Of a stretch of 64,000 nucleotides of DNA, positions 1-64,000 are shown piece by piece. The stretch lies in assembly GCA_021817245.1 (NCBI GenBank), contig JAKAVQ010000002.1, positions 14,721-78,720 on the forward strand, given 5' to 3'. A program made the position numbers and the translations under genes. The DNA comes from Thermoplasmata archaeon (GTDB taxonomy: Archaea > Thermoplasmatota > Thermoplasmata > Lutacidiplasmatales > UBA184). The notes below the pieces were generated by a model. The model saw only the letters and a list, made by a program, of their open reading frames with translations, was not told the DNA's origin and made no database searches. Position 1 is the stretch's first letter. Each line of letters opens with the position of its first letter.

Positions 1-978
1 GACCCAGAAGAGGGCCGCGATCCCGAGCGAGGGGGAGAACGCCACCAGCGTCAGGAGGACGTTCGACGGGATGTGGGTGAAGACCATCGTGTTGATGAGG
101 CCGAACCGGCGCGCGAGGGGGTCGGCCAGGACGAGGGAGAGCGCGGCCGCAAGGTTCGCGGCGAAGAAGATCGCGTCGAGCTCGCCGACCGGCGGGCCGA
201 ATCGGACCGAGAAATAGTAGACGACGAGACTGTTGAGGATCAGACCGCCTCCGAACGCGTCGACCGCGAACAGCCCGGCAAGCGCGAAGACGACGGGGCG
301 GCTCTGGGGCGACAGGGCGGTCGGGCGCTCCCGGCGGCCGTCCCGGTCAACGTCGGAGGAGAGGGAACGGTAGACCGGGACCAGCGCGAGGCCGAGGAGT
401 CCGTAGAGCGCGAGCGCGACGTCGTGGACCCCGGGGGCGAACGCGCCCGGGGCCGCGAGCGGGAGGCTCGAGATCGGTCCGGCGAAGAGCGCCCCGGTCG
501 CGTTCCCGGCATACCCGAGCAGGTTGTACCAGACGAACGCCCTCGTGCGTCCGGACGGCGAGACCGTCCCGGTGAGCGCGGCCTGTTCGAGCACTCCGAG
601 CGGGCCGACGTCCGACCCACCGGTCACGATACCTCCCAGGAGAAGGGCGGCGAGGACGGCCCACGGGTTCGCGAGGTCGAGCCAGAGCAGGGCACCGCCG
701 GCGGCGAGGGCGAGCGCTCCGACCCCGAGCACCGACCGGCGACGCCAGCGGCGCTCGAGCCAGGGGACCGCGAGGGCCCACGCGGAACCGCCCCCGAGCG
801 CGAGGCCGAGGATCAGGCCGACCCACAGGGACGAGTAGCCGGCGCGGGGGAGGTCGAGCGCGAGGACGATCGACAGTGTGCCCGCCCCGAAACCCCGGGC
901 GGTCCGCGCCGCGATCAGGACGGCGCGGTCTCGCCGTGAGCCCGGGTCGGAACGTTCGGCCGACGCGGGGCTCGACAT
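1..978 (-). CDS. MFS-type transporter (partial; C-terminus beyond window start)
   Basis: Reverse-strand translation from ATG (top 'cat' 976-978) gives a multi-TM protein (…GLINTMVFTHIPSNVLLTLVAF…) with no stop before position 1. Not in ORF track because it runs off the window. The + ORF 73..939 is low-complexity antisense. Confidence 0.55.
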   Translation of the reverse strand, partial: MSSPASAERSDPGSRRDRAVLIAARTARGFGAGTLSIVLALDLPRAGYSSLWVGLILGLALGGGSAWALAVPWLERRWRRRSVLGVGALALAAGGALLWLDLANPWAVLAALLLGGIVTGGSDVGPLGVLEQAALTGTVSPSGRTRAFVWYNLLGYAGNATGALFAGPISSLPLAAPGAFAPGVHDVALALYGLLGLALVPVYRSLSSDVDRDGRRERPTALSPQSRPVVFALAGLFAVDAFGGGLILNSLVVYYFSVRFGPPVGELDAIFFAANLAAALSLVLADPLARRFGLINTMVFTHIPSNVLLTLVAFSPSLGIAALFWV

Positions 979-1169
979 ATCCCCGGGCCCCCTCAGGCCC
1001 GCCCCGGCGGCTCAGGCCCCGACCGGGCGGCGGCTGCCCGCGTGGTATCGCCGAACGGCGGGCTCACAACCCGACGGGCCGGCGGGGGCGAGCGGAACCG
1101 GACTCGGGGTCCCCCGGCCCCCGAACCGTATTGAGCGCGCGAACCTCGAGGCGTCGGGACGCGCCCGCG

Positions 1170-2216
1170 ATGTCGGCGATCATCCTGGGGGAGCGGGAGG
1201 TGCGCGACCTGCTCACGTACCCCGAGTGCATCGACCGGATGGACGAGGTCCTGCGGAGCCTCGCGGAGGGAGACGTGGTGCAGCCCGCCCGCACCGCCGT
1301 GGTGCTCCCGGGCGGCGAGCGACTCCTCGGGATGATGCCGGGGTACCTCGGCTCGCCTCCGACCCTCGGGGTCAAGGCGATCGCCGTCGTTCCGGGGAAC
1401 CGCGAGGTCGGTCGCCCGGCCCACCAGGGAGTCGTGGTCCTGCTCGACCCAACGACCGGCGAGACGACCGCGGTCCTCGAGGCATCCTCGGTGACCGAAA
1501 TCCGCACGGCGTCCGTGAGCGCGGTCGCCACCCGCGCCCTCGCGGTCCCGCAGGCCTCGTCCCTCGGGATCCTCGGGAGCGGCGTCCAGGCCCGTGCGCA
1601 TGCGCTCGCCCTCCCGCACGTGCGGCCGATCGCACGGCTCCGGCTCTGGGATCGGAATCCCGCACGCGCCCGTGCGCTGGCCGCGGACCTCCGCGCCGTC
1701 ATCTCGAGCGACGTGGAGGTCTCCGAGAGCGCGGAGTTCGTCGTTCGCTCCTCCGACATCCTCTGCACGACGACCGCGAGCCGAGCCCCCTATCTGAAGG
1801 GCGAGTGGCTGCGGGACGGCACCCACCTCAACGCGGTCGGCGCCGCCACGACGGGGCATCGGGAGCTCGAGCCGTCCGCCGTCCGGCGCGCGAGGGTCTT
1901 CGTCGATCACCGAGCCTCGGCGGACGCCGAGGCCGACGAGCTCCGCGTATTCCCTCCGTCGGGGCCGACCGCCCCCGACGCGGTCTCGGGAGAGCTCGGG
2001 GAGGTCCTGCTGGGTCGGGTCGCCGGACGTACGTCGCCGGGAGAGGTCACGCTGTTCAAGTCGGTCGGGCTCGCCGTCGAGGACCTCGCCGCCGCCCGAT
2101 TCCTCGTAGAGCGGGCAACGGCCCTCGGCCGGGGGATACGGGTCGACCTGGGCCCTGCCTCCCGTCCGACGCCCCCGCCGTCGAGCGAGGTCGGACCTAA
2201 GGTCCGGGGTCGTTAA
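1170..2216 (+). CDS. ornithine cyclodeaminase / mu-crystallin family protein (archaeal alanine dehydrogenase-like)
   Basis: Internal ATG at 1170 in frame of ORF 876..2216. MSAIILGEREVRDLL…GMMPGYLG…VKAIAVVPGN…ILGSGVQA Rossmann motif, typical of the OCD/mu-crystallin family. Upstream part of the ORF overlaps the MFS gene. Confidence 0.8.
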   Translation: MSAIILGEREVRDLLTYPECIDRMDEVLRSLAEGDVVQPARTAVVLPGGERLLGMMPGYLGSPPTLGVKAIAVVPGNREVGRPAHQGVVVLLDPTTGETTAVLEASSVTEIRTASVSAVATRALAVPQASSLGILGSGVQARAHALALPHVRPIARLRLWDRNPARARALAADLRAVISSDVEVSESAEFVVRSSDILCTTTASRAPYLKGEWLRDGTHLNAVGAATTGHRELEPSAVRRARVFVDHRASADAEADELRVFPPSGPTAPDAVSGELGEVLLGRVAGRTSPGEVTLFKSVGLAVEDLAAARFLVERATALGRGIRVDLGPASRPTPPPSSEVGPKVRGR

Positions 2217-2362
2217 GGCGTCCGGCGCGACGGCCGCGGGCCCGCGTCCCGGATAGCACGTCCGGCCGACCGGTACCCGCACGCCGGTGCAGCGGAGCGA
2301 AGATCCCCTCATCCTCCCGAGTTCACCTCGCCTTCCGCACGGACGCTCACGGCCGGCCTCGT

Positions 2363-2938
2363 TCACGGGGGATGCCGTGTTCCCCCGGGGCGATCCGCCC
2401 GGATCGTGCGACCCCCCGAATGCCCCGGCTCGACCCGTCGCCGGTCCGGTCCGCGGTCACGTGACCTCTCCTTCCCGTCGGCGAGCTCGTCGGGACGGCC
2501 CCGGGACACCGTCCCCGAAGCGCTCGCCACCGATCGACGTCGCCCCGCCGGACCCCGGGTCGGACGGCGGGCGGAGGTGGGACCTCCGCGAAGGATCTCG
2601 CGGAGACGTTCGGCGAGGACCGACGCGTTCGAGTGGTCAGCGTCCCGGGCGCCGAAGACGAGGGTCACGGTCGTTCGACGGGCCTCCTCGGCGAGGGCCT
2701 CGAGCCGCTCCGGGTGCCGGGCGAGCTCGGCACGGTATCGTCGCCGGAACTCGGGATAGCGCGCCGGGAGATGGCCGAACCACCGACGGAGCTCGTCGCT
2801 CGGCGCGAGCTCCTTGAGCCATCCGGCCAGTTCGAGCGCGGTCGCCGAACGCCCTCGTGGCCAGAGCCGGTCGATGAGGTAGCGTCGGCCGTCGCCCTCG
2901 GAAACGGGGTCGTAGGCCCGTTTCGACCTCACCGTCAT
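2363..2938 (-). CDS. DUF488 (YeaO-like) family protein
   Basis: MTVRSKRAYDP…YLIDRLWPRG…ALELAGWLKELAPS…LRRWFGH matches the DUF488 N-terminal signature. Second in-frame ATG chosen. The long Arg/Pro-rich C-terminal tail is unusual for the family. Confidence 0.65.
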   Translation of the reverse strand: MTVRSKRAYDPVSEGDGRRYLIDRLWPRGRSATALELAGWLKELAPSDELRRWFGHLPARYPEFRRRYRAELARHPERLEALAEEARRTTVTLVFGARDADHSNASVLAERLREILRGGPTSARRPTRGPAGRRRSVASASGTVSRGRPDELADGKERSRDRGPDRRRVEPGHSGGRTIRADRPGGTRHPP

Positions 2939-2996
2939 GGCTAGAGCGACCTCCACCTCGGCGGGAGGCCCGGCCGGTAGAAAGCGAGGCGGTCGA

Positions 2997-3956
2997 CTAC
3001 CGCGACCCGGGGAACGTGGCCACCGCCGCCGCAGGCGCCGCTCCGGTCTTCCGGAGGGCCCGATGGGCGGCCACGAGGATCAGCACGGCCCCCACCAGGC
3101 CCAGGTACGGGAAGATCAGGAGGACGGCCCCCGCGCGGAAGAACGTCTCGGTGTTCTCGCCCGTGCCCGCGTATCGGGTCCCGAGTCGCCAGATCCCTAC
3201 GAGCACGCCGAGGTAGCCGATCAACGCCACGATCGCGCCGATCCCGACGACCGCGAGCCCGCCGAGGAGCCCCGACGACGCGACGCACGAGGACGGCGGC
3301 GGGCCGACGCCGGTCCCCACGCACTGGACGAACGAGACGATCTCTTCGAGGAGGAGGACGGTTCCGAGGAACACGAGGATCACCCCGATGATGGCGAGCA
3401 GGGCCAAGGTCGCCGGCGCCGAGAATCGCGGGTCGTGGGCCCGCAAGGCCCGGAACGCGAGCCGGTAGAGGACCAGCTCGGCCACGATCACCGCGATGGC
3501 GGCCACCAGGATCCCCGCCCAGACGCCCGGCGATTGGAACGTCAGGATACGCGAGCCCGAGCTGGTCGTGGACGTCGAAACGAACGGGCGCAGGGTGTTG
3601 AGGACGAGCTCGAGCGCGCCGAGCGCACCGCCCAAGAGGGCGAGCAACGCGGCGAGGCGCACCTGGCCGAGAGCACGGCGGTCGGCGTCCCGGGTAGAGG
3701 GGGACGGGCCGGTCCCATACGACGGGGGAAGCGGTCGCGTCGGAGGAAAGGTCGAGGAGGCCGGACCCAAGGGGGACGACGCGGTCGAGGCGCCTCCGAC
3801 CGCGGCCCCGCACGACGGACAGAACGAGGCGGCGGGCGGCACCGGTCGCCCGCAGAAGCTGCACGCCGCGATCGACACCGGCTCCGCGAGGGGCTTTGCG
3901 ATGATAAGGACCGTTCCCCCCGGGCCCGCAAGGGGCCGGTCGTCGACCGCCCCCAC
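2997..3956 (-). CDS. zinc-ribbon membrane protein (DUF973-like; start uncertain)
   Basis: CSFCGRPV…FCPSCGA zinc ribbon followed by a Pro/Ser linker and more than 6 predicted TM helices. ORF-track start 4169 would overlap the divergent pirin gene and its RBS; in-frame GTG at 3956 proposed. Confidence 0.5.
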   Translation of the reverse strand: MGAVDDRPLAGPGGTVLIIAKPLAEPVSIAACSFCGRPVPPAASFCPSCGAAVGGASTASSPLGPASSTFPPTRPLPPSYGTGPSPSTRDADRRALGQVRLAALLALLGGALGALELVLNTLRPFVSTSTTSSGSRILTFQSPGVWAGILVAAIAVIVAELVLYRLAFRALRAHDPRFSAPATLALLAIIGVILVFLGTVLLLEEIVSFVQCVGTGVGPPPSSCVASSGLLGGLAVVGIGAIVALIGYLGVLVGIWRLGTRYAGTGENTETFFRAGAVLLIFPYLGLVGAVLILVAAHRALRKTGAAPAAAVATFPGSR

Positions 3957-4020
3957 GTTACCCGGGCCTCCCCTCCTCCTTAAGTTACTCAAGGTAATTG
4001 AATGGCCGGAGGTTACGACA

Positions 4021-4896
4021 ATGCCCGACCCCGTCCGTTCCGTCGTCCGCCGCTTCCCCGGTCTTCCCACGCTCGAAGGCGCTGGGGTGCGTCTGCGCCG
4101 ATCGTTCTCGAACAACGAGGTCCCGCTCTTCGACCCGTTCCTGTTGCTCGACCGGTTCGGGTCGAGCAACCCCGAGGATTACCTCGCCGGGTTCCCCTGG
4201 CACCCCCACCGGGGGATCGAGACCGTTACCTACATGCTCGACGGCCAGGTCGAGCACGGCGACACCCTCGGCAACTCGGGGGTCATCGCCGCCGGCGACA
4301 TCCAGTGGATGAACTCGGGCAGCGGGATCATCCACCAGGAGATGCCGAAGCGGACCGAGGGGACGCTTTCCGGCTTCCAGCTCTGGGTCAACCTCCCGGC
4401 GGCCCAGAAGATGAGCACCCCGGCGTATCGGGGCCTCTCGTCGACCGAGATCCCCGAGGTCACGACCGACGAGGGGAACCGCGTCAAGGTCGTCGCCGGG
4501 TCGTTCGACCGGGTCGAGGGTCCGGTGCGGGGGCTTTCGGTCGACCCGACGTACCTCGACGTGCGTCTCCCTCCGCACGGTCGCTTCGAGCTCGACCCGC
4601 CCCACGGCTTCACCGTCTTCGCGCACGAGGTCGACGGGAGCGCCACGTTCGACGGGAGCGATCCCCGCCCGGTCGAGGCCGGGGAGACCGCACTCTTCGG
4701 CGCCGGCGGAGCCGTTCGCGCCCGCGCGGCCGACACGGGGGCCCGCTTTCTCCTCGTCTCGGGCCGGCCGCTTCGCGAGCCGGTCGCGTGGTACGGACCG
4801 ATCGTGATGAACCGGCAGGACGAGCTCGCCCAGGCGGTGCGCGAGCTGCGCAACGGCGACTTCATCAAGCACCGCCGGCCGATCGTCGAGGAGTAG
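4021..4896 (+). CDS. pirin family protein
   Basis: ATG 4021 preceded by GGAGGT RBS. HPHRGIETVTYMLDG…H…E cupin metal motifs and both pirin N- and C-domains (…QLWVNLP…). Confidence 0.9.
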   Translation: MPDPVRSVVRRFPGLPTLEGAGVRLRRSFSNNEVPLFDPFLLLDRFGSSNPEDYLAGFPWHPHRGIETVTYMLDGQVEHGDTLGNSGVIAAGDIQWMNSGSGIIHQEMPKRTEGTLSGFQLWVNLPAAQKMSTPAYRGLSSTEIPEVTTDEGNRVKVVAGSFDRVEGPVRGLSVDPTYLDVRLPPHGRFELDPPHGFTVFAHEVDGSATFDGSDPRPVEAGETALFGAGGAVRARAADTGARFLLVSGRPLREPVAWYGPIVMNRQDELAQAVRELRNGDFIKHRRPIVEE

Positions 4897-5935
4897 GCCC
4901 CGCCCCGCGCAGCCGGGCGAGCGCGACCCTCAGCACCGCCACCGAGCGCCCGAGCTCGGTGATCGAGACCGACTCGCGGTCGGTGTGGTCGAGTCGGGAA
5001 TCGCCCGGCCCGTAGGCCGCGCCGGGAACGTTCCAGACCGGGGCGACGAGGTTCAGGTCGCTCGTCCCGGCCTTCCGCCATACCGTGGGGCGGCCGCCGG
5101 CGGCCCGTATCCCCTCGATCAGCGCCCGGGCGACGGGATCGCTCGCCGGACGTTCGAACGGCTCGACGCGGACCGACACCGCGAGGGCCGGCCGGCCCGG
5201 TACGGCCCGCAGCAGACCGAGGAGTTCCGCGGTCGGCAGGCCCGGGGGAAGCCGGAGGTCGACGGTGGCCCGGGCGACCTCGCGGTCGCCGGGCCCCTCC
5301 GTCTCGAGCGCGACCGCTTTCGCCGTCAGCGAGCGGAACCGCGACTCCGTAGAACGCTCCCGCGCTATCGTCCGGACCGCCCCGAGCCAGTCGAGCGCGC
5401 GGTCCGCGGCTGTCGGGAACGGGGACGAGTAGTGGGTGCGCCGCCCGCGGAACGTCGCGGTGACCCGCAGCTCGCCCTTGTAGCCGACCGTCACGCCGTC
5501 CCAGCCGCTCGGCTCGCCCGCGATCACGGCGTCCGGACGCAGTCGACCCACGAGGTGACGGGCGCCGCGGCTGTCGGTCTCCTCGCCGACCGACGCGACG
5601 ACGAGGTATTCTCCGGCCCCGGGAAGGTCGACCCCGGCCCGGAGCGCCGCCGCAAGCGGCCCTTTCGCATCGACGGCCCCGCGACCGTAGAGGCGGCCCC
5701 GCGCCCGCCGAACGGGGAGGGGGCCCTCGACGGTGTCGATGTGCCCCAGGAAGACGATCCGGGGCAGGCCCCGGCCGACCCTCGCGAGGCCGTTGCCGAC
5801 CGCGTCGGTGCGGGCGGAGTAGCCCAGGCGCCGGGCCGACCGGACGAACTCCCGGACCGCCGCCGACTCCTGCCCCGGAGGGCTGTAGCGCGCGACCAGC
5901 CTCTCGAGGAGCGCCCCATCGTCCTCAGCCGCCAC
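4865..5935 (-). CDS. lysK: [LysW]-ornithine/lysine hydrolase / acetylornithine deacetylase-like, M20 peptidase family
   Basis: M20 signature (…IVFLGHIDTV…GRGAVDAKGPLAA…VGEE…). Last gene of the LysW operon. Its 3' end overlaps convergent pirin by ~30 nt. Confidence 0.8.
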   Translation of the reverse strand: MAAEDDGALLERLVARYSPPGQESAAVREFVRSARRLGYSARTDAVGNGLARVGRGLPRIVFLGHIDTVEGPLPVRRARGRLYGRGAVDAKGPLAAALRAGVDLPGAGEYLVVASVGEETDSRGARHLVGRLRPDAVIAGEPSGWDGVTVGYKGELRVTATFRGRRTHYSSPFPTAADRALDWLGAVRTIARERSTESRFRSLTAKAVALETEGPGDREVARATVDLRLPPGLPTAELLGLLRAVPGRPALAVSVRVEPFERPASDPVARALIEGIRAAGGRPTVWRKAGTSDLNLVAPVWNVPGAAYGPGDSRLDHTDRESVSITELGRSVAVLRVALARLRGAGPTPRRSAGGA

Positions 5936-7079
5936 GGGAGACCACCTCCACGACCGTCGAAAGCGCGTCGGCCCACGCCGCCTCGGGAACCGTCAACGGA
6001 GGGAGCAGCCGCAGCACGGTCGCCCCGGCGGAGATCGCGAGGAACCCCCTCGCTTCGAGCTCGGCGAGGACGGGGAGGACCCGCTCGCGCAGCTCGATGC
6101 CGAGGAGGAGGCCGAGCCCCCGCACCTCCCGGACGCGGTCGCCCGAGAGCGCCCGCAGGCGCTCGACCGCGACCGCCCCGAGCCGCTCGGCCCGCTCGGC
6201 GAGTCGCTCGCGAACCGTGAAGTCGAGCGCCGCGAGGCCGGCGGCGCAGGCGAGCGGGTTCCCTCCGAACGTCGAATGGTGGCTGCCCCGAAAGCGACGG
6301 GCGACCTCGTCGGTCGTCACCGTCGCCCCGATCGGGACGCCGCCCGCGAGCGACTTCGCGAGCAGCAGGAGGTCGGGCACGACCCCGGCACGCTCGAAGG
6401 CGAACAGCCGACCCGTCCGGGCGATCCCGGTCTGGACCTCGTCGAACGCGAGCAACGCCCCGCGCGCCTCGGTCGCGGCCCGGGCGGCGCGCAAGTACTC
6501 GGGCGTCGCGACGTGCACGCCGCCCTCTCCTTGCACCGGCTCGAGCAGGACGATGGCGGTCGTCTCGTCGACGGCGGCCTCGAGCGCCGCGATGTCGTTG
6601 AACGGCACGTGGACGAACCCCGGGACGAGCGGTTCGAACGGCTCCCGGAGCTCCCGCCGCCAGGTCGCGCTCAACGCGCCGAGCGTGCGCCCGTGGAACC
6701 CCCGCATCGCCGCGACGACCTTCGGTCGACCGGTCGACGAACGGGCGAACTTGATGCCGGCCTCGACGGCCTCGGTCCCGGAGTTCGAGAGGAAGACCCG
6801 CCCGAACGCCGGCGGGAGGAGGCCGAGCAGCCGCTCGACGAACGCCGTACGCACCGGGTTCGAGTAGCCGGTCCCGAGGTAGATGAGGTCGCGCGCCTGG
6901 TCCGCGAGCGCCCGGGCGACCTCGGGGTTGGCCGCGCCGAGGCTCCCCGCGCCGTGGGTCGCGCCGATATCGAGGTAGCGACGACCCCGGTCGTCGACGA
7001 GGTACGCCCCGTCGGCCCGCACGAGCGATATCGGCCGGGGCGGGGCTCCCCCGATCCCTCGCTCGGCCGGGCCGCTCAT
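5925..7079 (-). CDS. argD: acetylornithine / [LysW]-aminoadipate-semialdehyde aminotransferase (class III PLP)
   Basis: MSGPAERG… start found inside fused ORF 5925..8957 (top 'cat' 7077-7079). Class-III aminotransferase motifs (…FLSNSGTEAVEAGIKFAR…AFDEVQTGIARTG…LLAKSLAGG…). ATGA overlap with upstream argB. Confidence 0.9.
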   Translation of the reverse strand: MSGPAERGIGGAPPRPISLVRADGAYLVDDRGRRYLDIGATHGAGSLGAANPEVARALADQARDLIYLGTGYSNPVRTAFVERLLGLLPPAFGRVFLSNSGTEAVEAGIKFARSSTGRPKVVAAMRGFHGRTLGALSATWRRELREPFEPLVPGFVHVPFNDIAALEAAVDETTAIVLLEPVQGEGGVHVATPEYLRAARAATEARGALLAFDEVQTGIARTGRLFAFERAGVVPDLLLLAKSLAGGVPIGATVTTDEVARRFRGSHHSTFGGNPLACAAGLAALDFTVRERLAERAERLGAVAVERLRALSGDRVREVRGLGLLLGIELRERVLPVLAELEARGFLAISAGATVLRLLPPLTVPEAAWADALSTVVEVVSRGG

Positions 7080-7870
7080 GCGATCACCGTTCCGTCGCCC
7101 GCGAGGGCGCGGGCGACCGGCGCGTCGCCGCGGGAGGAGCCGATGACGACCCGTGCGACGCCCCCCGCGAGCGCGTCGCGGGCGGCGAGCACCTTCTTCT
7201 TCATCCGCCCCTGGGCGAGCGGGACGAGCGTCGCGACCTCGGCCTTCGGGACGCTCGCGATCCGGCTCGACGGGTCGTCCACCGACCGCAAGAGGCCGGG
7301 TACGTTGGTCAGCAGGAGGAGGTCGGTCGCCCCGAGCGCGGCCGCGACCTGGGCGGCGACCCGGTCGGCGTCGACGTTCACGACCTCGCCCGCGCCGGTG
7401 ACCGCGGGCGGGCCCACGACGGGCGCGATGCCGGCGTCGAGCAGCATCCGCAACAGCCCGACGCGCACGCTCGTGACCGACCCCGAGAGGTCGTCCGTGA
7501 GGCGGACCGTCCGTCCGTCGACGACCGCGCGGGCCCCCTCGCGCCGGGTCGCCCCGAGCAGCCGGTCGTCGACCCCGGAGAGGCCGACCGCCCGGACGCC
7601 GAGACGCCCCAGTTCGGCGACGATCCGGGTCTGCACCTGCCCCGCGAGGGCGAGGACGACGACCTCCAGGTGGGCGGCGTCGCTCCGGCGCGACACGACC
7701 CCGCTCGGCGACGTGAAGTACTCGGCCGGTCGGCCGAGCGCGGCGCCGAGGCGGTCGACCTCCTCCGAGCCCCCGTGGACGAGGACCCAGTCGCGCCGGT
7801 GCGCGAGGTCGGCCAGTACGCCCGAGACCGAGTTGCCGGCGGCTCCGCCGACCTTGACGACGAGCGTCAT
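7076..7870 (-). CDS. argB: acetylglutamate / [LysW]-glutamate kinase (amino acid kinase family)
   Basis: MTLVVKVGGAA…VLVHGGS… AAK-family signature. Confidence 0.9.
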   Translation of the reverse strand: MTLVVKVGGAAGNSVSGVLADLAHRRDWVLVHGGSEEVDRLGAALGRPAEYFTSPSGVVSRRSDAAHLEVVVLALAGQVQTRIVAELGRLGVRAVGLSGVDDRLLGATRREGARAVVDGRTVRLTDDLSGSVTSVRVGLLRMLLDAGIAPVVGPPAVTGAGEVVNVDADRVAAQVAAALGATDLLLLTNVPGLLRSVDDPSSRIASVPKAEVATLVPLAQGRMKKKVLAARDALAGGVARVVIGSSRGDAPVARALAGDGTVIA

Positions 7871-7879
7871 CGCGGCCCG

Positions 7880-8905
7880 CTAGCTCGGGTGGAGCCCGAG
7901 GAACCCGAGGCCGGTCGTCTCGGGGAATCCGGCCCGGAGGTTGAAGCACTGGACGGCGTTGCCCGCGGCGCCCTTCATCAGGTTGTCGAGCGCGCCGAGC
8001 GCGACGACCCGACCGGCGTGGCCGTCGACAGCGAAGCCGACCTCGCACGTGTTCGTGCCGGCGAGGAGCTTCGGCTCGGGTTCCCGGTGGATCCCGTCGG
8101 CCTCGTGCACGATCCGCACGAACGGCTCCGACCCGTACGCCCCGCGGTAGGCGCGCCAGAGGGTCTTCTCGTCGACCGAACGGCTCCCGAACGCGTGGCA
8201 GGTCGCGAGGACGCCGCGCACCGCCTCGACCGCGTGGCAGCTCAGGGCGACGGTGAGCCCGGTCTCCTGCTCGATCTCGGCGGTGTGCCGGTGACCGGTC
8301 GCGGCGTACACGCGCATCACGCCCGAGCGCTCGGCGTGCGAGCCCGCGGGACCGGCGTCGCGTCCGCTCGCGGACGAGCCGCTCTTCGCGTCGACGATCA
8401 CCGGGCCGGGACCGACGAGGCCGGCGGTGACGAGCGGGCGGAGCGCGAGGATCGACGCGGTCGCGATGCACCCCGGCACGGCGATGATCCGGGCCGTCCT
8501 GAGCCGGTCGCGGTGGAGCTCGGGCAACCCGTAGACCGCCTCCGCGAGGAGCTCGGGATGGGGGTGCTCGGCGCGGTAGTAGACGGGGTACTGGGCGGCG
8601 TCCTTGAGCCGGTAGTCGGCCGAGAGGTCGACCACGATCCCTCCCGCGCGGACGATCTCGGGCACCCGCTCCATCGACCCCCCGTGAGGGGTAGCGAGGA
8701 ACGTCGCGTCGGCCGGCCCGAGCGCGTCGTGCGGAGTGAACGCGAGGGAGGTCGCCTTGCGGAGGTTCGGGTGCGCCCGCCCGACGGGCCGGCCCGCCAT
8801 CGAGTCCGACGTGACCTGGACGAGCTCGACCTCGGGGTGGCCGAGGAGGAGCCGGACGAGCTCTCCGCCGACGTACCCCGAGCCCCCGACGACCGCGACC
8901 TTCAC
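7880..8905 (-). CDS. argC: N-acetyl-gamma-glutamyl-phosphate reductase / LysY
   Basis: GTG start 8905 with GGAGGT RBS. VKVAVVGGSGYVGGEL…PGCIATA (catalytic Cys)…LDNLMKGAAG. Confidence 0.9.
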   Translation of the reverse strand: MKVAVVGGSGYVGGELVRLLLGHPEVELVQVTSDSMAGRPVGRAHPNLRKATSLAFTPHDALGPADATFLATPHGGSMERVPEIVRAGGIVVDLSADYRLKDAAQYPVYYRAEHPHPELLAEAVYGLPELHRDRLRTARIIAVPGCIATASILALRPLVTAGLVGPGPVIVDAKSGSSASGRDAGPAGSHAERSGVMRVYAATGHRHTAEIEQETGLTVALSCHAVEAVRGVLATCHAFGSRSVDEKTLWRAYRGAYGSEPFVRIVHEADGIHREPEPKLLAGTNTCEVGFAVDGHAGRVVALGALDNLMKGAAGNAVQCFNLRAGFPETTGLGFLGLHPS

Positions 8906-9753
8906 CGGCGCCCGACCTCCACGGCGTACTCGACGATCGCACCCGCGACGTCCGCACCGGTCGCCGCGGTGAGCGCCTTGAACTCGGGCGTCGGGTTGAC
9001 CTCGTGGACGACGAGCCCGCTCGGGGACTCCATCAGGTCGACGGCCAGGACCCCGCCGCCGACGGCGTCGGCCGCGCGCAGCGCGAGCTCCGTGATCTCG
9101 GGCGTGAGGGGCGCCGCGGTGACGCGGCCGCCGCGCGCTGCGTTCGTCCTCCACTCCGACGAGTGTCGGTACATTCCGGCGACGACCCGGTCGCCGACCA
9201 CGAACACCCGCAGGTCCCGGTCGGGCTTCGGGACGTACTCCTGGACGTAGATGACCGAGTGGACCGGCGACGTGAGCGCGGCCTTGTGCTCGAGGATCTG
9301 CACCGCGTCCTCCTCGTCGTCGACCCGGGCCATGAGGCGACCCCACGACCCGACCGCGGGCTTGAGGACGGCCGGGTACCCGATCGCGTCGATCGCGGAC
9401 ATCGCCGCTTCCGGCGAGAGCGCGACGACGGTGCGCGGGGTCGGGATGCCCCGTTCGGCGAGCCGCCACGACGCAAGGACCTTGTCGCCGGCGAGCTCGA
9501 TCACGTCGGGCGAGCTCACGGTCGGGACGCCGTAGTGCGCGTACCCGCGGGCCGCGTAGAGCGACCGGGTGTGGCTCACCGAGCGGATCAGGACGACGTC
9601 CGCGAGGTCGTCCGGGGCCTCGAGCCCGAACGTTCGCTCGCTGTCGGGCAACCGCTCGACCGCGACCCCCCGCTCGGCGGCCGCCGCGAGGATCCCCTTC
9701 TCTTCGGGGCGGACGATCGTGTAGAAGACCCCGAGGCGGAACCCGTCACTCAC
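8902..9753 (-). CDS. lysX: RimK-family ATP-grasp ligase LysX/ArgX (attaches Glu/aminoadipate to the LysW C-terminus)
   Basis: ATP-grasp motifs (…AVLKPAVGSWGR…VQEYV…VNPTPEF). GTG start overlaps lysW stop by 8 nt and the argC start by 4 nt. Confidence 0.9.
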   Translation of the reverse strand: MSDGFRLGVFYTIVRPEEKGILAAAAERGVAVERLPDSERTFGLEAPDDLADVVLIRSVSHTRSLYAARGYAHYGVPTVSSPDVIELAGDKVLASWRLAERGIPTPRTVVALSPEAAMSAIDAIGYPAVLKPAVGSWGRLMARVDDEEDAVQILEHKAALTSPVHSVIYVQEYVPKPDRDLRVFVVGDRVVAGMYRHSSEWRTNAARGGRVTAAPLTPEITELALRAADAVGGGVLAVDLMESPSGLVVHEVNPTPEFKALTAATGADVAGAIVEYAVEVGRR

Positions 9754-9907
9754 CCCAGTCCTCGGCCTCTTTCGGGGCGGGTTGCACCGCGAACGGGTCG
9801 GTCCCCTGGACCTCGAGCTCCGTTCCGCAGTCCGGGCAGGGGAAGACCTCCCCCAACACCATGTTGTGGCTCTCCACGCTCGCGTCGCACGCTGGGCACT
9901 CCGTCAT
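9746..9907 (-). CDS. lysW: amino-group carrier protein LysW/ArgW (53 aa; absent from ORF track)
   Basis: Reverse-strand ORF MTECPACDASVESHNMVLGEVFPCPDCGTELEVQGTDPFAVQPAPKEAEDWGE* has the Zn-ribbon CxxC…CxxC and the EDWGE C-terminus diagnostic of LysW. ATGA overlap with argH stop. Confidence 0.85.
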   Translation of the reverse strand: MTECPACDASVESHNMVLGEVFPCPDCGTELEVQGTDPFAVQPAPKEAEDWGE

Positions 9908-11325
9908 CTTCGTTCCTCGTCCAGGATCTCCCCGATCCGCCGCACCTTGCGGTCGAGCGAGGAGAGGGAGGTCGACCGGGCCGCGAGCCGCGACCGGGCG
10001 AGGGAGAGCTGGTGGGCGACCGCGAGCGGGGCCGGCCCGCCCGGCGATCCCCGGAGGTCGAGCGCCGCGCGGACGGAGCCGTCGTCCCCGGCCCGGGGAA
10101 GGTTCGCTGCTGCCGACCGGAGCGCCTCGGTCGCCGGCGCGCCGTCACCGGAGCGGTAGAACGACCCGACCGCCTCGTGCGCCTCACGGAACGGGACGCC
10201 GCCCGCCACGAGGCGTTCCGCGAGGTCGGTCGCGTACAGCTCCGGGTCGGCCGCCGCCGCGGCGACGCGACCGGTGTCGAGCGTGAGAGAACGGACGAGC
10301 CCGTCGACCGTGTCGAGGACGGCGGAGAGCGTCGCCACCGCGCGCAGGACGGGCGCCTTGTCCTCCTGGAGGTCGCGGTCGTAGGCGAGAGGGAGCCCTT
10401 TCAGAACGGCGAGGAGGCCGACAAGGTCCCCGATCGCGCCGCCGGCCTTCGCCCGGACGAGCTCGGCGGCGTCCGGGTTGCGCTTCTGCGGCATGAGACT
10501 GCTGCCGCTGCCGAGCGCCGGGGTCCGCTCGATGAACCCGAACTCCTTCGAGGCGAAGACGACGACCTCCTCGGCGAAGCCGCTCGCGTGCACGGCGAGC
10601 AACGCGAGGTCGAAGAGGAGCTCGACCAGCGGGTCGCGGTCGCTGACCGCGTCGAGGGAGTTCTCGAACGCGCGGTCGAAGCCCAGCCGGGCGGCGACGT
10701 ACGCCGGGTCGATCGGCAGCGTCGAGCCGGCGAGCGCCCCCGCACCGAGCGGCGATACGTTCGCGCGGCCCTCGGTCGCGAACAATCGGTCGAGGTCGCG
10801 GTCGAACCGCCAGAAGTGCGCGAGCAGGTAGTGGGCGACGGTCACCGGCTGGGCGCGCTGGAGATGCGTGTACCCCGGCATCGGGACCGCGGTCGACACG
10901 GACGCCCGGGCGAGGAGCGACTCCTCGAGCTTCGCGAGCCGGGCCGCGACGGCCGCGACGGCCTCGCGCAGGTAGAGGCGCTCGTCGAGCGCGACCTGGT
11001 CGTTGCGGCTGCGCGCCGTGTGGAGCTTCCCGCCGACCGCGCCGACGAGCTCGGTGAGGCGGACCTCGACGTTCGTGTGGACGTCCTCGAGGTCGCTCCG
11101 CCAGGCGAACCGGCCTTCCGCGACCTCGGCGGCGACCGCCCGCAGCCCGCCGATCAGGGTCTTCGCCTCGTCGGGGGTGATCAGGTTCGCCCGCCCGAGC
11201 ATCTCGGTGTGGACGACGCTGCCCGCGAGGTCGACGCGCGCGAGGGACCGGTCGACCGAGAGCGAGCTCAGGAACGCCGCCGTGGGGGTACGGACGTACG
11301 CCGGCGGGGGTCGGGGATCCGGCAT
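9904..11325 (-). CDS. argH: argininosuccinate lyase
   Basis: Start MPDPRPP… (top 'cat' 11323-11325) inside fused ORF 9904..12738. Fumarate-lyase signature GSSLMPQKRNPD, …HTARSRNDQVALD…. Confidence 0.9.
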   Translation of the reverse strand: MPDPRPPPAYVRTPTAAFLSSLSVDRSLARVDLAGSVVHTEMLGRANLITPDEAKTLIGGLRAVAAEVAEGRFAWRSDLEDVHTNVEVRLTELVGAVGGKLHTARSRNDQVALDERLYLREAVAAVAARLAKLEESLLARASVSTAVPMPGYTHLQRAQPVTVAHYLLAHFWRFDRDLDRLFATEGRANVSPLGAGALAGSTLPIDPAYVAARLGFDRAFENSLDAVSDRDPLVELLFDLALLAVHASGFAEEVVVFASKEFGFIERTPALGSGSSLMPQKRNPDAAELVRAKAGGAIGDLVGLLAVLKGLPLAYDRDLQEDKAPVLRAVATLSAVLDTVDGLVRSLTLDTGRVAAAAADPELYATDLAERLVAGGVPFREAHEAVGSFYRSGDGAPATEALRSAAANLPRAGDDGSVRAALDLRGSPGGPAPLAVAHQLSLARSRLAARSTSLSSLDRKVRRIGEILDEERR

Positions 11326-11348
11326 GGGCGTGCGCACCGTTCGCCTCG

Positions 11349-12581
11349 TCAGGCGCGGGGAGGATTCGTGGCGACCGAGGCGGTCGGCGCGGCCCCGATG
11401 GCGGACCACGTCCGCACCGGGAGCCCCCAGACGTAGATGAACCCCTCCGCCATCTCCTGACGGAAGCGGTCGCCCGTCGAGTAGGTCGCGAGCGCCGGCT
11501 GGTAGAGGGCGTTCTCCGACCGGCGTCCGACGGGGTGCGCGCGGCCCTTGAAGAGCTTCATCGCGACCTCGCCGGTCACACGGGCCTGCGTCGAGTCGAC
11601 GAACGCGTCGAGCGCCCCGCGCAGGGGCGTGAACCAGAGCCCGTCGTAGACCAGCTGGGCGTAGCGCTGCTCGACCGTACGCTTGAACTCGAGGAGGTCC
11701 CGGGGGAGGACGAGCGCCTCGAGGGCCTGGTGGGCGCCGATCAGCGCCACGGCCGCCGGGCATTCGTAGACCTCGCGCGACTTGATCCCGACGACGCGGC
11801 TCTCGAGGTGGTCGATGCGGCCGACCCCGTGGTCGCCGGCGAGACGGTTGAGGTGCGCGATCAACTCGTGGAGCGGACGTCGTTCGCCGTCGAGCGCGAC
11901 CGGCGTACCGTGCTCGAAGGCGATCGTGACGTAGGAGGGCTGGTCGGGAGCGGACGACGGCGAGCGGGTCCAGGCGTAGACCTCCTCGGGCGGCTCGATC
12001 GCGGGATCCTCGAGGATCCCGCACTCGACGGAGCGGCCCCAGAGGTTCTCGTCGGTCGAGTAGGGGGACGCCGTGGTCGCCTCGACCGGGACGCCGTGCT
12101 CGCGCGCGTAGACGATCTCCTCCTCGCGCGTCATCTTCCACTCGCGCGCCGGGGCGATCACGTCCAGTTCGGGGGCCAGTCCGGTGGTCGAGAGGTCGAA
12201 CCGGACCTGGTCGTTCCCCTTGCCCGTGCACCCGTGGGCGACGTACGCCGCGCCGTCTCGTCGGGCGACCTCGACGAGGTGGCGGCCGATCAACGGGCGG
12301 GCGAGCGCCGTACCGAGCGGGTAGATCCCCTCGTAGAGGGCGTTCGCCCGCAGCGCGGGGGCGATGAACTCCTCGGCGAACTCGCGACGGGCGTCGGCGA
12401 CGTACGCGGCGACCGCGCCCGACGCGACGGCCTTCTTGCGGACCCGTTCGAGGTCGACCGGCTGGCCGACATCGACCGTGACCGCGACGACGTCCAGCCC
12501 CTTCGTCTCCCGAAGCCACGGGATCGCGACCGACGTGTCCAGCCCGCCGGAGTACGCGAGCACCACCTTCGAGTTGGCCAT
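11349..12581 (-). CDS. argG: argininosuccinate synthase
   Basis: Internal ATG (MANSKVVLAYSGGLDTSV… PP-loop). …HGCTGKGNDQVRF… ORF-track start 12689 is an upstream extension. Confidence 0.9.
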   Translation of the reverse strand: MANSKVVLAYSGGLDTSVAIPWLRETKGLDVVAVTVDVGQPVDLERVRKKAVASGAVAAYVADARREFAEEFIAPALRANALYEGIYPLGTALARPLIGRHLVEVARRDGAAYVAHGCTGKGNDQVRFDLSTTGLAPELDVIAPAREWKMTREEEIVYAREHGVPVEATTASPYSTDENLWGRSVECGILEDPAIEPPEEVYAWTRSPSSAPDQPSYVTIAFEHGTPVALDGERRPLHELIAHLNRLAGDHGVGRIDHLESRVVGIKSREVYECPAAVALIGAHQALEALVLPRDLLEFKRTVEQRYAQLVYDGLWFTPLRGALDAFVDSTQARVTGEVAMKLFKGRAHPVGRRSENALYQPALATYSTGDRFRQEMAEGFIYVWGLPVRTWSAIGAAPTASVATNPPRA

Positions 12582-12681
12582 TCGCGTTCGTCCGAGCGAC
12601 CGGAGCACGCGGGCGCACGGATTTATAGGCCGCGGCCGTCTTCGGACTTGACTGGGCAATAGTGTCCCAAATAGGACATAT
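12582..12681. promoter_or_regulatory. bidirectional promoter region between argG (-) and the ACT-domain regulator (+)
   Basis: 100-nt intergenic, relatively AT-rich: gatttataggccg (TATA-like on both strands, ~40 nt from argG ATG) and aaataggacatatATG directly before the + gene. Confidence 0.4.
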
Positions 12682-13332
12682 ATGACCAAGGAGACCGCCT
12701 CGATCGCCCGTCGCGTCCACGCCCACCTCGACGCGCACCCCGCCCTCGCGGACGCGATCCGCCTCGGGATCGCGAACTATTCGGCGGTCGCGCGCCTGGT
12801 CTCGAGCGACCTCGAGCTGCGGCAGACGGACGCCGTCCTGGCCGCCTGCCGCCGCTACCCCCGCCGGCGCGGCGAGCTCTTCCGGGACGCGAACGTGCGG
12901 CGCGTCCTACGCAAGAGCCGCATCGAGACCCGGACGAAGGTCGCCGCGATCACGCTGGGCCAGGGATCGGACGTGCTCCAGCGCCTCGGCGACGTCGTCG
13001 AGGAATTGCTCGACGAGAGCTCGCTCTGCCGGGTCATCCAGGTCTCCCGCGGGACCGTCGTACTGGTCGACGAGGATTCGCTCCAGCGGGTGCTCCGCCC
13101 CCTGCGCGAGGGCCAGGTGATCGGGATCCGCCGCAACCTCATCGAGGTCGCGGTCACGAGCCCGGAGAGCATCGAGGAGACGCCGGGCCTCCTGCGGCAC
13201 CTCACGGGGGTCCTCTCGACCCAGGGGATCAACATCGTCGAGGCCCTCTCGTGCTACACGGACACGATCTTCCTGCTCGACCATGACGACCTCGCCCGGG
13301 CGATCGCGGTCCTGACCCCGGCCCTCCAGTGA
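12682..13332 (+). CDS. HTH + ACT-domain putative amino-acid-responsive regulator (COG2150-like)
   Basis: N-terminal helix-turn-helix (GIANYSAVARLV). C-terminal ACT-like fold (…PGLLRHLTGVLSTQGINIVEALSCYTDTIFLLD…). Divergent from the arg operon. Confidence 0.55.
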   Translation: MTKETASIARRVHAHLDAHPALADAIRLGIANYSAVARLVSSDLELRQTDAVLAACRRYPRRRGELFRDANVRRVLRKSRIETRTKVAAITLGQGSDVLQRLGDVVEELLDESSLCRVIQVSRGTVVLVDEDSLQRVLRPLREGQVIGIRRNLIEVAVTSPESIEETPGLLRHLTGVLSTQGINIVEALSCYTDTIFLLDHDDLARAIAVLTPALQ

Positions 13333-13402
13333 GCGCGGAGGCCGGTAACACCTTTTGGAAAGAGCGCATAACCTTAAGTGACGCCCCTCGTTCGTCGGGC
13401 CG

Positions 13403-14548
13403 ATGACCGTGGCCCCCGGGGCGTCGGACCCCCACGGCCTCGCCCTCACGAGATCGGAGAAGGCCACCGTCGTGCTCCTCTACGCGCTGATCCTCGCGGC
13501 GACGGTCGGGGCGTTCGCCGCGGCGTTCGCCTACCTGCCGCACCATTACCCCGGCGAGCTCACCGGCGGAGGGCTCATCTTCAGCGGCCTCGCGATCACC
13601 GCGTACGTCCTCGGGGTTCGCCACGGCTTCGACGCCGACCACATCGCCGCGATCGACAACACGACCCGCAAACTCCTCAATGACGGGAAGCGTCCGCTCA
13701 CGGTCGGGACGTGGTTCTCGCTGGGCCACTCCACGATCGTCAGCGGGATGATCGTCGCGCTCGTGGTCGCGCTCAACTTCATCAACCAGAACTACCACAC
13801 CTTCGCCTCGGTCGGGGCGGTCCTCGGGACCGCGGTCTCGGGCGTCTTTCTCCTGATCATCGGGCTCGTGAACGTCCTGATCGTCGTCGAGGTCTATCGC
13901 ATCTTCCGGGGCCTCCGCGACCGTCGGCTCGACCAGAAGGCCCTCGACGAGCAGATGGAGAAGCGCGGGTTCCTCTACCGCTACTTCGGCCGGCTTTTCC
14001 GGATCGTCAACGAACCGTACCAGATCTATCCGATCGGAGTCCTGTTCGGGCTCGGGTTCGACACCGCCACCGAGGTCCTCCTCATCGGGATCGCGGTCTA
14101 CTTCGGGGGCACCGGGGCGTTCCCCCTCTGGGCGGTGCTGATCCTCCCGCTCCTGTTCACGTGCGGGATGGTCCTCTCCGACACCTCGGACGGGATCGCG
14201 ATGCGCTACGCCTACGGCTGGGCGTTCGACCAGCCGATCCGCAAGGTCTACTACAACCTCACCCTCACCGTCCTCTCCGTCCTCGTGGCGTTTGCGATCG
14301 GCGGTGTCGAGCTCCTCCAGGTGCTCTCGGCCGAGCTCGGCTGGTCGGGACCGTTCTGGACGTGGCTCGGCGGCCTCAGCTTCGAAGCCCTTGGGGTCGG
14401 GATCGTCGTGCTGTTCGTGGGGGCCTGGCTCGTCGCCCTCGCCATCTATCGCGTCAAGCACTACGAGGAGATCGGCTTCGGACCTGTCGAAGCGGTGAGC
14501 CCCCCCGCCGAGGCGTCGGCGCCCCTCGCGCCGTCGGGCGAGCCGTGA
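13403..14548 (+). CDS. NiCoT family nickel/cobalt transporter (HoxN/HupN/NixA)
   Basis: HGFDADHIAAID and GLGFDTATEV signature motifs, 8 TM segments. Preceded by AT-rich cataaccttaagtg. Confidence 0.9.
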   Translation: MTVAPGASDPHGLALTRSEKATVVLLYALILAATVGAFAAAFAYLPHHYPGELTGGGLIFSGLAITAYVLGVRHGFDADHIAAIDNTTRKLLNDGKRPLTVGTWFSLGHSTIVSGMIVALVVALNFINQNYHTFASVGAVLGTAVSGVFLLIIGLVNVLIVVEVYRIFRGLRDRRLDQKALDEQMEKRGFLYRYFGRLFRIVNEPYQIYPIGVLFGLGFDTATEVLLIGIAVYFGGTGAFPLWAVLILPLLFTCGMVLSDTSDGIAMRYAYGWAFDQPIRKVYYNLTLTVLSVLVAFAIGGVELLQVLSAELGWSGPFWTWLGGLSFEALGVGIVVLFVGAWLVALAIYRVKHYEEIGFGPVEAVSPPAEASAPLAPSGEP

Positions 14549-15015
14549 CCCGCAAGGTCGTACGGCTGGGCGTCTCGCTCGAACCCGAGCTGGTCGACCT
14601 GCTCGACCGCTGGGTAGCGCGACGCAACAGCCGGAGCCGCTCGGGAGGGATCCGGGCGCTGATCCGCAAGGAGCTCAGCGAGCGGACCCTCGCCGACCCC
14701 GACTCGGACGCTCTCGGGGTGGTGGCGCTCCTCTACCGCCACGATACTCCGAACGTTCTCGTGCGCCTCACCCGGGCCGAACACCGGTGGGGCGAGCACG
14801 TCCGGTCCACGTCGCACGTGCACCTCGAGGGGGACGCCTGCGCGGAAGTGGTCGTGCTCGCCGGCCGTCGCCGGGAGATCGAGACCGCGGCCGAGGACCT
14901 GCGGGGCGTGAAGGGGATCCTCGACGGAGGGTGGCTCGTCACGACCCCCGCGGTCGCCGGCGGCCGGACCGGGCATCGCCATCCTCACGCGGCCCCCACC
15001 GGCGAGGCCCGGTGA
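14545..15015 (+). CDS. nikR: nickel-responsive transcriptional regulator NikR
   Basis: GTG overlapping NiCoT stop (GTGA). N-terminal ribbon-helix-helix (KVVRLGVSLEPELVDLLDRWV…). C-terminal metal-binding domain with H…H…C (…HVHLEGDAC…). Confidence 0.85.
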   Translation: MTRKVVRLGVSLEPELVDLLDRWVARRNSRSRSGGIRALIRKELSERTLADPDSDALGVVALLYRHDTPNVLVRLTRAEHRWGEHVRSTSHVHLEGDACAEVVVLAGRRREIETAAEDLRGVKGILDGGWLVTTPAVAGGRTGHRHPHAAPTGEAR

Positions 15016-16166
15016 CCCCGCGGGCCCCCGGCCGCGGGCCGGACGCGCTCGCGGCCCTCGTCCTCGACCGGTACCTCGGCGTCCGACGACGCGAGACCGT
15101 CACCGTGGAGACGTGGAGCCACGCGCTCGAGTGGGCCCGCGCGTTCGTCCTCGAAGCGCGTCGCCGCGGCGCGGAGTCGTTCCTGGTCGTCGAGGACGAA
15201 GCGACGTTCTTCCGGTCGCTCGCCCTTTCGGTCCCTTCGCTTCCCGTCGCCCCGTCCCGGCTCGCGGGCCACCCAGGGGCGTACGTCTACTTCGGCGGCC
15301 CCGAGGCGTTCCCCCGACTCCTGGGCCTTCCCGTCCACGACGTGGAGGCCCTCGTCGCCCGGCACGGCCCGGCGTGGTGGCGGCGGGCGCGCCGCTCGGG
15401 CCTGCGCGGCGTCCGGATGGCGATCGCGAGCGTCACGGCACCGGCCGCCGCCCGGTACGGCGTCGACCTCGCCGCCTGGCATCGAGAGGTCCTGCGGGCG
15501 AGCCTCGTCGACCCGGCCCGGCTCGCCCGACGCGCGCGCGAGCTCGCCGGCCCCCTCGGGCACGCGCATCACGTCACCGTCCGCCACGCGAACGGGACCC
15601 GGCTCGACCTCGCGATCGAGCGCGGCTCGCTGACCTTGGCGGACGGCCGGGTCCGGGCGGCCGCTCCGACCGTGCGGGGGTCATGGACCCAGGTCCCGAC
15701 GGGGTTCGTCGCCGTGCGCCTCGCGGACGGCGTTGCCGAGGGGACCTGGGAGTCGAACCGCTCGGCGTACGACCGATTCGCGGACGCGCCCGTCGCAGTG
15801 GGGGCGCGGTTCTCGTTCGCGGGCGGACGCCTCGTGGAGTTCTCGTTCGACCGCGGCGGGGAAGCGTTCCACTCGGCGTACCGGCGGGGAGGGCACGGGC
15901 GGAACCGGCCCACCGCGCTCACGATCGGGCTGAACCCCGCCGTCGATCGCGCCCCCGAGGTCGGCGAGCTCTCGGACCGCACGGTCGGGCTGTTGCTCGG
16001 CGACAACCGCTCGCTCGGCGGGCGGAACCGGGCCCGCTTCGGCTACCTGACGACGCTCGGCGGAGCCCACGTGGAGCTGGACGGGCGGCCGTGGTGGGTG
16101 GACGGGCGCGTGGTGCGCGCGTCGGCACGCCGAGGGGGAGTCCGATCGGCCGATCGGCGGACGTAG
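15012..16166 (+). CDS. M29 (AmpS/aminopeptidase T)-like metallo-aminopeptidase family protein
   Basis: GTG overlapping nikR stop. …ALVLDRYLGV…TVETW… N-terminus and QVPTGFVAV resembling the M29 N(I/L)P(S/T)GE(V)F motif. Assignment is moderate. Confidence 0.5.
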   Translation: MTPRAPGRGPDALAALVLDRYLGVRRRETVTVETWSHALEWARAFVLEARRRGAESFLVVEDEATFFRSLALSVPSLPVAPSRLAGHPGAYVYFGGPEAFPRLLGLPVHDVEALVARHGPAWWRRARRSGLRGVRMAIASVTAPAAARYGVDLAAWHREVLRASLVDPARLARRARELAGPLGHAHHVTVRHANGTRLDLAIERGSLTLADGRVRAAAPTVRGSWTQVPTGFVAVRLADGVAEGTWESNRSAYDRFADAPVAVGARFSFAGGRLVEFSFDRGGEAFHSAYRRGGHGRNRPTALTIGLNPAVDRAPEVGELSDRTVGLLLGDNRSLGGRNRARFGYLTTLGGAHVELDGRPWWVDGRVVRASARRGGVRSADRRT

Positions 16167-16175
16167 GGAGCCCGC

Positions 16176-17195
16176 TCACCGCCCAACGCGGGCCCCCTCC
16201 TTCGCTTCGTCGAACGGCGCCGACGGCCGGACGGCGGAGGGCGAGGGATCCGGGGAGCCGTGCCCGGACGAGGGGGCCGGGAGGCGACGGGCGAACTCGC
16301 GCAGGAGGTCGGCGGCCGGCTCGAGGTGACGCGCGGAGACCTGCTCGACGTTGACTCCGAGCGGGACGCTCAGGTCCTCCGCCCGCGCATCCGCGACGAC
16401 CGACTCCCAGACCTCGACGGCGCGCGCCGCGCTCCGCCGGGCGGCTTCGGCGTCGTCCCCCTCGAGGATCGTCCTCTCCGCCGAATCGGGGAGGTCGGCC
16501 CCGAGCCAGCGGACGAACTCGATGTCCGCTTCGTCCGCGATCGGGGCGAAGCTGAGCAGCACGGCGGACGGAGGGATCGACGCGAGCCGGCAGAGCAGGT
16601 CGTACTGGCGGACCATCTGGACCGTGAGGTCGGCGTCGAAGAGGAGCTGCGTGGTGAAGAACGCGGCGCCCGTCCTCGTCTTCGCCAGCATCCGGTGCGG
16701 CTCTCCGACGCGCTGGGGGATCGCGATGTTGCCGAGGAGCCCGCCGACGGCGCGGAAGACGGGCCGGCAGACCCCGTTCGCCTCGGCGACCGGAGGGCCC
16801 GGGTACGGGATGTAGCGGCTCGCTCCGCCGACGAGAACGACATGGCGGATGCCGTGCGCGACGGTCTCGCGTCCCCACCGCTCGAGCGCGTCGGCGCTCT
16901 CGAGGTACGCGACGACCTTGTTGATGACGGCCGGGCGGCCGGTGCGGTCCTGGAGCGCCCGGGCGAACGCGCGCAGGTCCCCCGAACGGTAGTGGGGCTT
17001 TCCCTCGTGGTTCTCGTCCACGAGCTCGGGAACGTCGACCGCGTCGACCCGCCCGACCGAACGGACGAGCGCGCAGACCGCCTCGACGCGTTCCTCGATG
17101 CGGGCCGCGCCCGCCCGCGACGGAGGAGGGACCGGCTCGAAGAAGAGGGGGAAGGCGCGGAGTGCCTCCGTCAAGGGTCGCCCCGCGTCCGTCAC
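16176..17195 (-). CDS. methylenetetrahydrofolate reductase (MetF)-like protein
   Basis: FPLFFEPVPPP (cf. MetF FEFFPP), HGIRHVVLVGG (cf. NGIRHIVALRGD), FFTTQLLFDADLTVQMVRQYD (cf. ITQFFFD…). In-frame GTG 17195 proposed as start; upstream 70 codons of the ORF look non-coding. Confidence 0.55.
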   Translation of the reverse strand: MTDAGRPLTEALRAFPLFFEPVPPPSRAGAARIEERVEAVCALVRSVGRVDAVDVPELVDENHEGKPHYRSGDLRAFARALQDRTGRPAVINKVVAYLESADALERWGRETVAHGIRHVVLVGGASRYIPYPGPPVAEANGVCRPVFRAVGGLLGNIAIPQRVGEPHRMLAKTRTGAAFFTTQLLFDADLTVQMVRQYDLLCRLASIPPSAVLLSFAPIADEADIEFVRWLGADLPDSAERTILEGDDAEAARRSAARAVEVWESVVADARAEDLSVPLGVNVEQVSARHLEPAADLLREFARRLPAPSSGHGSPDPSPSAVRPSAPFDEAKEGARVGR

Positions 17196-17374
17196 GTTCC
17201 GTCCCGGGACACCTCGGATTCGGACGGAGGGCGCGATAAATCGTTTCGTCTCCTCCGGCTCGTTGCGAAGGACGCAAGCGGCGGTCGCCGGGAGCAACCG
17301 GCGCCCGGGCCGCTCGCAACGCGACCGAACGGCCGGACCCTTAGGTTCATCCGAGCGACCGGTCTTCCCGCGGC

Positions 17375-18208
17375 GTGCCGCCCCGACCCGCCGCGCGACG
17401 CCCATCGGCCGGGCCGCGGCTCGGCGACCCGCGGGCGCGCGTCCATATCGCGCCGGTCGGGTTCGAGATCGAGCGGATCACCGAGCCGATCGAGGCCGAG
17501 CGCGCCGACCGTGTCTACCTCATCACCCGGGCCGAACACGACCAGGCGGCGCCGTTCGTGGAGGAGGTCGTCCGTCGCCTCGGGTCGAGCTCGTGGCCGG
17601 TCGAGGTTCGCGTCGTCCGCACGGACCTCTGGAACGTCTTCGGCGCCCTCGCGGTGCTCCGGACGATCTTCGAGAACGAGCGGCGGACCGACCGGAACGC
17701 GTCCGACGTCCTCCCAATCCGGGTGAACGTCTCGACCGGCACCAAGATCACCGCGATCGCGGGGACCCTCGCCTGCATGCTCTGGAAGGGCGAACCGTAC
17801 TACGTCCAGGTCTCCCGGGCCTGGTACTCGGGCCGACTGCCCCGGGTCGCCGCGGTCCACGACGTCGTGGACCGGATCGATCCGGTCGGCGTGTACGCGC
17901 TGCGGGCCCCCGCGCCCGAGCTGGTCTCGGTCCTCGAGGCGCTCCAGCGGCGGGGCGGCTCGCTGCGCAAGCACGAGCTCCTCCGGGAGCTCGGGCTCGA
18001 CCGCCGCGGCCCCGGCGGAGCCCCCGCGGCCTCGCCGCAGGCGCAGCACGGACGCCTGCGACGCCGCCTCGAACCGCTCGAGATCCGGTGGGGGTTCGTG
18101 CGGTCGGAGGCCCCCGGGCCCCGGGCCCGCGTCACGCTCACCGAGCAGGGACGCGTCGCGGTCGCCATCTTTGGGCGGGTCGGCCCGCCCCTGCCCGATA
18201 TTCACTGA
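17375..18208 (+). CDS. HFX_2341-family putative transcriptional regulator (DUF6293 N-domain + C-terminal wHTH)
   Basis: RVHIAPVGFEIERI… matches the family signature (HIVPVGFDYDRI). C-terminal winged helix (…SLRKHELLRELGLD…RVTLTEQGRVAV). Confidence 0.7.
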   Translation: MPPRPAARRPSAGPRLGDPRARVHIAPVGFEIERITEPIEAERADRVYLITRAEHDQAAPFVEEVVRRLGSSSWPVEVRVVRTDLWNVFGALAVLRTIFENERRTDRNASDVLPIRVNVSTGTKITAIAGTLACMLWKGEPYYVQVSRAWYSGRLPRVAAVHDVVDRIDPVGVYALRAPAPELVSVLEALQRRGGSLRKHELLRELGLDRRGPGGAPAASPQAQHGRLRRRLEPLEIRWGFVRSEAPGPRARVTLTEQGRVAVAIFGRVGPPLPDIH

Positions 18209-18241
18209 TGTAACGACTGTAACGTTACTATTGTCAAATAT
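18197..18241. promoter_or_regulatory. AT-rich island with tandem TGTAACG direct repeat
   Basis: gatattcacTGATGTAACGACTGTAACGttactattgtcaaatatcc. Only ~45-nt AT-rich patch in >15 kb of 70% GC. TGTAACG at 18209 and 18218 (9-nt spacing); TATA-like ttactattg/aaatat. Immediately 3' of the HFX_2341 regulator stop. Confidence 0.4.
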
Positions 18242-18552
18242 CCCCTTGGGGGTAGGGACGGACGTGGACGACAGGAACGGACCGGTCGGATTCGGGGGGG
18301 AGATCGCGATCCTCCGTGTGTCGGCGTTCGCGGTGCCGAGGACGGCGTACGCGCCGTGGCCAAACGAGCGTCCGATGGACCGGGACCCCGGTGCGCCAGC
18401 GGTCCCGACGCCCCCGTTCCCCCACCCCCGAAGCCCCCGGCGACGGCCCCGACGCGGCGGGTCGGCCGGGGCTTCCTCTTCCCCGGCCCCCCGGTCGTGA
18501 CACGGACAGCCCCCGCGAACGGCTAAGGGCGGTCGACGCCTTCCCGCCGAAC

Positions 18553-19035
18553 GTGAGCACCGGGCGATTCGCCGCGGTCCTGTCGCTGGCGCGGCAGGGG
18601 TTCTCGGTCGGGGTCGAGTTCGGGGCGCACTCGCTCGAGGCGCTCGTCGGGATCGCGGAGACCGTCGAGGAGTCGGTCTACGAGGCGGGGTCGCTCGCGG
18701 GAACGGCCACCGGGATCTCGTTTGCCCTCGCCAACCCACCGCTGCGCACCGGCGCGTTCGGCGAGGTGCGCCTGCGGATCGACGGGGCGCCAGTGCCCTC
18801 CGACGCCCTCAGGGCGCGCACGGCGACGGCTCCCGACTGGCGGACCGCGTCGACCGTCTCCGCTCGGGCCCCGCTCGAGCTGGCCGCGGGGGTCCGGACC
18901 GAGTTCGCCGTGGACGGTGACTGGGGCCCGAGCGACGGCGAACTCACCGTCCGCCTCGAACTCACGTCGATCGCGATCCCTCCGCTCGTCTGGTTCGAGT
19001 TCCGGGACCGGGTGCGTTCGGGAGGGCCGGGGTGA
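18553..19035 (+). CDS. hypothetical protein (start uncertain), translationally coupled to the GDE-type gene
   Basis: In-frame GTG 18553. …GFSVGVEFGAHSLEALVGIAETVEESVYEAGSLAGTATGISFALANPPLRTGAFGEVRLRIDGAPVP…; non-repetitive composition. Stop overlaps next gene as GTGA. Confidence 0.35.
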   Translation: MSTGRFAAVLSLARQGFSVGVEFGAHSLEALVGIAETVEESVYEAGSLAGTATGISFALANPPLRTGAFGEVRLRIDGAPVPSDALRARTATAPDWRTASTVSARAPLELAAGVRTEFAVDGDWGPSDGELTVRLELTSIAIPPLVWFEFRDRVRSGGPG

Positions 19036-21239
19036 CGGCGGGGCCTGCCGGCCCGGCCCGCTACGGGCCTCCGCCGGTCCTCCTTACGACCCTATCGTCC
19101 GCGGCGCTCCTCGACGGCCGGGGCGACCTCGAGCTCGCCCGGGAGGCGCGCGGCGCGCCCGGTGAATGGGGCGGGGTGTACGGCCAGCTCGTGCGCCTGA
19201 CGGGGCCGTGGCGGCTCTCGCTCGTCGTGGACGGGTCCTCCCGGAGCCTCCCCGAGACGCTCGTCGAAGCGGGCGGCGGGTCGGACCGCTGGCAGACCCG
19301 CCACCGCTGGGGCCGCCTCGAGGTCGCGGAGACCGTGGTCGCCACGGAGGAACCTCCGGGGGCGGTCCGTCGTCTCCGGTGTTCCCTGACCGACGGTCCG
19401 GCCCTCACGCTCACCCTGCGCAGCCGGTTCGTGCCGTTCCTGTTGCCCGTCCTCGTCGAGGGGATCCGACCCGCCCGCTACCGGGCGGACGCGCGACCCG
19501 GCGAGCTGCGGGTCCGCCAGCGCGGCTACGGCCTTTCGTTCCGGTCGAGCGTGGCCCCCTCGCGCCTCTACGCGAACGGGGTCGCCTGGGTCGGGAACTC
19601 CCGGGAGGGTCCGGTCGAGGAGTTCGCATCGGACCACGAAGTCGTTCTGACCCCCGAAGCACCGGTCGAGGTCACGTTCCTCATATCGGGAGGGCTCGAG
19701 CGCTCGATCCCCGACACGGCGTCGTCCGAGCTCGCGACCGGCGACCCGATCGAGGTCGCCGACCGGGCCGAGCGCGCTCGGGTCGCGTGGGAGGCCCGCA
19801 CGCCGATCGTCCGGTTCCCCGGGGCGCCCGAGCTCGAACGCGCGTACGCGCTCGCCCGTTCGGCGCTCCGTCGCCTGTACTCGGCGCCCGGCGACGGCCT
19901 CGTCGGCCTGGTCGCTGGGTACCCTTGGTATGCGGCGATCTGGTGCCGGGACCTTGCCTGGATGCTGCCGGCGGTCCTCTGGCTCGGCGACTTCGACTGG
20001 GCCGAGCGATCGATCGACTCGGTCTTCCGATTCCAGGCGCGGTCGGAGCTGCCGCTCCTGGGCGGGGAGCCCGGGGAGCTTCCGATGCAGATCGCCCCGG
20101 GGCCGCTCTTCCTCTACGGCACCTCCGACACGACCCTCTACTACCCCGAGCTCGTTCTCCGCCTCGCCCGCCACGCGGGCCGCGCCTCCGTGCCGGGGCA
20201 GTGGCGAGACGCGCTCGCCCGGATCGCGGGGTGGGGCCGCGCGCGGGCCGACGCCGAGACGGGCCTTCTGAGGAACGGCGGCGAGGCGGAGACGATGGAG
20301 ATCGCGGCCGGACCGGTGGCGCGGATCCGCTACGGCATCGACGCGCCGGACACGACGATCTGGGATTCGACCGATCGAAGGGACCACGCGATCGACGTTC
20401 AGGTCCTCTGGTGGGGAGCGCTCCGGGCGACGGCCGAGCTCCTCGAGGGCCGCCCCGGCCCGCCGGACCCGGCCGGCCTCCGGGCGCTCGCCGAGCAGGT
20501 CGCCGGCTCCGTCACGAGCCGCTACGCCTGGCCGCAGGAAGGGTACCTCTACGACTCGCTCCGGGCGGGCGCTCCGGTCGCCCAGCTGCGACCGAACGCC
20601 CTGCGGGCGGTCAGCGCGGGGCTCCTCGCGCCCGAGACGGCGCGGTCGGTCGTCCGACGGGCCGCGCGCGACGACCTGACGACCCCGTGGGGGGTGCGGA
20701 CGCTCTCGAGCGCGGACCCGTCGTTCGACCCGGGCACCTACCACGACGGGCAGGTCTGGCCGATCGCGACCGCGTGGGCCGCCGACGCGGCGCTCGCGGC
20801 GGGAGAACGTGAGCTCGGGCTCGCCTACCTCACGTCGATCGCGCGCCAGCTCGCGGCGCAGGCTCCGCACGCGAACGAGTGCTTCCGAGGCGACCGCGAG
20901 GAACCGTTCGACTCGTGCTTCGTGCTCGGGTTCAGCGTCGCCCCGTTCCTCACGATCCTCTTCGAACGTCTCTGGGGGCTGGAGGTCGACGGGAGGGGGC
21001 CCCGCCTCGCGGTTCGGCCCGCGTTCCCGGAATCTCTCCCCCGGGCCTCGATCGACGGGCTGCGGGTCGGGACGGGCAGCGCCCGGCTTCGCTACCGCTC
21101 GGGCCGGCTGTCGGTCGATTGGTCGGGCGGTGCGCCGCTCCGCCTCGAGACCGCGGGAGGGACCACGTGGGTCGGCCCGGGGGAGAGCGCCGAGGTGGAC
21201 GTTGCCGCGGGCGGGAGCGCTGCCCCGCCCCACCCCTAG
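19032..21239 (+). CDS. archaeal-type glycogen debranching enzyme (GDE_C / amylo-alpha-1,6-glucosidase family)
   Basis: YPWYAAIWCRDLAWMLPAVLWLGD, …HDGQVWPIATAW… (alpha/alpha)6-barrel GDE_C signatures. N-terminal beta-sandwich domain. GGAGGG RBS then GTG. Confidence 0.7.
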   Translation: MTAGPAGPARYGPPPVLLTTLSSAALLDGRGDLELAREARGAPGEWGGVYGQLVRLTGPWRLSLVVDGSSRSLPETLVEAGGGSDRWQTRHRWGRLEVAETVVATEEPPGAVRRLRCSLTDGPALTLTLRSRFVPFLLPVLVEGIRPARYRADARPGELRVRQRGYGLSFRSSVAPSRLYANGVAWVGNSREGPVEEFASDHEVVLTPEAPVEVTFLISGGLERSIPDTASSELATGDPIEVADRAERARVAWEARTPIVRFPGAPELERAYALARSALRRLYSAPGDGLVGLVAGYPWYAAIWCRDLAWMLPAVLWLGDFDWAERSIDSVFRFQARSELPLLGGEPGELPMQIAPGPLFLYGTSDTTLYYPELVLRLARHAGRASVPGQWRDALARIAGWGRARADAETGLLRNGGEAETMEIAAGPVARIRYGIDAPDTTIWDSTDRRDHAIDVQVLWWGALRATAELLEGRPGPPDPAGLRALAEQVAGSVTSRYAWPQEGYLYDSLRAGAPVAQLRPNALRAVSAGLLAPETARSVVRRAARDDLTTPWGVRTLSSADPSFDPGTYHDGQVWPIATAWAADAALAAGERELGLAYLTSIARQLAAQAPHANECFRGDREEPFDSCFVLGFSVAPFLTILFERLWGLEVDGRGPRLAVRPAFPESLPRASIDGLRVGTGSARLRYRSGRLSVDWSGGAPLRLETAGGTTWVGPGESAEVDVAAGGSAAPPHP

Positions 21240-21270
21240 CTTTCATTACCCGCGGGCTTTGAGGAGGACG

Positions 21271-22203
21271 ATGCCCGCCGCGATCGAGGTCCGGGGACTT
21301 GTGAAGCGGTACGGCCCGCTCGCCGCGGTCGACGGGATCGACTTCGACGTGCCGACGGGAACGGTCTTCGCGTTCCTCGGCCCGAACGGCGCCGGAAAGA
21401 CGACGACCACCGAGATCCTCGAGGGCCTGCGGCGCCGGACCGAGGGGTCGGTCCGGGTCCTGGAGCTCGACCCGTGGTCGGACGGCGCCGCGCTCCACCG
21501 TCGGATCGGCGTGATCCCCCAGGACTTCCGGTTCTTCGAGAAGATCACCCCCAAGGAGGCGATCGAGTACTACCGGGCGCTCTTCGGCACGGACGTCGAC
21601 CCGGGGAAGCTCCTCGCCCAGGTCGAGCTCCTCGACAAGATCGCGGCCCGGTTCGACACCCTCTCCGGGGGCCAGAAGCAGAAGCTCGGGCTCGCCCTCG
21701 CGCTCACGAACGACCCCGAGATCTGCTTCCTCGACGAGCCGACGACCGGCCTCGACCCGCACGCCCGCCGCGCGATCTGGGCGGTGATCCGCACCTTGAA
21801 GCGCGAGGGCCGCACGGTGTTCCTGACCACGCACTACCTCGAGGAGGCGGAGATCCTCGCCGACCGCGTCGCGATCATCCACCACGGCCGCATCATCGCC
21901 GCCGGAACCCCGAACGAGATCATCCGCGCCCACGGCCGCCCCGCGCGCCTGCGCGTCGAGGGGTCGCCGGAGCTCGCCGCGTACCTCCGCACGACCCTCG
22001 GCCTCTCCGCGTTCGCGGAGGGGGGTCGGATCGACGTCGAGCTCGGGAGCGCCCGGGACGCGCTCCGGGTCCTCAACGCCGTCGAGTCGAGCGGACTTCC
22101 GTGGAGCGCGTTCGAGACGACGCAGGACACGCTCGAGGACGTCTTCGTCCGGCTCGTCGGGCAGATGGACGACGGAGCGCTCAAGTCGGAGGCCCCGACG
22201 TGA
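21271..22203 (+). CDS. ABC transporter ATP-binding protein (ABC-2/DrrA-like)
   Basis: GAGGAGG RBS + ATG. Walker A GPNGAGKTT, signature LSGGQKQKL, Walker B ICFLDEPTTGLD. Confidence 0.9.
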   Translation: MPAAIEVRGLVKRYGPLAAVDGIDFDVPTGTVFAFLGPNGAGKTTTTEILEGLRRRTEGSVRVLELDPWSDGAALHRRIGVIPQDFRFFEKITPKEAIEYYRALFGTDVDPGKLLAQVELLDKIAARFDTLSGGQKQKLGLALALTNDPEICFLDEPTTGLDPHARRAIWAVIRTLKREGRTVFLTTHYLEEAEILADRVAIIHHGRIIAAGTPNEIIRAHGRPARLRVEGSPELAAYLRTTLGLSAFAEGGRIDVELGSARDALRVLNAVESSGLPWSAFETTQDTLEDVFVRLVGQMDDGALKSEAPT

Positions 22204-23330
22204 ACGGTCGTCGTATCGGCGCCGACTTCCGGGTCGTCGCCCGGTCGTACTTCCGCAATCCGATCGCGTTGTTCTTCTCGCTGATCTTCCCGATCATCCT
22301 GATCGGGCTCTTCGGCCTCATCTTCTCCAACGTCGGGGGCGGGACCGTCACGCTCCCGGTCGTCAACGCCGACCCCGGGTGCCCGTTCGACCCCCTGACG
22401 CACAACACGACCACGTACTGCCAGGAATTCCTCGCCGCCCTCAACGGCACGCACGTCGTGAAGGTCGACGTCGTCTCGATGCCGGTCGCGACGTTCGCGT
22501 CGTGGCTCGGCCAGAAGGATTACACGGTCGGCCTCGTGATCCCGCCCGGGTTCGGCGAGAACTACTCGCAGCGTCTGCCCGCGAACGTCACGGTCTACTC
22601 GAACCCCCAGGACGCCGCGACGTCCGGCACCGTCTTCGGCGCCGTCCAGGGTGTCGTCAACGGCTTCAACCTGCGCGCGGCCGGGGGGACCCCCTTCCTC
22701 GGGTTCCGGACCTCGAACATCGGCAGCCCGGTCTACACCTACATCGACTACCTGATCCCGGGGCTGATCGGCTTCTCGATCCTGACGAGCCCGATGTTCT
22801 CGATGGTCGACGTCACGTCGTCGTACCGCAAGGAGGGGATCTTCCGCCAGCTGTCGCTCACCCCGCTGACCCGCTCGGAGTGGCTGATCTCGCGGGTCCT
22901 GTGGTACGTCGCGCTCACGTTCGTCACCGCCGCGATCATGCTCGGCGCGGGCATCGGGCTCTTCGGGGCGCACGTGACGTTCACCTTCGGCCTCGTCCCC
23001 TTCCTCGTCGTCGGGTCGTTCTTCTTCGTGTCGCTCGGGATGCTCGCGGGCTCGATCGCGAAGACGCCCGAGAGCGCCGCGCTGATCGGGAACATCATCA
23101 CGTTCCCGATGATGTTCCTCTCGGGGACGTTCTTCCAGGTCTCGAGCATGCCGCCGGGGCTCCAGGCGTTCGCCCACCTCCTCCCGCTCTACTACGTGAT
23201 CGACGGCATGAACCAGGTGCTTTTGTTCTCGAACACGACGCAGGCGCTCTACGACCTAGCGATCGTCCTCGTCGGTTCGCTGATCGTCTTCGCGCTCGCC
23301 GTCCGCTTCTTCCGGTGGCGGGACGAATGA
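22200..23330 (+). CDS. ABC-2 family transporter permease
   Basis: GTGA overlap with ATPase stop. 6 predicted TM helices, large first extracytoplasmic loop, ABC-2 membrane domain. Confidence 0.85.
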   Translation: MNGRRIGADFRVVARSYFRNPIALFFSLIFPIILIGLFGLIFSNVGGGTVTLPVVNADPGCPFDPLTHNTTTYCQEFLAALNGTHVVKVDVVSMPVATFASWLGQKDYTVGLVIPPGFGENYSQRLPANVTVYSNPQDAATSGTVFGAVQGVVNGFNLRAAGGTPFLGFRTSNIGSPVYTYIDYLIPGLIGFSILTSPMFSMVDVTSSYRKEGIFRQLSLTPLTRSEWLISRVLWYVALTFVTAAIMLGAGIGLFGAHVTFTFGLVPFLVVGSFFFVSLGMLAGSIAKTPESAALIGNIITFPMMFLSGTFFQVSSMPPGLQAFAHLLPLYYVIDGMNQVLLFSNTTQALYDLAIVLVGSLIVFALAVRFFRWRDE

Positions 23331-23923
23331 CCGCGTCGGCCCCCGACGCTTCGGGCGACAGCCTCCGGTTCCGTCGCCTGATGGGCCGGTGGGCGACCGG
23401 GGTCTCGGTCGTGACCGCCCGCGACGGCCCGACGGACGCGGGCCTCACGGTGAACGCCCTGCTCTCCGTCTCGACCCACCCGCCCGCGCTGCTCGTGAGC
23501 CTCATGCACGATGTCGACACCCTGCCCGTCCTCCGGCGCGCGGGGGCGTTCGCCGCGAGCTTCCTCGCGCACGACCAGCGCGCGCTCAGCGAGCGGTTCG
23601 CCGCCACCGTCCCGCCCGCCGAGAAGTTCCGCGGGCTCGCGCTCCACCGGGGCGCGACGGGCGCCCCCCTGCTCGACGGGACGCTCGGCGCTCTCGAGTG
23701 CCGCGTCCGGTCGGTCTCGCCCGCCTTCGACCACGACCTGGTCCTCGGGGAGGTCGTCCGTCAGGAGGTCGGCCGCGACGTCCTCCCGCTCCTCTTCTAC
23801 CGCTCGGGATACGCGGAGGCGGACGGGCCGGACCGGCTCCGGCTCCCTCGGGCGGCTCCCGGACGGAAAGGTAACCTCGGGCGCGGGGGATTTAAGCCTC
23901 CCCGAACTCGTTCGAGCCGATGA
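23327..23923 (+). CDS. flavin reductase (NAD(P)H:FMN oxidoreductase, split-barrel, HpaC-like)
   Basis: ATGA overlap with permease. …FRRLMGRWATGVSVVTA…GLTVNALLSVS…P…LL…; flavin_reduct domain. C-terminal 30 aa basic tail runs over a TTTAAG TATA-like element. Confidence 0.8.
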   Translation: MTASAPDASGDSLRFRRLMGRWATGVSVVTARDGPTDAGLTVNALLSVSTHPPALLVSLMHDVDTLPVLRRAGAFAASFLAHDQRALSERFAATVPPAEKFRGLALHRGATGAPLLDGTLGALECRVRSVSPAFDHDLVLGEVVRQEVGRDVLPLLFYRSGYAEADGPDRLRLPRAAPGRKGNLGRGGFKPPRTRSSR

Positions 23924-24885
23924 CCGCGGCCGAACGTTCGACGCGCGTTGCGATCCTCGGGAGCGGAGCCGCCGGCCTCACCGCATCCCTCTACGCGGCC
24001 CGGGCCGAGCTCGCCCCGCTCGTGATCTCGGGCGTCCCGGCCGGCGGCCAGCTGATCATCACGACCGAGGTCGAGAACTTTCCGGGGTTCCCCGAGGGGA
24101 TCCAGGGCCCGGAGCTGATCGACCGGATGCGGCGGCAGGCCGCCCGGTTCGGCACGGAGTTCGTCGACGACAACGTCACGGGGGTCGACTTCGGCCGCCG
24201 GCCGTTCCTCCTGCGCACGGGGAGCTCGGGAACCGTCCTCGCCGACGCGGTGATCGTCGCGACCGGCGCGAACGCCCGGTGGCTCGGCCTCCCGTCCGAA
24301 CAGCGCCTCCAGGGCCACGGCGTCTCGGCGTGCGCGACGTGCGACGGGTTCTTCTTCAAGGGCCGCGAGCTCGCGGTCGTCGGCGGCGGCGACACGGCGA
24401 TGGAGGAGGCGCTCTTCCTCACGAACTTCGCGACGCACGTGACGGTCGTCCACCGCCGGGACCACCTTCGCGCGAGCTCGATCATGCAGGAACGAGCGCG
24501 CGCCCACCCGAAGATCTCCCTCCTCCTCGACTCGGAGGTCGTCGAGGTCCTCGGTTCCGAGCGCGTCGAGGGCCTGCGCGTGCGCCATCGGCCGAGCGGC
24601 GACGTGCGCACGCTGCCGGTGGGGGGGCTCTTCGTCGCGATCGGCCACGTCCCGTCGACCGAGGTCCTGCGCGGCCACCTCGACCTCGACCCGGAAGGCT
24701 ACGTCAAGGTCCGCGACCACACGCGCACGAGCGTCGAGGGGGTCTTCGCCGCCGGCGACGTCCAGGACCGCCACTACCGTCAGGCGGTCACCGCGGCGGG
24801 GTCGGGCTGCATGGCGGCGATCGACGCGGAGCGGTGGCTCGCGGAGCACCCGCCCGCGCGGGCCGTCGCGCGCGCGGCCCACTGA
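23920..24885 (+). CDS. trxB: thioredoxin-disulfide reductase
   Basis: GSGAAG FAD site, redox CATC, GGGDTA NAD(P)H site. ATGA overlap with flavin reductase. Confidence 0.9.
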   Translation: MTAAERSTRVAILGSGAAGLTASLYAARAELAPLVISGVPAGGQLIITTEVENFPGFPEGIQGPELIDRMRRQAARFGTEFVDDNVTGVDFGRRPFLLRTGSSGTVLADAVIVATGANARWLGLPSEQRLQGHGVSACATCDGFFFKGRELAVVGGGDTAMEEALFLTNFATHVTVVHRRDHLRASSIMQERARAHPKISLLLDSEVVEVLGSERVEGLRVRHRPSGDVRTLPVGGLFVAIGHVPSTEVLRGHLDLDPEGYVKVRDHTRTSVEGVFAAGDVQDRHYRQAVTAAGSGCMAAIDAERWLAEHPPARAVARAAH

Positions 24886-24973
24886 CGCGACCCGCGGGCC
24901 GAGACCGACGCCAGGCCGCACGGAGGTTCGTCGCTCCGCGCGCTACGTACGACCCCGCTCCCGCTCCGGGGCA

Positions 24974-25017
24974 GGCTTTAAGTGCGTCCCCGACCGGTGC
25001 GGGCCGAGGGACGCCGC
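24974..25017 (+). promoter_or_regulatory. TATA-like promoter for the ferredoxin-GGR pair
   Basis: ggcTTTAAGtgcg at 24974-24982; GTG start 25018 lies ~36 nt downstream, giving a short or leaderless 5' UTR. Confidence 0.4.
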
Positions 25018-25209
25018 GTGCCGAGCAAGAAGAGCCTCCACATCGAGTCCTCCGGGCAGCTGTGCATCTACTGCGGCGCCTGCGTCGGGATCTGCCCCCT
25101 CAACTGCATCTACCTCGACGAGACCCGGATCACGTTCGACGAGAAGGTCTGCACGCGGTGCGAGATCTGCGTGAAGGCCTGCCCCGTCGGGGCGATCGAG
25201 ATCGGGTGA
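25018..25209 (+). CDS. 4Fe-4S dicluster ferredoxin (GGR partner)
   Basis: CIYCGACVGICP and CTRCEICVKACP motifs. 63 aa from GTG. Confidence 0.8.
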   Translation: MPSKKSLHIESSGQLCIYCGACVGICPLNCIYLDETRITFDEKVCTRCEICVKACPVGAIEIG

Positions 25210-25237
25210 CCTCGCGGGGGGAACGGAGCGATCCATC

Positions 25238-26425
25238 ATGTCCGACCGAACGACCGACGTGCTCGTGATCGGCGCCGGCCCCGCGGGGAGCATGACCGCG
25301 AAGTGGGCGGCGAAGCACGGGGCGAACGTTTTGATGATCGAGAAGCGCCAGGAGATCGGCAGCCCCGTGCGCTGCGGCGAGGGGATGAGCAAGGACTGGC
25401 TCGCGGAGGTCGGCGTCGCGCCCGGCCGCTGGGTCAACCTCGAGGTCGAGGGCGCCCGGATCTACTCGCCGAGCGAGAAGGTCTTCGAGATCAACGAAAA
25501 GCACGCGGGCAACGAGGTCGGCTACGTCGTCGAGCGCGACGCGTTCGACAAGCAGCTCGCGATCGACGCGGCCAACGCGGGCGTCGAGGTGAAGCTCAAG
25601 ACCGCGGCGGTCGGCGTCCTCAAGGAGAACGGCCGGGTCGTCGGCGCGAAGGTGAAGGAGTTCGGGGAGACCTACGAGATCCGCGCGCCGATCACGGTCG
25701 CGGCGGACGGGTTCGAGAGCCAGGTCGGCCGATGGGCCGGGATCCCGACGAACCTCGCGGTGCGCGACATGGACACGTGCCTGCAGTACCGGATGACGAA
25801 CGTCGACTGCGACGTCCGCTACTGCGACTTCTACCTCGGCAAGGTCGCGCCCGGCGGCTACGTCTGGATCTTCCCGAAGGCGGAGGGCCTCGCGAACGTC
25901 GGGATCGGGGTCCAGGTGAGCCAGGTGAAGTCCCCCGCCGACGCGCGGACGTACCTCGACCGCTGGATCGAGGCGCACCCGGGCTACGCGAAGGGCAAGA
26001 AGATCGACATGGTCGGGGGCGGGGTCTCGATCTCGCCGCCGCTCAAGCAGACGGTCGCGGACGGGATCATGCTCGTCGGCGACGCCGCGCGGATGATCGA
26101 CCCGCTCACCGGCGGGGGGATCGCGAACGGCTGCATCGCGGGGAAGATCTGCGGCGAGGTCGCGGCCGAGGCGGTGCGCTCGCACGACGTCTCGAGGGAG
26201 TTCCTCCAGCGGTACGAGAAGGGATGGCGCGCCCGCCTCGAGGAGAAGCTCTACCGCAACTGGCTCGCCAAGGAGAAGCTCACGACCCTGAGCGACGAGA
26301 CGTTCGACAAGGTCGTGGACGCGATCTCGGGCGTGCGCCTCGGCAAGCTCAACGTCCACAACATCCTGAAAGCGGTCCACGAGAAGTACCCCGAGGTCAC
26401 GCGGGAGTTCGAGGCGCTCCTCTAG
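25238..26425 (+). CDS. digeranylgeranylglycerophospholipid reductase (geranylgeranyl reductase, FAD-dependent)
   Basis: VLVIGAGPAGS FAD site, …RCGEG…, …GDAARMIDPLTGGGI… Archaeal lipid saturation enzyme. Confidence 0.9.
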   Translation: MSDRTTDVLVIGAGPAGSMTAKWAAKHGANVLMIEKRQEIGSPVRCGEGMSKDWLAEVGVAPGRWVNLEVEGARIYSPSEKVFEINEKHAGNEVGYVVERDAFDKQLAIDAANAGVEVKLKTAAVGVLKENGRVVGAKVKEFGETYEIRAPITVAADGFESQVGRWAGIPTNLAVRDMDTCLQYRMTNVDCDVRYCDFYLGKVAPGGYVWIFPKAEGLANVGIGVQVSQVKSPADARTYLDRWIEAHPGYAKGKKIDMVGGGVSISPPLKQTVADGIMLVGDAARMIDPLTGGGIANGCIAGKICGEVAAEAVRSHDVSREFLQRYEKGWRARLEEKLYRNWLAKEKLTTLSDETFDKVVDAISGVRLGKLNVHNILKAVHEKYPEVTREFEALL

Positions 26426-26450
26426 GGCGCCCTCGAGCGACGGAGCGACG

Positions 26451-27092
26451 ATGCCGGGCGCCCCGAACCGACCCCCCGACGTCGCGGAGGCGACCCCCTC
26501 GCCCGGCCCGGCCCCCGAGAGCCCCCACGACAAGGCGCTCCGCCGACTCGCGCCGAGCCGGATCGCGCTGCGGCTCGACCTCTGGAAGGGCGCTCCCCCG
26601 CCCGACCTCCTCGTCCCGTTCGAGAAGGCCGAGGCGACGTTCGCGCTCGGCGACTACGCGGGCGCCGCGAACGCGCTCGACCTTCTGAGCGTCCGATTCG
26701 CCGAACCGCGCTGGCCGACGCTCCCCGAGCCGTTCCGGCAGCTGCGGGTGTCGATACCGGCGCCGATGCCCCCCTCGTGGGACCCGGAGCACGCGATGGA
26801 CCCGGCGGAGCGGGCGGCGCGACGGGCGCGCCGGGCGGCCGACGAGCAGGTCGATCTCGCCCGGGCGAGCGTCGCGTGGGCCGCCGCCGCACGCCTCGAG
26901 ACCGGCGACCTCGCCGTCCTCCTCGACGAGGCGGTGGCCGTCCTCGCCTCCGACGGGGTGTCGGGTCCGTTCTACGAGCGGATCGACCGGATCTGGACCG
27001 CGCTCCGCGAGCGGGTGCCGCCACCGAGATCCGCCCCGGGACCCCGGCCGGCGTCGCCCGCGACCGCCGTCGTGGAGCCCGAGGACGCCTGA
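26451..27092 (+). CDS. hypothetical protein
   Basis: 213-aa ORF, non-repetitive and helical-looking (…FALGDYAGAANALDLL…DLAVLLDEAVAVLAS…). No recognised motif. Confidence 0.45.
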   Translation: MPGAPNRPPDVAEATPSPGPAPESPHDKALRRLAPSRIALRLDLWKGAPPPDLLVPFEKAEATFALGDYAGAANALDLLSVRFAEPRWPTLPEPFRQLRVSIPAPMPPSWDPEHAMDPAERAARRARRAADEQVDLARASVAWAAAARLETGDLAVLLDEAVAVLASDGVSGPFYERIDRIWTALRERVPPPRSAPGPRPASPATAVVEPEDA

Positions 27093-27098
27093 CCGGCC

Positions 27099-27434
27099 GT
27101 GACGGCCCCAGAGACCCGGCCGAAGCGGGTCGCCCGCGGGGAAGGCGAGGTGACGCAGTGGCCGAGGGGGCTCGTCGACTACGCGCCGACCACTCCCGAA
27201 GAGAGCCCGTCCGAGGAGGAGGACCGCACCCGACAGCGCCTTCACCTCGCGGCCCGGCTCATCGGCCTCCTGCGCGCGAGCGGCGAGAGCGCGGACGACG
27301 AGCTGCGCGCGCTCGTCGAAGCCGAGCGGGCGTACCGGGGCGGCGACGCCGAGCGCGCGCGGCAACTCGTGGACGCCGTCCTCGGCCGGCTCGACACCCG
27401 GACGGCCCGGCGGTCGCCCCGGCCGACACCTTAA
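27099..27434 (+). CDS. hypothetical protein
   Basis: 111-aa ORF with acidic linker and helical C-terminus (…LRALVEAERAYRGGDAERARQLVDAVLGRL…). Weakly resembles the C-terminal third of the upstream hypothetical. Confidence 0.4.
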   Translation: MTAPETRPKRVARGEGEVTQWPRGLVDYAPTTPEESPSEEEDRTRQRLHLAARLIGLLRASGESADDELRALVEAERAYRGGDAERARQLVDAVLGRLDTRTARRSPRPTP

Positions 27435-27460
27435 GGGGCGACGGAGGGTCCGGGCCACCG

Positions 27461-28534
27461 ATGGCGCGTCCGAGGTTCGGCACCTTCTCGATCGTCGCGT
27501 ACGAACGCGAGACCGCGACCTGGGGCGTCGCGGTGCAATCGAAGTTCCTCTCCGTCGGGGCGGTCGTGCCGTGGGCCGAAGCCGGCGCCGGGGCGATCGC
27601 GACGCAGGCGCTCGCGAACGTCGCCTACGGGCGGGACGGGCTCGCGCTCCTGCGCAAGGGCGTCCGCGCCCCGGAGGTCGTCCGGCGGCTGACCGACGCG
27701 GACCCGGGCCGGGACGAGCGGCAGCTCGGCGTCGTCGACGTGCGGGGGGAAGCGGCGTCGTTCACGGGGGCGAAGTGCATGGAGTGGGCGGGCCACGAGG
27801 TCGGGGACGGCTTCGCCTGCCAGGGGAACATCCTCTTCGGTCCCGCGGTCGTCCGCGCGATGGCCCGATCGTTCGAGTCGACCGGCGGGGACATCCTCGA
27901 CCGCCTCCTCGCGGCGCTCGCCGCCGGCCAGCGGGAGGGCGGCGACCGCCGGGGGATGCAGTCGGCGGCCCTCCTCGCCGTCCGCGCGGGCGGGGCGTAC
28001 GGGGGCGGCGGGGACCGGTGGGTTGACGTCCGGGTCGACGACCACCCGTCGCCGATCGAGGAGCTCAAGCGGATCTTCGCGCTCTACGACCTGACGATGC
28101 TCGACCGCGAGGACCCGTCCGCGCTCCTCGCGATCGACGCCGAGGTCGCCCGCGAGCTGCAGCACGACCTCTCCGTCCTCGGCTACTACACCGGCCGCTG
28201 GACCGGGGCGTGGGACGACGCGAGCCGGGCCGCGTTCGCCCGGTTCATCGGCGAGCACAACTTCGAGAACAAGCAACGCGCCGACGACAAGGTCTGGCGC
28301 TCGATCGTCGGCTACTTGCGCGAACGGGCGTCGGCCGAGGTGGCGCGCCGCTCGCGCGCCGCTCCGATCGTGGCCCACGCGCTCGACCGCGGGCCGGGAG
28401 CGGACCCCCACGCGGTGGCGGGGGCGTCCCCGGCGACGGCCCCGCGGAGCGTCCCGCCGGTAGCCCCGGTCGGGGCGGCGGGAGGAGGCGGACGATCCCC
28501 GACGCCGAAGAAGCGCGCGCGCCGCTCGAAGTGA
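27461..28534 (+). CDS. DUF1028 (Ntn-hydrolase-like) protein with C-terminal PG_binding_1-like domain
   Basis: GGAGGG RBS + ATG. FGTFSIVAYERETATWGVAVQSKFLSVGAVVPWAEAGAGAIATQA is the DUF1028 N-terminus. C-terminus …LQHDLSVLGYYTGRWTGAWDDASRAAFARFIGE resembles a peptidoglycan-binding-like three-helix domain. Confidence 0.8.
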   Translation: MARPRFGTFSIVAYERETATWGVAVQSKFLSVGAVVPWAEAGAGAIATQALANVAYGRDGLALLRKGVRAPEVVRRLTDADPGRDERQLGVVDVRGEAASFTGAKCMEWAGHEVGDGFACQGNILFGPAVVRAMARSFESTGGDILDRLLAALAAGQREGGDRRGMQSAALLAVRAGGAYGGGGDRWVDVRVDDHPSPIEELKRIFALYDLTMLDREDPSALLAIDAEVARELQHDLSVLGYYTGRWTGAWDDASRAAFARFIGEHNFENKQRADDKVWRSIVGYLRERASAEVARRSRAAPIVAHALDRGPGADPHAVAGASPATAPRSVPPVAPVGAAGGGGRSPTPKKRARRSK

Positions 28535-28761
28535 CGGTCGACCTCGAGCACCGGTGCGCGAGCCCCGAGGAGGCGTGCGCGCTCGTCGCCGCGGTCGCGC
28601 CGGACGACCCCGCCTACGTCGCGGTCTCCGTCGAAGGCGCGACGATCCGGGTCCGCGTGCGCGCCGGATCCGCGGCGAGCGCCCGCGCGACGTTCGAGGA
28701 CCTGTTGGCGGGGTTCGCGGTCGCCGAGCGGACGCACCGCGGCGCGACGGTCCCCCGCTAG
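28531..28761 (+). CDS. KEOPS subunit Pcc1-like protein (76 aa)
   Basis: GTG overlapping DUF1028 stop (GTGA). VTVDLEHRCASPEEACALVAAVAPDDPAYVAVSVEGATIRVRVRAGSAASARATFEDLLAGFAVAE fits the Pcc1/CTAG pattern: beta-strand, EEA helix, V.VEG..L.V….A.D..SLRA…. Confidence 0.55.
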   Translation: MTVDLEHRCASPEEACALVAAVAPDDPAYVAVSVEGATIRVRVRAGSAASARATFEDLLAGFAVAERTHRGATVPR

Positions 28762-30578
28762 CCCTCTTGCGCCGCAAGTGCGCGCGCGAGCGGCTCGGCG
28801 AGCTGCGGGACGACCTCCTCGAGCGGGCCGACGATCCCGACGTCGGCCTCGCGGAAGACCGCGGCGTCGGCGGAGCGGTCGACCGCGAGGATCGTTCCCG
28901 CGCGACGCCAGCCGACCATGTGGTTCGGCGACCCCGAGACCCCGAGCAGCACCGCGAGGCGGGGAGCGAACGACCGGCCGGTGAGGCCGAGCTGGTGCTG
29001 CCGCGGGACCCAGCCTGCGTCGACGACCCGGCGCGTGGCGACCAGGCCGGCGTTCCACCGGTCGAGCACGGAGCGGAGGCGGGCGATCCCCTCGGGCCCG
29101 CCGACCCCCATCCCGACCGCGACCAGGACCTCCCGTCGGGCGAGGCCCGCCGCGTCGCCGCCCTCCGCCCCCGAGGCGACGCGTCGGACCTCGGTGCGGA
29201 CGGGGACGCGCGCGATCGACGACCAGCCGAAACCGCCGTCGGCCGGACCGTCGGGCGGAGGCGCGAACGCGCCCGGGCGCACGGTCGCGAGGGCGGGGCG
29301 CCCGCGCACCGTGATCTCGGCGAGCGTCCGGCCACCGAACGACGGTTTCGTGAAGACGAGGCCGAGCGCGGGGTCGAGGCGTACGGCGGTCGCGTCGCCC
29401 ACGAGGCCGAGCCCCCGGCGCGCCGCGACAGTACCCGCGACCTCCCGACCGAACGGGTCGGCGGAGACGAGGAGCGCCGAGACTTCGGGACGGTGGGTGA
29501 GGAGCGCCTCGGCGGCCCGCGCGAAGCCGCCCGCGTCGGGGAGCGGTTCGGTGGTGGGAACGTGCCAGCCGCCGAGCGCGCCGGCGCGGCCGAGCCGGAA
29601 CGTCGCCGCCTCGGTCGGGGGCCGGCCGACCCATACGGCCGACGGCCAGCGACCGGGAAGCGCGCGCCGTACCTCGGCGATCCGGTCGAGCGCGGACGGG
29701 TCGAGCTCCCCGTCGTCGCCGTTCGCGAGGACGAGGACCTCCGCCGACGGTAGCCGGGCCGACGGCGGCGGCCGGAACAAAAGCGCCGTCGGCCGCGGGG
29801 CCCCAAGGCGGCCCGAAAGGACGCGAACGGCCCCGGCGACGCGGTCGGCCACGGTCCCCTCGGCGAAGACGGTCGGCGAGCGGAACGACGCGGCCGGGAT
29901 CAGGCTCCCGACGACCGTCGGGGAGCCGGCGGCCCCGACGTCGCTCGGGTCGACCCCGAGCGCGTCAAGCGATCGGATCTCGACCCGCGCCGGGTCGACG
30001 GGCGGGGCGTCGGGGCCCGGCCGCAGCGGCTTTCCGACCTTCTCGCCGACGCTCACGACCGCCGGACCGTCCCGCCGGTAGGTGGCCCAGCCGGTCGGGG
30101 TGTCGACCGTGACCTCGAGGCCCGGGCCCTCGGGGTCGCGTCGGACGGCGCGCGCCTCCGAGAGTACGGGGACGCCGAGCAGCGCGGCGACCTCGGCCGG
30201 CACCTGGCCCGTATCGCTGTCGGTCGACCGGGCCCCCGCGACGACGAGCCCGAAGCCGATCGAACGAACCGCGGCGGCGATCGTGCGCGCGGTGGCGAGC
30301 GTGTCCGACCCCGCGAGCGCAGGGTCGCTCGCGAGGAGCACCCGGTCCGCGCCGACCGCGAGCGCCTCGCAAAGGGGGCGGCGGGTCGCCGGGGGGCCGA
30401 CCGAGACGACCGTGACCGACTCGCCGGGGCGGCGGAGCTCGAGCGCGACGCGGAGCGCGCGCTGGTCGAACGGGTTCAGGACAAGATCGACCCCGTCCCG
30501 GACGAGCCGGAGCCGTTCCGGGTCGAAGCGCACCGCGTCGGAGCGGGGCACGACCTTCGCGAGGACCACCCACTCCAC
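28758..30578 (-). CDS. electron transfer flavoprotein, fused beta-alpha subunits (EtfBA) in one ORF
   Basis: N-terminal EtfB-like (VEWVVLAKVVP…RFDPE…LNPFDQRALRVALEL…) continuous with EtfA-like (…EVLVLANGDD…LVAVGMGVGG…RVVDAGWVPRQHQLGLTGRSFAPRLAVLLGVSGSPNHMVGW…) with no intervening stop. In-frame GTG 30578 proposed. Confidence 0.7.
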   Translation of the reverse strand: MEWVVLAKVVPRSDAVRFDPERLRLVRDGVDLVLNPFDQRALRVALELRRPGESVTVVSVGPPATRRPLCEALAVGADRVLLASDPALAGSDTLATARTIAAAVRSIGFGLVVAGARSTDSDTGQVPAEVAALLGVPVLSEARAVRRDPEGPGLEVTVDTPTGWATYRRDGPAVVSVGEKVGKPLRPGPDAPPVDPARVEIRSLDALGVDPSDVGAAGSPTVVGSLIPAASFRSPTVFAEGTVADRVAGAVRVLSGRLGAPRPTALLFRPPPSARLPSAEVLVLANGDDGELDPSALDRIAEVRRALPGRWPSAVWVGRPPTEAATFRLGRAGALGGWHVPTTEPLPDAGGFARAAEALLTHRPEVSALLVSADPFGREVAGTVAARRGLGLVGDATAVRLDPALGLVFTKPSFGGRTLAEITVRGRPALATVRPGAFAPPPDGPADGGFGWSSIARVPVRTEVRRVASGAEGGDAAGLARREVLVAVGMGVGGPEGIARLRSVLDRWNAGLVATRRVVDAGWVPRQHQLGLTGRSFAPRLAVLLGVSGSPNHMVGWRRAGTILAVDRSADAAVFREADVGIVGPLEEVVPQLAEPLARALAAQEG

Positions 30579-30640
30579 CCGGACCGACCCCGTGGGCCGA
30601 GAAGCGAAGCGCGGATAAGGGCGGCCCGGAGTCTCGGCGC

Positions 30641-31519
30641 GTGGACGCGCCCCGCCCTCCCTCGGCTCGCGCGCCGTTCCGGCCCGCACCGATCGGCCGG
30701 TACGCCGGCGCGGTCGCGGCGACCGTCCTGGCCGTCCTGAGCCAGTACGTCGTCCCGTCGGCGTTCCCCGCGACGCGGGTCCTCTACGGCAACCTCGCGG
30801 GGGACCTCGCGATCGTCTACGGGGTCCCGGTCCTCGCGTTCGCGCTGCTCGTCGGCACCGGTCCGCTGCGCGACTGGCACGCGCGGATGGGCCGGGCGAC
30901 CTGGGAGGGACTGCGGTGGTACGGCCTATTGTTCCTGCTCTCGCTCCTCGTGATCGCGCTCCTCACCGCGGTCTACCTCGCGGTCGACCCCGGCGCGCTG
31001 CGGCTGCTCAGCCGCGAGAACCCGGCCCTCGCGCAGGCGCAGGGGAACCCGTGGTTCTTCGTCGGCTTCTCGTTCGTCATCGGGGCGTTCGAGGAGACGA
31101 TCTTCCGCGGATGGATCTTCGGCTACTGGAGGGACCGGGGGGTTCGCTGGTTCGGTCCCGCGACCTGGACGAGCGCCCTCTTCGCCGCGGTCCACCTCTA
31201 CTACGGAACGACGTACGGCGCGGCGGCGCCGCTCGTCTTCCCGACGCTCTTCCTGACGGGGTTCGCGTTCGCGGCGACGTACACGTTCTCGGGCGGCAAC
31301 CTCGTCGTCCCCTCGCTCCTTCACGGCGCGAACGACGCCTCCGCGTTCCTGACGCTCATCGCGCCCGTGGCGGGGGTCGCGATCCGGCTCGGGATCGTGC
31401 TCGTCGGGGTGGTGATCGGGCTCGTGCAGTTCGTGCGCCCGCCGTCCGAGCCCCTTCGTCCGATCGGCGGGTTCCCCGGACCCGCGCCCGGCGCCCCGGC
31501 GGCCGGCCCGCGGACCTAG
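30641..31519 (+). CDS. CPBP family intramembrane glutamic endopeptidase (CAAX protease/Abi)
   Basis: EETIFRGW (motif 1) and FAAVH (motif 2), multi-TM. Confidence 0.8.
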   Translation: MDAPRPPSARAPFRPAPIGRYAGAVAATVLAVLSQYVVPSAFPATRVLYGNLAGDLAIVYGVPVLAFALLVGTGPLRDWHARMGRATWEGLRWYGLLFLLSLLVIALLTAVYLAVDPGALRLLSRENPALAQAQGNPWFFVGFSFVIGAFEETIFRGWIFGYWRDRGVRWFGPATWTSALFAAVHLYYGTTYGAAAPLVFPTLFLTGFAFAATYTFSGGNLVVPSLLHGANDASAFLTLIAPVAGVAIRLGIVLVGVVIGLVQFVRPPSEPLRPIGGFPGPAPGAPAAGPRT

Positions 31520-31750
31520 TTCGGGGGAGGACCCGACCGAGACCGCCCCCCCCGCTGCGGCCCGGCCGACCGAGATGCGCTTCCGCCCGGCCGAGGTCGG
31601 GCCTTTCGGAGCGGGTCGATGTCGCGGGGGTCGCGGCCCCGAAGCCGAGAACGCTGGGGGACGGGGGCCTGCGCACCGGGAACCGACGGTCCCCCGGCGC
31701 CCGCGTCGGCCCGTCACGGTCATGTAAGCCGCTCGGATTCCCACGGGTCG

Positions 31751-32185
31751 ATGTTGAGCGACCGGGAGCTCACGGAGATCCTCTCGCGGGCCCGTACGAT
31801 CGCGGTCGTCGGGCTCTCCGACAAGCCCGAGCGCGACTCGAACGAGGTGGCGCGCTACCTCAGGTCGGTAGGGTATCGGATCGTCCCCGTCAACCCGATG
31901 CTGCCCCGGGTTCTCGGCGAGACGTCGTTCCCGTCCGTCGCCGCGATCCCCTCCGACATCCCGATCGACATCGTCGACATCTTCCGCCGCAGCGACCAGG
32001 TCCCCCCGGTCGTCGACGACGCCGTGCGCCGCGGCGCCAAGGTCCTCTGGATGCAGCTCGGCGTCGAGCACGCGGAGGCCGCGGCCCGCGCCCGAGCCGC
32101 CGGTGCGGCCGTCATCGAGAACCGGTGCATCATGGTCGAGCACCGCCGCCTCCGGATCCCCCCGGCGCCCGGCCCGGCGGCCTAG
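31751..32185 (+). CDS. CoA-binding domain protein (YccU-like)
   Basis: MLSDRELTEIL…TIAVVGLSDKPERDSNEVARYL…GYRIVPVNP… CoA_binding fold. Internal ATG of ORF 31619. Confidence 0.8.
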   Translation: MLSDRELTEILSRARTIAVVGLSDKPERDSNEVARYLRSVGYRIVPVNPMLPRVLGETSFPSVAAIPSDIPIDIVDIFRRSDQVPPVVDDAVRRGAKVLWMQLGVEHAEAAARARAAGAAVIENRCIMVEHRRLRIPPAPGPAA

Positions 32186-32196
32186 CGCGCACGACG

Positions 32197-32982
32197 ATGT
32201 CGGCGACCGTTGCTCCCCCCCGCACCGTCGCCCCCGAACCGCCGTCGGCGCCCCGGACCGGCCGCCTCGTCGACCGCGGAACGGTCCGTCGGGAGGGGGT
32301 TCGGGCCGATGCGTGGAGCGTCCGCGGCGTCGCCAAGGTCACCCGGGACGTCGACGTCGGGCGGGCCGACCTCGACGGCGTCGTCTCGGTCGCCGGCCAC
32401 CTGTCGGCCGAGGCGGTGCGGGCCCGCGGGACGCTCGAGGTCTACGGCGCGGTCGACGTCCGCGGGACGTTCGAGGCGCGGGGGAACGTTCGGGTCGGCG
32501 GCGTCGTGCACGCGGTCGACCTCGACCTTGACGGCCCGAACCGGTTCGACGGCGCGCTCTCGGTCGACCGGCGCGCCCACGTCCGGGGCCTCTTGCACGC
32601 GCCGTCCTTCGACGGCGGGCTCCTCGAGATCGACGGCTCGGCGACCGTGGCGGGGGAACTGCGGGCGCTCCACGTGCGGGCCGACCTCTCCGGGACGTCG
32701 GAGCTCGGCACGGTCCTCGCGCGGAGCGTACGGGTGCACGGCCACAGCCCGAACCTCCTCGACAAGGCCCTCTTCCGCGAGGCCCGCGCGTCCGTGACGC
32801 GCATCGAAGCCGAGTCGGTCGACCTCGCGAACGTGCGGGTCGGCTTCGTCCGGGCGACGGCGCTCGTCCTCGGTCCCGGGGCCCACGTGACGACCGTCGA
32901 GGGGACCGTGGTGCGGCGCCACCCGAGGAGCCGGGTCGGACCGGAATCGGAGAGCGTCCCGCCGTTCGGCCTCCGCCGCTGA
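32197..32982 (+). CDS. bactofilin-like (polymer-forming cytoskeletal, beta-helical) protein
   Basis: Start MSATVAPP… inside ORF 30916..32982. Repeated ~18-residue units with V/G periodicity (…VSVAGHLSAEAVRARGTLEVYGAVDVRGTFEARGNVRVGGVVHAVDLDLDG…SVDRRAHVRGLLHA…) characteristic of the bactofilin beta-helix. Competing frames look worse. Confidence 0.55.
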   Translation: MSATVAPPRTVAPEPPSAPRTGRLVDRGTVRREGVRADAWSVRGVAKVTRDVDVGRADLDGVVSVAGHLSAEAVRARGTLEVYGAVDVRGTFEARGNVRVGGVVHAVDLDLDGPNRFDGALSVDRRAHVRGLLHAPSFDGGLLEIDGSATVAGELRALHVRADLSGTSELGTVLARSVRVHGHSPNLLDKALFREARASVTRIEAESVDLANVRVGFVRATALVLGPGAHVTTVEGTVVRRHPRSRVGPESESVPPFGLRR

Positions 32983-33000
32983 GCGCGGCCCTCGGCGGAC

Positions 33001-33032
33001 GGCTTTATCTTCCCGACGGAGGTCGGCGGCCG
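33001..33032 (+). promoter_or_regulatory. TATA-like element upstream of ileS (leaderless)
   Basis: ggCTTTATCTtcc about 25 nt before ATG 33033. Confidence 0.35.
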
Positions 33033-35999
<2,967 letters not shown>

Positions 36000-36667
36000 C
36001 GTCGGCGCCGCCGTCCGGCGACGCGGGGCCGACCGGCGTCTCTCGGACCACCTCCGCCTCGAACCGGCGCACGGTCGCGCCCGAGCGCCAGGCGCCGCGG
36101 TCGAGACCCGCCTTTTCGCACGCGCCGTCGAGGAACTCCTCGGCCGTCCACCCCATCTCGACCGCCACCTGCGGCAGGAGGAGGCCGCTCGCCCCTCCCG
36201 CGTCGACGATCAGGCCGTCCCGGCCGACCCGGACCGCCGCGACGAGGTCGCGCGGACGGGCGGCCCGGACCGGGACGGGGACCGTCAGGACCGAGACCTC
36301 GATCGCGAGGCGGGGGAGCTCTGCCGCCCGGACCGGACGGAAGCGCGGGTCCTCGGTCGCCGCCGCCACCGCCGCGCGCGGGAGCCCCGACCGTAGCGGC
36401 AGGACGGGGAGCGGGTAGCCGATGCAGCCGCGCAGGTCGTCGTTCGGCACGCGCTTCAGCGTGACGAAGACGCCGCGACGCTCGTCGAAGACCCTCGGCA
36501 ACGCCTCGGCCCGGAACGGGGCCGCCGGGTCGGCGGCCGGGTCGGGACCGAGGGCCCGCTCGATCGCCCGGCGCGAGAGCGAGAGCGCCGTCCGCCGCTC
36601 CTCCACCGAGAGCACGGGCCGGGGAGCGCGGGCCGCCCGAAAGCGGCTTCGGCCCGGCCCGGGCGCA

Positions 36668-36702
36668 GGTTTTATACGCGACGGCCCGTCCCCGCGTTCC
36701 CC
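36668..36702 (+). promoter_or_regulatory. archaeal TATA promoter for leaderless rpl40e
   Basis: ggTTTTATAcgcg at 36670-36682, ~25 nt upstream of ATG 36703. Confidence 0.45.
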
Positions 36703-36855
36703 ATGCCGTTCCCGGAAGCGGTCGAGCGACTGCTCAACAAGAAGGTCTGCATGAACTGCTCGGCCCGGAACCCGCCGAAGGCGGTCCAGTGCCGCCGTTG
36801 CGGCTACAAGGGGCTGCGCGTGAAGTCCCGCGAGCGTTCCGGCAAGACCGGATGA
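36703..36855 (+). CDS. rpl40e: 50S ribosomal protein L40e (50 aa; absent from ORF track)
   Basis: [50 protein letters not shown] matches archaeal L40e (…ARLLNKKICMRCNARNP…CRKCGYKGLR…). Followed by T-run atccTTTT. Confidence 0.85.
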
Positions 36856-36864
36856 TCCTTTTGG
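36856..36864 (+). terminator. oligo-T archaeal terminator-like tract after rpl40e
   Basis: gatgatccTTTTgg directly after the stop codon. Confidence 0.3.
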
Positions 36865-36871
36865 ACCCGCG

Positions 36872-37663
36872 TCACGGCGAGAGACCGTTCTCCGTCCCGC
36901 TACCGAAGGCGACCGGCGCTCCCCGGTGGGATTCCCGCGCGACGTCGAACCGCTTGCGCGAGAGGAAAAGGAGGTTCTGGAGGCCGTCGCGCCAGCTCGA
37001 GAGCTTCGGCGGACCCCAACGCTCCCGGTAGCGGATCGGCACCTCCAGGAACCGGGCGCCGCGCACGATCGCCTCGATCTTGAGCTCCTCGCTGAACGCC
37101 ATGCCGTCCTGGGTCAGGTGGACCCGGTCGAGCAGCGAGCGTCGGAACACCCAGAAGCCGCTCTGGCTGTCCTCGAGGACGCCGCCCGGGACGCCGCCGA
37201 GGTAGTGGTGGTAGGCGACGCGGACGAAGTAGTTCAGGACGCGGTTCCCGATCCGGTGCTCCGTCGTCATCGCCTTGCGGTCGAGGTACGCCATCCGGTT
37301 CCCCGTGAGGAAGTCGATCTTCTCGTCGAGGAGCTTCTTCACGAGGCCGGGGACCGTCTCCACGGGGTACGTCGCGTCCCCGTCCGAGGTCGCGATCACC
37401 TCCCCGCGCGCCGCGGCGAACCCGGTCCGGTACGCCCGCCCGTAGCCCCGCCGACGCTCGAGGATCACGCGGGCGCCCTCCGCCTCGGCGATCGCCGCGG
37501 TCCCGTCGGTCGACGCCCCGTCGACGACCAGGACCTCCCACTCCACGGGGTCGGCGGCGTAGACGGTCGCGTTCGCCTCGGCCGCCGCGGTCCGGAAGAG
37601 CCGGATCACGTGGGCGATCGACGGCGCCTCGTTGAGCGTCGGGACGACCAGCGTGACGCGCAT
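36872..37663 (-). CDS. dolichyl-phosphate hexose synthase-like GT2 glycosyltransferase (DPM1/AglJ/AglD-like)
   Basis: MRVTLVVPTLNEA…VLVVDGASTDGT…DGDATY (DXD)…GNRMAY… Internal ATG (top 'cat' 37661-37663) of ORF 36872..38146. Confidence 0.85.
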   Translation of the reverse strand: MRVTLVVPTLNEAPSIAHVIRLFRTAAAEANATVYAADPVEWEVLVVDGASTDGTAAIAEAEGARVILERRRGYGRAYRTGFAAARGEVIATSDGDATYPVETVPGLVKKLLDEKIDFLTGNRMAYLDRKAMTTEHRIGNRVLNYFVRVAYHHYLGGVPGGVLEDSQSGFWVFRRSLLDRVHLTQDGMAFSEELKIEAIVRGARFLEVPIRYRERWGPPKLSSWRDGLQNLLFLSRKRFDVARESHRGAPVAFGSGTENGLSP

Positions 37664-37732
37664 CGGTCCGCTTCGTTCAGTCCTCGACCGCTTAAAGTCT
37701 CGTGGGCCTCGGCCCGGAGGAGGAAGACGCCG

Positions 37733-38176
37733 ATGCCGGGCGACGCACCCCGCTCGCGGCGGCGACGCTGGGGGAGCTTCCCGACGACCGCGGACGTCGG
37801 CGTCCGGGCGACGGGAGCGACGGCGGCCGAGCTGTTCGAGGCGCTCGCCCTCGGCCTCGTCGCGCTGCGGACCGACCTGAGGAAGGTCCGCCCGACCGAG
37901 GAGCGGGCGGTGAGCGCGTCCGCCGAGGACACGCCGTCGCTCGTCGTCGCGTTCCTCGGCGAGATCCTCCTGCTCCAGGAGACGGACGGGTTCCTCGTCC
38001 GCGAGGTCACCGCGCGCCCGGTGGGCGACCCCCCGACCGCGATCGTCGCGCGCGTCGCGGGCGAGCGGTTCGACCCCCGGCGGCACACCGCGCGCGCCGA
38101 CGTGAAGGCGGTGACGTTCCACGGCCTCGTCTTCGACGCGCGGCACGGCCGGGCGCGCGTGATCGTCGACATCTAG
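37733..38176 (+). CDS. archease (RtcB tRNA-ligase cofactor)
   Basis: GGAGGAGG RBS + ATG. …ADVGVRATGATAAELFEALALGLVAL… N-terminus and …KAVTFHGLVFDARHGRARVIVDI C-terminus match the archease family. Divergent from the GT gene with cTTAAAGt TATA-like box between. Confidence 0.85.
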   Translation: MPGDAPRSRRRRWGSFPTTADVGVRATGATAAELFEALALGLVALRTDLRKVRPTEERAVSASAEDTPSLVVAFLGEILLLQETDGFLVREVTARPVGDPPTAIVARVAGERFDPRRHTARADVKAVTFHGLVFDARHGRARVIVDI

Positions 38177-38197
38177 GCGCCGCCGACGGCGGCGCCC

Positions 38198-39337
38198 CTA
38201 CGGCATCCGCTCGACGATCGCGCGGAGGGCCGACGCGGGCTCGCGTCCCCGGCCGGCCTTCGCGAGGACCCGCTCGAGCGCCGCGAACGTCACGAGGAGG
38301 TCCGGCCAGTCGGCGATCCCCATGTGGCCGATGCGGAAGATCCGCCCGGTGAGCGACCCCTGGCCCCCCTGGACGAGGACGTTGTACTGCCGCTCGAGCA
38401 CCTTGCGGAGCTCGGCGTCGCCCATCCCGGCCGGGTTCTGGACCGCGGTGACCGTGTCGGAGGCGAACCGACGGTCGGGGAACAGATCGAGGCCGAGCGC
38501 GTCGACGGCCGACCGGGTCGCCTCGGCGAGCCGGTGCGTCCGCTCGAGTCGCCGCTCGAGCCCCTCCTCGCGCAGCAGAAGGAGCGCCTCGCGCAGCGCG
38601 AGGAAGAGCGGCACGGCGGGGGTCCACGGGGTGTCGTTCTTCTCGAGCGACTTCAAGTGGGCCGCGAGGTCGAGGTAGAAGGTGCCCGGACGGAGCGCCG
38701 CGACCGCCCGGTCGGAGAGGTGGACGAGCGCGAGGCCCGCGGGCGCGGCGAGCCCCTTCTGGCTGCCCGCGACGACCGCGTCGACGCCCCACGCCTCGAT
38801 CGGGAGCGGGATCCCCGCGACCGCGCTGATCCCGTCGACGAGGAAGAGGGCGCCCGACGCCCGGACGGCGGGCGCGATCGCGGCGAGGTCGTTCGCGAGG
38901 CCGACGCTCGTCTCGTTGTGGACGACGCAGACGGCCTTCACGTCGCCCTTCTCGAGCTCCGCGCGGGCCCCGGCGACCGGGAACGGCTCGCCCCAGGCGG
39001 CGCTCACGGTCGTCACGCGGGCGGAGTATCGCCGCACGATCTGGTCGGTGCGCTCGCCGAAGTTCCCGTTCGTGACCACGAGCGTTCGCCCGTCGCGCGG
39101 AACGAGCGAGGAGTAGACCGACTCGAGGCCGGCGGTCCCGCTCCCCGTGAGGATGACCTGGTGGCCTTTCGCCCCGAACAGGACCGGGAGCAGCTCCCGG
39201 ATCTCCGCGACGATGCCGTGGAAGAAGTCGCCGCGGTGGTTGAGCGACGACATCGACATCGCGCGCAGCACCCGCGGGTGGATCCGCACGGGCCCGGCGA
39301 TCAGGAACGTCGTCGTCTCGGGGTCGAACGGCGTCAT
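38198..39337 (-). CDS. class V aminotransferase (serine-glyoxylate/alanine-glyoxylate or phosphoserine aminotransferase-like)
   Basis: MTPFDPETTTFLIAGPVRIHPRVL…SQKGLAAPAGLALV (PLP-Lys region). Class-V fold. Internal ATG of ORF 38198..40408. Confidence 0.85.
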   Translation of the reverse strand: MTPFDPETTTFLIAGPVRIHPRVLRAMSMSSLNHRGDFFHGIVAEIRELLPVLFGAKGHQVILTGSGTAGLESVYSSLVPRDGRTLVVTNGNFGERTDQIVRRYSARVTTVSAAWGEPFPVAGARAELEKGDVKAVCVVHNETSVGLANDLAAIAPAVRASGALFLVDGISAVAGIPLPIEAWGVDAVVAGSQKGLAAPAGLALVHLSDRAVAALRPGTFYLDLAAHLKSLEKNDTPWTPAVPLFLALREALLLLREEGLERRLERTHRLAEATRSAVDALGLDLFPDRRFASDTVTAVQNPAGMGDAELRKVLERQYNVLVQGGQGSLTGRIFRIGHMGIADWPDLLVTFAALERVLAKAGRGREPASALRAIVERMP

Positions 39338-40284
39338 CGCGGTCCGCCCTCCCCCCCGACGAGGCTCGTGAGCGGTTCGCCGCGCACGGCCCGCAGCACC
39401 TCGTCGACGGTGTCGACGCCCGCGCGGCGCTGGGCTTCGGCGGTCGAGGCGCCGGTGTGGGGGGTCACGATCACATTCGGTCGCGCGACGAGCGTCGGGC
39501 TCACGGGCGGTTCCACCTCCAGTACGTCGAGCGCGGCGCCCCCGAGATGGCCCGAGTCGAGGGCGGAGGCGAGGGCGGCCTCGTCGACGAGGGCGCCGCG
39601 GGCGACATTGACGAGGTAGGCGCCCCGCTTCATCCGCGCGAAGGCGTCGGCGTTGAGGAGGTGACGGTTCGACTCGGTGAGCGCCGCGTGGACGCTGACG
39701 ATGTCCGAGCGGGCGAGCACCTCCTCGAACGGAAGGAGCTCGGTCGCGTCCCCGGCCTCCGTCACGAACGGGTCGTAGGCGACCGTCCGCGCGCCGAACG
39801 GCGCGAGGCGACGGGCGATCTCGCGCGCGATCCGGCCGTATCCGACGAACCCGACGGTCCGGCCCGAGAGCTCGCCGCCGTGGGTCCCGCGGTCCCAGCG
39901 ACCGGCCTTGGTCGCCGCGATCTGGGGATAGAGGCCCCGCACGAGGAGCAGGTAGAGGGCGACCGCGAGCTCCGCGACGCTCGCGGTCGCGGCGGCGGGA
40001 GCGTTGACGACTCGGACCCCCCGGGCGCGGGCGGCGGGGAGGTCGATGTTGTCGACGCCGACCCCGGCGCGGGCGACGAGCGAGAGCTTCGGGGCCTTCG
40101 CGAGGAGCGCCGACGTCACCCGGGTCCGGCTTCGGACGACCAGCGCCCAGGCGTCGGCGAGGGCCGCGTCGAGCGACCGGGGGTCGGCGCTCGCGTCCAC
40201 GACCCGGCACGGCCCCGCGCGCAGGCGGTCGAGCGCGGCGGCGTCGATCGGGTCGGCGACGACCACGCACGGTAGCTCGGCCAT
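39334..40284 (-). CDS. D-isomer-specific 2-hydroxyacid dehydrogenase (phosphoglycerate dehydrogenase/hydroxypyruvate reductase-like)
   Basis: GFVGYGRIAREIARRL NAD site, …VNVARGALVDE…, …IVTPHTGASTAEAQ… ATGA overlap with downstream aminotransferase. Confidence 0.85.
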   Translation of the reverse strand: MAELPCVVVADPIDAAALDRLRAGPCRVVDASADPRSLDAALADAWALVVRSRTRVTSALLAKAPKLSLVARAGVGVDNIDLPAARARGVRVVNAPAAATASVAELAVALYLLLVRGLYPQIAATKAGRWDRGTHGGELSGRTVGFVGYGRIAREIARRLAPFGARTVAYDPFVTEAGDATELLPFEEVLARSDIVSVHAALTESNRHLLNADAFARMKRGAYLVNVARGALVDEAALASALDSGHLGGAALDVLEVEPPVSPTLVARPNVIVTPHTGASTAEAQRRAGVDTVDEVLRAVRGEPLTSLVGGEGGPR

Positions 40285-40332
40285 CGCGCGGCGGACGTAC
40301 GGGGCGGGGAAAACCCTTGCCGTGCGCCGGGG

Positions 40333-41283
40333 CTACCTCGCCTTCGGGACCGGCACGCGGTCGAGCGCCCCGCGCACGATCGCCTCGGACCGGATCCCGC
40401 GGATCCACGGCTCGGGCTTGACGATCACGCGGTGCGCGAGCGCCGGGACCGCGAGCGCCTTCACGTCGTCGGGGAGGACGAAGTCCCGGCCCTGGACGAG
40501 GGCGCGGGCCCGGGAGAGCTTCTGGAGCGCGAGCGAGCCGCGGGGGGAGGCGCCGACCTCGCTGCGCGGGTCGTCGCGGGTCGCGCGGACGAGGTCGATG
40601 AGGTATCCGGCGACCGACGGTTCGAGCTCGACGTCCTCGACCGCGCGCTGGAGCGCGAGGAACGACGGGGCGTCCGTGACGGCCTCGACCTCGACGGCCT
40701 CGACCTTGCGCGCGCGGCGGCGCTCGAGGATGCCCCGCTCCTCCTCGGGGGTCGGGTACCCGATCTTGAGCCGCATCAGGAACCGGTCGACCTGGGCCTC
40801 GGGGAGCGGGTAGGTCCCTTCGAGCTCGAGCGGGTTCTCCGTCGCGAGGACGAGGAACGGCCGCGGCAACGGGTACGTCGACCGCTCGCTCGTCACCTGG
40901 TACTCCTGCATCGCCTCGAGGAGCGCCGATTGGACCTTGGGCGGCGCCCGGTTGATCTCGTCGGCGAGGAGGACGTTCGTGAAGAGCGGGCCCGGCCGGA
41001 AGACGAACCCGGTCTTCCCGGCGTCCAGCATCTCGGCGCCGGTGATGTCGTGGGGGAGCAGGTCGGCGGTGAACTGGATCCGCTGGAACTCGAGCTTCAG
41101 CGACCGGGCGAACGACTTCGCCATCAGCGTCTTCCCGAGCCCGGGGAGGTCCTCGATCAGGAGATGGCCGTCGGCGATCAGGCCGACGAGCACCTGGTCG
41201 ACCGCCTCGTCCCGCCCGACGATCGCGGTCTGGACCGCGCGGCGGATCCTCTCGGCGAGGGCCCGGGCCTCCTCGGGATTCAT
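40333..41283 (-). CDS. MoxR-family AAA+ ATPase
   Basis: …LIEDLPGLGKTLMAKSFARSL (Walker A)…VLLADEINRAPPKVQSALLEAMQE… Own TATA-like ctatattat about 35 nt upstream. Confidence 0.9.
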   Translation of the reverse strand: MNPEEARALAERIRRAVQTAIVGRDEAVDQVLVGLIADGHLLIEDLPGLGKTLMAKSFARSLKLEFQRIQFTADLLPHDITGAEMLDAGKTGFVFRPGPLFTNVLLADEINRAPPKVQSALLEAMQEYQVTSERSTYPLPRPFLVLATENPLELEGTYPLPEAQVDRFLMRLKIGYPTPEEERGILERRRARKVEAVEVEAVTDAPSFLALQRAVEDVELEPSVAGYLIDLVRATRDDPRSEVGASPRGSLALQKLSRARALVQGRDFVLPDDVKALAVPALAHRVIVKPEPWIRGIRSEAIVRGALDRVPVPKAR

Positions 41284-41559
41284 CTTCGGTCTCCGGCGGC
41301 GGGAGTCTCGCTCGCTATATTATCGTGGACGGCGGCCGCCGACCGGTCGCCCCGCCCCCGTGTTCCCCCACCGTAACGACCCGCGTCATCGCAGGCGCTC
41401 GCCCTCTCGGAGGTCTGACCCCGGCCGGGGGTGTCGGACACCGGGGTTGTCCTCACGTCATCCTCGGCGGACGACCCGTCCGCATTGAGTCGAGAGGGAC
41501 CCTTCGTCGGTACCCGGGCACGACCTGGGGTCGTACCGAAGCCGACAGAGTGCGCGTCA

Positions 41560-42087
41560 CTATGAGGTTAGCGCCTCCTCGCGGTCGAACAGGCGGGGCC
41601 GGGCGACCAGGAACGCGACCGCGCCGATCGCGAACGCGAGGAGCCCCGCGGCGACGCCGACCGTTGCCGAGCCGGGCGGTAGCAGGAGCGCGCTCACCCA
41701 CGACATCGCGACCGCCAGCGCGGGCAGAAGGAGGCCGGCGCCGGCCCGGCGGACCCCGCGGGCCGGTCGGTGCGGGTCGTCCGCCAGCCACAGCAGGAAG
41801 ACGAGCCCGGCCGCCCCGGCCGCGAGCGCCGGAACGAGGCCGAGGGGCGAGACGACGGCCGCGAGGCCGAGCCCGCCGAGGACCGGCACCGGGGCGAACG
41901 GGCGGGTCCGCGCCCCTCCGAACCTCCGGAGGAGGATCCCGAGGCCGGCGGCGACGAGCGTTCCCGCGAGGAGAAGCGCACGGTCCCCGCCGGCGACCCC
42001 CGCGAAGAGCCCCGCCGCGACCAGGAGCAGCGCGTCCGACATCGCCCCCGCGAGTCGCCCCCCGCGGCCGGGAGCGGGCGGGATCAT
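41560..42087 (-). CDS. hypothetical integral membrane protein
   Basis: 4-5 hydrophobic helices (…LLLVAAGLFAGVAGG…LGLAAVVSPLGLVPALAAG…). Start overlaps DUF58 stop (ATGA-type). Confidence 0.45.
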   Translation of the reverse strand: MIPPAPGRGGRLAGAMSDALLLVAAGLFAGVAGGDRALLLAGTLVAAGLGILLRRFGGARTRPFAPVPVLGGLGLAAVVSPLGLVPALAAGAAGLVFLLWLADDPHRPARGVRRAGAGLLLPALAVAMSWVSALLLPPGSATVGVAAGLLAFAIGAVAFLVARPRLFDREEALTS

Positions 42088-43379
42088 CCGGCCCTCCGGG
42101 TGAGCGGGCGGTGCAAGAAGCTCACGAACCCGGCGAGCGACCAGTAATCCTCCCAGTCGATGGTCGGGGCGTACCGCCAGGACTCGGCGAGCCGTTGCCG
42201 CCGCAACAGGCGCGCGAGCCGGGCGACGATCGCCTCCTCCTCGTCGGAGAGCGTTCGCTCGGCCGCGACGATCGGGATCGGCGACGGGCTCAGGACGACC
42301 ACGGGGTACCCGCGCCGGCGCAGGAACGGAACGAGGTCGGCCGTCGAGGCCTCGGCGAGCGGAGAGAGGAGGAGCGTCGTCACGCCCGGTCGGAAGTACC
42401 GGGCCGCGGCGATCGCCCCGCGCTCCGACGGCGCCCGGACGTCCGCGAGGCGGGCCCCGAGCAGGCCCTCGCGCACCCGCTGGGCGTGCGCCCTCCCCAT
42501 TCCCAGCGGAACGACGTCGAGGAACTCGCCGAACACGGCGAGCCCGACCCGCGCCTTCTCGCGCAGGAACGACGAGGCGATCCCGGCCGCCGCCGCCCGC
42601 GAGATCCCGAGGAGCCGCTCGTCGAGGGCGGGCCCGAGGGAGGAGGGGCGCGCATCGAGGTAGAGGAGGACGTCACCGGTTCGGTCCGGCTCGTACTCGT
42701 TCGCGAGGTAGTCGCCCGCGCGGGCGCTCGCCCGCCAGTTGATCCGTCGCGGCGGGTCGCTCGGGACGGCGGAACGTATCCCGTGGAACTCGCCGGCGGA
42801 GCCGAGCCGCGGGGAACGGCTCTCGCCCGGGAGCAGCATCGTCCGCCGCAACGGGACCGACCCGATGCGGGCGACCTCGGGCGGGTACCGCTCGACGATC
42901 GTCGGGGACGCCTCGACCTCCACGGCCCGTTCGACGAGGCCCATCGGGTCCCGCCATCGGGCGCGGACAGGGGGGACGACGACGATCGCCGGCTCGCGGA
43001 TCTTCCAGGTCCGCTCGAACGTGACGGTGGCCCCGGAGCGACCCTCGCGCGGAGGCCGGGACTCGGCGAGCCCGGGCGGTCGGTCGCACTCGATGACCAG
43101 GTCGCCCGCACGGCCGTCGGACCGAAGGGTCACCGATCCCCGGAACAGCACGTCCGCACCGTGGCCCTCGGCTCGGGTGTCGACCCGGGCCGACGGGGGG
43201 CTCCTCGGCCCGGCGAAGGCGGCCGCCGGCGCCGCGAGCAGGAGCGGGAGCGCGAGGAAGAGCGGTGCCGGGTTGCGCGCGGCCACCCCGAGGAGGAGGA
43301 GCGCCGCTCCGGACGCCGCGAGCAGGAAGGCGCGAGGCTGCCACTCGAGCGGACTCGCGCCGCTCGCGGCCTCGCTCAC
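42084..43379 (-). CDS. DUF58 domain (vWA-like) protein
   Basis: …GEFHGIRSAVPSDPPRRINWRASARAGDYLANEYEPDRTGDVLLYLDA… DUF58 core. N-terminal TM. GTG start overlapping upstream stop (GTGA). Confidence 0.8.
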   Translation of the reverse strand: MSEAASGASPLEWQPRAFLLAASGAALLLLGVAARNPAPLFLALPLLLAAPAAAFAGPRSPPSARVDTRAEGHGADVLFRGSVTLRSDGRAGDLVIECDRPPGLAESRPPREGRSGATVTFERTWKIREPAIVVVPPVRARWRDPMGLVERAVEVEASPTIVERYPPEVARIGSVPLRRTMLLPGESRSPRLGSAGEFHGIRSAVPSDPPRRINWRASARAGDYLANEYEPDRTGDVLLYLDARPSSLGPALDERLLGISRAAAAGIASSFLREKARVGLAVFGEFLDVVPLGMGRAHAQRVREGLLGARLADVRAPSERGAIAAARYFRPGVTTLLLSPLAEASTADLVPFLRRRGYPVVVLSPSPIPIVAAERTLSDEEEAIVARLARLLRRQRLAESWRYAPTIDWEDYWSLAGFVSFLHRPLTRRAG

Positions 43380-43783
43380 GAGCGGGCCTCGAGTTCGTCG
43401 ATCCGCCCGCGCACGTACTCGCGGAACTCGGCTCCGGAGAGCCGGACGAGCCGGGCCTGCTCCTCCGGGCGTCGTCCCGCAAAGGCGGGGTTCGGTCCGG
43501 TCCGTTCGTAATTGTCGAGCAGCGAGACGATCAGCTCCCGACCGACGCGCCCCGTGCGGAACGCGGTCCGGAGACGGTCCACCTCGCCGGAGGAGCGCGG
43601 GGCGCCGGGCGGCCGCGCCCGTCGCGCTACGGACGGCGCGCTCTCGACGAAGAGGAACGCCGCGGCCGCGACCGCGGCGGTCGCCGCCGGGACCGCGAGC
43701 GCGAAGTTCGTGCCGGCCCACACCGCGACCCCGGTGGCGACGACCGCTACGGCCCCCGCGATCGTCGCGAGCGGACGGTTCAC
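43376..43783 (-). CDS. small hypothetical membrane-anchored protein
   Basis: GTG start overlapping DUF4129 stop (GTGA). N-terminal TM (…IAGAVAVVATGVAVWAGTNFALAVPAATAAVAAAAFLF…) plus helical cytoplasmic tail. Upstream of ORF 43376..45139 is RS-rich junk. Confidence 0.4.
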   Translation of the reverse strand: MNRPLATIAGAVAVVATGVAVWAGTNFALAVPAATAAVAAAAFLFVESAPSVARRARPPGAPRSSGEVDRLRTAFRTGRVGRELIVSLLDNYERTGPNPAFAGRRPEEQARLVRLSGAEFREYVRGRIDELEARS

Positions 43784-44730
43784 GCGACCTCCGGCGCCCG
43801 CTCGAGGTCGGCCGTCGCCCGCCGCATCGCCCCCGCCGCGCGGTCCGCCGACTCCGGTCCGATAGGATGCGTGGAGTAGCGGGCCTCCTCGAACAGCCGG
43901 GTCAGCTCCGTGGCGACCTCGGGGCGGATCCCGAGCCGAACGAGGTGCTGGACGCGGATCTCCTCCGGAGTGGACGGGTCGATCTGCACGACGTAGCGGC
44001 CGAGCCGCTCGAGGAGGTCGGCGTACAGCCGCTCGATCACGTCGCGCGGGTCGAGGCCCCGGTCGAGGTCGCGGGACGCGCGGGCGAACACGCCCCGCAC
44101 CTCTGCGGCGGTCGGGCCCGAGCCGGGTCGCTGGGAACCGGCGCCCCGCAGGCGACGCGCGGTGGACCATTGGGCCAGGAAGGGCATCACGACCGCCGCG
44201 ACGAGCAGGGTCACGACCGCGAGAGCGACGAACTCGAGCCAGGCGGGGACGTGCCAAGAGAGGAGCACCAGCTCGCCGCCACCGAACGTCGTGTTGTTGG
44301 AGCCGCCGGTCGCGGTGCTGTTGTTGCCCGAGGGCGGTGGGACGGAGCCCGGCGTGCCCCCTCCGCACCAAGGACATCCGCCCGGGTGGAAGAACTGGGC
44401 CGCGGCGACGAACGCGACCCCGAGCAGGATCACCACGAGGAAGGTGATGACCGCCCGGCTCGAGAGCGTCGCGGCGCCCCCCGTTAGCCGGCGGTAGACC
44501 AGGACGACCGCGACGAGCGCGAACAGGCCGAGCAGGGCGTCGGCGATCCAGGTCGCCGGGACGACCAGCTCGCTCGCGGGCTGGGCGGGCGCCCCCGGAG
44601 CCGTCGCCGCGCCGAGCAGCAGGCTCGCCGCCGCCCCGGTCGCGAGGGCGACCGCGAGCACGACGAGGAGGACGAGCGACGGTCGGCCGGTGCGAACGGG
44701 AGCGCGCCCGCCGGCGACGGATTCGCTCAT
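43780..44730 (-). CDS. DUF4129 domain membrane protein
   Basis: …TPEEIRVQHLVRLGIRPEVATELTRLFEEARYSTHP… DUF4129 C-terminal signature. 4 TM helices. CPWCGGG and Asn/Thr/Gly-rich extracytoplasmic segment. Confidence 0.7.
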   Translation of the reverse strand: MSESVAGGRAPVRTGRPSLVLLVVLAVALATGAAASLLLGAATAPGAPAQPASELVVPATWIADALLGLFALVAVVLVYRRLTGGAATLSSRAVITFLVVILLGVAFVAAAQFFHPGGCPWCGGGTPGSVPPPSGNNSTATGGSNNTTFGGGELVLLSWHVPAWLEFVALAVVTLLVAAVVMPFLAQWSTARRLRGAGSQRPGSGPTAAEVRGVFARASRDLDRGLDPRDVIERLYADLLERLGRYVVQIDPSTPEEIRVQHLVRLGIRPEVATELTRLFEEARYSTHPIGPESADRAAGAMRRATADLERAPEVA

Positions 44731-45623
44731 GGACCGGCCGACGCGGGCGGGGAGGGCTTCGGAGCGGGGGAAAGGAAGTAGAAGCTCCGTCGCTCGTGCG
44801 CCGCGGAGAGGACCGCGAAGTCGTCGACGGCGTACCCGAGGTCGAAGGCGGCCCGGAAGGCGTCGCGCACGGCGTGGCGCCAGCGACGCACGCCCGCCTC
44901 CTCGTGCTCGCGGACCGACGCGAGGTCGAACGGGATCTCGAGGTGGGCGCTCGGGCCGGTCGGCTCCTGGACCACGGTCGGGACCCGCAGTCCGCTCTCC
45001 CCGGCGTCGGTCTCGACGATCGGCGTCGATCCCGCCCACCGGCGCTGGACGTCCTCGGACGACGGCAATCGTCCGGCCATCCGCTCCTCGACCCGGACGT
45101 CGGCGAGCGGCCAGACCCAGCGGAGGCGGTCCGTCTCAAGGCCCCGGTCGACCGGATCGTCGAGCTGGCCGAAGTAGTGGGAGAAGTAACGGTCCGGCCG
45201 GGCGCCCAGGCGCCGGACGATCAGACCGGCGCTCCGACCCTCCAGGGGGTCGAACGTCCCGCGGATCTCGGATAGCCCCAGCTTCAGGACCTCGTCCCGC
45301 TGGAACGCTTTCAGCCGGAAGCCGAGGCCGTGGTTCTGGTACTCCGGGCGTACCACCGTGAGGTGGGAGTAGTGGTAGAGGGTCGACCCGTCCCACCCGA
45401 GGAGCGAGATCGTCGCTCCCGCGAGATAGATGTCGGCGAAGGCTCCGAGGACGATCCCGCCGTTGTCCTGGAGGGCGCGCTGGAGCGCGGTCGGGACCCC
45501 GACCTCCGACTCGGGCCCCCAGACCGCCGTCCGGAGTTCCTCGACCTGCCGGAACTCCTCGGGCTTCTGGAGACGGCGGAACCGGAACCCTTCGGTCCGC
45601 GGGGACCCCGCGCCGACCGCCAC
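44727..45623 (-). CDS. GNAT-like acyl-CoA N-acyltransferase fold protein (putative), first gene of the MoxR operon
   Basis: …LTVVRPEYQNHGLGFRLKAFQRDEV… resembles the GNAT motif A (Q/R-x-x-G-x-G/A). ~130-aa C-terminal extension of unknown fold. ATGA overlap with DUF4129 gene. Confidence 0.45.
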   Translation of the reverse strand: MAVGAGSPRTEGFRFRRLQKPEEFRQVEELRTAVWGPESEVGVPTALQRALQDNGGIVLGAFADIYLAGATISLLGWDGSTLYHYSHLTVVRPEYQNHGLGFRLKAFQRDEVLKLGLSEIRGTFDPLEGRSAGLIVRRLGARPDRYFSHYFGQLDDPVDRGLETDRLRWVWPLADVRVEERMAGRLPSSEDVQRRWAGSTPIVETDAGESGLRVPTVVQEPTGPSAHLEIPFDLASVREHEEAGVRRWRHAVRDAFRAAFDLGYAVDDFAVLSAAHERRSFYFLSPAPKPSPPASAGP

Positions 45624-45674
45624 GCACCGTGGACGGGTCCGCCTTACTTAACCCGCTCGCGCCGAACGCTCGGG

Positions 45675-46100
45675 CTAGCGGCGGAGGCGCAGCTCGACCC
45701 GCTTCGACTCGTAGCGGACCTCGTCGGCCGGCGTGAGGTCCCACAGGAGGTTCTCGAGCTCGGGGATGTTCCGAAGGAACTCCGCCTTGCTCTTCGTGAG
45801 CATGAGGTGCTCGAACTTCCGCCGGGCGTTGTAGTAGGCGCCGACAAGGTACCCGCCGACGATGACCACGATCGGGCCGAGGATCACGAACAGGAGGTTG
45901 TAGTTCGCCCCGGGCTGGTCGGTCGCCGAGTTGATCGCCGGGAACGGGCCGGCTCCCGATAGGGGCGTGAAGAAACCGACCGCGAGGACCGTCAGCAGGA
46001 CCCCGACCGCGAGCACGAAGATGGAGACCGCGGCGCGGTACGCCCGCAGGCCGTACCGGAGTCGGCGACCGACCGGGACCGACGCCTCCTCCGACGGCAT
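45675..46100 (-). CDS. small hypothetical membrane protein
   Basis: Two TM helices (…AVSIFVLAVGVLLTVLAVGFF…, …LLFVILGPIVVIVGGYLVGAYY…) then charged helix. Balanced codon usage. Confidence 0.5.
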   Translation of the reverse strand: MPSEEASVPVGRRLRYGLRAYRAAVSIFVLAVGVLLTVLAVGFFTPLSGAGPFPAINSATDQPGANYNLLFVILGPIVVIVGGYLVGAYYNARRKFEHLMLTKSKAEFLRNIPELENLLWDLTPADEVRYESKRVELRLRR

Positions 46101-46214
46101 GCGGCCGGCGGGAGGCTGCCCGACTTAAGAACCTTCGGGGACGTCGGCACGCCACGGTCCGGGCGCAGCACGCTCGCGGGCGCCGCTCCCGGGGCCACAC
46201 GGACGGCCGTCGGC

Positions 46215-47012
46215 TCACCCCGACCGACGTCGGCCGCCGGTGGGGCCGGTCGAGGACCGGTCGGTTCGTCCGAACGGCGAAGGGGCCTCGCCGGCGGGCG
46301 GCTTCGGTCCGGCCGAGGGCGGAGGGACCTCCTCGAGGAGCGGCCGAAGGCGCCGATAGACGAGGACGGCCCCCAGGAAGGCGACCGCGGTCCCGGCGAA
46401 CGCCGCGACCTCGCCGGCGACCGACCCGAGACCGAGCAAGAAGAACCCGACCGCTCCGACGAGCGCGCCCGACAGCGGCCCCCCGGAGCGACGGGTCGTC
46501 CCCGGCCCCGGGCGCAACGACAGCATCGCCCCGGCGACCTCGAGGGCCACGATCGTCACCGACTCGAACAGGGCGAGCGCGAGCGTGTCGGCCGAGATCG
46601 GGCCGACGCCCAGGTACTGGGCGAGGACCGCGAGAGTGACGATCCCTCCGATCGCAGCGCGGAACCCGACGGCGTAGAAGGGGACGCTCCGGTCGCTCCC
46701 CCAGTACCGGGTCCGCGAGAGGATCGCCTGGGCCGCCTCGGTCCCCCCGATCAGCAGGGCGAGGAAGGCGAGCGCGCCGAGCAGGGCGCCGTTGGCCATC
46801 GAGATCACGAAGAGCAGGTAGGCGATCGCGAGCGGCACGCCGACAAAGAGGCCGGCGGTGTAGGCGAACAGCTCCTTGCGCTCGTCGAACCTTGTGACGG
46901 GCACCTGGGGGGTCGCGAACCGACCGACCTCCCACCAGACGAACCCTCCCGAAAGGAGGATACCGACCGCCGCGGCGAGCGTCAGGGTCAGCGTCGGGGC
47001 GGCCACGGTCAC
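46215..47012 (-). CDS. hypothetical polytopic membrane protein
   Basis: GTG start (VTVAAPTLTL…) overlapping trmI stop (GTGA). ~8 TM helices. ORF-track 5' extension is Arg-rich junk. Confidence 0.5.
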   Translation of the reverse strand: MTVAAPTLTLTLAAAVGILLSGGFVWWEVGRFATPQVPVTRFDERKELFAYTAGLFVGVPLAIAYLLFVISMANGALLGALAFLALLIGGTEAAQAILSRTRYWGSDRSVPFYAVGFRAAIGGIVTLAVLAQYLGVGPISADTLALALFESVTIVALEVAGAMLSLRPGPGTTRRSGGPLSGALVGAVGFFLLGLGSVAGEVAAFAGTAVAFLGAVLVYRRLRPLLEEVPPPSAGPKPPAGEAPSPFGRTDRSSTGPTGGRRRSG

Positions 47013-47779
47013 TCGACCTTGCGCCCGGCCGCGAGGAACCCGGTATGGCCGAGCATCTCGAACTCGGGCCGCGTCCCCCCCTCGCCGACGTGGAGCCCGC
47101 GCTCGAGGACCTCGACCGCGCGTACGTCGTCGAACCCGAGGCTGCGGAAGGCCCGGACCGTCCGTTCGAGCTGGTTGTACGTGGGCGTGTAGGTCCCCGC
47201 GTAGCCTCCCGGTCGCAACGCCGCCCGGGCCGAGGCGAGCACCTCCCACGGCTCGGCCAGGTCGAGCACGACGCTCGAGAGCTCCTCCACGTCCAGCCCC
47301 TCGCGGACCACGTCACGCTCCCGGAAGGTCACCCGTTCGGAGAGCCCGGCGCGTTCGACGTTCGCCCGGGCCCCCTCGAGGAACTCCGGCCGTCGGTCGT
47401 AGGAGGTCACGTGTCCGGAGGGGCCCACGGCGTAGGCGAGGGTGATCGTAAGCGCGCCGCTGCCGGCGCCCGCTTCGGCCACGGTCGCGCCGGGCCCCAC
47501 GCCCGCGATCGCGAGGAGGTGGACGGCGTCCTTCGCCGTGACGATCTGGGCTCCGCGGCGGACCGACCCGAGGAGGTCGGCGAGAGAGGGCCGGATCAGC
47601 CGGTACGTCTGCCCGGACCAGGCGATCGGCCGGCCGGGCCGCTGGCCGATCTCGCTCGACAGATCGACCACGCCGTCCTCTCCGACACGCCGGGGCCCCC
47701 GCAGGAGCCGGACCAGGAGCGGTCGCGACCCCCGGCGGGTGAGGACCGCGACCTCCCCTTCCTCCCAGGCGTCCGTGGT
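47009..47779 (-). CDS. trmI: tRNA (adenine57/58-N1)-methyltransferase TrmI (Gcd14 family); start codon unresolved
   Basis: …AQIVTAKDAVHLLAIAGVGPGATVAEAGAGSGALT (SAM site)…DLAEPW… TrmI N-terminal beta-domain (…DAWEEGEVAVLTRRGSRPLLVRLLRGPRRVGEDGVVDL…) is encoded in-frame upstream of the first GTG (47671), with no ATG/GTG/TTG available. 5' coordinate is approximate. Confidence 0.7.
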   Translation of the reverse strand, partial: TTDAWEEGEVAVLTRRGSRPLLVRLLRGPRRVGEDGVVDLSSEIGQRPGRPIAWSGQTYRLIRPSLADLLGSVRRGAQIVTAKDAVHLLAIAGVGPGATVAEAGAGSGALTITLAYAVGPSGHVTSYDRRPEFLEGARANVERAGLSERVTFRERDVVREGLDVEELSSVVLDLAEPWEVLASARAALRPGGYAGTYTPTYNQLERTVRAFRSLGFDDVRAVEVLERGLHVGEGGTRPEFEMLGHTGFLAAGRKVE

Positions 47780-47994
47780 CGGCCCCTCCCCCCGGCCGAT
47801 ACGGCCGCGGAACGGTAATAAGTACGATAACCGCCCCGCGCGGGCTCCGCGACCCTCCGAGGACCGGCCCGGTCGCGCCGCCCCCGTGTCGAACGCCCGA
47901 GGACGGCCGCACCGCGGCGAACACCGGCTTTCCCGTATCCGCGGACGGTGGGGAGCGAAGGATTAAGCGGAATCACCCTGTGCCAGGGCTCGTA

Positions 47995-49422
47995 ATGGTG
48001 GCTCGCCACCGTATCGACCGCTGCACGGTCGCCGCGATCGTGCTCGGGCTCGTGGTCGCCTTCCCCGTGTCGGCTCTTCCCGGCGAGCACGGGATCCTCA
48101 CGACGGGCCCCCGCTCGCCGGCCGGGAGCGGTGGGGTGGGGGGCGGCCTGGTGGGGCTCTCCGACGAGCAGAGCGTCGGCGCCGTCGCCTACTGGGACAC
48201 GTTCTGCCCGTCCACGAGCCCGGGAAGCGGGTGCGTCGTGCCGGAGGGCCTCGCGTACGTCCCGGGGGCGAACCTCATCGTCCTCACGGAGGAGCACGTC
48301 CCGGGCTCGGTCGTTCCCACGGGCCCGGACGCGGTCCAGGAGTTCAACCCGACCACGTTCCAGGAGTCTCCCGCGGTGGACGTCGGCTGCCTTCCCCTGG
48401 TCCCGTTCTATCCGGGCTCGGGCGGCGACGTCTTCATCCCTTGCCAGAACGGCTCGGCCAACTCGATCCTCGTCTTCAACGCGGTGCTCGAGACCGTCGT
48501 CGCCCGCGTCCCCGTGCCGTTCGACATCGCCGCGATGGCGTACGACCCGACGGCGGGGTACGTCGACGTTTTGGGGACGGCCACGGCCGGTGGTTCGGGG
48601 TCCTTCCTCGGGCTCGTCGACCCCTCCGGCGCGGCCCTCGTCCGCGCGATCCCCCTCGGCCCCCAGGTGACGGCCGGGGAGTTTCCCGCGGGCGAGTACG
48701 CGATGGTCTTCGACCCGGTCACCGATCGGTTGATCGTGCCGTCGACCTCGAGCGGGCTGGTGGCGATCGACCCCACGAACGGGGGCGTCGTCGCTGTTCT
48801 CCCCCTCCCCTCGTCGCCGGTCGCCCTGGCGGTCGACCCGGCGACGGACGAGCTCTTCGCATCGTCCGCCGACCCGAGCTCCCTTACCTTGTTCAACGCG
48901 ACGACCTATCGGGCCGCGTCGACGATCCCCTTGCCGAACTGCGTGCGCGGAGATTGCGTGAGCCCGAACGATGCGAACCAGCTCCTGATCGATCCGACCC
49001 ACGGGGACGCCTACCTCGTATCGACCGACGCCCTGTTCGCCCTGAACCTCTCGACGCTCGCGATCGTTGCCGCCGTCGAGGACTATGGGAACGGACCCGA
49101 GCTCAGCTCGGCCTACGTCCCCGGGGTCGACCGCATCTTCGGAACCTACCTCCCCACCAGCATCCCCGGGCCGGGATTCATGCTGCAGCTCGACCACGGG
49201 AGCTACACCGTGGTGAGCTCGATCCTCTGGCTCCCGACCGCGATCGGGATCCTCGTCGCGGGGGCCCTCTGCGGCGGGGCCCTCATCGGGGGGCACCGCC
49301 GGGCCGCCCGGAGGTCGGCCCGACGGCGGCCCGACGGTCCCGGCGAGTCGACCCCGGCTCGACCGGGCGTCGAGGGGACCGGAGCTCCCGCGCCGGGCCG
49401 GGCCGGCGACCCGGAACGGTGA
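47995..49422 (+). CDS. secreted YVTN-family beta-propeller repeat surface protein with C-terminal TM anchor
   Basis: Signal peptide (…AAIVLGLVVAFPVSALPG…). Repeated …Y(D/V)P.…V.V(I/L)D… units (AYDPTAGYVDVLG, VFDPVTDRLIVPS, VAIDPTNGGVVAVL, LAVDPATDELFASS, LLIDPTHGDAYLVS). N-x-S/T sequons. C-terminal TM + HRRAARRSARRR basic tail. Confidence 0.7.
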   Translation: MVARHRIDRCTVAAIVLGLVVAFPVSALPGEHGILTTGPRSPAGSGGVGGGLVGLSDEQSVGAVAYWDTFCPSTSPGSGCVVPEGLAYVPGANLIVLTEEHVPGSVVPTGPDAVQEFNPTTFQESPAVDVGCLPLVPFYPGSGGDVFIPCQNGSANSILVFNAVLETVVARVPVPFDIAAMAYDPTAGYVDVLGTATAGGSGSFLGLVDPSGAALVRAIPLGPQVTAGEFPAGEYAMVFDPVTDRLIVPSTSSGLVAIDPTNGGVVAVLPLPSSPVALAVDPATDELFASSADPSSLTLFNATTYRAASTIPLPNCVRGDCVSPNDANQLLIDPTHGDAYLVSTDALFALNLSTLAIVAAVEDYGNGPELSSAYVPGVDRIFGTYLPTSIPGPGFMLQLDHGSYTVVSSILWLPTAIGILVAGALCGGALIGGHRRAARRSARRRPDGPGESTPARPGVEGTGAPAPGRAGDPER

Positions 49423-49639
49423 GCCTTGTGCGAAAGGTCCCTGTCGGGGCCATCCCGGGGGGGGACGGTGAGCGCTCGGGCGGCCGAAACCGAGGAGGTC
49501 GACCGGAGTTCGGGTCGCCCGCCCTCGTGGCCGATAGACGTCGGAAAGCAGCGGGCATACAGTCGTTGGGGCGGCTTTCGTCGCGCTCAGGTCGTGGGGA
49601 GCCAGCAGAGCGACGGGGAAGGTTCTGTTGCTCGGTCTG

Positions 49640-49673
49640 CGGCGATATATCCCGACCTCACCTTAGTGTGACA
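49640..49673 (+). promoter_or_regulatory. TATA-like promoter for second surface-protein gene (leaderless)
   Basis: ggcGATATATccc at 49641-49653, ~25 nt before ATG 49674. Confidence 0.4.
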
Positions 49674-51788
49674 ATGCCCCGACGCCGGGTCCCGCCCGGC
49701 ATCCTGCCGCTGGGCTTGGTGATCGTCGTACTCGCCTCGGTCGGTGGTCCGCACCTCGCCTCGCTCACGTCAGGAGCCTCAAGTCCCGGATCCGGGGGGG
49801 ACCTAACGGGGTACACTCCGGGCAGCATCTCCCTGGGTCCTCCCGGTGGGTCCCCGTACTCGGTCGTCTACGACGCCGCCTCCGACACGGTATGGGTCAG
49901 CTCCGGGACGTCGGTCCTCTACGATGTTTCATTGACGAACCGCTCGCTCGTGTCGACCGTCGACGTCGGCGTGACGCTATGGCCCGGCCCCGAAGCGTTG
50001 GCGCTCGACCCCGCGGCGGGGGACCTGCTCGCCGTGACCATGTCGAACAGCCTCGCGGCCGTCGGCCTCGCCAATCACTCCGACATTCGCCTCGTCCCGG
50101 TCGGTTCGGAGCCGGTAGCCGTCCTCTACGCCTCCACCTTGAACCAGGTGCTGGTCGCGAACTTCGCGTCCAGCGGCATCTCGATCCTCAACGGGACCAC
50201 CCTCGACCCCGTGGCGTCGTTCGCCACGGTCTTTCCCACGGCCCTCGCGTTCGACCCGGCTTTGGGAGGCGTGGTTCTGGCGGGATCGTACGGTTTCACC
50301 GGACTCTCCTACGTAGCTGCTTCGGCTGAAAACGGTTCGAACATTTGGACCATGACGCCACCCCCCAACGAGAGTTCTAACGGGCCGAGCGGGCTCATCT
50401 TCGACCCGCTGAACCACCGAGTCTACGTCACCACGGCCGTGACCAGCAACAACGTCCTGGCGATCGACGCGACGGACGGGACGATCGTCGAAACGATACC
50501 GGTGGGTTCGACACCGACCTCCCTCGCCCTCTCTCCGACCGGCGACACCCTGTTCGTTACCGACCGGGGCTCGAACGACGTGACCGTCGTCAACGTCAGC
50601 GCACCGTCTCCCCTGGTGAGCACGGTGGCGGTCGGCGGTGCCCCCCAGGGCCTCGCGTACGCCACGGCATCGAACCAGGTCCTCGTGGCCGACGGGGAGG
50701 GGTTCAGCCTGAGCGCCATCGATGTCCCGGGTCTCGCCGCGCTTCCCCCGATCCCGCTCAGCTGGGGCCCTCGGACCGTGACCTTTGTGCCCGAGCAGGG
50801 ACAATTGTACGCGGCCGGTGGAATGTCCTTGTTCGCGGTCAATGCCACCACCCTGCGTCCCTGGGCGCGCGTCGATGTGGGGCAGTATCCGCAGACGATC
50901 GTCTACGACCCCCTGAACGAGAGCCTGTTCGTGACGAACGCGGACAGCAACACCTTGAGCGTCGTCTCGGCCCCCCGCTTGGCGCCCGAGTCGAACCGGT
51001 CGGTCGGCGCGTTCCCGATCGGAGCGACGTACGACAACCAGAGCGGGTCGATCCTGGTGACGCTGGGCGGGTCGGACCTCCTCGAGGAGATCTCGGCGGT
51101 CAACGACTCGGTCCTCCGGTCGGTGACGGTCGGGTCCGTTCCGGCGGGCGTGATCCTGGATCGCGCCGTCGGAGAGATCTTCGTCACCAACTTCGGGGGC
51201 GACACCGTGAGCGTCGTCTCGGACTCGACCTTCCGGGTCGTCGGGACCATCAAGCTGGACCTCTCCGCCTACTCGGCGCCGGCCGCGCCCGGACTCCCCG
51301 CACTGGACCCGACCAACGGGGAGATCTTCGTGCCCGACCGTGGCACCGGCAACGTCAGTGTCATCTCGGACACCTCCTTGTCGGTGATCGCGACTCTCCA
51401 CGTGCCGGTGATCGCCTACGACGCGGTCTACGATCCGGTCACGGACCGCGTCTATGTCAGCGACCCGGCGAACGACTCCGTCGCGGTCATCGACCCGAAC
51501 TCGCTCAACGTGACGGGTTCCCTGGCCACGGGCAGCGCCCCGTACGGGATCGCCTGCGATCCCCAGAACGGGACGGTCTACGTGGCGAACGTGGCGTCCG
51601 ACAACATCACCCACTTCACACCGGCGCTCACGGTGTCCAAGACCCCCGCACCCACGGTCGGGCTCATCTACGGGTCCCTGGGAATCTCGATCGTGGTCGG
51701 GGCGAGTTCGGCCGCTTACGCCCGGTGGCGGCTACGGCACGCACGCCGGACCCCATCCGAAGGCCCGCCCCCCGGTGCGGCCCTGTAA
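49674..51788 (+). CDS. large YVTN-family beta-propeller repeat surface (glyco)protein with C-terminal TM anchor
   Basis: Start inside ORF 48231..51788. Signal peptide (…ILPLGLVIVVLASVGG…). ≥12 repeats (…VYVTTAVTSNNVLAIDATDGTIVETIPVGSTPTSLALSPTGDTLFVTDRGSNDVTVVNV… etc.). >20 N-x-S/T sequons. C-terminal TM + RWRLRHARR. Confidence 0.75.
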   Translation: MPRRRVPPGILPLGLVIVVLASVGGPHLASLTSGASSPGSGGDLTGYTPGSISLGPPGGSPYSVVYDAASDTVWVSSGTSVLYDVSLTNRSLVSTVDVGVTLWPGPEALALDPAAGDLLAVTMSNSLAAVGLANHSDIRLVPVGSEPVAVLYASTLNQVLVANFASSGISILNGTTLDPVASFATVFPTALAFDPALGGVVLAGSYGFTGLSYVAASAENGSNIWTMTPPPNESSNGPSGLIFDPLNHRVYVTTAVTSNNVLAIDATDGTIVETIPVGSTPTSLALSPTGDTLFVTDRGSNDVTVVNVSAPSPLVSTVAVGGAPQGLAYATASNQVLVADGEGFSLSAIDVPGLAALPPIPLSWGPRTVTFVPEQGQLYAAGGMSLFAVNATTLRPWARVDVGQYPQTIVYDPLNESLFVTNADSNTLSVVSAPRLAPESNRSVGAFPIGATYDNQSGSILVTLGGSDLLEEISAVNDSVLRSVTVGSVPAGVILDRAVGEIFVTNFGGDTVSVVSDSTFRVVGTIKLDLSAYSAPAAPGLPALDPTNGEIFVPDRGTGNVSVISDTSLSVIATLHVPVIAYDAVYDPVTDRVYVSDPANDSVAVIDPNSLNVTGSLATGSAPYGIACDPQNGTVYVANVASDNITHFTPALTVSKTPAPTVGLIYGSLGISIVVGASSAAYARWRLRHARRTPSEGPPPGAAL

Positions 51789-52126
51789 TCGAAGCGCGAG
51801 GGGAGGTCCCTCGGAACCGCCCCCCGTCGGTTCGCCAGTTCCTGCACCCGGACGGCTCGCCTCTCCGCCCTAGGGTCGTACCGCCCAACGTCCTCGGGCC
51901 GGTGGTCGTTCGATCGGGACCAGGGGTGGACCGCAAGCCTCCTGCCCGGGGATCGGCGCGGGACGGTTCGACGGCGATCGACGTGGGGGCGACTCCCCGG
52001 TGCCCCAACGAACGGGAGCGATCCCCGGGAGCTCCCACCCAGTGAACGAGACCGGGTCCAGATGCTGGCGACGGTCGGCCTTATACCACCGACCCCTCTC
52101 GGGGTCGACTCGACGGGAGTCGACAC

Positions 52127-52200
52127 GCGGGCATAGTGTAGTCTGGTTATCACATAGGCTTGCCAAGCCTATAACCCGGGTTCAAATCCCGGTGCCCGCA
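52127..52200 (+). tRNA. tRNA-Gly (anticodon GCC)
   Basis: GCGGGCA/TGCCCGC acceptor stem. GTG..CAC D-stem. TAGGC-TTGCCAA-GCCTA anticodon arm with GCC in loop positions 34-36. CCGGG-TTCAAAT-CCCGG T-arm. Discriminator A. No encoded CCA, no intron. Coordinates cross-checked against ORF 52000..52338. Confidence 0.85.
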
Positions 52201-52352
52201 CTCCTCTTCGCTCCCGGCGGCGCTTTCGGGGATCGCTCCCGTCCGCGCCCCCCACGGTCGCGGGGAGCGCCGCGAACGGACCCGGTCCGGGGCCGGAAGC
52301 TGGGGCGCGCGGGGGATGGGTCTCCCACGGCGCGGTAGGAAGTCCCGTCGGA

Positions 52353-53294
52353 TCACTCGGGTGCGCTAGGCTCGCCCACCGAGTGCACCCGGGAGCGATC
52401 GACCGCCAGCCATCGATAGCCGTCCTCGACCCGCACGTTCGCCACGAGCAGGTCGTGGCTGGCGAGTTCCGTGCGGTAGCGGATCAGCGAATCGAACACG
52501 GTGATCGGGTCGTCGCCGGTCAGCTCCGAGAGCTCGCGCGTTGTTCCCATCCAAGCGCCGTCGCGCACGAGGCCGGTGATCACTCGGACGTACCGCGGCG
52601 AACCCTCCTCGTCGGCGGACTCCACCGCCCGTCCGCCCGACCGGGAGAACTCGGCCGGAGGGTCGACGGGCTCAGGTTCGGGAGGAGGAGCCGCGGCGAG
52701 CCGCCGAGCCGGCCGGGGAGCGAGCGGTGCGGTGGGAGGAACCGGCGCCCCAGCGGCTGGCGATTCGCCGAGATCGTCGATCAGCGTCTCGACCTCCCGA
52801 CCGAGCTCGGCCCAACGGGAGGCGGGGGCCGGTACTCGGGACGAAGCGACCGCGCCCTCGTTCCACGGCGGGGTAGCTCCGGAAGGGAGCGTCATCCTCG
52901 GTTGCGCGGCGCCGCCCGACGGCATGCGTTCGCACATCGGCGACCCGAGCCGGGGCGTATCGACGTCGGGGTCGAAGACCCGGGCGACGACGATGCGGAC
53001 GAACTGCGCGATGTCGTCCTCGGGCACCGGCCGCAGGTTCCGACGCATCCGGAACCGGTCGATCGCGCCGCGAAGCTCGGGGCTGGGAACGGGGAACGCC
53101 CGGCGGTGGGCACCGTCCTGGAGGGCCGCCCACGGCCGGGATTTCGCGTCGCAAAAGAGCCGAAGGCCGGCGAACCGGACGAGGTCGTGGTAGAGGACGT
53201 GGGCCGGCGGACCCCCCATCGCGTCGATCGGGGGGATCCACTCGTCGTCGGCGTAGCGGCTGACCTCCCGGATCCGGATCTCCTCGACTCCCAT
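52353..53294 (-). CDS. hypothetical protein with C-terminal winged-helix-like domain
   Basis: Start at internal M (MGVEEIRIREVSRYADDEW…); the ORF-track N-terminal 92 codons overlap the GGT RBS/start on the other strand. ~130-aa N-domain, Pro/Ala-rich disordered linker, then C-terminus …WMGTTRELSELTGDDPITVFDSLIRYRTELASHDLLVANVRVEDGYRWLAV (wHTH-like). No family recognised. Confidence 0.45.
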   Translation of the reverse strand: MGVEEIRIREVSRYADDEWIPPIDAMGGPPAHVLYHDLVRFAGLRLFCDAKSRPWAALQDGAHRRAFPVPSPELRGAIDRFRMRRNLRPVPEDDIAQFVRIVVARVFDPDVDTPRLGSPMCERMPSGGAAQPRMTLPSGATPPWNEGAVASSRVPAPASRWAELGREVETLIDDLGESPAAGAPVPPTAPLAPRPARRLAAAPPPEPEPVDPPAEFSRSGGRAVESADEEGSPRYVRVITGLVRDGAWMGTTRELSELTGDDPITVFDSLIRYRTELASHDLLVANVRVEDGYRWLAVDRSRVHSVGEPSAPE

Positions 53295-53551
53295 GTTCGT
53301 TGCCCGGTCGATGCTCCGCCCTCGGCCGCCGGTTCCCCTGACCTCGAATCTGCTGCCGGGACCGCGCCTATAGTCGTTGTGGGGGAGTGGAAAGAGGTTT
53401 CCGAGGAGGACCGCCTCCGGCCCGGATCCGGGGGATGCCGGTGGGCGCCGCCCGTGACGGGACGGCGGGACGGGCCCGCGGGCGATTCCCTCGGGAACGC
53501 AAGCTGAAATCTCCCGGCCGTTACGGAAAGGGGAGCGCCAGGAGACGGTCG

Positions 53552-55036
53552 GTGAAAGGTGCGGTCGCATCGGGACACCCGCTCAGCACGGCGGCGGGCG
53601 AGGCGGTCCTCGAGCGCGGCGGGAACGCGTACGATGCGGTCGTCGCGACCAGCGCGGCGTTGACGGTCGTCCAACCGCACGCGAACGGCCTCGGCGCGGA
53701 CTTCTTCGCGGTCGTGGACGACCACGACGACGTCCGTTCGGTGAACGGGAGCGGTTGGGCGGCGGCCGAAGCGACCCCGGACGCGTTCCGGGCGCGCGGC
53801 CTCTCCGCCGTTCCGACGACGGGTCCGCTCTCGGCGTTCACCGTCCCCGGGCTCGTGGCCTCCTGGGCCCTTCTCCTCCCGCGGACGTCCCTACCGTTCG
53901 CCGACCTTCTCGCGCCGGCGGTCCGCCTCGCTCGCGACGGGTTCCCGGCCACCCCGGGGCTCGTCCGGTCCGCCCGGGCAACCCTCGGCCACGCGGACGA
54001 GGACTTTCGGGCGCTCTACTCGGATCTCGTCCCCCACGCCCCGCTCCGACAGCCCGAGCTCGCCCGGACCCTCGAAGCGATCGGCGGGGACGAGGGGCAT
54101 TCGTTCTACCACGGCGACATCGCCCGGGCGATCGACGAGGAGATGCGGCGGAAAGGGGGTCTTCTCCGACGGCAGGACCTCGATGGTTACCGGGCCGAGT
54201 GGACGACGCCCCTCAAGGTCCGCTACCGGGGACATGACGTCTATACCACTCCCCCCAACAGCCAGGGAGCGACCGCGCTCATCTGGCTCAACTTGCTGGC
54301 GACCCAGGACTTCGCGACCGTCGCGCCGGCCGAGTACGTCGCGGCGCTGGTACGCACGATGCCGGTCGCCTACGCGTACCGGGCCCGCCACATCGGGGAC
54401 CCACGGTCGGTTGAGTTCCCGGCCGAGCTCCTCCGCCCGACGTACCCGTACGCCCCGGCGACGCTCGCCGGCGCTCCGTCGTTCGGCGCCGGCGACACGA
54501 CGGCCTTCTCCGTGACCGACGGAACGGTCGGCGTGAGCGCGATCCAGAGCAACTTCATGGGCTTCGGCTCGGGGCTGACGGTGCGGGGGACCGGGATCAA
54601 CCTCAACAACCGGGGGTCGTACTTCTCCCTCGACCCGGGTCACCACAACGTCGTCGGCCCGGGCCGACGCACCTTCCACACCCTGATGGCGGTCGTCGCA
54701 AAAGGTTCCGGCGACACTCTCCTGCTCGGCACGATGGGCGGCGACGTGCAGCCCCAGGTGAACGTACAGGTCCTGACGCGCGTGCTCGACCGGCACGAGG
54801 GGCTCTCGGAAGCGATCGCCGCTCCCCGGTTCGCCTGGCCGGCGACGATCTACGGGTCGGCCGACCTTTACGCGGAGGTCGAGCTCGGCCTTTCGGGGGC
54901 GCAGGTGGTCCGCGGCGAACGGTCCCTCTTCGGCCACGCCCACGCGATCCGCTTCGGGAACCGACTCGAGGTCGGCATCGACCCCCGGGGCGAGGGCCGG
55001 GCGGAGACGGGCGGCGGGCCGGCCTCCCGGAGCTAG
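53552..55036 (+). CDS. gamma-glutamyltransferase family protein
   Basis: AGGAGA RBS + GTG. …GHPLSTAAGEAVLERGGNAYDAVVAT…, autocatalytic Thr region GDTTAFSVTD, …TMGGDVQPQV…. Confidence 0.85.
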   Translation: MKGAVASGHPLSTAAGEAVLERGGNAYDAVVATSAALTVVQPHANGLGADFFAVVDDHDDVRSVNGSGWAAAEATPDAFRARGLSAVPTTGPLSAFTVPGLVASWALLLPRTSLPFADLLAPAVRLARDGFPATPGLVRSARATLGHADEDFRALYSDLVPHAPLRQPELARTLEAIGGDEGHSFYHGDIARAIDEEMRRKGGLLRRQDLDGYRAEWTTPLKVRYRGHDVYTTPPNSQGATALIWLNLLATQDFATVAPAEYVAALVRTMPVAYAYRARHIGDPRSVEFPAELLRPTYPYAPATLAGAPSFGAGDTTAFSVTDGTVGVSAIQSNFMGFGSGLTVRGTGINLNNRGSYFSLDPGHHNVVGPGRRTFHTLMAVVAKGSGDTLLLGTMGGDVQPQVNVQVLTRVLDRHEGLSEAIAAPRFAWPATIYGSADLYAEVELGLSGAQVVRGERSLFGHAHAIRFGNRLEVGIDPRGEGRAETGGGPASRS

Positions 55037-55117
55037 CTCTACCCGACGCTCCCGCCCCCTTCCGGGGCCGATTCCGCGCGCTCCCAACCGCTCCCGTCCG
55101 GTCCGCGGGCCCGGGTC

Positions 55118-56026
55118 GTGATGTTTTTGAGAGGGATGTCCTATCGACGCACGATGGCCCACGTTCGCACGATGAGCATACCGGGCGGCCGGTCGTTCGA
55201 GTACGTCGCCCAGGGTCGGGGCCCGGCGACCCTCCTCGTCCACCCCGGTGGCCCGGGCCTCACCTACCACTACCTCCGGGGCCTCCTCAAGCTCGCGAAC
55301 GCGAACCTCCGGGTGATCCTGTTCAACCCCCGGGGCGTCGGCCGCAGCTGGGCGCCGAAGAGCCCCCGCGAGTACACGATCGCGAACCAGGCGGAGGACG
55401 TCGAGGCCCTGCGGCGGGCGTTCGGCATCCGGGAGCTGCACCTGCTCGGCTATTCGGCGGGCGGGTTCGTCGCGCTCGAGTACGCGCACCGGCACGAGAA
55501 CCGGCTGACCTCGCTCCTCCTCTGCGCCACCGCCGGGTCCGCGGAGGAGATCCGCGCCGCGAACCGGACGATGCTGCTCGCGGCCTCGCCGCAGCAGCGC
55601 GCCCGCCTGCGGGCGCTCACGCGGGCTCGCGCGTTCGACTCCCCCGAGTACCGCTCGCTCGCCGAGCGGATCGCCCGGCCGTTCCAGACCCGGTTCCTCA
55701 CCGACGTCCCCGCCGACTGGAAGGCGACGAAGTCCTCGCCCGCCGTTTACCAGGCGATGATGACCCGCTCGGGGGACGAGTTCGCGGTCGACGGTACGGT
55801 CGCGTCGTGGGACGGCCGGAAGTACTACTCGAAGATCGAGGTCCCGAGCGCCGTCGTGGTCGGAAAGTACGACTTCTTCCTCGAGGCGTCGATGGAGATG
55901 GCGGAGCGGATCGAGCCGGCACACCTTCGCGTGCTGCCCCACAGCAGCCACATGGAGGTCCTCGAGCAGCCGCGCGAGTTCCTCGGTACGGTCCGGGAGT
56001 TCCTGGGCGACGTCACCGGGGGCTGA
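55118..56026 (+). CDS. alpha/beta hydrolase (proline iminopeptidase-like)
   Basis: …LLVHPGGPG… oxyanion region. Nucleophile elbow GYSAGG. C-terminal …HSSHME… (catalytic His). Confidence 0.8.
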   Translation: MMFLRGMSYRRTMAHVRTMSIPGGRSFEYVAQGRGPATLLVHPGGPGLTYHYLRGLLKLANANLRVILFNPRGVGRSWAPKSPREYTIANQAEDVEALRRAFGIRELHLLGYSAGGFVALEYAHRHENRLTSLLLCATAGSAEEIRAANRTMLLAASPQQRARLRALTRARAFDSPEYRSLAERIARPFQTRFLTDVPADWKATKSSPAVYQAMMTRSGDEFAVDGTVASWDGRKYYSKIEVPSAVVVGKYDFFLEASMEMAERIEPAHLRVLPHSSHMEVLEQPREFLGTVREFLGDVTGG

Positions 56027-56102
56027 GGCCCGCAGGGCGGTGCGCCCCGACCCGGACCAAAGGCGGTAAACCCCCCGAGGGGCTGGGTCGCCCGAGGCAC
56101 CG

Positions 56103-56828
56103 ATGGGGGAGGAGGCACGGACCGCCGGCGGCCGCGCGGCGCCCGACCCTCGGGTCGCGACGGTCCGCCTGCGCGTGACCCCGGAGGCGGCCCGGGCGCT
56201 CGCGGCCGCGCTCTCGGGCCACCCGGAAGGTTCGGGCGTCCGCGTCTGGGTCGAGCGCGGGATGCGTCCGCACGCCCAGATGATGGTCGACCGGCCGTCC
56301 CACCGGGACCTCCCCGTCGACGTCGAGGGGGTTCGCCTGCTGGTCGACGAGGCGAGCCTCGCGTTCCTGCGAGATGCCGAGATCCGCTACCGGACCGACC
56401 AGGACCCGCCCGGTTTCGAGGTCGTGGGACCGTTCCTCCCGTCGACCGCGGCGCCTCCGACCGGCCCGGCGCCGACGGCCCCCGCGCCCGGCGGCGCGGG
56501 GCCGGTCGGGGCGTCGGCGGAGCACTCGAAGGTCGAGGAACGGGTGCGCGCGGCGCTCAAGAACATCTACGACCCCGAGATCCCGATGAACGTCATCGAC
56601 CTCGGCCTGATCTACGGCATGGACTGGGGCGAGGCCGGGGACCTCACGATCCGCATGACGCTCACGAGCCCGGGGTGCCCGGCCGTCGAAGCGTTCACCG
56701 AGGAGGTCACGCGGGCGGCGCGGGATGCCTCGGGCCTCGACCGCGTGAAGGTCGACATCGTCTGGGAACCCCCGTGGGGCCCGGAGCGGATGACCGAGTT
56801 CGCGCGGCGGCAGTTCGGCTACGCCTAG
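56103..56828 (+). CDS. fusion protein: HesB/IscA-like (Fe-S biosynthesis fold, Cys-less) N-domain + DUF59/MIP18 (SufT-like) C-domain
   Basis: N-terminus …VRLRVTPEAARALAAAL…VRVWVERGMRPHAQMMVD…VRLLVDEASLAFLRDAEIRY has HesB-like topology without the CGCG/SF motif. C-terminus …VRAALKNIYDPEIPMNVIDLGLIYGMDWGEAGDLTIRMTLTSPGCPAVEAF… is the DUF59 signature. Confidence 0.65.
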   Translation: MGEEARTAGGRAAPDPRVATVRLRVTPEAARALAAALSGHPEGSGVRVWVERGMRPHAQMMVDRPSHRDLPVDVEGVRLLVDEASLAFLRDAEIRYRTDQDPPGFEVVGPFLPSTAAPPTGPAPTAPAPGGAGPVGASAEHSKVEERVRAALKNIYDPEIPMNVIDLGLIYGMDWGEAGDLTIRMTLTSPGCPAVEAFTEEVTRAARDASGLDRVKVDIVWEPPWGPERMTEFARRQFGYA

Positions 56829-56936
56829 GGCGGACGCGCGGGACGGCGCGCAGAGGACCCGGTCGGCCGCCGTCGGACCCCGCGGCGCGTCCTCCGGCAC
56901 CTTTTTGTGCCGTGGTCGTAGACGCTCCCCCGACGC

Positions 56937-57617
56937 ATGCAGGAGGAGGTCGTCGTCTCGGGCCGGGACGTCTGGAAGGTCTACGGCGAAGGGGAGACGC
57001 GGGTCCGGGCGCTGCAGGGACTCAATATCGACATCCTCCGCGGCGAGATGCTCGCGATCATGGGGCCGTCGGGATGCGGGAAGACGACGTTCCTCAACTG
57101 CTTCTCGGGGCTGGACGAGATCAGCCAGGGTGCGGTGACGCTCGAAGGCGTCAACATCCACGACCTCACGGACCGGGCGAAGAGCGAGTACCGCGCGCGC
57201 CGCATGGGGTTCGTCTTCCAGTCGTACAACCTCCTCCCCGTCCTCTCGGCGGTCGAGAATGTCGAGCTGCCGCTCCTGATCGGCGGCGTTCTCCCGAAGG
57301 AGGCCCGCGAGCGCTCGGAAGCAATCCTCGGGGAGCTCGGTCTCGCGGCGCGCGCCCACCACAAGCCCTCCGAGCTTTCGGGAGGGCAGCAGCAGCGGGT
57401 CTCGCTCGCCCGGGCGCTCGTGGCCCGTCCCGCGATCGTCTGGGCCGACGAGCCGACGGGGAACCTCGACGAGGAAGGGTCGATCCAGGTCGCCCAGCTT
57501 TTGCGGGGGCTCAACCGGCAGTACGGTCAGACGATCGTGGTCGTGACGCACGACGCCGAGGTCGCCGCGGACTGCGACCGGACGCTCAAGATGCACGACG
57601 GTCGCTTCGTCGCGTAG
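56937..57617 (+). CDS. ABC transporter ATP-binding protein (MacB/LolD-type)
   Basis: Walker A GPSGCGKTT, LSGGQQQRVSLARAL, Walker B VWADEPTGNLD, H-loop VTHD. Confidence 0.9.
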   Translation: MQEEVVVSGRDVWKVYGEGETRVRALQGLNIDILRGEMLAIMGPSGCGKTTFLNCFSGLDEISQGAVTLEGVNIHDLTDRAKSEYRARRMGFVFQSYNLLPVLSAVENVELPLLIGGVLPKEARERSEAILGELGLAARAHHKPSELSGGQQQRVSLARALVARPAIVWADEPTGNLDEEGSIQVAQLLRGLNRQYGQTIVVVTHDAEVAADCDRTLKMHDGRFVA

Positions 57618-57632
57618 CGGAGGCGGGGGTCC

Positions 57633-60563
57633 ATGGTCTCGACGGTCCTCGCGCTCCTCCTCGTGATGGCGGGCGTCGCGGTCGCGTCGACGGTCGTCGC
57701 GCTGCGCAGCCCGATCGCGTTCCGCGTCGCGATGCGCAACGTCCGCCGCGGCCCGTGGAGGACCGCGCTCGTCGTCGTGGGGCTGCTGGTCGGCACGACG
57801 ATCATCTCGGGGAGCCTCGTGATCAACGACACGGTGAGCGCGGTGAACGTCCACTTCGCGTACCAGGCGTACGGGTACACGGACGAAGGGATCTACAACA
57901 GCTCGGTCGCCCAGGGGAACTTCGCCTATGCGTTCTTCCCCGAGTCGATCTACGGGGCGATCGCCAACCGTACCGCTTCCGACCCGCAGATCGTCGGCAC
58001 GACCCCCGAGATCGTGACCGGCGGCAGCATCTTCGACCGGACGGACGGCGTGCCCGAGTCCGGCATCCAGGTCGTGGGGGTGAACGCGAGCGCGGGCGCC
58101 GCCCTCGGCGCGTTCGCCTACGACAACGGCTCCTCGACCCTCGGACCGGCCGTCGGGAGCGTCCTCCTCGACGACCAGCTCGCCGCGAACCTGGGGGCGA
58201 CGGCCGGCGACCGGGTCGTCCTCTACGGCGCGACGCCGGTCCCGCTCGTCGTCCAGGGGGTCGTGAAGGACGACCTGCGCGGCGGATTCCTCGGCGGCAA
58301 CACGGCGTTCGTCAGCCTCGGGGCCGCCCAGTCGCTCTGGAACGCGAGCGGCCGGATCAACTTCGTCGCGGTCACGAACGCGGGCTCGCTCGCCCGGGGG
58401 CTCGCGGCGTCGGGGGCCGTCACGGCACAGCTCAACGCGACGCTCGCGGCGCTCGGGTCGCCCGCGGGCCTCGCGGCGTATCCCCTCCTCGCGACCGCGG
58501 TGGACCAGGCGATCCGCTCGGGGAGCTCGATCACGACCCTGTTCCTCGTCCTCGGCCTCTTCTCGATCGTGGCGGGTGCCCTCCTGATCGTCGGGATCTT
58601 CGTCACGCTCGCCGAGGAGCGCAAAGGCGAGATGGGGATGCTCCGGGCCGTGGGACTCTCCCGCCGCGCGCTCGTCCATACGTACTACTTCGAGGGTCTC
58701 GTCTACGCCGCCGCGAGCGCGCTCGCGGGCACGGCCCTCGGGGTCGCGGTCGGCTACGTGCTGCTCGAGCTCTACGTCCGCTCGGTCTCCTCGCTCTCGC
58801 CCTCGATCGCGACCGCGTTCGCCGAGTCGTTCACCGCGAGCCCCCAGAGCCTCCTGACCGCCTACGTGATCGGCTTCCTGCTGACGCTCGGGACGATCGC
58901 CGCGGCGAGCGCGCGCGTGAGCCGGCTCAACATCGTCCGGGCGATCCGGTCGGTCCCGGAGCCGACCCCGCCGCTCCGCCTGTACACCGGGCTCGCCTAC
59001 GCCGGGGCGGCGCTCGTCGCGCTCGGAGGCCTCCTCTTCGCCGCGACGCGCACCGGGACGGGCGACGTGAACCCCCCGATCGTCGGCCTCGGCCTCGTGA
59101 TCGCCGGCGCCGGGCTCGTCGCCTCGCGGTTCGTGCCGAACCGGGTGACGTTCTCGGTCACGGGGATCCTCCTGATCGCCTGGGCCGGCACGACCTCGCT
59201 CCATCGCGTCGTGCTGGGCAGCCAGCATTCCGACACGATCCTTGCGATCTTCGTGGAGGGGATCCTGATGGTCATCGGCGCGGTCCTCCTCTTCGTCTTC
59301 AATTCCGACCTCCTCGTCCGCGGGATCGGCCGGCTCGCGGGCCGTCGCGGGCGGGCGGTCCCGGTCGTTCGGGTCGGACTCGCGTACCCCCGCCGCCGGC
59401 CGCTGCGCAGCGCGGTCAATTTCATGATCTTCGTGATGGTGATCTTCACGGTCGTCGTCGTCGCCTCCTACGGGGCCGCGGTCCAGCAGGGGCTCGACAA
59501 CAGCGTCACCGCCGAGTCGGGGGGCTACACGTTCTTCGGGTTCACGTCGGTCCCCGTACCGAACCTTCCGGCCGCGATCGCGAACAACTCGACGCTCGCG
59601 GGCGAGTTCTCGACCGTGGTCCCTCTCGTCGTCGGGACGGTCGCCGCCGCGCTGCCCGGCGGGACGGGGGTGTGGGAGGACTCCCTCTACGCCGCGCCGG
59701 CGAACGCCTCCGCCGACCAGAACTTCTACGCGACCAACCGCTACAACTTCACGGCAACGCTCGGCGGTGTGCCCGCGTCGACCGTCTGGAACGAACTCGC
59801 GACCAACGCCTCCGTCGCGGTCGTGGACGGCGCCTACCAGCCCGGCGGGGTGACCTTCGGGGGGTCGCACCCGTCCGTCGCGCTCGGCGCGGTCGTCCCG
59901 CTCGAGAACCCGGCGACCCACGCCGTGCGGACCGTGACCGTCATCGGCTACATGTCGCAGACGTTCCTCGGGGGGTTCTGGGTCAACCCCTCGACCGCGG
60001 CCGCCCTCGGATACTCGGGCGAGGCGGGGTTCCTCCTCACGACCGCGCCCGCCGTCGCGGCGACGACCGCGGCGCAGGACCTGAAACGCGCCTTCTACCC
60101 CGAGGGGCTGGTGCTCCTCGACTTCGCGCAGATCCTCGCGACCAGCGTCCAGACGGTCGAGGGGATCATCGGTCTCCTCGAGGTTTTCGTCGGCCTCGGT
60201 CTCGCGGTCGGGATCGCGGGGATGGGGATCGTCGCGCTGCGGGCGGTCGTCGAGCGCCGCACGCAGATCGGGATGCTCCGGGCGAACGGGTTCACCCGGG
60301 GGATGGTGCTCGCCTCCTTCCTCGTCGAGTACTCCTACGTCACGCTGCTCGGTACCGGGACCGGCACCGCGCTCGCGCTCTGGCTGTACTACAACGCGAC
60401 GGCCGCGAACGCCGGCACCCCGTTCGGAGTCTTCGTGATCCCCGGGACGACGATCGCGACGATCTTCCTCGTCGCGTACGCCCTCACGATCCTCGCGATC
60501 GTGGGCCCGTCCTGGCGGGCCGCGCGGCTTCCGCCCGCCGAGGCGGTCCGCTACACGGAGTGA
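57633..60563 (+). CDS. ABC transporter permease, FtsX/MacB family with duplicated FtsX domain (976 aa)
   Basis: GGGGG RBS + ATG. TM1, large extracytoplasmic domain, 3 TM, second large extracytoplasmic domain, 3 TM. FtsX-like motifs (…EERKGEMGMLRAVGLSRRAL…, …ERRTQIGMLRANGFTRGMV…). Confidence 0.85.
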   Translation: MVSTVLALLLVMAGVAVASTVVALRSPIAFRVAMRNVRRGPWRTALVVVGLLVGTTIISGSLVINDTVSAVNVHFAYQAYGYTDEGIYNSSVAQGNFAYAFFPESIYGAIANRTASDPQIVGTTPEIVTGGSIFDRTDGVPESGIQVVGVNASAGAALGAFAYDNGSSTLGPAVGSVLLDDQLAANLGATAGDRVVLYGATPVPLVVQGVVKDDLRGGFLGGNTAFVSLGAAQSLWNASGRINFVAVTNAGSLARGLAASGAVTAQLNATLAALGSPAGLAAYPLLATAVDQAIRSGSSITTLFLVLGLFSIVAGALLIVGIFVTLAEERKGEMGMLRAVGLSRRALVHTYYFEGLVYAAASALAGTALGVAVGYVLLELYVRSVSSLSPSIATAFAESFTASPQSLLTAYVIGFLLTLGTIAAASARVSRLNIVRAIRSVPEPTPPLRLYTGLAYAGAALVALGGLLFAATRTGTGDVNPPIVGLGLVIAGAGLVASRFVPNRVTFSVTGILLIAWAGTTSLHRVVLGSQHSDTILAIFVEGILMVIGAVLLFVFNSDLLVRGIGRLAGRRGRAVPVVRVGLAYPRRRPLRSAVNFMIFVMVIFTVVVVASYGAAVQQGLDNSVTAESGGYTFFGFTSVPVPNLPAAIANNSTLAGEFSTVVPLVVGTVAAALPGGTGVWEDSLYAAPANASADQNFYATNRYNFTATLGGVPASTVWNELATNASVAVVDGAYQPGGVTFGGSHPSVALGAVVPLENPATHAVRTVTVIGYMSQTFLGGFWVNPSTAAALGYSGEAGFLLTTAPAVAATTAAQDLKRAFYPEGLVLLDFAQILATSVQTVEGIIGLLEVFVGLGLAVGIAGMGIVALRAVVERRTQIGMLRANGFTRGMVLASFLVEYSYVTLLGTGTGTALALWLYYNATAANAGTPFGVFVIPGTTIATIFLVAYALTILAIVGPSWRAARLPPAEAVRYTE

Positions 60564-60653
60564 GGGAGGGCCGCCCGTCCGCGCGGCCCCGCAAACCGGG
60601 CTCGCCGGATGCCTTCATCTACCGGGTGCGCGCATACTTCGGCGAGGACCACC

Positions 60654-60884
60654 ATGAAGTGCGAAGGGTGCGGCGCCGACCTCGCCGAGGGAGCGAAGTT
60701 CTGCAACAGCTGCGGACGGTCCGTGGGCCTCGGACACCGTGTCGGCGAGGAATCGGCCCACGTGGCGAAGGAGGCCGGGGCCGCGGTCGGGAAGGTCGGC
60801 AAGGGGATCGTCGGCGGCGTGAAGGCGTTCGGCGCCGGTGCGAAGAAGGGGTTCAAGGGCTCGGACGACGAGAAGAAGGCCTAG
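60654..60884 (+). CDS. small zinc-ribbon protein with Gly/Ala/Lys-rich C-terminal tail (76 aa)
   Basis: MKCEGCGADLAEGAKFCNSCG (C-x2-C-x10-C-x2-C) then …GAAVGKVGKGIVGGVKAFGAGAKKGFKGSDDEKKA. Internal ATG of ORF 60609. Confidence 0.5.
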   Translation: MKCEGCGADLAEGAKFCNSCGRSVGLGHRVGEESAHVAKEAGAAVGKVGKGIVGGVKAFGAGAKKGFKGSDDEKKA

Positions 60885-60989
60885 TTCCGGACCCTCGGCC
60901 CTGTCCGGAACCGGAGCTCGACGCCGTGACGACCCTTTCGTGGGCGAGCGGACCCGCCGTGCCGGGCCCCTAAGCGGAGGAGGCGGCCC

Positions 60990-61652
60990 GTGAGCCCACC
61001 CTCGGGAGGGGCGAGCGCGGAGGCGAAAGCGATCGTTCGCGAGGGGTGGAACCGGGTCTCGACGATCTACCGCCCCGGAACGACGGGGGCCGACGTCTTC
61101 GGCCACTCGTTCCCCGACCACGAGCGCTGGCTCGGCCCGCTCGTCCGCGCGCTTGCGGCCGGCAGCGAGGTCCTCGATCTGGGGTGCGGCTGCGGCGTCC
61201 CGGACGCGGCGATCCTGGCCGAGCGCTTCCGCGTGACCGGCGTCGACATATCCGACGTTCAGGTCGACCGGGCCCGCACGATCGTTCCGAACGCCCGGTT
61301 CTTCCGGGCCGACATGACCGAGGTCCGGTTCCGCGACGGCGCGTTCGCGGGGATCGTCTGCCTTTACGCGCTCATCCATGTCCCGCTCGACGAGCAGCGC
61401 GGGCTTCTCGCCCGGATGCACCGCTGGCTGCGGCCCGGCGGGGTGGTACTGATCACCACAGGCCAGACGGCGTACACCGGCGTCGAGGAGAACTGGCTCG
61501 GGTCGAACGCGAAGATGTACTGGAGCCACGCCGACGCCGACACCTACGAACGGTGGTTCCGGGCGGAAGGGTTCGAGGTGCTGAGCCGCTCCGTGGTGCC
61601 GGAGCCGGGCGCGGAGCACGCCCTCTTCCTCGTGCGCACGCCCCCCTCCTAG
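60990..61652 (+). CDS. class I SAM-dependent methyltransferase
   Basis: VLDLGCGCG motif I, …VTGVDIS… motif II, …IVCLYAL…. Confidence 0.8.
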   Translation: MSPPSGGASAEAKAIVREGWNRVSTIYRPGTTGADVFGHSFPDHERWLGPLVRALAAGSEVLDLGCGCGVPDAAILAERFRVTGVDISDVQVDRARTIVPNARFFRADMTEVRFRDGAFAGIVCLYALIHVPLDEQRGLLARMHRWLRPGGVVLITTGQTAYTGVEENWLGSNAKMYWSHADADTYERWFRAEGFEVLSRSVVPEPGAEHALFLVRTPPS

Positions 61653-61729
61653 GTCCGCCGGCCCGGCGCGGCCGGCCGTTTCACGACCTTCCCGGCACCC
61701 CGATTCCTCGGCGGGTCGCCCGGGCCGGC

Positions 61730-61990
61730 GTGCGCAAGCGGTCCCGGTCCACGTTCGAGGTCCGCATCTTCCGCACCGCCGTCGGCTACCTCGCCTGGGT
61801 CGAAGGGCTCGGCACGGTCGAGGGACGGACCGTCGCCGGGACGCGACGGGCGGCCCGCGCGCTCGTCCGCGCCACGGTCGGGGCGACGTTCGTCGTTCGG
61901 GATCGTCCCGCGACCGCCGGCGAAGGGCCCGGGTTCACGCTCGAGCGGGCCCGGCGCCGGAAGGCCCCCCGCCGGCCGGACCCCGGGCCG
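61730..61990 (+). CDS. possible HicB-like (UPF0150) antitoxin-fold microprotein; extent unresolved
   Basis: GTG 61730. STFEVRIFRTAVGYLAWVEGLGTVEGRTVAGTRRAARALVRATV resembles the HicB/UPF0150 fold pattern. Frame continues without stop into low-complexity sequence and overlaps a convergent Zn-ribbon ORF, so the 3' end is arbitrary. Confidence 0.25.
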
Positions 61991-62134
61991 TCACGGGCGC
62001 AGCGTGAGCTTCGGGACCTTGAGCTGCCAGTCCCAGTGGTGGGGCTCCGGGTACCCGCACCAGCGCACCCGGACCTCGCGGTCCTCGTAGTGGGCGAGCG
62101 GCTTGCCGCACTTGGGGCACCGTTCCACGGGCAT
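61991..62134 (-). CDS. possible zinc-ribbon microprotein (47 aa)
   Basis: MPVERCPKCGKPLAHYEDREVRVRWCGYPEPHHWDWQLKVPKLTLRP*: CPKC…WCGY…HH, loosely S27ae/Zn-ribbon-like. Only well-composed C-terminal part of ORF 61991..62557. Confidence 0.3.
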   Translation of the reverse strand: MPVERCPKCGKPLAHYEDREVRVRWCGYPEPHHWDWQLKVPKLTLRP

Positions 62135-62226
62135 CGGTCCGGACGACCCGAGCCCTCCGGACGGAATAAGGGCCGTCGGCCGACCGCGCGAAGCCCCGCC
62201 TTGCGGGGCCGGCGCCTGCCGCGCGC

Positions 62227-63354
62227 CTAGCGTCCCTGCTCCACCCCGAACCAGCGGCGGCAGCGCTCTACGTTCGCGATCGTCCCGAGGAGGACGACCG
62301 CGTCGCCGGCCGCGAGCCGGTCGTCCGGCGGCGGGTCGATGCGCGTCTCGTAGTCGCCGTCCGGTCGCCGGTGCGCGTACCCGACGACGATGCAGCCGGT
62401 CTCCCGACGGACGACCGCCGCCGCCTCGTCGAACGTGCGCCCCGTGAGGGGGCTGCGGTCGACGAGGACGTACTCCTGCATGTCGCTGCGCACATCGCCG
62501 GCGCTCAAATCGTCGATCGCGTGCGCGACCTCGGGCTCGAACGCGGCGCTCGCGCACAACCGCCCGCCCATGTCGGCCGGGCTCGTGACGTAGGTGACCC
62601 CGGCGGCCTTGAGCGTCTCCCGGAGCTCGGGCGCCGAGACCGAGACGACGACGCGGACGCTCGGGGCGAGCGCGCGGACGTTGAGCGCGGCGATCATGTT
62701 CGTCGCGTCGTCGTTCGTGCAGACGACGACGCTGTGCGCCGCGGGGACGTTCGACCGGACGAGGAGGTCGCGGTCCCCCGCCGGACCGTACGTCGCGTAG
62801 AGCGTCGATTCGGGCCCGAGGGCCCGGATGTTCGCGACCTCCTCGGCGTTCTGGGCGACGACCGCGACCTTCTGGCCCTGCTCGAGGAGCTCGCGGACCG
62901 CGGCACGGCCCACGCCGCCGTAGCCGAGGACGACGATGTGGCCCTTCAGGTCGGTCCCGAGGAGTCCGAGCACCCGCTTCTGCTGCTCGGACGTCACCGT
63001 CGTGGTGATCACGCTGATCAGGTAGCCCAGCAGGAAGATCTGGATAAAGAGCGTCCCCATCGCGACGAGCCGGGCCGTGGTGTTCGTCGGGACGACGTCC
63101 CCGTACCCGGCGGTCGAGATCGTCACGATCGCCCAGTAGAACGACGTGAAGAGCGGTACCCGAGGCGTCTCGACCGCGTAGAAGAGGAGGGAGCTCGCGA
63201 CGTAGACGACCCCGAAGACCGCGAGGAACGGAGCGACCCGGCGGGCGATCTCGCCGAGGTAGCGGCGGCGGAGGCTGGCCACGCGGCCCGGTAGAGAGGC
63301 CCCTACCTTAGGGTTGCGGACGCGCCGCGGCCGGGTCGCCCCGGCGCGGGGCAA
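62227..63354 (-). CDS. potassium channel with RCK/TrkA-N domain (MthK-like)
   Basis: Pore helix + selectivity filter [15 protein letters not shown]-fold ([18 protein letters not shown]). Start may be an internal GTG ([11 protein letters not shown]…). Confidence 0.85.
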
Positions 63355-63645
63355 ATGGTAAATACGGTGCCCCGAGTGGACGGCCCCTTGACGGCCGCGA
63401 GCGACCTCGTGGCCCGGGGAAGTGCGATCGTGACGGAGCGTCCGGTGGCGCCGTCCCTGGGTCCCGAGCAGTACACCCGGTTCGAGCGGGCCCGCATCCT
63501 CGGCGCCCGGGCGCTCCAGGTCTCGCTCGGGGCGCCGATCCTCATTGACGTGCCGGGCTCGCTCGTCGACCCGGTCGAGATCGCCGAGCGGGAGTACGCC
63601 GCCGGCCGGATCCCGATCACGGTGCGCCGCGGACCCTCGGAGTAG
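63355..63645 (+). CDS. rpoK: DNA-directed RNA polymerase subunit K (Rpo6/RpoK)
   Basis: …[53 protein letters not shown] matches the RpoK/Rpb6 core. Alternative in-frame GTG start at 63430 would give a canonical ~70-aa protein. Confidence 0.75.
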
Positions 63646-63667
63646 GCGCGGGGCGCCCCCGGGACCC

Positions 63668-64000
63668 CTAGACCCCGGCGTCGTCGAGCGCCCGCGCGCA
63701 CGCGCACGTCGGCGGCACGGCGAGCTTCGGGAGGAGCGCGGCGAGGACCGTCCGCATCCGCTCCCCGTTGCGGCGCATCGTCTCGAGGATCTCCCGGGCC
63801 TCGACCGGACGCTCCGCCCAGACGTCGTAGTCGGTCACGGTCGCGAGGCAGACGTAGCAGAGCGCGCGCTCGCGCGCGAGCGTCACCTCGGGAACGAGCG
63901 TCATCCCGATGATGTCGGCGAACGAGCGGAAGAACGCGGACTCCGCGCGCGTGCTGAACCGCGGGCCCTCGACGCAGACGTACGTCGCCTTCTCCACGAA
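63668..64000 (-). CDS. S-methyl-5'-thioadenosine phosphorylase / purine nucleoside phosphorylase (partial; N-terminus beyond window end)
   Basis: …[55 protein letters not shown]… is the MTAP/PNP-II C-terminal half. Reading frame open to window end. Confidence 0.85.

Follow-up and report, generated by a model that had tools for sequence, protein, structure and literature searches.

The question raised by this locus was whether four consecutive genes, encoding an ABC ATPase, an ABC-2 permease, a flavin reductase and a thioredoxin reductase (TrxB), form a single operon that couples an exporter to two redox enzymes. The genes lie in a 64,000-nucleotide stretch, referred to here as the window, from a Thermoplasmata archaeon (~73% GC) that belongs to the Lutacidiplasmatales/TMEG, an uncultured soil group abundant in acid soils. 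An earlier note had taken three successive 4-nt stop/start overlaps to imply stoichiometric co-translation of all four products and had suspected an internal trxB promoter. The four reading frames, the overlaps (GTGA at 22200, ATGA at 23327 and ATGA at 23920) and the TTTAAG hexamer (23891–23896) that it described were all present, and its domain calls were upheld when the translations were scored against Pfam and NCBIfam profiles with curated cut-offs. The locus was compared with those of 80 species-level relatives, the number of loci varying from 70 to 81 depending on the junction or site, and a position-specific profile of the region upstream of the ATPase start was built from 80 loci. From this comparison the four genes probably constitute two adjacent transcription units, not one co-translated four-gene operon.

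Table 1 Genes and sequence features of the locus, with positions counted from the first nucleotide of the window.
Feature	Position	Strand	Remarks
TATA-like box of the ABC operon, TTTCATTA	21241–21248	+	30 to 23 nt before the ATPase ATG
DrrA-like ABC transporter ATPase, 310 aa	21271–22203	+	ATG 21271 to TGA 22203; Pfam match
GGAGG Shine-Dalgarno of the permease	22188–22192	+	12 to 8 nt before GTG 22200
ABC-2 (type V) permease, 376 aa	22200–23330	+	GTG 22200 to TGA 23330; GTGA overlap with the ATPase stop
HpaC-like NAD(P)H:flavin reductase, 198 aa	23327–23923	+	ATG 23327 to TGA 23923; ATGA overlap with the permease stop
1-nt deletion site and ancestral stop TAA	deletion between 23868 and 23869; TAA 23872–23874	+	relative to the closest relative, L001
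17-codon lineage-specific read-through tail of the reductase (GNLGRGGFKPPRTRSSR and stop)	23870–23923	+	stops at the TGA within ATGA
TATA-like box of trxB, ATTTAAGC (TTTAAG at 23891–23896)	23890–23897	+	30 to 23 nt before the trxB ATG
Low-Mr NADPH-dependent thioredoxin reductase (TrxB), predicted, 321 aa	23920–24885	+	ATG 23920 to TGA 24885; ATGA overlap

The first two genes are predicted to encode an ordinary ABC-2 (type V) exporter pair. The ATPase matched ABC_tran (1.6e-26) together with DrrA1-3_C, and its translation contained a Walker A motif (GPNGAGKT), the LSGGQ signature, a Walker B/D-loop (FLDEPTTGLD) and an H-loop (TTHY). The permease matched ABC2_membrane_3 (1.8e-40, 139.5 bits, cut-off 31.6) and ABC2_membrane (6.5e-29, 101.4 bits, cut-off 26.9), and its topology, judged by eye and not with a transmembrane (TM) predictor, consisted of one N-terminal TM segment, a ~130-aa extracytoplasmic loop and five further TM segments; its sole relative among solved structures was 8tsh, a marginal match (E = 0.0037). 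The pair resembled exporters of the DrrAB/NodIJ/NatAB type in its two-gene arrangement with a 4-nt overlap, in the DrrA1-3_C tail of the DrrA-like ATPase and in the six-TM ABC2_membrane_3 permease, but differed from them in the long extracytoplasmic loop after the first TM segment and in having a flavin reductase as the conserved third gene of the operon. All NCBIfam models of named subfamilies with known substrates (DrrAB, NodIJ, NatAB, PedABC and others) scored well under their cut-offs, with 238 bits against 312 for the ATPase in drrA, 63 against 223 for the permease in drrB, and NodI and NodJ far below; no clue to the exporter substrate was found.

The product of the third gene carried a split-barrel Flavin_Reduct domain (PF01613) at aa 19–164 (4.5e-38, 131 bits, cut-off 27), and the best of its 23 solved relatives was HpaC of Thermus thermophilus (2ecr, 84.5 bits). 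None of the NCBIfam equivalogs was passed (score/cut-off: HsaB 97/230, HpaC_Thermus 96/200, FerA 90/260, StyB 83/200 and RutF 73/255). The protein shared with the two-component reductases HpaC, HsaB, StyB and RutF the fold family, the size and, as read from its sequence, the usual FMN-binding stretch TVNALLSVS..PP. It departed from them in belonging to a subfamily specific to Thermoplasmatota, with ..YAEA.GPDRLRLP.. as its conserved C-terminal tail, and in being placed behind an ABC-2 permease and ahead of trxB without a nearby monooxygenase. No oxygenase-type gene was found beside the reductase in the window or in 80+ related loci, and a monooxygenase partner may lie elsewhere in the genome, unlinked to it.

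The ATPase-permease-reductase-trxB order, on which the earlier note had staked its proposal, was kept in the relatives. The ATPase/permease junction was a 4-nt overlap in 79 of 80 loci, and the permease/reductase junction comprised 65 overlaps and 13 gaps of ≤54 nt, with no interruption in any of the 78 loci; judged by this conservation in relatives, the first two overlaps were beyond chance. A Shine-Dalgarno (SD)-like core preceded the permease start in 54/81 loci, and the [C/T]TTTAA box characteristic of trxB (see below) occurred before the permease in none of 81 loci and before the reductase in one of 77. The comparison supported the view that ATPase, permease and flavin reductase would behave as one translationally coupled operon across the order. 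A possible, if rather doubtful, alternative is that the linkage reflects synteny only, the reductase being a passenger in a compact genome, without a functional link to the exporter or TrxB and with its role elsewhere, perhaps serving an unlinked flavin-dependent monooxygenase or acting generally in ferric/flavin reduction. Reductases of the HpaC kind set reduced flavin free and depend on no fixed partner. The linkage was also limited to one Thermoplasmatota group, an adjoining ABC-2 permease or trxB being found in 0/80 generic flavin-reductase loci; Ca. Sysuiplasma contained the reductase on its own; and the whole ~12-kb block was syntenic in relatives together with the clearly unrelated genes GDE, geranylgeranyl reductase (GGR) and DUF1028. 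However, the flanking junctions of this block were broken repeatedly (GDE/ATPase varied, GDE being missing from some loci or lying at another place; breaks numbered 10 at reductase/trxB, and trxB/ferredoxin (Fdx) was interrupted by insertions in 5 loci), whereas the permease/reductase junction remained unbroken with its stop/start overlap mostly kept, and in a sister clade the reductase still overlapped trxB despite the ABC pair being lost or absent.

The junction between the reductase and trxB behaved differently. Among 71 loci, the 4-nt overlap was found only in the window; a spacer of 22–136 nt separated the two genes in 59 loci, and in 10 they were split by 1.2–7-kb insertions of unrelated genes encoding PKD or Kelch surface proteins and an HTH protein, which fell on at least three branches of the TrxB tree. 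Pairwise alignment with L001 (95% identical) revealed a 1-nt deletion in the window, GGAA-AGGTAA versus GGAAGAGGTAA. The reductases of L001, where the spacer is 45 nt, and of other relatives ended at the site of the ancestral TAA or nearby; in the window this codon was out of frame because of the deletion, and the reductase was therefore 198 aa long instead of the 174–189 aa seen in relatives, its conserved C-terminus reaching about aa 181. The read-through tail beyond it was found in no relative compared, and the DNA beneath the tail corresponded to the conserved trxB promoter region, which the tail frame crosses. Loss of the normal stop would have allowed the extended reductase ORF to cross the trxB promoter and to end at the first in-frame stop, the TGA within the trxB ATGA, and the third overlap looks accidental, created by a deletion in this genome alone. 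Stop codons are scarce in archaeal genomes of very high GC content, so that a single indel is enough for an ORF to run through the promoter of the next gene to the next in-frame stop; a 4-nt overlap can arise there accidentally, and overlaps alone are no safe ground for calling operons.

The upstream regions pointed to one promoter ahead of the ATPase gene and another ahead of trxB. The profile of 80 loci contained a conserved TT.aTAAC box at −29 to −22 of the ATPase start, and an SD-like core was present there in only 6/80 loci. At trxB, an AT-rich box lay at −30 to −24 of the ATG; [C/T]TTTAA started at −36 to −24 (about 30 nt) in 56/71 loci and was retained even in loci with 3–4 kb inserted upstream, while an SD-like core was found in one of 70; the TTTAAG hexamer itself occupied 29 to 24 nt before the ATG in the window. 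In the window (73% GC), AT-rich pentamers were scarce, with 52 clusters over the two strands of 64 kb, and a similar box lay 27–33 nt ahead of other long ORFs in it. The conservation of the box at a fixed distance argued for the suspected internal trxB promoter at TTTAAG. Since an AT-rich box lies 30 to 23 nt before the ATG of both genes, the ATPase and trxB mRNAs both look leaderless. Conserved AT-rich boxes ~30 nt before start codons appear to be a better operon guide in GC-rich archaea.

In the favored arrangement, the first unit would be a leaderless mRNA starting at about 21271, driven by the TTTCATTA box and encoding ATPase, permease and reductase, whose genes would be coupled via the conserved 4-nt stop/start overlaps with GGAGG ahead of the permease. 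The second unit would be a leaderless trxB mRNA from about 23920 driven by the conserved TTTAAG/C box. No obvious terminator was recognised between the reductase and trxB in the window; read-through from the ABC-reductase unit into trxB may occur, as may termination-reinitiation at the ATGA of trxB in this genome. A single polycistronic coupled operon, delivering exporter, reductase and TrxB in fixed proportion to act on a common redox-active substrate, is decidedly unlikely. The three overlaps are literally there, the order of the genes is conserved, no terminator is recognisable, and in the sister lineage L085/86 ATPase, permease, reductase and trxB all overlap, trxB having GGAGGGA but no TATA in front. 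Against this stand the origin of the third overlap in a deletion confined to one of 71 loci, the trxB box retained in the window and in most relatives, the missing SD of trxB, the kilobases of unrelated genes tolerated between reductase and trxB in 10 relatives, and two loci (L088 and L175) that retain reductase-trxB without any ABC genes. Of the operon proposed in the earlier note, the coupling of ATPase, permease and reductase was supported across the order, while trxB stood apart with its spacers, insertions and own box. The argument from overlaps to co-translation did not extend to trxB in this lineage, where the overlap is unique and relatives carry a promoter-bearing spacer or inserted genes, with no SD before trxB in 69/70 loci.

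It is very unlikely that the deletion represents a sequencing or assembly error and that the real genome has the in-frame TAA and a 45-nt spacer like L001. The source is a MAG, and the difference from a 95%-identical relative amounts to one base in a G/A-rich context; but no long homopolymer lies at the site, and the 198-aa ORF, recorded in three sources, was identical on the separate Logan assembly of SRR13205814, though both assemblies may share reads. The two-unit model would stand even if the deletion were an assembly error.

The sister clade provided a view of the history of the reductase-trxB pair. In L088–90 and L175, which lack the ABC genes, the 4-nt reductase/trxB overlap was preceded by GAGGGGGG or GGGAGG. 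Reductase and trxB are predicted to be truly operonic in this clade, SD-led and overlapping, with or without the ABC genes. Their adjacency, carried by two clades only, is to all appearance old and inherited; either the main clade would have acquired the trxB promoter or the sister clade would have lost it. In this way trxB would illustrate neatly how one gene can occur in nature in either of two expression states, SD-led and overlapping in an operon in one clade versus leaderless with its own promoter in its sister. A functional tie between the reductase and TrxB is plausible because the two genes appear operonic in the sister clade.

As for function, the reductase would make reduced flavin from NAD(P)H, and the exporter and reductase most likely form a module directed at a redox-active compound, in stress or detoxification. 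The functional reading of this pair draws on operon conservation within one lineage. No earlier description of an ABC-2 exporter operon with a conserved flavin reductase was found in the literature searched, and this uncharacterised yet strictly conserved operon is flagged here in acid-soil archaea; the cluster as a whole is mostly ordinary and lineage-specific, and knowledge of the protein families involved is unchanged by the present results. It is highly improbable that the ATPase-permease-reductase unit is a hitherto undescribed kind of redox-coupled exporter. In such a system the co-translated reductase could bind to the transporter, reducing the substrate at hand-over, or could charge a flavin/quinone shuttle released by the pump for extracellular reduction, with Fe(III) or humic substances of acidic soils as candidate targets; if true, the ancestral trxB pairing would mark the unit as belonging to a dedicated redox system of the Lutacidiplasmatales envelope that is driven by NAD(P)H. 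Likewise highly improbable is a redox supply cluster made of the reductase-trxB-Fdx-GGR string, in which the reductase would feed electrons from NAD(P)H to the ferredoxin and GGR downstream for membrane-lipid saturation: this order is common to the main clade and both sister lineages, and a dedicated ferredoxin beside GGR, as in the Methanosarcina GGR/ferredoxin pair, requires a reductant, but Fdx-GGR is preceded by a separate conserved promoter box, insertions interrupt trxB/Fdx in 5 loci and reductase/trxB in 10, electron transfer from free reduced flavin to a low-potential 4Fe-4S ferredoxin would be thermodynamically unfavourable, and there is no tie of the ABC genes to such a role.

TrxB scored 388.9 bits against TIGR01292 (thioredoxin-disulfide reductase, cut-off 343.45) and contained CATC (aa 138–141), GGGDTA (aa 155–160) and HRRDHLR (aa 178–184), all invariant in the TrxB alignment of relatives. 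By this family score and these motifs it resembled bacterial-type TrxB (E. coli TrxB, mycobacterial TrxB2), and its best solved relatives were the thioredoxin reductases of M. smegmatis and M. tuberculosis (5uth and 2a87, ~351 bits). The window gene differed from the bacterial type in being archaeal, presumably leaderless and without an adjoining thioredoxin gene, none being found within the 64-kb window. The NADPH motifs of thioredoxin reductases are defined as GGGxxA and HRRxxxR (PMC6262447). Because CATC, GGGDTA and HRRDHLR are all present, the window TrxB should be canonical and NADPH-dependent, and would serve as the ordinary thioredoxin reductase of the cell; the unusual cofactor specificity that had been considered possible was not borne out by these motifs. 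The Thermoplasma acidophilum enzyme (3cty), of the same phylum and enzyme family, is NADH-dependent and lacks HRRxxxR (PMC6262447), which the window TrxB has kept. It matched the window TrxB with only 161 bits versus ~351 bits for the mycobacterial enzymes, and unusual cofactor use of the Thermoplasma type is therefore not expected here.

Re-reading the sequence reproduced exactly the coordinates that the earlier note gave for the four open reading frames, their overlaps and the TTTAAG box, and matches to family models upheld its domain calls for all four proteins (see table). The search with the permease, restricted to one genome per species, returned 239 relatives, of which the best 80 (57–95% identity) were compared. 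Nearly all were titled Thermoplasmata archaeon MAGs from soil or peat, Candidatus Lutacidiplasma silvani among them, and together with the window they represent the Lutacidiplasmatales/TMEG order; Lutacidiplasmatales are described as GC-rich acidophiles that are either aerobic or facultative anaerobes (PMC9287336). The G+C content of the window was ~73% along its whole length. The four genes, read in the earlier note as one co-translated operon whose order should recur in relatives, kept this order in the best 80 of the 239. In the window, they are preceded by genes for a CARF/winged-helix protein and an amylo-alpha-1,6-glucosidase-like protein and followed by those for a 63-aa ferredoxin, a geranylgeranyl reductase (GGR), a hypothetical protein, a DUF1028 protein and an apparent ETF fusion, and the main-clade loci (the relatives grouping with the window) maintained the arrangement from the CARF protein through to DUF1028. 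Because the whole ~12 kb block was syntenic, plainly unrelated genes included, gene order alone carried little functional information, and the junctions between genes told more.

Coordinates of features in the window and in related loci (locus number in front where not the window)
Feature	Coordinates	Strand	Remarks
NicO-type nickel transporter	13403-14548	+
CARF/winged-helix protein	17375-18208	+	Pfam HFX_2341_N and DUF6293_C; PADLOC CARF3 4e-45
ATPase AT-rich box	21241-48		TTTCATTA
ATPase	21271 (ATG)-22203 (TGA)	+	ABC_tran, DrrA1-3_C tail
GGAGG	22188-92		ahead of permease
Permease	22200 (GTG)-23330 (TGA)	+	GTGA overlap with ATPase; ABC2_membrane_3 1.8e-40
Flavin reductase	23327 (ATG)-23923 (TGA)	+	ATGA overlap; Flavin_Reduct 4.5e-38, domain aa 19-164 of 198
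L001-type TAA stop	23872-74		out of frame in window
TTTAAG	23891-23896	+	29 to 24 nt ahead of trxB ATG
trxB	23920 (ATG)-24885 (TGA)	+	ATGA overlap; TIGR01292 388.9 bits, cut-off 343.45
Ferredoxin-GGR unit	24977-26425	+
Ferredoxin	25018-25209	+	63 aa, 2x[4Fe-4S]
GGR	25238-26425	+
DUF1028 protein	27461-28534	+	C-terminal PG_binding_2
ETF protein	28758-30689	-	643 aa; two ETF domains, ETF_alpha FAD-binding domain
FAD_binding_4/FAD-oxidase_C gene	L085 1132-2883	-
FAD_binding_4/FAD-oxidase_C gene	L088 3170-4993	-
FAD_binding_4/FAD-oxidase_C gene	L175 3118-4557	-
Nickel genes	L176 1-1779		NicO, NikR_C, NicX-like; just 5' of ABC operon
Reductase-trxB spacer insert	L010 3169-7060
Reductase-trxB spacer insert	L038 9750-12692
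Reductase-trxB spacer insert	L177 5679-9381

Because tblastn alignments continue past stop codons in DNA this rich in GC, their ends misplace the ends of ORFs, and stops must be read from the ORF start; all junctions were computed from the first in-frame stop of each ORF, in loci from the best 80 of the 239 relatives. The ATPase and permease genes overlapped in 79 of 80 loci, always by 4 nt, with no short gaps and a single larger insertion (153 nt), and the permease and reductase genes overlapped in 65 of 78 (by 4 nt in 45), the other 13 showing gaps of at most 54 nt and none a large insertion. At the reductase/trxB junction, the only real overlap among 71 loci was the 4-nt one of the window (an apparent overlap in L072 came from a mis-picked trxB start and is not real), while 59 loci had gaps of 22–136 nt and 10 had insertions of 1.2–7 kb. 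The trxB and ferredoxin genes never overlapped (67 loci; 62 short gaps, five large insertions). Thus, the ATPase, permease and reductase genes always stayed together and the junctions on both sides of trxB were repeatedly broken. The inserts between reductase and trxB coded for PKD-domain or Kelch beta-propeller surface proteins and a small HTH protein; in a TrxB tree, the loci with inserts were spread over three or more separate branches. This spacer is an insertion hot spot, with further inserts in L019, L049, L050, L053, L055, L067, L068 and L069, and the trxB TATA box was intact in every insert-bearing locus.

The earlier note took the third overlap as a sign that trxB is co-translated; its confinement to the window and its origin argue otherwise. 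Reductases of the relatives are 174–189 aa long and share a conserved ..YRSGYAEA.GPDRLRLP.. end, and that of the window has 198 aa. Alignment with L001, the closest relative (95% amino acid identity in the permease), showed the window to be one base short (GGAA-AGGTAA compared to GGAAGAGGTAA), which places the L001-type TAA stop out of frame. Past the lost stop, the reductase ORF crosses the predicted trxB promoter and ends at the next in-frame stop, the TGA of the trxB ATGA. The same 198-aa ORF was found in a separate Logan assembly of run SRR13205814, indicating that the deletion is probably real, though the two assemblies may share reads. These data support the third overlap being an accident specific to the genome of the window. 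In this genome, upstream transcripts may run on into trxB, with translation reinitiating at the ATGA.

Upstream profiles of all loci, anchored on the start codons, pointed to two promoters. Ahead of the ATPase gene, a TT.aTAAC box occupied positions −29 to −22 ([C/T]TTTAA was not counted here), and ahead of trxB a cTTTAAC box lay at −30 to −24, with [C/T]TTTAA present at −36 to −24 in 56 of 71 loci and retained even with kilobases inserted upstream. Regions preceding the permease and reductase genes showed no AT-rich box, only coding periodicity ([C/T]TTTAA in 0/81 and 1/77 loci, respectively). The suspicion of an internal trxB promoter at TTTAAG was therefore borne out at the level of sequence, and this conserved box appears to be the genuine signal at the trxB junction. 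The window contains few AT-rich pentamers, and several of them lie 27–33 nt ahead of other long, high-GC3 ORF starts (13403, 27461, 30641, 33033, and on the minus strand 37663, 46100 and 3956). An archaeal TATA box is centered ~26–27 nt ahead of the transcription start, so at the observed distances the ATPase and trxB transcripts should be leaderless. Counts of Shine-Dalgarno-like cores 4–20 nt upstream of the start agreed with this reading: such a core preceded the permease in 54 of 81 loci, the ATPase in only 6 of 80 and trxB in 1 of 70. A conserved TTTAA box was also found 41–34 nt ahead of the ferredoxin start, beyond the −36 to −24 counting range; it points to a ferredoxin-GGR unit of its own with a short leader, in contrast to the ATPase and trxB transcripts, which are predicted to have none. 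An Rfam scan of 20800–25400 detected neither a riboswitch nor any other RNA; its one match was below threshold and attributed to chance.

An exhaustive profile-free search placed the reductase in a small Thermoplasmatota subfamily atop a very large generic family (11,907 hits). In L085/86 (reductase 53% identical to that of the window), genes for ATPase, permease, a 202-aa reductase and trxB overlapped by 4, 16 and 4 nt, with a TTTATAT box ahead of the ATPase and GGAGGGA without a TATA box ahead of trxB. L087 (50%) contained ATPase, permease and reductase genes up to the contig end. L088–90 (49%) lacked the ABC genes and carried a divergent FAD-oxidase gene, reductase and trxB with a 4-nt overlap and GAGGGGGG upstream, and ferredoxin-GGR-DUF1028. 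L175, whose reductase was 61% identical to the L088 type (it was not scored against the window), likewise lacked the ABC genes; it had a divergent FAD-oxidase gene and a 4-nt reductase/trxB overlap preceded by GGGAGG, before its contig end. In Ca. Sysuiplasma jiujiangense (L082; 42%), the reductase stood by itself. L085, L088 and L175 grouped outside the main clade in a midpoint-rooted TrxB tree. In this sister clade, the FAD-oxidase gene lies directly upstream of the ABC pair (L085) or, where that pair is absent (L088, L175), of the reductase; the two ABC genes therefore seem to have been cleanly inserted or deleted at that point, relative to the reductase-trxB pair. A metagenome search with a two-sequence reductase alignment, which gave generic patterns, returned only ~31–47% identical flavin reductases of mostly bacterial look; in the 80 loci taken from these as a background set, neither an ABC-2 permease nor trxB adjoined the reductase, a weak negative given many short contigs. 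Judged from these arrangements, reductase and trxB are neighbors of long standing in this part of Thermoplasmatota and truly operonic in the sister clade, and the evidence supports trxB expression from its own promoter in the main clade, including the window. Either the overlap or the own-promoter spacer could be ancestral.

Taken together, the analysis supports two units, ATPase-permease-reductase and trxB; of the proposed four-gene operon, the gene order and the first two junctions were conserved, but trxB appears to be separate. The families that make up the cluster are ordinary and well known, and their arrangement is specific to the lineage. Its chief value lies in the warning that overlaps can mislead operon calls in GC-rich archaea, and in trxB as a neat example of a gene that would have switched between expression within an operon and leaderless expression.

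TrxB carries CATC (aa 138–141), GGGDTA (aa 155–160) and HRRDHLR (aa 178–184), and none of the three varies in the sister-clade proteins. This type of motif set defines NADPH-dependent low-Mr TrxR and is absent from the NADH-dependent Thermoplasma acidophilum enzyme (PMC6262447). The best solved relatives were mycobacterial TrxRs (~351 bits), compared to only 161 bits for T. acidophilum TrxR (3cty). With GGGDTA and HRRDHLR both present, the sequence answers the question on NAD(P)H specificity raised in the earlier note in favor of NADPH; unusual cofactor use found no support, and TrxB appears canonical. The complete set also leaves no need for the flavin reductase as electron donor, and a TrxB that does not bind NADPH, as in T. 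acidophilum, and is fed by the reductase was rejected. A CxxC motif search found no thioredoxin gene in the 64-kb window. The nearest solved relative of the reductase was Thermus HpaC (2ecr, 84.5 bits); the reductase scored below every NCBIfam equivalog cut-off, and no oxygenase gene was found nearby. The exporter fell below all named ABC-2 subfamily cut-offs (NCBIfam), and no informative solved relative of the permease was found. PADLOC gave no defense-system signal for permease or reductase, and its ATPase matches reflected generic ABC ATPase similarity. Literature searches found no paper linking ‘flavin reductase’, ‘ABC-2’ and ‘operon’ and, with four terms combined, nothing relevant; the Lutacidiplasmatales paper (PMC9287336) mentions neither thioredoxin nor flavin. 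Exporter and reductase would work together, most plausibly on a redox-active toxicant, the reductase supplying reduced flavin and the pump removing the compound; the tie to trxB would reflect a common NAD(P)H-dependent stress role from an ancestral bicistron. Alternatively, the reductase could be a pure passenger in the ABC operon.

In many relatives, the CARF protein gene keeps its syntenic place 5′ of the ABC operon, and in L038, L049, L050, L057, L070 and L079 it directly adjoins the operon; its product may be a ligand-sensing regulator of the neighborhood. The ETF protein seems to combine the beta and alpha subunits of electron-transfer flavoprotein in a single fused chain. The DUF1028 gene, with synteny kept across the order and a CTTAAG box 31 nt ahead of its ATG, codes for a putative peptidoglycan-binding domain; peptidoglycan is not expected in this archaeon. 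The NicO gene of the window and the nickel genes of L176 are consistent with reports of nickel-dependent traits in Lutacidiplasmatales (PMC9287336).

Follow-up and report, generated by a model that had tools for sequence, protein, structure and literature searches.

The minus-strand locus between positions 40,333 and 45,623 of the window (the whole 64,000-nucleotide stretch of Thermoplasmata archaeon DNA that was analyzed) is best read as three units, namely a rearranged membrane ATPase cassette with a displaced MoxR gene, an independent H/ACA sRNA gene and a neighboring GNAT gene; we assign this reading, which replaces the single six-gene operon of the preliminary description, a probability of roughly 0.6. 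Its core, as judged from the comparison of loci, is a widespread five-gene membrane ATPase cassette, still unexplained, whose gene order this archaeal lineage has altered; the locus is a rearranged variant of a known, unsolved system. The features are as follows.

45644..45651, minus strand: AT-rich box TTAAGTAA, about 24 nt upstream of the g1 GTG
44727..45623, minus strand: g1, 298 aa, two-domain GNAT-fold protein (COG3375-type 'predicted GNAT acetyltransferase')
43780..44730, minus strand: g2, 316 aa, four TM segments and a C-terminal DUF4129 helical domain
43376..43783, minus strand: g3, 135 aa, two TM helices at the N terminus, then a cytoplasmic tail that is helical
42084..43379, minus strand: g4, 431 aa, two-TM hairpin, beta-sandwich domain, disordered linker and vWA-like domain
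41560..42087, minus strand: g5, 175 aa, polytopic membrane protein (by hydropathy)
41560..41569, minus strand: box AACCTCATAG, overlapping the g5 stop codon
41361..41537, minus strand: double-hairpin archaeal H/ACA guide sRNA, about 177 nt, unannotated
41517..41537, minus strand: variable 5' hairpin of the sRNA
41432..41516, minus strand: sRNA unit 1, with its ANA box at 41432..41434
41361..41430, minus strand: sRNA unit 2, with its ACA at 41361..41363
41316..41323, minus strand: TATA box ATAATATA, about 36 nt upstream of the MoxR ATG
40333..41283, minus strand: g6, 316 aa, MoxR-family AAA+ ATPase, soluble

Gene prediction run independently on the source contig returned the same six minus-strand genes, with coordinates and lengths that match those first described, and the reported gene order and four 4-nt overlaps were borne out (ATGA at 44727-44730 between g1 and g2 and at 42084-42087 between g4 and g5; GTGA at 43780-43783 between g2 and g3 and at 43376-43379 between g3 and g4). 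Because orthologs of each ORF occur in about 40 related genomes, we take all six to be real genes rather than artifacts of high GC content. The reported gap between g5 and MoxR is present (41284-41559) but spans 276 nt, not 277. Hydropathy assigns four TM segments to g2, two each to g3 and g4, about four to six to g5 and none to g6. A scan for AT-rich 8-mers over positions 38000-48000, 10 kb of DNA with a GC content of 74%, returned three, including TTAAGTAA and ATAATATA, and none between g1 and g5; TTAAGTAA is a candidate archaeal TATA box from which a leaderless g1(-g5) transcript might start.

We compared 80 genome loci, among them about 41 from the lineage, 36 from outgroups and four paralogous cassettes. 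The order g2-g3-g4-g5-sRNA-g6 is conserved in the roughly 41 Thermoplasmata loci (gap of 252-292 nt), such that the expected conservation of a MoxR/DUF58/DUF4129 membrane-associated module holds. The outgroup order, found in about 30 loci from at least six archaeal and six bacterial lineages, is DUF4129-TM, small TM, MoxR, DUF58 and polytopic TM; all outgroups have MoxR flanked by the small TM gene on one side and DUF58 on the other, and the order is seen again in several bacterial phyla as well as in Thermococcus, Methanomassiliicoccaceae, Bathyarchaeia and Asgard archaea. This comparison indicates that in UBA184-like Thermoplasmata MoxR has left its central place in the cassette and now lies downstream of it, with a TATA box of its own, and the four membrane genes g2-g5 remain translationally coupled. 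The paralogous four-gene cassettes (L028, L034, L035 and L049) have no MoxR within 8 kb, and two of the four belong to MAGs in which the full locus is present as well.

The two small membrane proteins had been regarded as extra, but nearly every outgroup cassette has, at the same two places, proteins that match them in size and topology. On the basis of these likenesses in position, size and topology, g3 is the positional equivalent of the 140-230-aa small TM protein that precedes MoxR in outgroup cassettes, and g5 corresponds likewise to the TM protein of 140-200 aa encoded after DUF58 (a position occupied in 32 outgroup loci); sequence comparison failed to show homology of either protein to its outgroup counterparts. 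There are 43 orthologs of g3 within the lineage and 38 orthologs of g5. No Pfam family was found for the g3 protein of the window, and no Pfam or NCBIfam family for g5; DUF7269 is matched by four of 59 g3-position proteins (best E = 4e-8).

Pfam confirms the family assignments made earlier for g6, g4 and g2. The MoxR AAA+ protein g6 matches AAA_3 (204 bits), AAA_lid_2 (80 bits) and AAA_5 (42.7 bits), with Walker A (GLGKT) and Walker B (LLADE) motifs visible in its sequence, and g4 matches DUF58 (PF01882) at 42.2 bits against a cut-off of 23.4. The AF2 model of g4 (pLDDT 77.4) has helices at residues 15-34 and 38-56, strands at 63-163 and an alpha/beta domain at 200-410; its top Foldseek matches are the B. 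fragilis aerotolerance vWA protein 4jdu (the best structural match of the vWA domain), the MDN1 MIDAS domain, the ANTXR vWA domain and NorD in NorQD. At the MIDAS position g4 has D242-A-R244-P-S in place of DxSxS, with D242 and R244 invariant in 27 orthologs. Because this motif is degenerate, the usual metal-dependent binding mode of vWA domains may not apply to g4, and the complex of MoxR with a DUF58 MIDAS domain that had been envisaged is therefore not the expected interface.

The g2 protein scores 29.6 bits against DUF4129 (PF13559; cut-off 24.8) and aligns with its outgroup equivalents over the DUF4129 part at an hhalign probability of 99.8; 29 of the 31 outgroup proteins at its position match DUF4129. 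Its outer loop (residues ~112-166) is of low complexity and rich in sequons (NNST/NNTT), and the conservation of N-x-S/T sequons among orthologs agrees with the earlier suggestion of glycosylation; this loop is probably N-glycosylated. The CPWCGGG motif once singled out in g2 is not a conserved feature (Cys in only three of 43 orthologs).

MoxR and vWA proteins form chaperone/adaptor pairs, and MoxR-vWA-TGL operons have been proposed to act near the membrane (PMC3495828); archaeal MoxR-vWA neighborhoods are predicted secretion or membrane-remodeling systems (PMC5898192). We infer that the cassette encodes a membrane-anchored AAA+/vWA remodeling machine, in which the cytoplasmic vWA domain of the DUF58 protein would tether a MoxR hexamer to the membrane, and ATP-driven remodeling would be directed at the DUF4129 and small-TM partners or at the clients of these; it would serve as a device for envelope/membrane-protein assembly or quality control. 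Standing free, MoxR could work for this cassette and also for the paralogous one without MoxR that some genomes of the lineage carry.

The three-gene MoxR-vWA(DUF58)-TgpA/YebA transglutaminase-like operon (Zhang & Aravind 2012, PMC3495828; P. aeruginosa TgpA, PMC3507681) likewise combines MoxR AAA+ and DUF58/vWA genes with a polytopic membrane protein ending in DUF4129, and its action is also predicted to be at the membrane. What sets the present cassette apart is a DUF4129 protein that has four TM segments and a glycosylation-type loop but lacks a transglutaminase/peptidase core (and resembles a transglutaminase-less TgpA/YebA), two further small membrane proteins as constant members, a vWA domain without DxSxS and a displaced MoxR. 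These differences bear on an alternative that we consider unlikely, namely that the cassette works close to the membrane in proteolysis or quality control, in the manner proposed for the MoxR-vWA-YebA(TGL) system, with its protease supplied in trans or lost. It has the same MoxR and vWA partners as the proposed system, and outside such cassettes DUF4129 typically belongs to transglutaminase-like proteins of the TgpA/YebA type that have links to MoxR and DUF58 (PMC3495828, PMC3507681); however, profile searches found no transglutaminase core in g2 and no Transglut_core match in any of the 31 outgroup g2-position proteins, the corresponding part of g2 is the sequon-rich loop, and no conserved peptidase gene was found beside the cassette among the compared neighborhoods.

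The remodeling machine that we favor has partial counterparts elsewhere. Bacteroides Bat (aerotolerance) MoxR-DUF58-BatA/BatB operons also have MoxR followed by DUF58, and 4jdu is the closest match of the g4 vWA domain, but there are no BatA/BatB-type TM-vWA, TPR (BatC/E) or BatD proteins here and a DUF4129 partner stands instead. The archaeal arCOG01314 (DUF4350)/MoxR/vWA system (Makarova et al. 2015, PMC5898192) shares MoxR (COG0714), an Ig-like+vWA (DUF58-type) protein and small 2-5-TM proteins within a single neighborhood, whereas our locus has a DUF4129 protein in place of DUF4350 and has no S-layer/Ig-like proteins. Adjacent MoxR-type AAA, DUF58 and TgpA-like genes also mark the Bifidobacterium PFNA cluster (pkb2, fn3, aaa-atp, duf58, tgm; PMC8430577); the present cassette is archaeal, with other membrane partners and no kinase, FN3 or transglutaminase. 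In the NorQ-NorD, CbbQ-CbbO and RavA-ViaA pairs a hexameric MoxR-class ATPase works through a vWA adaptor, as would be the case here (NorD being among the fold matches of g4); those adaptors use MIDAS and have known soluble/enzyme clients, whereas the adaptor here is membrane-anchored and MIDAS-less.

The GNAT-like character of g1 is upheld by its fold, although the Pfam test failed (15.1 bits against PF00583, under the cut-off of 20.7): a PDB profile match points to an AANAT-like GNAT (E = 2e-4), and the top Foldseek matches of its AF2 model (pLDDT 74.5) are all GNATs (Naa30/Naa50/RimI/SpeG, E ~1e-5). It has 663 homologs, the best 120 of these at 66-99% identity, and every homolog with an organism name comes from a Thermoplasmata MAG. 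That all six genes form one system, with the GNAT acetylating a cassette component or client and MoxR a separately tuned member, is a rather improbable alternative. The ATGA overlap of g1 and g2, the lack of an AT-rich box between g1 and g5 and the position of g1 upstream of g2 in all ~41 full lineage loci speak for it. However, the whole 10-kb block (PCMT, TM265, DUF3198, g1 ... serA-like, aminotransferase) is syntenic in the lineage, and the adjacency of g1 alone is therefore uninformative; moreover, g1 is missing from all 36 outgroup loci and all four paralogous cassettes, other genes separate it from g2 in about 11 loci (an MR_MLE gene in six, a second g2-like DUF4129 copy in five), and most relatives have a g1-g2 gap of 12-136 nt, several with a TATA-like box. 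We therefore regard g1 as a lineage-specific upstream neighbor of the cassette and not, as was first thought, as a member. Lineage-wide adjacency and the overlap seen here make co-transcription of g1 and g2 likely in this genome, and g1 may have some functional link to the cassette; g1 would probably be a metabolic N-acyltransferase, its 4-nt overlap being incidental.

The gap between g5 and MoxR had been called structured, and it does hold a structured element, which we identify as an H/ACA sRNA gene; it keeps its place beside g5. The sRNA core is near-invariant in 38-41 loci, the flanking proteins being 45-60% identical. In the H/ACA structure 95.8% of cells pair, compared with 39-47% for slid controls, and 18 covarying pairs have double changes, a result reached by none of 500 shuffles; G-U pairs fix the strand. 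Each hairpin combines a lower stem of 9 bp with an internal loop and a K-turn, its ANA box standing 14 nt from the pocket, and the upper stem of unit 1 (pocket to K-turn) is unusually long. No variation is seen in the GA dinucleotides of either K-turn, in the A-N-A of either box or, as is typical of guides, in the single-stranded pocket sequences. CM R1 scores the sRNA at 198.6 bits and located no further copy, whether in the rest of the window or among the paralogous and outgroup loci.

The best Rfam match of the element is an H/ACA family (HgcG/Pab40: 21.8 bits, E = 4e-4, far under the GA of 77). Pab40, the same RNA as Pf7 and Afu4 (Rfam HgcG, RF00064), has three H/ACA motifs and 23S rRNA targets (PMC2377435), and the two-hairpin H/ACA RNA of H. 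volcanii, sR-h45, targets helix 69 and domain V (PMC7075261). Our sRNA appears to be related to motifs 2 and 3 of the former and to the two-hairpin type of the latter, whose layout it has: it consists of hairpin-ANA units with K-turns, aligns to HgcG model positions 58-271 (motifs 2 and 3), and its GUUAC 3' guide and GGU(U/C)AG 5' guide are nearly identical to those of the last Pab40 motif. Unlike Pab40, it has only two H/ACA units, a short variable hairpin replacing motif 1; it scores far under the Rfam threshold, its targets are putative and its position right after a protein gene is fixed. With Cbf5, Nop10, Gar1 and L7Ae it would direct predicted rRNA pseudouridylation.

The sRNA always directly follows g5, and AACCTCATAG is its candidate BRE/TATA-like promoter element: in about 31 of 40 loci the lower stem of unit 1 is preceded, at a distance of 46-51 nt, by a [CTG][ACT]TA[GA] box, which is retained where the g5 stop codon sits further upstream (L008, L011-L013). 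The sRNA is probably transcribed on its own from this TATA-like box over the stop codon, the alternative being co-transcription with g5. The separate TATA box proposed for MoxR is present as ATAATATA, and orthologous gaps have a box of the TTATATA/CATATAC type at the same place. Because this box lies downstream of the element, the element cannot be a MoxR leader. It is accordingly very improbable that the element is a cis-regulatory 5' leader (riboswitch/thermosensor) or a 3' UTR/terminator structure and not a trans-acting guide RNA: it does lie between two genes of one system and no classical TATA box was seen upstream of it, but its H/ACA anatomy, Rfam match and guide-like pockets are specific, and in L016 and L043 it adjoins g5 although MoxR is 0.6-1.2 kb further off.

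The least probable reading, that MoxR is functionally untied from the cassette in this lineage and is a mere neighbor with other clients, would fit its own promoter, the intervening sRNA gene, the extra DNA between sRNA and MoxR in those two loci and the paralogous cassettes that have no adjacent MoxR, but every outgroup has MoxR embedded in the cassette, and it is kept within 0.3-1.5 kb of it in ~41 diverged genomes.

We read the locus as a known, unsolved system in rearranged form, together with a predicted new RNA of the H/ACA class; the observations of the preliminary description were confirmed, and its interpretation was right in part. Because high-GC DNA yields long spurious open reading frames (ORFs), which in the 74% GC DNA of the window arise in all frames, we verified each of the six genes (g1 to g6) by conservation. 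The genes lie on the minus strand at exactly the coordinates originally assigned, and the same six are called on the source contig, which belongs to a Thermoplasmata metagenome-assembled genome (MAG). The features considered here are as follows.

45675-47671, minus strand: a PCMT/GCD14-type methyltransferase, a 265-aa transmembrane (TM) protein (4-nt overlap with the methyltransferase) and a DUF3198 protein (34 bits), an upstream block that travels with the locus throughout the lineage of UBA184-like Thermoplasmata
[quoted passage not shown]
41284-41559, minus strand: the gap between g5 and MoxR, holding a predicted H/ACA small RNA (sRNA) of about 177 nt with two units
38198-40284, minus strand: downstream of MoxR, a phosphoglycerate-dehydrogenase-like 2-hydroxyacid dehydrogenase and a class-V aminotransferase (4-nt overlap), a serine-pathway-like pair

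Four of the gene junctions are ATGA or GTGA overlaps, as had been claimed, and the gap before MoxR is present, although it measures 276 nt rather than the 277 reported. Pfam profiles bore out the proposed domains: DUF4129 at 29.6 bits (cut-off 24.8), DUF58 at 42.2 bits (cut-off 23.4) and, for MoxR, AAA_3 at 204.3 bits (cut-off 27) with AAA_lid_2 (80 bits) and AAA_5 (43 bits). A search of NCBIfam gave no family for g1 to g5. By hydropathy, g2 has four TM segments, g3 two, g4 two and MoxR none, and g5 is polytopic; MoxR, which belongs to COG0714 and is of the MoxR-proper type, carries Walker A (GLGKT) and Walker B (LLADE) motifs.

We compared the locus with archaeal outgroups (Methanomassiliicoccaceae, DHVE2, other Thermoplasmatota, Thermococcus, Bathyarchaeia, Thermoproteota, Nitrososphaerales and an Asgard archaeon) and bacterial ones (Bipolaricaulota, Gaiellaceae, Acidimicrobiales, Spirochaetota, Methylomirabilota and Dormiibacterota). 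All outgroups have the same tightly packed cassette, in the order DUF4129-TM protein (about 280-320 aa), small TM protein (140-230 aa), MoxR, DUF58 and polytopic TM protein (140-200 aa). The first-position proteins match DUF4129 in 29 of 31 cases, and the DUF4129 part of g2 aligns with its outgroup equivalents at an hhalign probability of 99.8; a Transglut_core search found no transglutaminase core in g2 or in any of these 31 proteins. Four of the 59 second-position proteins match Pfam DUF7269. The two TM proteins that had been regarded as extra are instead standard parts, since outgroups carry a small and a polytopic TM protein at those places; neither hhalign nor HMM searches significantly linked g3 and g5 to their outgroup counterparts, and because sequence homology could not be demonstrated we treat them as positional and topological equivalents only. 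What sets the lineage apart is that MoxR has been transposed to a place downstream of the cassette: the DUF58 gene lies 0.8 kb upstream of MoxR in the window and directly adjacent to it in all outgroups.

With a DUF58 alignment as query, GTDB species genomes yielded 80 loci, all of which we searched with the window proteins; relatives are encoded in at least 455 candidate stretches. About 41 Thermoplasmata loci, including UBA184, share the block PCMT/GCD14, TM265, DUF3198, g1 to g5, gap, MoxR, 2-hydroxyacid dehydrogenase and aminotransferase. The expected conservation of the arrangement was thus found, but with little functional weight: because the entire 10-kb block is syntenic in the lineage, being adjacent there is a poor guide to function. 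In five loci (L002, L015, L017, L044 and L046) other genes, for example an RnfD/NqrB-like one, intervene between MoxR and the dehydrogenase/aminotransferase pair. Four further loci (L028, L034, L035 and L049) hold a paralogous g2-g3-g4-g5 cassette that keeps the 4-nt overlaps and lacks g1, MoxR and the gap element; in its DUF4129 protein the loop takes the form of a far longer Gly/Ser/Asn-rich repeat. The MAGs behind two of these paralogous cassettes (L034 and L028) also contain full loci (L032 and L033). The free-standing position of MoxR and the absence of MoxR from the paralogous cassettes together suggest that it acts in trans.

The proposal that the GNAT-like leader belongs to the system was not upheld, given that g1 is missing from the paralogous cassettes and split from g2 in 11 loci, by an MR_MLE gene in six (L002, L024, L038, L039, L042 and L047) and by a second DUF4129 gene placed in tandem before the cassette in five (L023, L027, L037, L043 and L046; approximately 5400-7550). 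The g1-g2 spacer is 12-136 nt in most relatives, several of which have an AAGGG-TTATC/TATAT box there. As for what g1 is, PF00583 fell short (15.1 bits, cut-off 20.7), yet the predicted fold is that of a GNAT, because both profile and structural matches in the PDB are GNAT enzymes: a profile of 31 orthologs matched motif A of insect arylalkylamine N-acetyltransferase (E = 2e-4), and the top Foldseek matches of the AF2 model (pLDDT 74.5) were all GNATs (Naa30, Naa50, RimI and SpeG; E about 1e-5, TM to target about 0.6). At the acyl-CoA motif Q/R-x-x-G-x-G/A, the window protein reads Q96-N-H-G-L-G101 and most orthologs Q-N-H-H-L-G. There are 663 homologs, the best 120 of which are 66-99% identical, and every match that names an organism is a Thermoplasmata MAG. 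Source records call the family 'predicted GNAT superfamily acetyltransferase' or, in many JGI homologs (P0007, P0013, P0016 and others), 'chorismate synthase'; neither fold nor profile results support the latter identity, and the name is therefore probably a propagated mis-annotation. GNATs and N-acyl-amino-acid racemases are known metabolic partners. The gene directly after g1 in the six relatives belongs to the mandelate racemase/muconate lactonizing (MR_MLE) group of the enolase superfamily (8895-10016 in L002), and this neighbor hints that g1 may be a metabolic N-acyltransferase.

The AF2 model of g4 (pLDDT 77.4) consists of a TM hairpin, a beta-sandwich, a disordered linker and an alpha/beta domain. 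A DUF58 profile found no match among PDB sequences; the Foldseek matches of the model are vWA domains (E about 5e-5), the best being an aerotolerance-related protein of B. fragilis (4jdu), the MIDAS domain of MDN1, anthrax-toxin receptors and NorD in the NorQD complex. Unlike MIDAS-bearing vWA domains, the DUF58 protein of the cassette has no MIDAS: the corresponding position reads D242-A-R244-P-S (D242 and R244 being invariant in 27 orthologs) rather than DxSxS, and the outgroups have DCRSV, DAREG or DAAKK. Metal-dependent ligand binding by this domain is unlikely, because DxSxS is absent both here and in the outgroups. In g2, the CPWC motif that had attracted attention occurs in the window genome and two relatives only, and we rejected a redox role for it on this lack of conservation. 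The suggestion that the Asn/Thr/Gly-rich loop of g2 may be glycosylated fared better: the loop is of low complexity (N/S/T/G/P-rich), and N-x-S/T sequons occur in nearly all orthologs and in the loops of the Thermococcus and Methanomassiliicoccaceae equivalents, which fits a loop that would be extracellular and N-glycosylated, with the DUF4129 domain in the cytoplasm.

The gap between g5 and MoxR is 252-292 nt long in 30 of 32 loci, and in the alignment a core of approximately 170 nt is almost invariant, while the flanking proteins are only 45-60% identical. At gathering thresholds Rfam reports nothing in the gap, and a single tRNA across the whole window. The best match of the gap by E value is HgcG (RF00064, Pab40), at 21.8 bits and E = 4e-4 in a 451-nt search (below the gathering threshold of 77), on the minus strand, over model positions 58-271 and ending in ACA. 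RNAalifold on a 38-sequence alignment gave two long hairpins, each with A-N-A after it, and ahead of them a short, variable one. For the covariation test we drew an H/ACA-type structure of 52 pairs by hand. In this structure 95.8% of cells pair, as compared with 39-47% when the partners are slid, two-sided changes occur in 18 of the 52 pairs, and none of 500 shuffles matched it on any of the five measures; the many G-U pairs (among them columns 48-123, 49-122 and 158-172) are compatible with the operon strand only. Each unit has a 9-bp covarying lower stem, an internal loop of invariant sequence and an upper stem, and both carry the sequence signature of a K-turn, an invariant GA opposite a 3-nt bulge plus GA (alignment columns G70A71/G102A103 and G154A155/G178A179). 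Both lower stems are followed by an invariant A-N-A (ACA/AUA/AAA and ACA/AUA/AGA), which the proposed structure places 14 nt from the pocket. Judged by sequence and covariation, the element thus has the hallmarks of the archaeal H/ACA guides described for Pyrococcus (PMC2377435) and is a predicted new member of a known RNA class. A covariance model (R1) scores the window sRNA at 198.6 bits, and no further copy turned up when it was run on the window, the paralogous loci and the outgroups.

The sRNA begins 4-25 nt past the g5 stop in all 41 loci, including two (L016 and L043) in which MoxR is displaced by a further 0.6-1.2 kb and the sRNA stays beside g5. The insertion lies between sRNA and MoxR in both; that in L016 is 626 nt (10026-10651), with an opposite-strand ORF for a 98-aa hydrophobic protein (10130-10426), and that in L043, at the same place, is 1.2 kb. 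A separate TATA box for MoxR had been proposed and was found, downstream of the element, for which reason the element is not a MoxR leader. As to the transcription of the sRNA itself, about 31 of 40 loci have, 46-51 nt ahead of the first lower stem, a C/T-[ACT]-TAG box with CAAC before it, which is retained where the g5 stop sits further upstream and is a candidate sRNA promoter that would overlap the end of g5; alternatively, the sRNA may be processed from a transcript shared with g5.

Pab40, Pf7 and Afu4 have three motifs, with targets in 23S rRNA (PMC2377435), and a two-hairpin H/ACA RNA of H. volcanii targets helix 69 and domain V (PMC7075261). Unit 1 of the sRNA aligns with the atypical motif 2 of Pab40, and the unit-2 guides (5' GGGUCA and 3' GUUA(C)) differ from motif 3 by one base. 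Unit 2 is predicted to pair with GUAAC-UA-U(G/A)AC in the helix-69 loop, which we take to be GGCCGUAACUAUAACGGUCC; for unit 1, a comparison of the guides with domain-V sequences gave no convincing site. A metagenome scan for the helix-69 G variant GGCCGTAACTNTGACGGTCC gave at least 120 matches (L086-L205), with flanks that read as 23S rRNA helix 69; all six scan loci checked against Rfam are bacterial large-subunit rRNA, and none of the 120 listed has an archaeal 16S signature. In 23S rRNA genes of bacteria the loop variant GGCCGUAACU(A/C)UGACGGUCC, which has G at E. coli position 1918, is common.

MoxR-DUF58 modules rank among the commonest unexplained prokaryotic ATPase systems. The locus does not fit a conflict system of the MoxR-vWA-beta-propeller kind: a propeller gene is lacking, and the 35-bit bpMoxR match coincides with a far higher-scoring AAA_3 match; PADLOC found no defense system, its sole match being a 13-bit P-loop. 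The cassette also lacks the Bat proteins of Bat systems. Makarova et al. proposed archaeal MoxR-vWA-DUF4350 neighborhoods as secretion or membrane-remodeling systems (PMC5898192); that system (arCOG01314) has the MoxR/DUF58 pair in common with the cassette, but DUF4350 matched none of the six window proteins and none of the outgroup proteins at the g2, g3 and g5 positions. MoxR ATPases and their vWA partners form chaperone/adaptor pairs, and Zhang and Aravind proposed MoxR-vWA-YebA(TGL) operons as membrane-proximal degradation systems (PMC3495828). The cassette shares with these operons the MoxR/DUF58 pair and the DUF4129 domain but has no transglutaminase; unlike TgpA/YebA membrane proteins, g2 has no transglutaminase/papain-like core between its TM segments. 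In the working model that we infer as most likely, the cassette would be a membrane-tethered AAA+ remodeling device, in which DUF58 would anchor MoxR at the membrane and the DUF4129 and small TM proteins may act as co-adaptors or clients of MoxR/DUF58.

To a wider reading we assign a probability of roughly one in five: that the five-gene cassette is an ancient, undescribed membrane machine common to many archaeal and bacterial phyla, a transglutaminase-less counterpart of TgpA acting on a glycosylated envelope, and that its UBA184-like form is modular, one MoxR hexamer serving two paralogous cassettes, with the H/ACA sRNA hard-wired to it through a promoter overlapping the g5 stop. Were this true, envelope remodeling and ribosome modification could be coupled through one transcriptional neighborhood. 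The compact five-gene version defined here, without transglutaminase or MIDAS, is present in cultivable archaea such as Thermococcus, so the question becomes genetically testable, and the Thermoplasmata form (a free-standing MoxR plus a MoxR-less paralog) offers a natural experiment on whether a single ATPase can work with several membrane adaptors. For an uncultured archaeal lineage, the sRNA contributes a predicted guide RNA, and it illustrates that 'structured gaps' in apparent operons can be independent RNA genes below Rfam thresholds.

Two minor observations concern other parts of the window. ARAGORN calls a 98-nt 'tRNA-???' with a 2-base anticodon at 6096-6193 (minus strand), absent from Rfam at the gathering threshold, which may be either a spurious call or an archaeal tRNA with an intron. 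Promoter-like boxes in the lineage, (A)AGGG-[GA]TTATC, TTAAGT or TATATA, occur at window positions 45644-45651 and 46130-46140 and in the g1-g2 spacers of L019, L020, L025, L027, L032, L033 and L048; because they lie about 25-40 nt ahead of start codons, they suggest that transcripts in the lineage may be mostly leaderless or short-leader.

Follow-up and report, generated by a model that had tools for sequence, protein, structure and literature searches.

Gene 1 and gene 2, two adjacent genes in a 64-kb stretch of DNA (the window) from a high-GC archaeon of the Thermoplasmata, are independent and do not form a functional pair, because gene 1 is a conserved core gene and gene 2 is a strain-specific insertion. 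Both products are ordinary membrane-anchored surface beta-propellers, and nothing marks either of them as an S-layer protein. The predicted architecture, that of an archaeal type-I membrane-anchored surface (glyco)protein on propellers of the YVTN/YncE class, is supported for both. Taken as a whole, it is quite probable that they are independent extracytoplasmic propeller glycoproteins, one core (gene 1) and one accessory (gene 2), with a role in binding. The two genes are:

47995-49422, + strand: gene 1 (p1), 475 aa, based on coding frame, start scoring, hydropathy, family alignment, AF2, Foldseek and hhalign
49674-51788, + strand: gene 2 (p2), 704 aa, based on TIGR02276, PF21783, sequons, hydropathy, AF2, Foldseek and codon usage

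Both genes are coding according to the third-position GC frame plot, they lie on the same strand, and independent start-codon scoring picked identical starts. Two further sequencing runs, assembled independently, show their junction as well (L002 and L003, the latter carrying gene 1 only in part), and therefore the arrangement is not chimeric. The first-pass annotation had described adjacent genes of 476 and 704 aa; both are real and co-oriented, and the second length is correct, but the product of gene 1 has 475 aa. The gene content of the window is archaeal, with geranylgeranyl reductase, LysX and archease, and relatives carry PolD DP2.

The topology of the two products is defined by the following segments:

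aa 1-27 of gene 1: signal-like N-terminus, from hydropathy
aa 411-433 of gene 1 (nt 49225-49293): TM helix, with the Arg cluster next to it and a 42-aa tail
aa 662-683 of gene 2 (nt 51657-51722): TM helix, with the tail RWRLRHARR plus 12 aa

Each protein starts with a basic N-terminus followed by a hydrophobic stretch of 16-18 residues (KD19 maxima of 2.42 in gene 1 and 2.12 in gene 2). Read manually with the Sec criteria of a positive n-region, an h-region of 7-15+ hydrophobic residues and small residues at -3 and -1, the n-, h- and c-regions are MVARHRIDR / CTVAAIVLGLVVAFPV / SA-LPG in gene 1 and MPRRR / VPPGILPLGLVIVVLA / SVGG in gene 2. The N-terminus varies across the gene 1 family, yet it is always basic and hydrophobic. 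Both proteins would be exported via Sec by this signal segment, which may be an uncleaved N-terminal anchor instead of a cleaved signal peptide. A Tat signal was rejected for gene 2, the RRR of which is not conserved in its orthologue, as was a lipobox at C10 of gene 1, which is not conserved in the family.

At the other end, each protein has one hydrophobic helix followed by an Arg cluster (KD19 of 2.04 in gene 1 and 1.64 in gene 2), in agreement with the single C-terminal TM helix proposed earlier for each product. The short Arg-rich cytoplasmic tail proposed along with it is accurate as to the Arg cluster in both proteins, but only 21 residues lie beyond the helix in gene 2 and as many as 42 in gene 1, which is not short. 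The helix would hold each protein at the cell surface, with the Arg cluster predicted to be cytoplasmic because of the positive-inside rule. Many N-glycosylation sequons had been noted in both products. This is true of gene 2, which has 16 N-X-S/T sequons versus 5.8 +/- 2.1 in shuffles, but not of gene 1, which has only 3 and shows no enrichment (p = 0.17). N-glycosylation would take place at N351 in gene 1 and at the 16 sites in gene 2. The signal-like segment, all-beta ectodomain, C-terminal TM helix and Arg cluster are found in both products and bear out the surface-glycoprotein architecture; we infer that both proteins are expressed, exposed at the surface and glycosylated.

The two ectodomains differ considerably in how they relate to known propeller families. 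Gene 2 scores 111.9 bits against TIGR02276 (cutoff 27.85), in 8 stretches, and is a bona fide YVTN-repeat protein; it also scores 53.1 bits against PF21783, the YncE-like propeller (gathering score 27.1 bits), and matches TIGR03866 with a partial score. Its AF2 model (pLDDT 77.5) is a tandem double YVTN propeller at about aa 47-650, in which the loop at 188-235 has low confidence, and its Foldseek matches are the tandem 7+7 propellers Utp21 (4nsx), Aip1 (1nr0) and 2ymu. Gene 1 has no Pfam match and reaches only 10.3 bits (E = 0.53) against TIGR02276, under the cutoff of 27.85 bits. However, profile-profile comparison by hhalign relates it to the gene 2 family (99.6%, E 4e-24), and a profile search with the gene 1 family reaches thousands of multi-repeat YVTN proteins. 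The AF2 model of gene 1 (pLDDT 77.8, pTM 0.72) is a single 7-bladed propeller at about aa 46-410, the best Foldseek matches of which are YncE (3vgz/7seu; E 1e-12, TMt 0.74-0.76) and 1l0q; YncE is also the best PDB sequence match (E 2.8e-9). Gene 1 is considered a propeller because of the profile-profile comparison and the predicted fold only; within the YVTN superfamily it forms a divergent subfamily that the curated TIGR02276 model does not include. Of the YVTN blades claimed for both genes, the HMM recovers those of gene 2 and not those of gene 1; of the 7- or 8-bladed propellers expected from structure prediction, gene 1 conforms with a single 7-bladed one while gene 2 is a tandem double propeller. 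The two products are only distant relatives, 28% identical over 182 aa. This value, together with gene 2 being an insertion, rules out recent tandem duplicates.

Clustered at 50% identity, the gene 1 family has about 70 full-length representatives; all the GTDB loci found for it are Thermoplasmata MAGs. Its members are about 450 aa long and 35-47% identical across the family; they are annotated only as 'hypothetical protein', with no Pfam domain on record, and none of the few papers found on YVTN proteins and the S-layer in archaea, or on S-layer and beta-propellers in Thermoplasmata, describes the family. In the family alignment, C71, C80, C132 and C150 are invariant, and C316 and C321 are present in at least 90% of the members. 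The sequon at N351 is found in 28 of 28 members and the one at N152 in 21 of 28. A W412-L-P414-T motif is conserved at the membrane interface, with W-x-P invariant, and the segment of only about 20 residues between propeller and membrane forms one long strand (394-410) in the model. The protein would have three probable disulfides, with C71-C80, C132-C150 and C316-C321 as the candidate pairs, and a propeller sitting almost directly on the membrane. A role of the W-x-P motif in processing or sorting, as a signal of a new type, is conceivable but improbable. DPxHGDAY was rejected as an active site, being just the best-conserved case of the generic blade motif D-P-x-x-G-x-x-Y-V. All-versus-all ORF clustering of 17 loci revealed no conserved operon or partner: no neighbour of gene 1 is kept outside close relatives, which is consistent with gene 1 being monocistronic. 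Codon usage of gene 1 is average for the 52 genes called in the window (z = -0.69). Gene 1 would be a vertically inherited core gene of the lineage.

Each gene also appears to have its own promoter, with a TATA-like box some 30 nt 5' of the ATG:

47961-47967, + strand: TATA-like box GATTAAG of gene 1, the hexamer beginning 34 nt before the ATG at 47995
49644-49651, + strand: TATA-like box GATATATC of gene 2, 22 nt before the ATG

The box of gene 1 lies in a block, GGAGCGAAGGATTAAGCGGA, that is identical in the window and in two related loci (L004 and L008), while the sequence immediately upstream is variable; it belongs to the -36..-28 class, which is enriched in this window. There are only 38 AT-rich clusters in the 64 kb, and the box of gene 2 is among them; it is kept as GTATATC, along with the ATG, in the orthologous locus L001. 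The first-pass annotation had placed GATATAT 25 nt before this ATG; the box is there and conserved. The class of TATA-like boxes is found at 11 of the 52 genes, compared with about 1.3 expected. These boxes are conserved, positionally enriched and at the distance expected for leaderless or near-leaderless mRNA, in support of the proposal that each gene has its own leaderless promoter. Gene 1 and gene 2 would each be transcribed from their own box as such an mRNA.

The proposal that the two genes are a tandem pair fails on comparison with related genomes, in which gene 2 and its surroundings are an insertion bounded as follows:

49560-52126: 2,567-bp segment with gene 2 and its promoter, absent from relatives 90% identical in nucleotide sequence
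49551-49566, + strand: imperfect copy of the tRNA-Gly 5' end (13/16 nt, the first 9 exact), left border of the insertion
52127-52201, + strand: tRNA-Gly(GCC), right border of the insertion (ARAGORN; Rfam RF00005, 70.4 bits)

When the window is compared with L004 by blastn, only 44001-49559 and 52127-56868 match, the two segments overlapping by 9 nt. In L004, the stop codon of gene 1 is followed after 130 nt by tRNA-Gly, without gene 2; the arrangement is the same in L008, with gene 2 missing between gene 1 and tRNA-Gly, and in L021 the spacing after gene 1 equals that of L004 and leaves no room for gene 2. In these three loci, gene 1 is 76-80% identical to that of the window, and the flanks are 90% identical in nucleotide sequence where measured. 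None of the other loci of the gene 1 family has a gene 2 homologue within 6 kb, and the sole close orthologue of gene 2 has unrelated flanks. Repeat search and junction alignment place the direct repeat formed by 49551-49566 and 52127-52142 exactly at the indel junction. A direct repeat of part of the tRNA at both ends is expected of a tRNA-targeted integrative element, but no integrase or recombinase is found in 49560-52126, where gene 2 is the only gene called and matches only propeller families. No outgroup with shared synteny was found at the indel. The codon usage of gene 2, the most atypical among the 52 genes of the window (z = -2.54), and the foreign context of its orthologue are the reasons for which we infer a gain here rather than a loss in the sister lineage. 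Gene 2, an accessory tandem double propeller that would be heavily decorated at its sequons, probably entered the genome beside tRNA-Gly as a cassette comprising the gene and its promoter.

These data bear directly on the suggestion that the two proteins are the major cell-envelope proteins of the organism. Gene 2 is absent from the sister genomes and so cannot be the major envelope protein of the lineage, and its codon usage argues in the same direction. It is unlikely that either or both of the proteins serve as the S-layer or major envelope glycoprotein, even though a signal segment, a glycosylated beta-rich ectodomain and a C-terminal TM anchor are common to many archaeal S-layer proteins, gene 1 is kept through the lineage with an invariant sequon, and the PDB relatives are named 'surface layer protein'. 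Lineage-wide presence, as expected of an S-layer protein, is observed for gene 1 and not for gene 2. However, gene 1 has average codon usage and only 3 sequons, and it lacks both a stalk and an Ig-like array; as a proxy for abundance, codon usage favours neither gene. Moreover, S-layer proteins are usually far less conserved than the 35-47% identity seen across the gene 1 family. As for the name, YVTN proteins such as PDB 1L0Q are called 'surface layer protein' by similarity, and the name is not known to reflect a demonstrated S-layer role.

Alternatively, gene 1 might be a surface ligand-capture propeller feeding a membrane transporter, like the BtuG-type YncE-family propellers of Bacteroides or the TIGR03866 propellers beside ABC transporters. 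Three structures from Bacteroides with the name 'surface layer protein/YncE family', which we take to be B12-binding BtuG proteins, are weakly matched by the gene 1 profile (8bai, 8bmx and 3dsm; E ~5e-4), TIGR03866 is partially matched by gene 2, and a gene 1 homologue adjoins an ABC-2 transporter in L005, L007 and L013. The sequence matches, however, span just one or two generic blades, and the transporter gene is divergently oriented and is kept as a neighbour neither across the family nor in the window, which makes a transporter-coupled role improbable. We would give an equally low probability to the broader proposal that the gene 1 family is a conserved basal component of the envelope in this lineage, such as a scaffold close to the membrane or an anchor of the S-layer, or that it captures ligands in the manner of BtuG. 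It is very improbable that the two proteins act outside the cell as enzymes of the lactonase, SGL or arylesterase type. Gene 2 does reach the Pfam cutoff of PF10282 Lactonase, with 45 bits, and just passes that of PF08450 SGL (28.0 versus 26.3), but the similarity is local and limited to blade stretches of 65-90 residues; no lactonase or SGL match was obtained for gene 1, and its invariant features are Cys pairs, the D-P-x-x-G-x-x-Y blade motif, the sequon and W-x-P, with no metal-binding or catalytic constellation. By analogy with other propellers, the function of both proteins is more plausibly binding: a face of the propeller would serve to capture a ligand, to adhere or to make contact with other cells, and the proteins would act neither as enzymes nor as the main S-layer lattice.

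The results give a structure and topology annotation to a conserved 'hypothetical protein' family of uncultured soil and sediment Thermoplasmata. They also point to a sequon-rich double-propeller surface protein as strain-variable cargo beside a tRNA gene, a pattern expected of surface-variation or adhesion genes. Their value is modest in that the envelope protein of these organisms is not identified and no new mechanism is opened.

The C-terminus of gene 1 resembles the tripartite PGF-CTERM/archaeosortase signals in having a motif (W-L-P-T), a TM helix and a basic cluster. However, neither protein matches any NCBIfam model of C-terminal sorting signals at E <= 1, P393-G394-F395 of gene 1 lies about 15 residues ahead of the TM helix instead of directly adjoining it, and the tails extend up to 40-50 aa beyond the basic cluster. 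W-L-P-T occurs only in the gene 1 family, being absent from gene 2 and its relatives, and no motif is common to other surface proteins; a known sorting signal was therefore rejected, given the lack of an NCBIfam match and the confinement of W-L-P-T to this family. The gene 2 homologues in Thermoplasmata commonly have this type of ending, a TM helix, RRR and a Pro-rich tail, without any motif in common, which points to a generic anchor. No archaeosortase, AglB or other envelope-biogenesis genes were found in the window. Its sole envelope-biogenesis candidates, a GT2 glycosyltransferase (36872-37663) and a CPBP/Rce1-like protease (30641-31519), are unlinked to the locus.

Among characterized proteins, E. 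coli YncE is the closest to gene 1 in structure, yet this bacterial protein is soluble in the periplasm and has no TM anchor, and identity to it is 13-14%. Both genes fall short of the YncE equivalog model NF052280 (cutoff 400 bits), gene 2 scoring 77.7 bits and gene 1 15.9 bits. Another comparable case is the YVTN + PKD 'surface layer protein' of Methanosarcina mazei (YVTN/TIGR02276, PDB 1L0Q): its YVTN-type propellers are like those modelled for gene 1 and gene 2, it is among the top fold and sequence matches of gene 1, and the likeness extends to being archaeal, extracellular and predicted glycosylated. Unlike 1L0Q, gene 1 and gene 2 lack PKD domains and accessory domains of any other type. 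Gene 2 consists of little more than two tandem propellers and a TM anchor, in contrast to its relatives in Thermoplasmata, which are multidomain proteins of 1000-1200 aa. Finally, secreted beta-propeller/YncE-family proteins of Thermoplasmatales have already been catalogued as arCOG02560, arCOG02562 and arCOG02532, and a role in intercellular interactions has been suggested for them (PMC10354927). In both the class of organism and the predicted class of secreted surface propeller, these proteins correspond to gene 1 and gene 2.

The products of gene 1 and gene 2 are both surface glycoprotein-like propellers, and each gene has a predicted promoter of its own, as the first-pass annotation had claimed. 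However, the two genes do not form a pair, and the proposed role as major envelope proteins finds no support. The annotation was largely correct in what it observed and half right in how this was interpreted. The features concerned are the following:

47961-47967: GATTAAG, TATA-like box of gene 1, 27 nt before its ATG
47995-49422 (+): gene 1, 475 aa
49551-49566: GCGGGCATACAGTCGT, left border of the insert carrying gene 2, a 13/16 copy of the tRNA 5′ end at 52127-52142 (right border)
49644-49651: GATATATC, TATA-like box of gene 2, 22 nt before its ATG
49674-51788 (+): gene 2, 704 aa

Because the GC content of the window is 73%, raw ORF lists are crowded with spurious frames. Nevertheless, the third-position GC frame plot places the coding signal on the + strand, in the frames that 47995-49422 and 49674-51788 occupy, and a separate score maximising the GC3/GC2 contrast reproduces both start codons exactly. 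The gene 1/gene 2 junction is real, since L002, a locus assembled independently from another sequencing run, has TrmI, gene 1 and gene 2 in the same order, and in L003 (a third run) the 3′ end of gene 1 is followed by gene 2. Named relatives of both proteins come mostly from Thermoplasmata or Euryarchaeota archaeon MAGs, and every gene 1 family locus found in GTDB belongs to a Thermoplasmata archaeon MAG. Among the genes of the window are archaeal ones (geranylgeranyl reductase, a LysX-type pathway, archease and AMMECR1), and PolD DP2 is encoded at related loci. A cluster of MoxR AAA ATPase, DUF58 and DUF4129 genes (40333-44730, -) is syntenic in the related loci L004 and L021. At 6096-6193 (-) ARAGORN reports a "tRNA-???" of 98 nt whose anticodon has 2 bases; it falls within a class-III aminotransferase gene (5925-7022), received no confirmation from Rfam and is probably a false positive.

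The claim that the genes constitute a pair fails on comparison with L004 (GCA_027459305.1). At the nucleotide level this locus shares 90% identity with window positions 44001-49559 and 52127-56868, but the 2,567 bp between 49559 and 52127, gene 2 included, are missing, leaving 130 nt from the gene 1 stop to tRNA-Gly(GCC). In L008 gene 1 is likewise followed by tRNA-Gly, and in L021 the distance from gene 1 to the next gene is 343 nt, as in L004, after which the contig ends. No gene 2 homologue was found within 6 kb of any other gene-1-family locus. Gene 2 has a single close orthologue, P0002 (83% aa identity), in L001. At the nucleotide level it is 86% identical to window positions 49617-51813, over the promoter, the gene and a further 25 nt. 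The sequences on either side are unrelated to the window and contain no tRNA, and the upstream part is of lower GC. Among the 52 genes called, synonymous codon usage is most atypical in gene 2 (z = -2.54), whose GC3 is 0.875 versus a mean of 0.935; that of gene 1 is inconspicuous (z = -0.69). Gene 2 is best understood as an accessory cassette of gene plus promoter that was acquired beside tRNA-Gly. The 2,567 bp contain no integrase, and the insert may be what is left of an integrative element or the product of a microhomology-mediated event. No neighbour of gene 1 is conserved throughout the family, which fits a stand-alone gene.

Several other features lie near these insertion boundaries. A 27-nt inverted repeat, 85% complementary, flanks tRNA-Gly (52009-52035 and 52219-52245); its left arm is inside the insert and absent from L004. 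It could reflect leader-trailer pairing or be a trace of the origin of the insert. Directly past the tRNA, a 313-aa ORF (52353-53294, -) without a Pfam match ranks second in atypical codon usage (z = -2.3) and is conserved in L004 and L008. In L001, two genes of 57% GC (557-2167) lie upstream of the gene 2 orthologue. Both products are Ser/Thr/Asn-rich and sequon-rich, and one has a hydrophobic N-terminal segment, which hints at a variable surface-protein island.

For both genes the promoter claim holds as a prediction from sequence. The GATATATC box and the ATG of gene 2 are conserved in L001, and GATTAAG is within a block identical across three genomes, the adjacent sequence being variable. 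Archaeal TATA boxes stand at such distances from the ATG of leaderless or near-leaderless mRNAs, which both genes would therefore produce. Hexamers with at least 5 A/T occupy only 0.27% of window positions, yet in 11 of the 52 genes such an AT-rich hexamer begins at position -36 to -28 relative to the start codon, versus about 1.3 expected (~8-fold); examples are the genes at 13403, 23920, 33033 and 45675. This suggests that leaderless transcription is common in this organism. The window, L004 and L008 share an identical AT-rich block, GGTAATAAGTACGATAACC (47813-47831). The true TrmI start is probably about 30 codons earlier than the called one (47671), because the upstream in-frame translation resembles a genuine N-terminal extension, and this block is probably the divergent TrmI promoter.

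The gene 2 protein matches the YVTN repeat model TIGR02276 with 111.9 bits (cutoff 27.85; 8 matched repeats). It also exceeds the cutoff of PF21783 (YncE-like propeller; 53.1 bits) and is far below the equivalog thresholds of YncE, hydrazine synthase and the other models listed. Its AF2 model (pLDDT 77.5) is all-beta over residues 47-650; it has ~55 strands, and the loop at 188-235 is disordered. The PDB structures it resembles most are tandem double seven-bladed propellers, among them Utp21, Aip1 and 2ymu. The protein contains 16 N-X-S/T sequons versus 5.8 ± 2.1 in shuffles. It begins with MPRRR and an 18-residue hydrophobic stretch and ends with a hydrophobic helix (aa 662-683), RWRLRHARR and 12 further residues.

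YVTN repeats and numerous sequons had been attributed to both proteins; in gene 1, TIGR02276 reaches only E = 0.53, and the 3 sequons are no enrichment (p = 0.17). A Pfam search with gene 1 returned no match. Gene 1 represents a subfamily without a curated model, coherent and with members of 430-480 aa. A word-indexed search found 30 members, all unnamed or "hypothetical protein", with PF16819 on the homologue P0078 as the only Pfam domain on record; an exhaustive profile search gave ~70 full-length representatives of clusters formed at 50% identity. Beyond its own family, the profile matches thousands of multi-repeat YVTN proteins via the middle blades. Against the gene 2 alignment, hhalign gives 99.6% probability (E 4e-24, 250 columns), and the two window proteins align by BLASTP with 28% identity over 182 aa (E 6e-11). 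The structure predicted by AF2 is a single propeller (pLDDT 77.8, pTM 0.72). Its closest matches are YncE of E. coli, which is 7-bladed (E 1e-12, TMt 0.74-0.76), and 1l0q, a YVTN/PKD protein from M. mazei; these two are also the best PDB sequence matches of the profile.

Four cysteines (C71, C80, C132, C150) are invariant in the gene 1 family, and C316 and C321 are kept in at least 90% of it; three extracellular disulfides are probable. Conservation extends to a blade motif, D333-P-x-H-G-D-A-Y. The N351 sequon occurs in 28/28 members and the N152 sequon in 21/28, which supports, by inference, an extracellular, N-glycosylated domain. W412-x-P414 is located at the beginning of the C-terminal helix (aa 411-433), after which come HRRAARRSARRR and a Pro/Gly-rich tail of 30 residues. 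A second, partial gene 1 paralogue is present in L015, 6.8 kb downstream (12847-13116). L020 has two separate gene-1-like matches ~1.1 kb apart (4222-4914 and 6001-6579) that span residues 48-276 and 259-451, which would fit either a gene that is split or interrupted or two copies that have diverged. The gene 1 homologues of three fairly divergent relatives have a divergently oriented ABC-2 transporter pair on one side and a co-oriented ftsZ on the other (L005 5983-10749; L007 5685-11005; L013 225-5017).

In Thermoplasmata homologues of gene 2, the C-terminal TM helix is commonly followed by an RRR(K) cluster and a Pro-rich tail whose length varies. W-L-P-T is confined to the gene 1 family. 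Since the C-termini of these gene 2 homologues have no common motif, NCBIfam sorting-signal models (PGF-CTERM and others) match neither protein at E ≤ 1, and the window encodes no archaeosortase, both C-termini are best read as putative plain type-I TM anchors that follow the positive-inside rule.

The analysis shows the fold class, the distribution of the families, the insertion and sequence features that fit the topology. Both proteins would be exported by Sec and subject to AglB-type glycosylation, with the propeller face probably serving in binding. The alternative that they are extracellular Lactonase/SGL-type enzymes is weak, because such matches are only short, at blade level, and the invariant gene 1 residues are structural. 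Gene 1 could instead be a transporter partner: its profile matches 8bai/8bmx/3dsm (E about 5e-4), presumably B12-binding BtuG proteins, and ABC-2 neighbours occur at three loci. We regard this only as a lead. An S-layer or other major envelope function of gene 2 is contradicted, since sister genomes lack the gene. A putative S-layer function of gene 1 is unsupported, given the lack of a stalk and the average codon usage; its conservation is also unusually high for an S-layer protein.

Secreted YncE-family/YVTN propellers have already been catalogued in Thermoplasmatales and were proposed to mediate intercellular interactions (PMC10354927). The products of gene 1 and gene 2 are further members of that kind.
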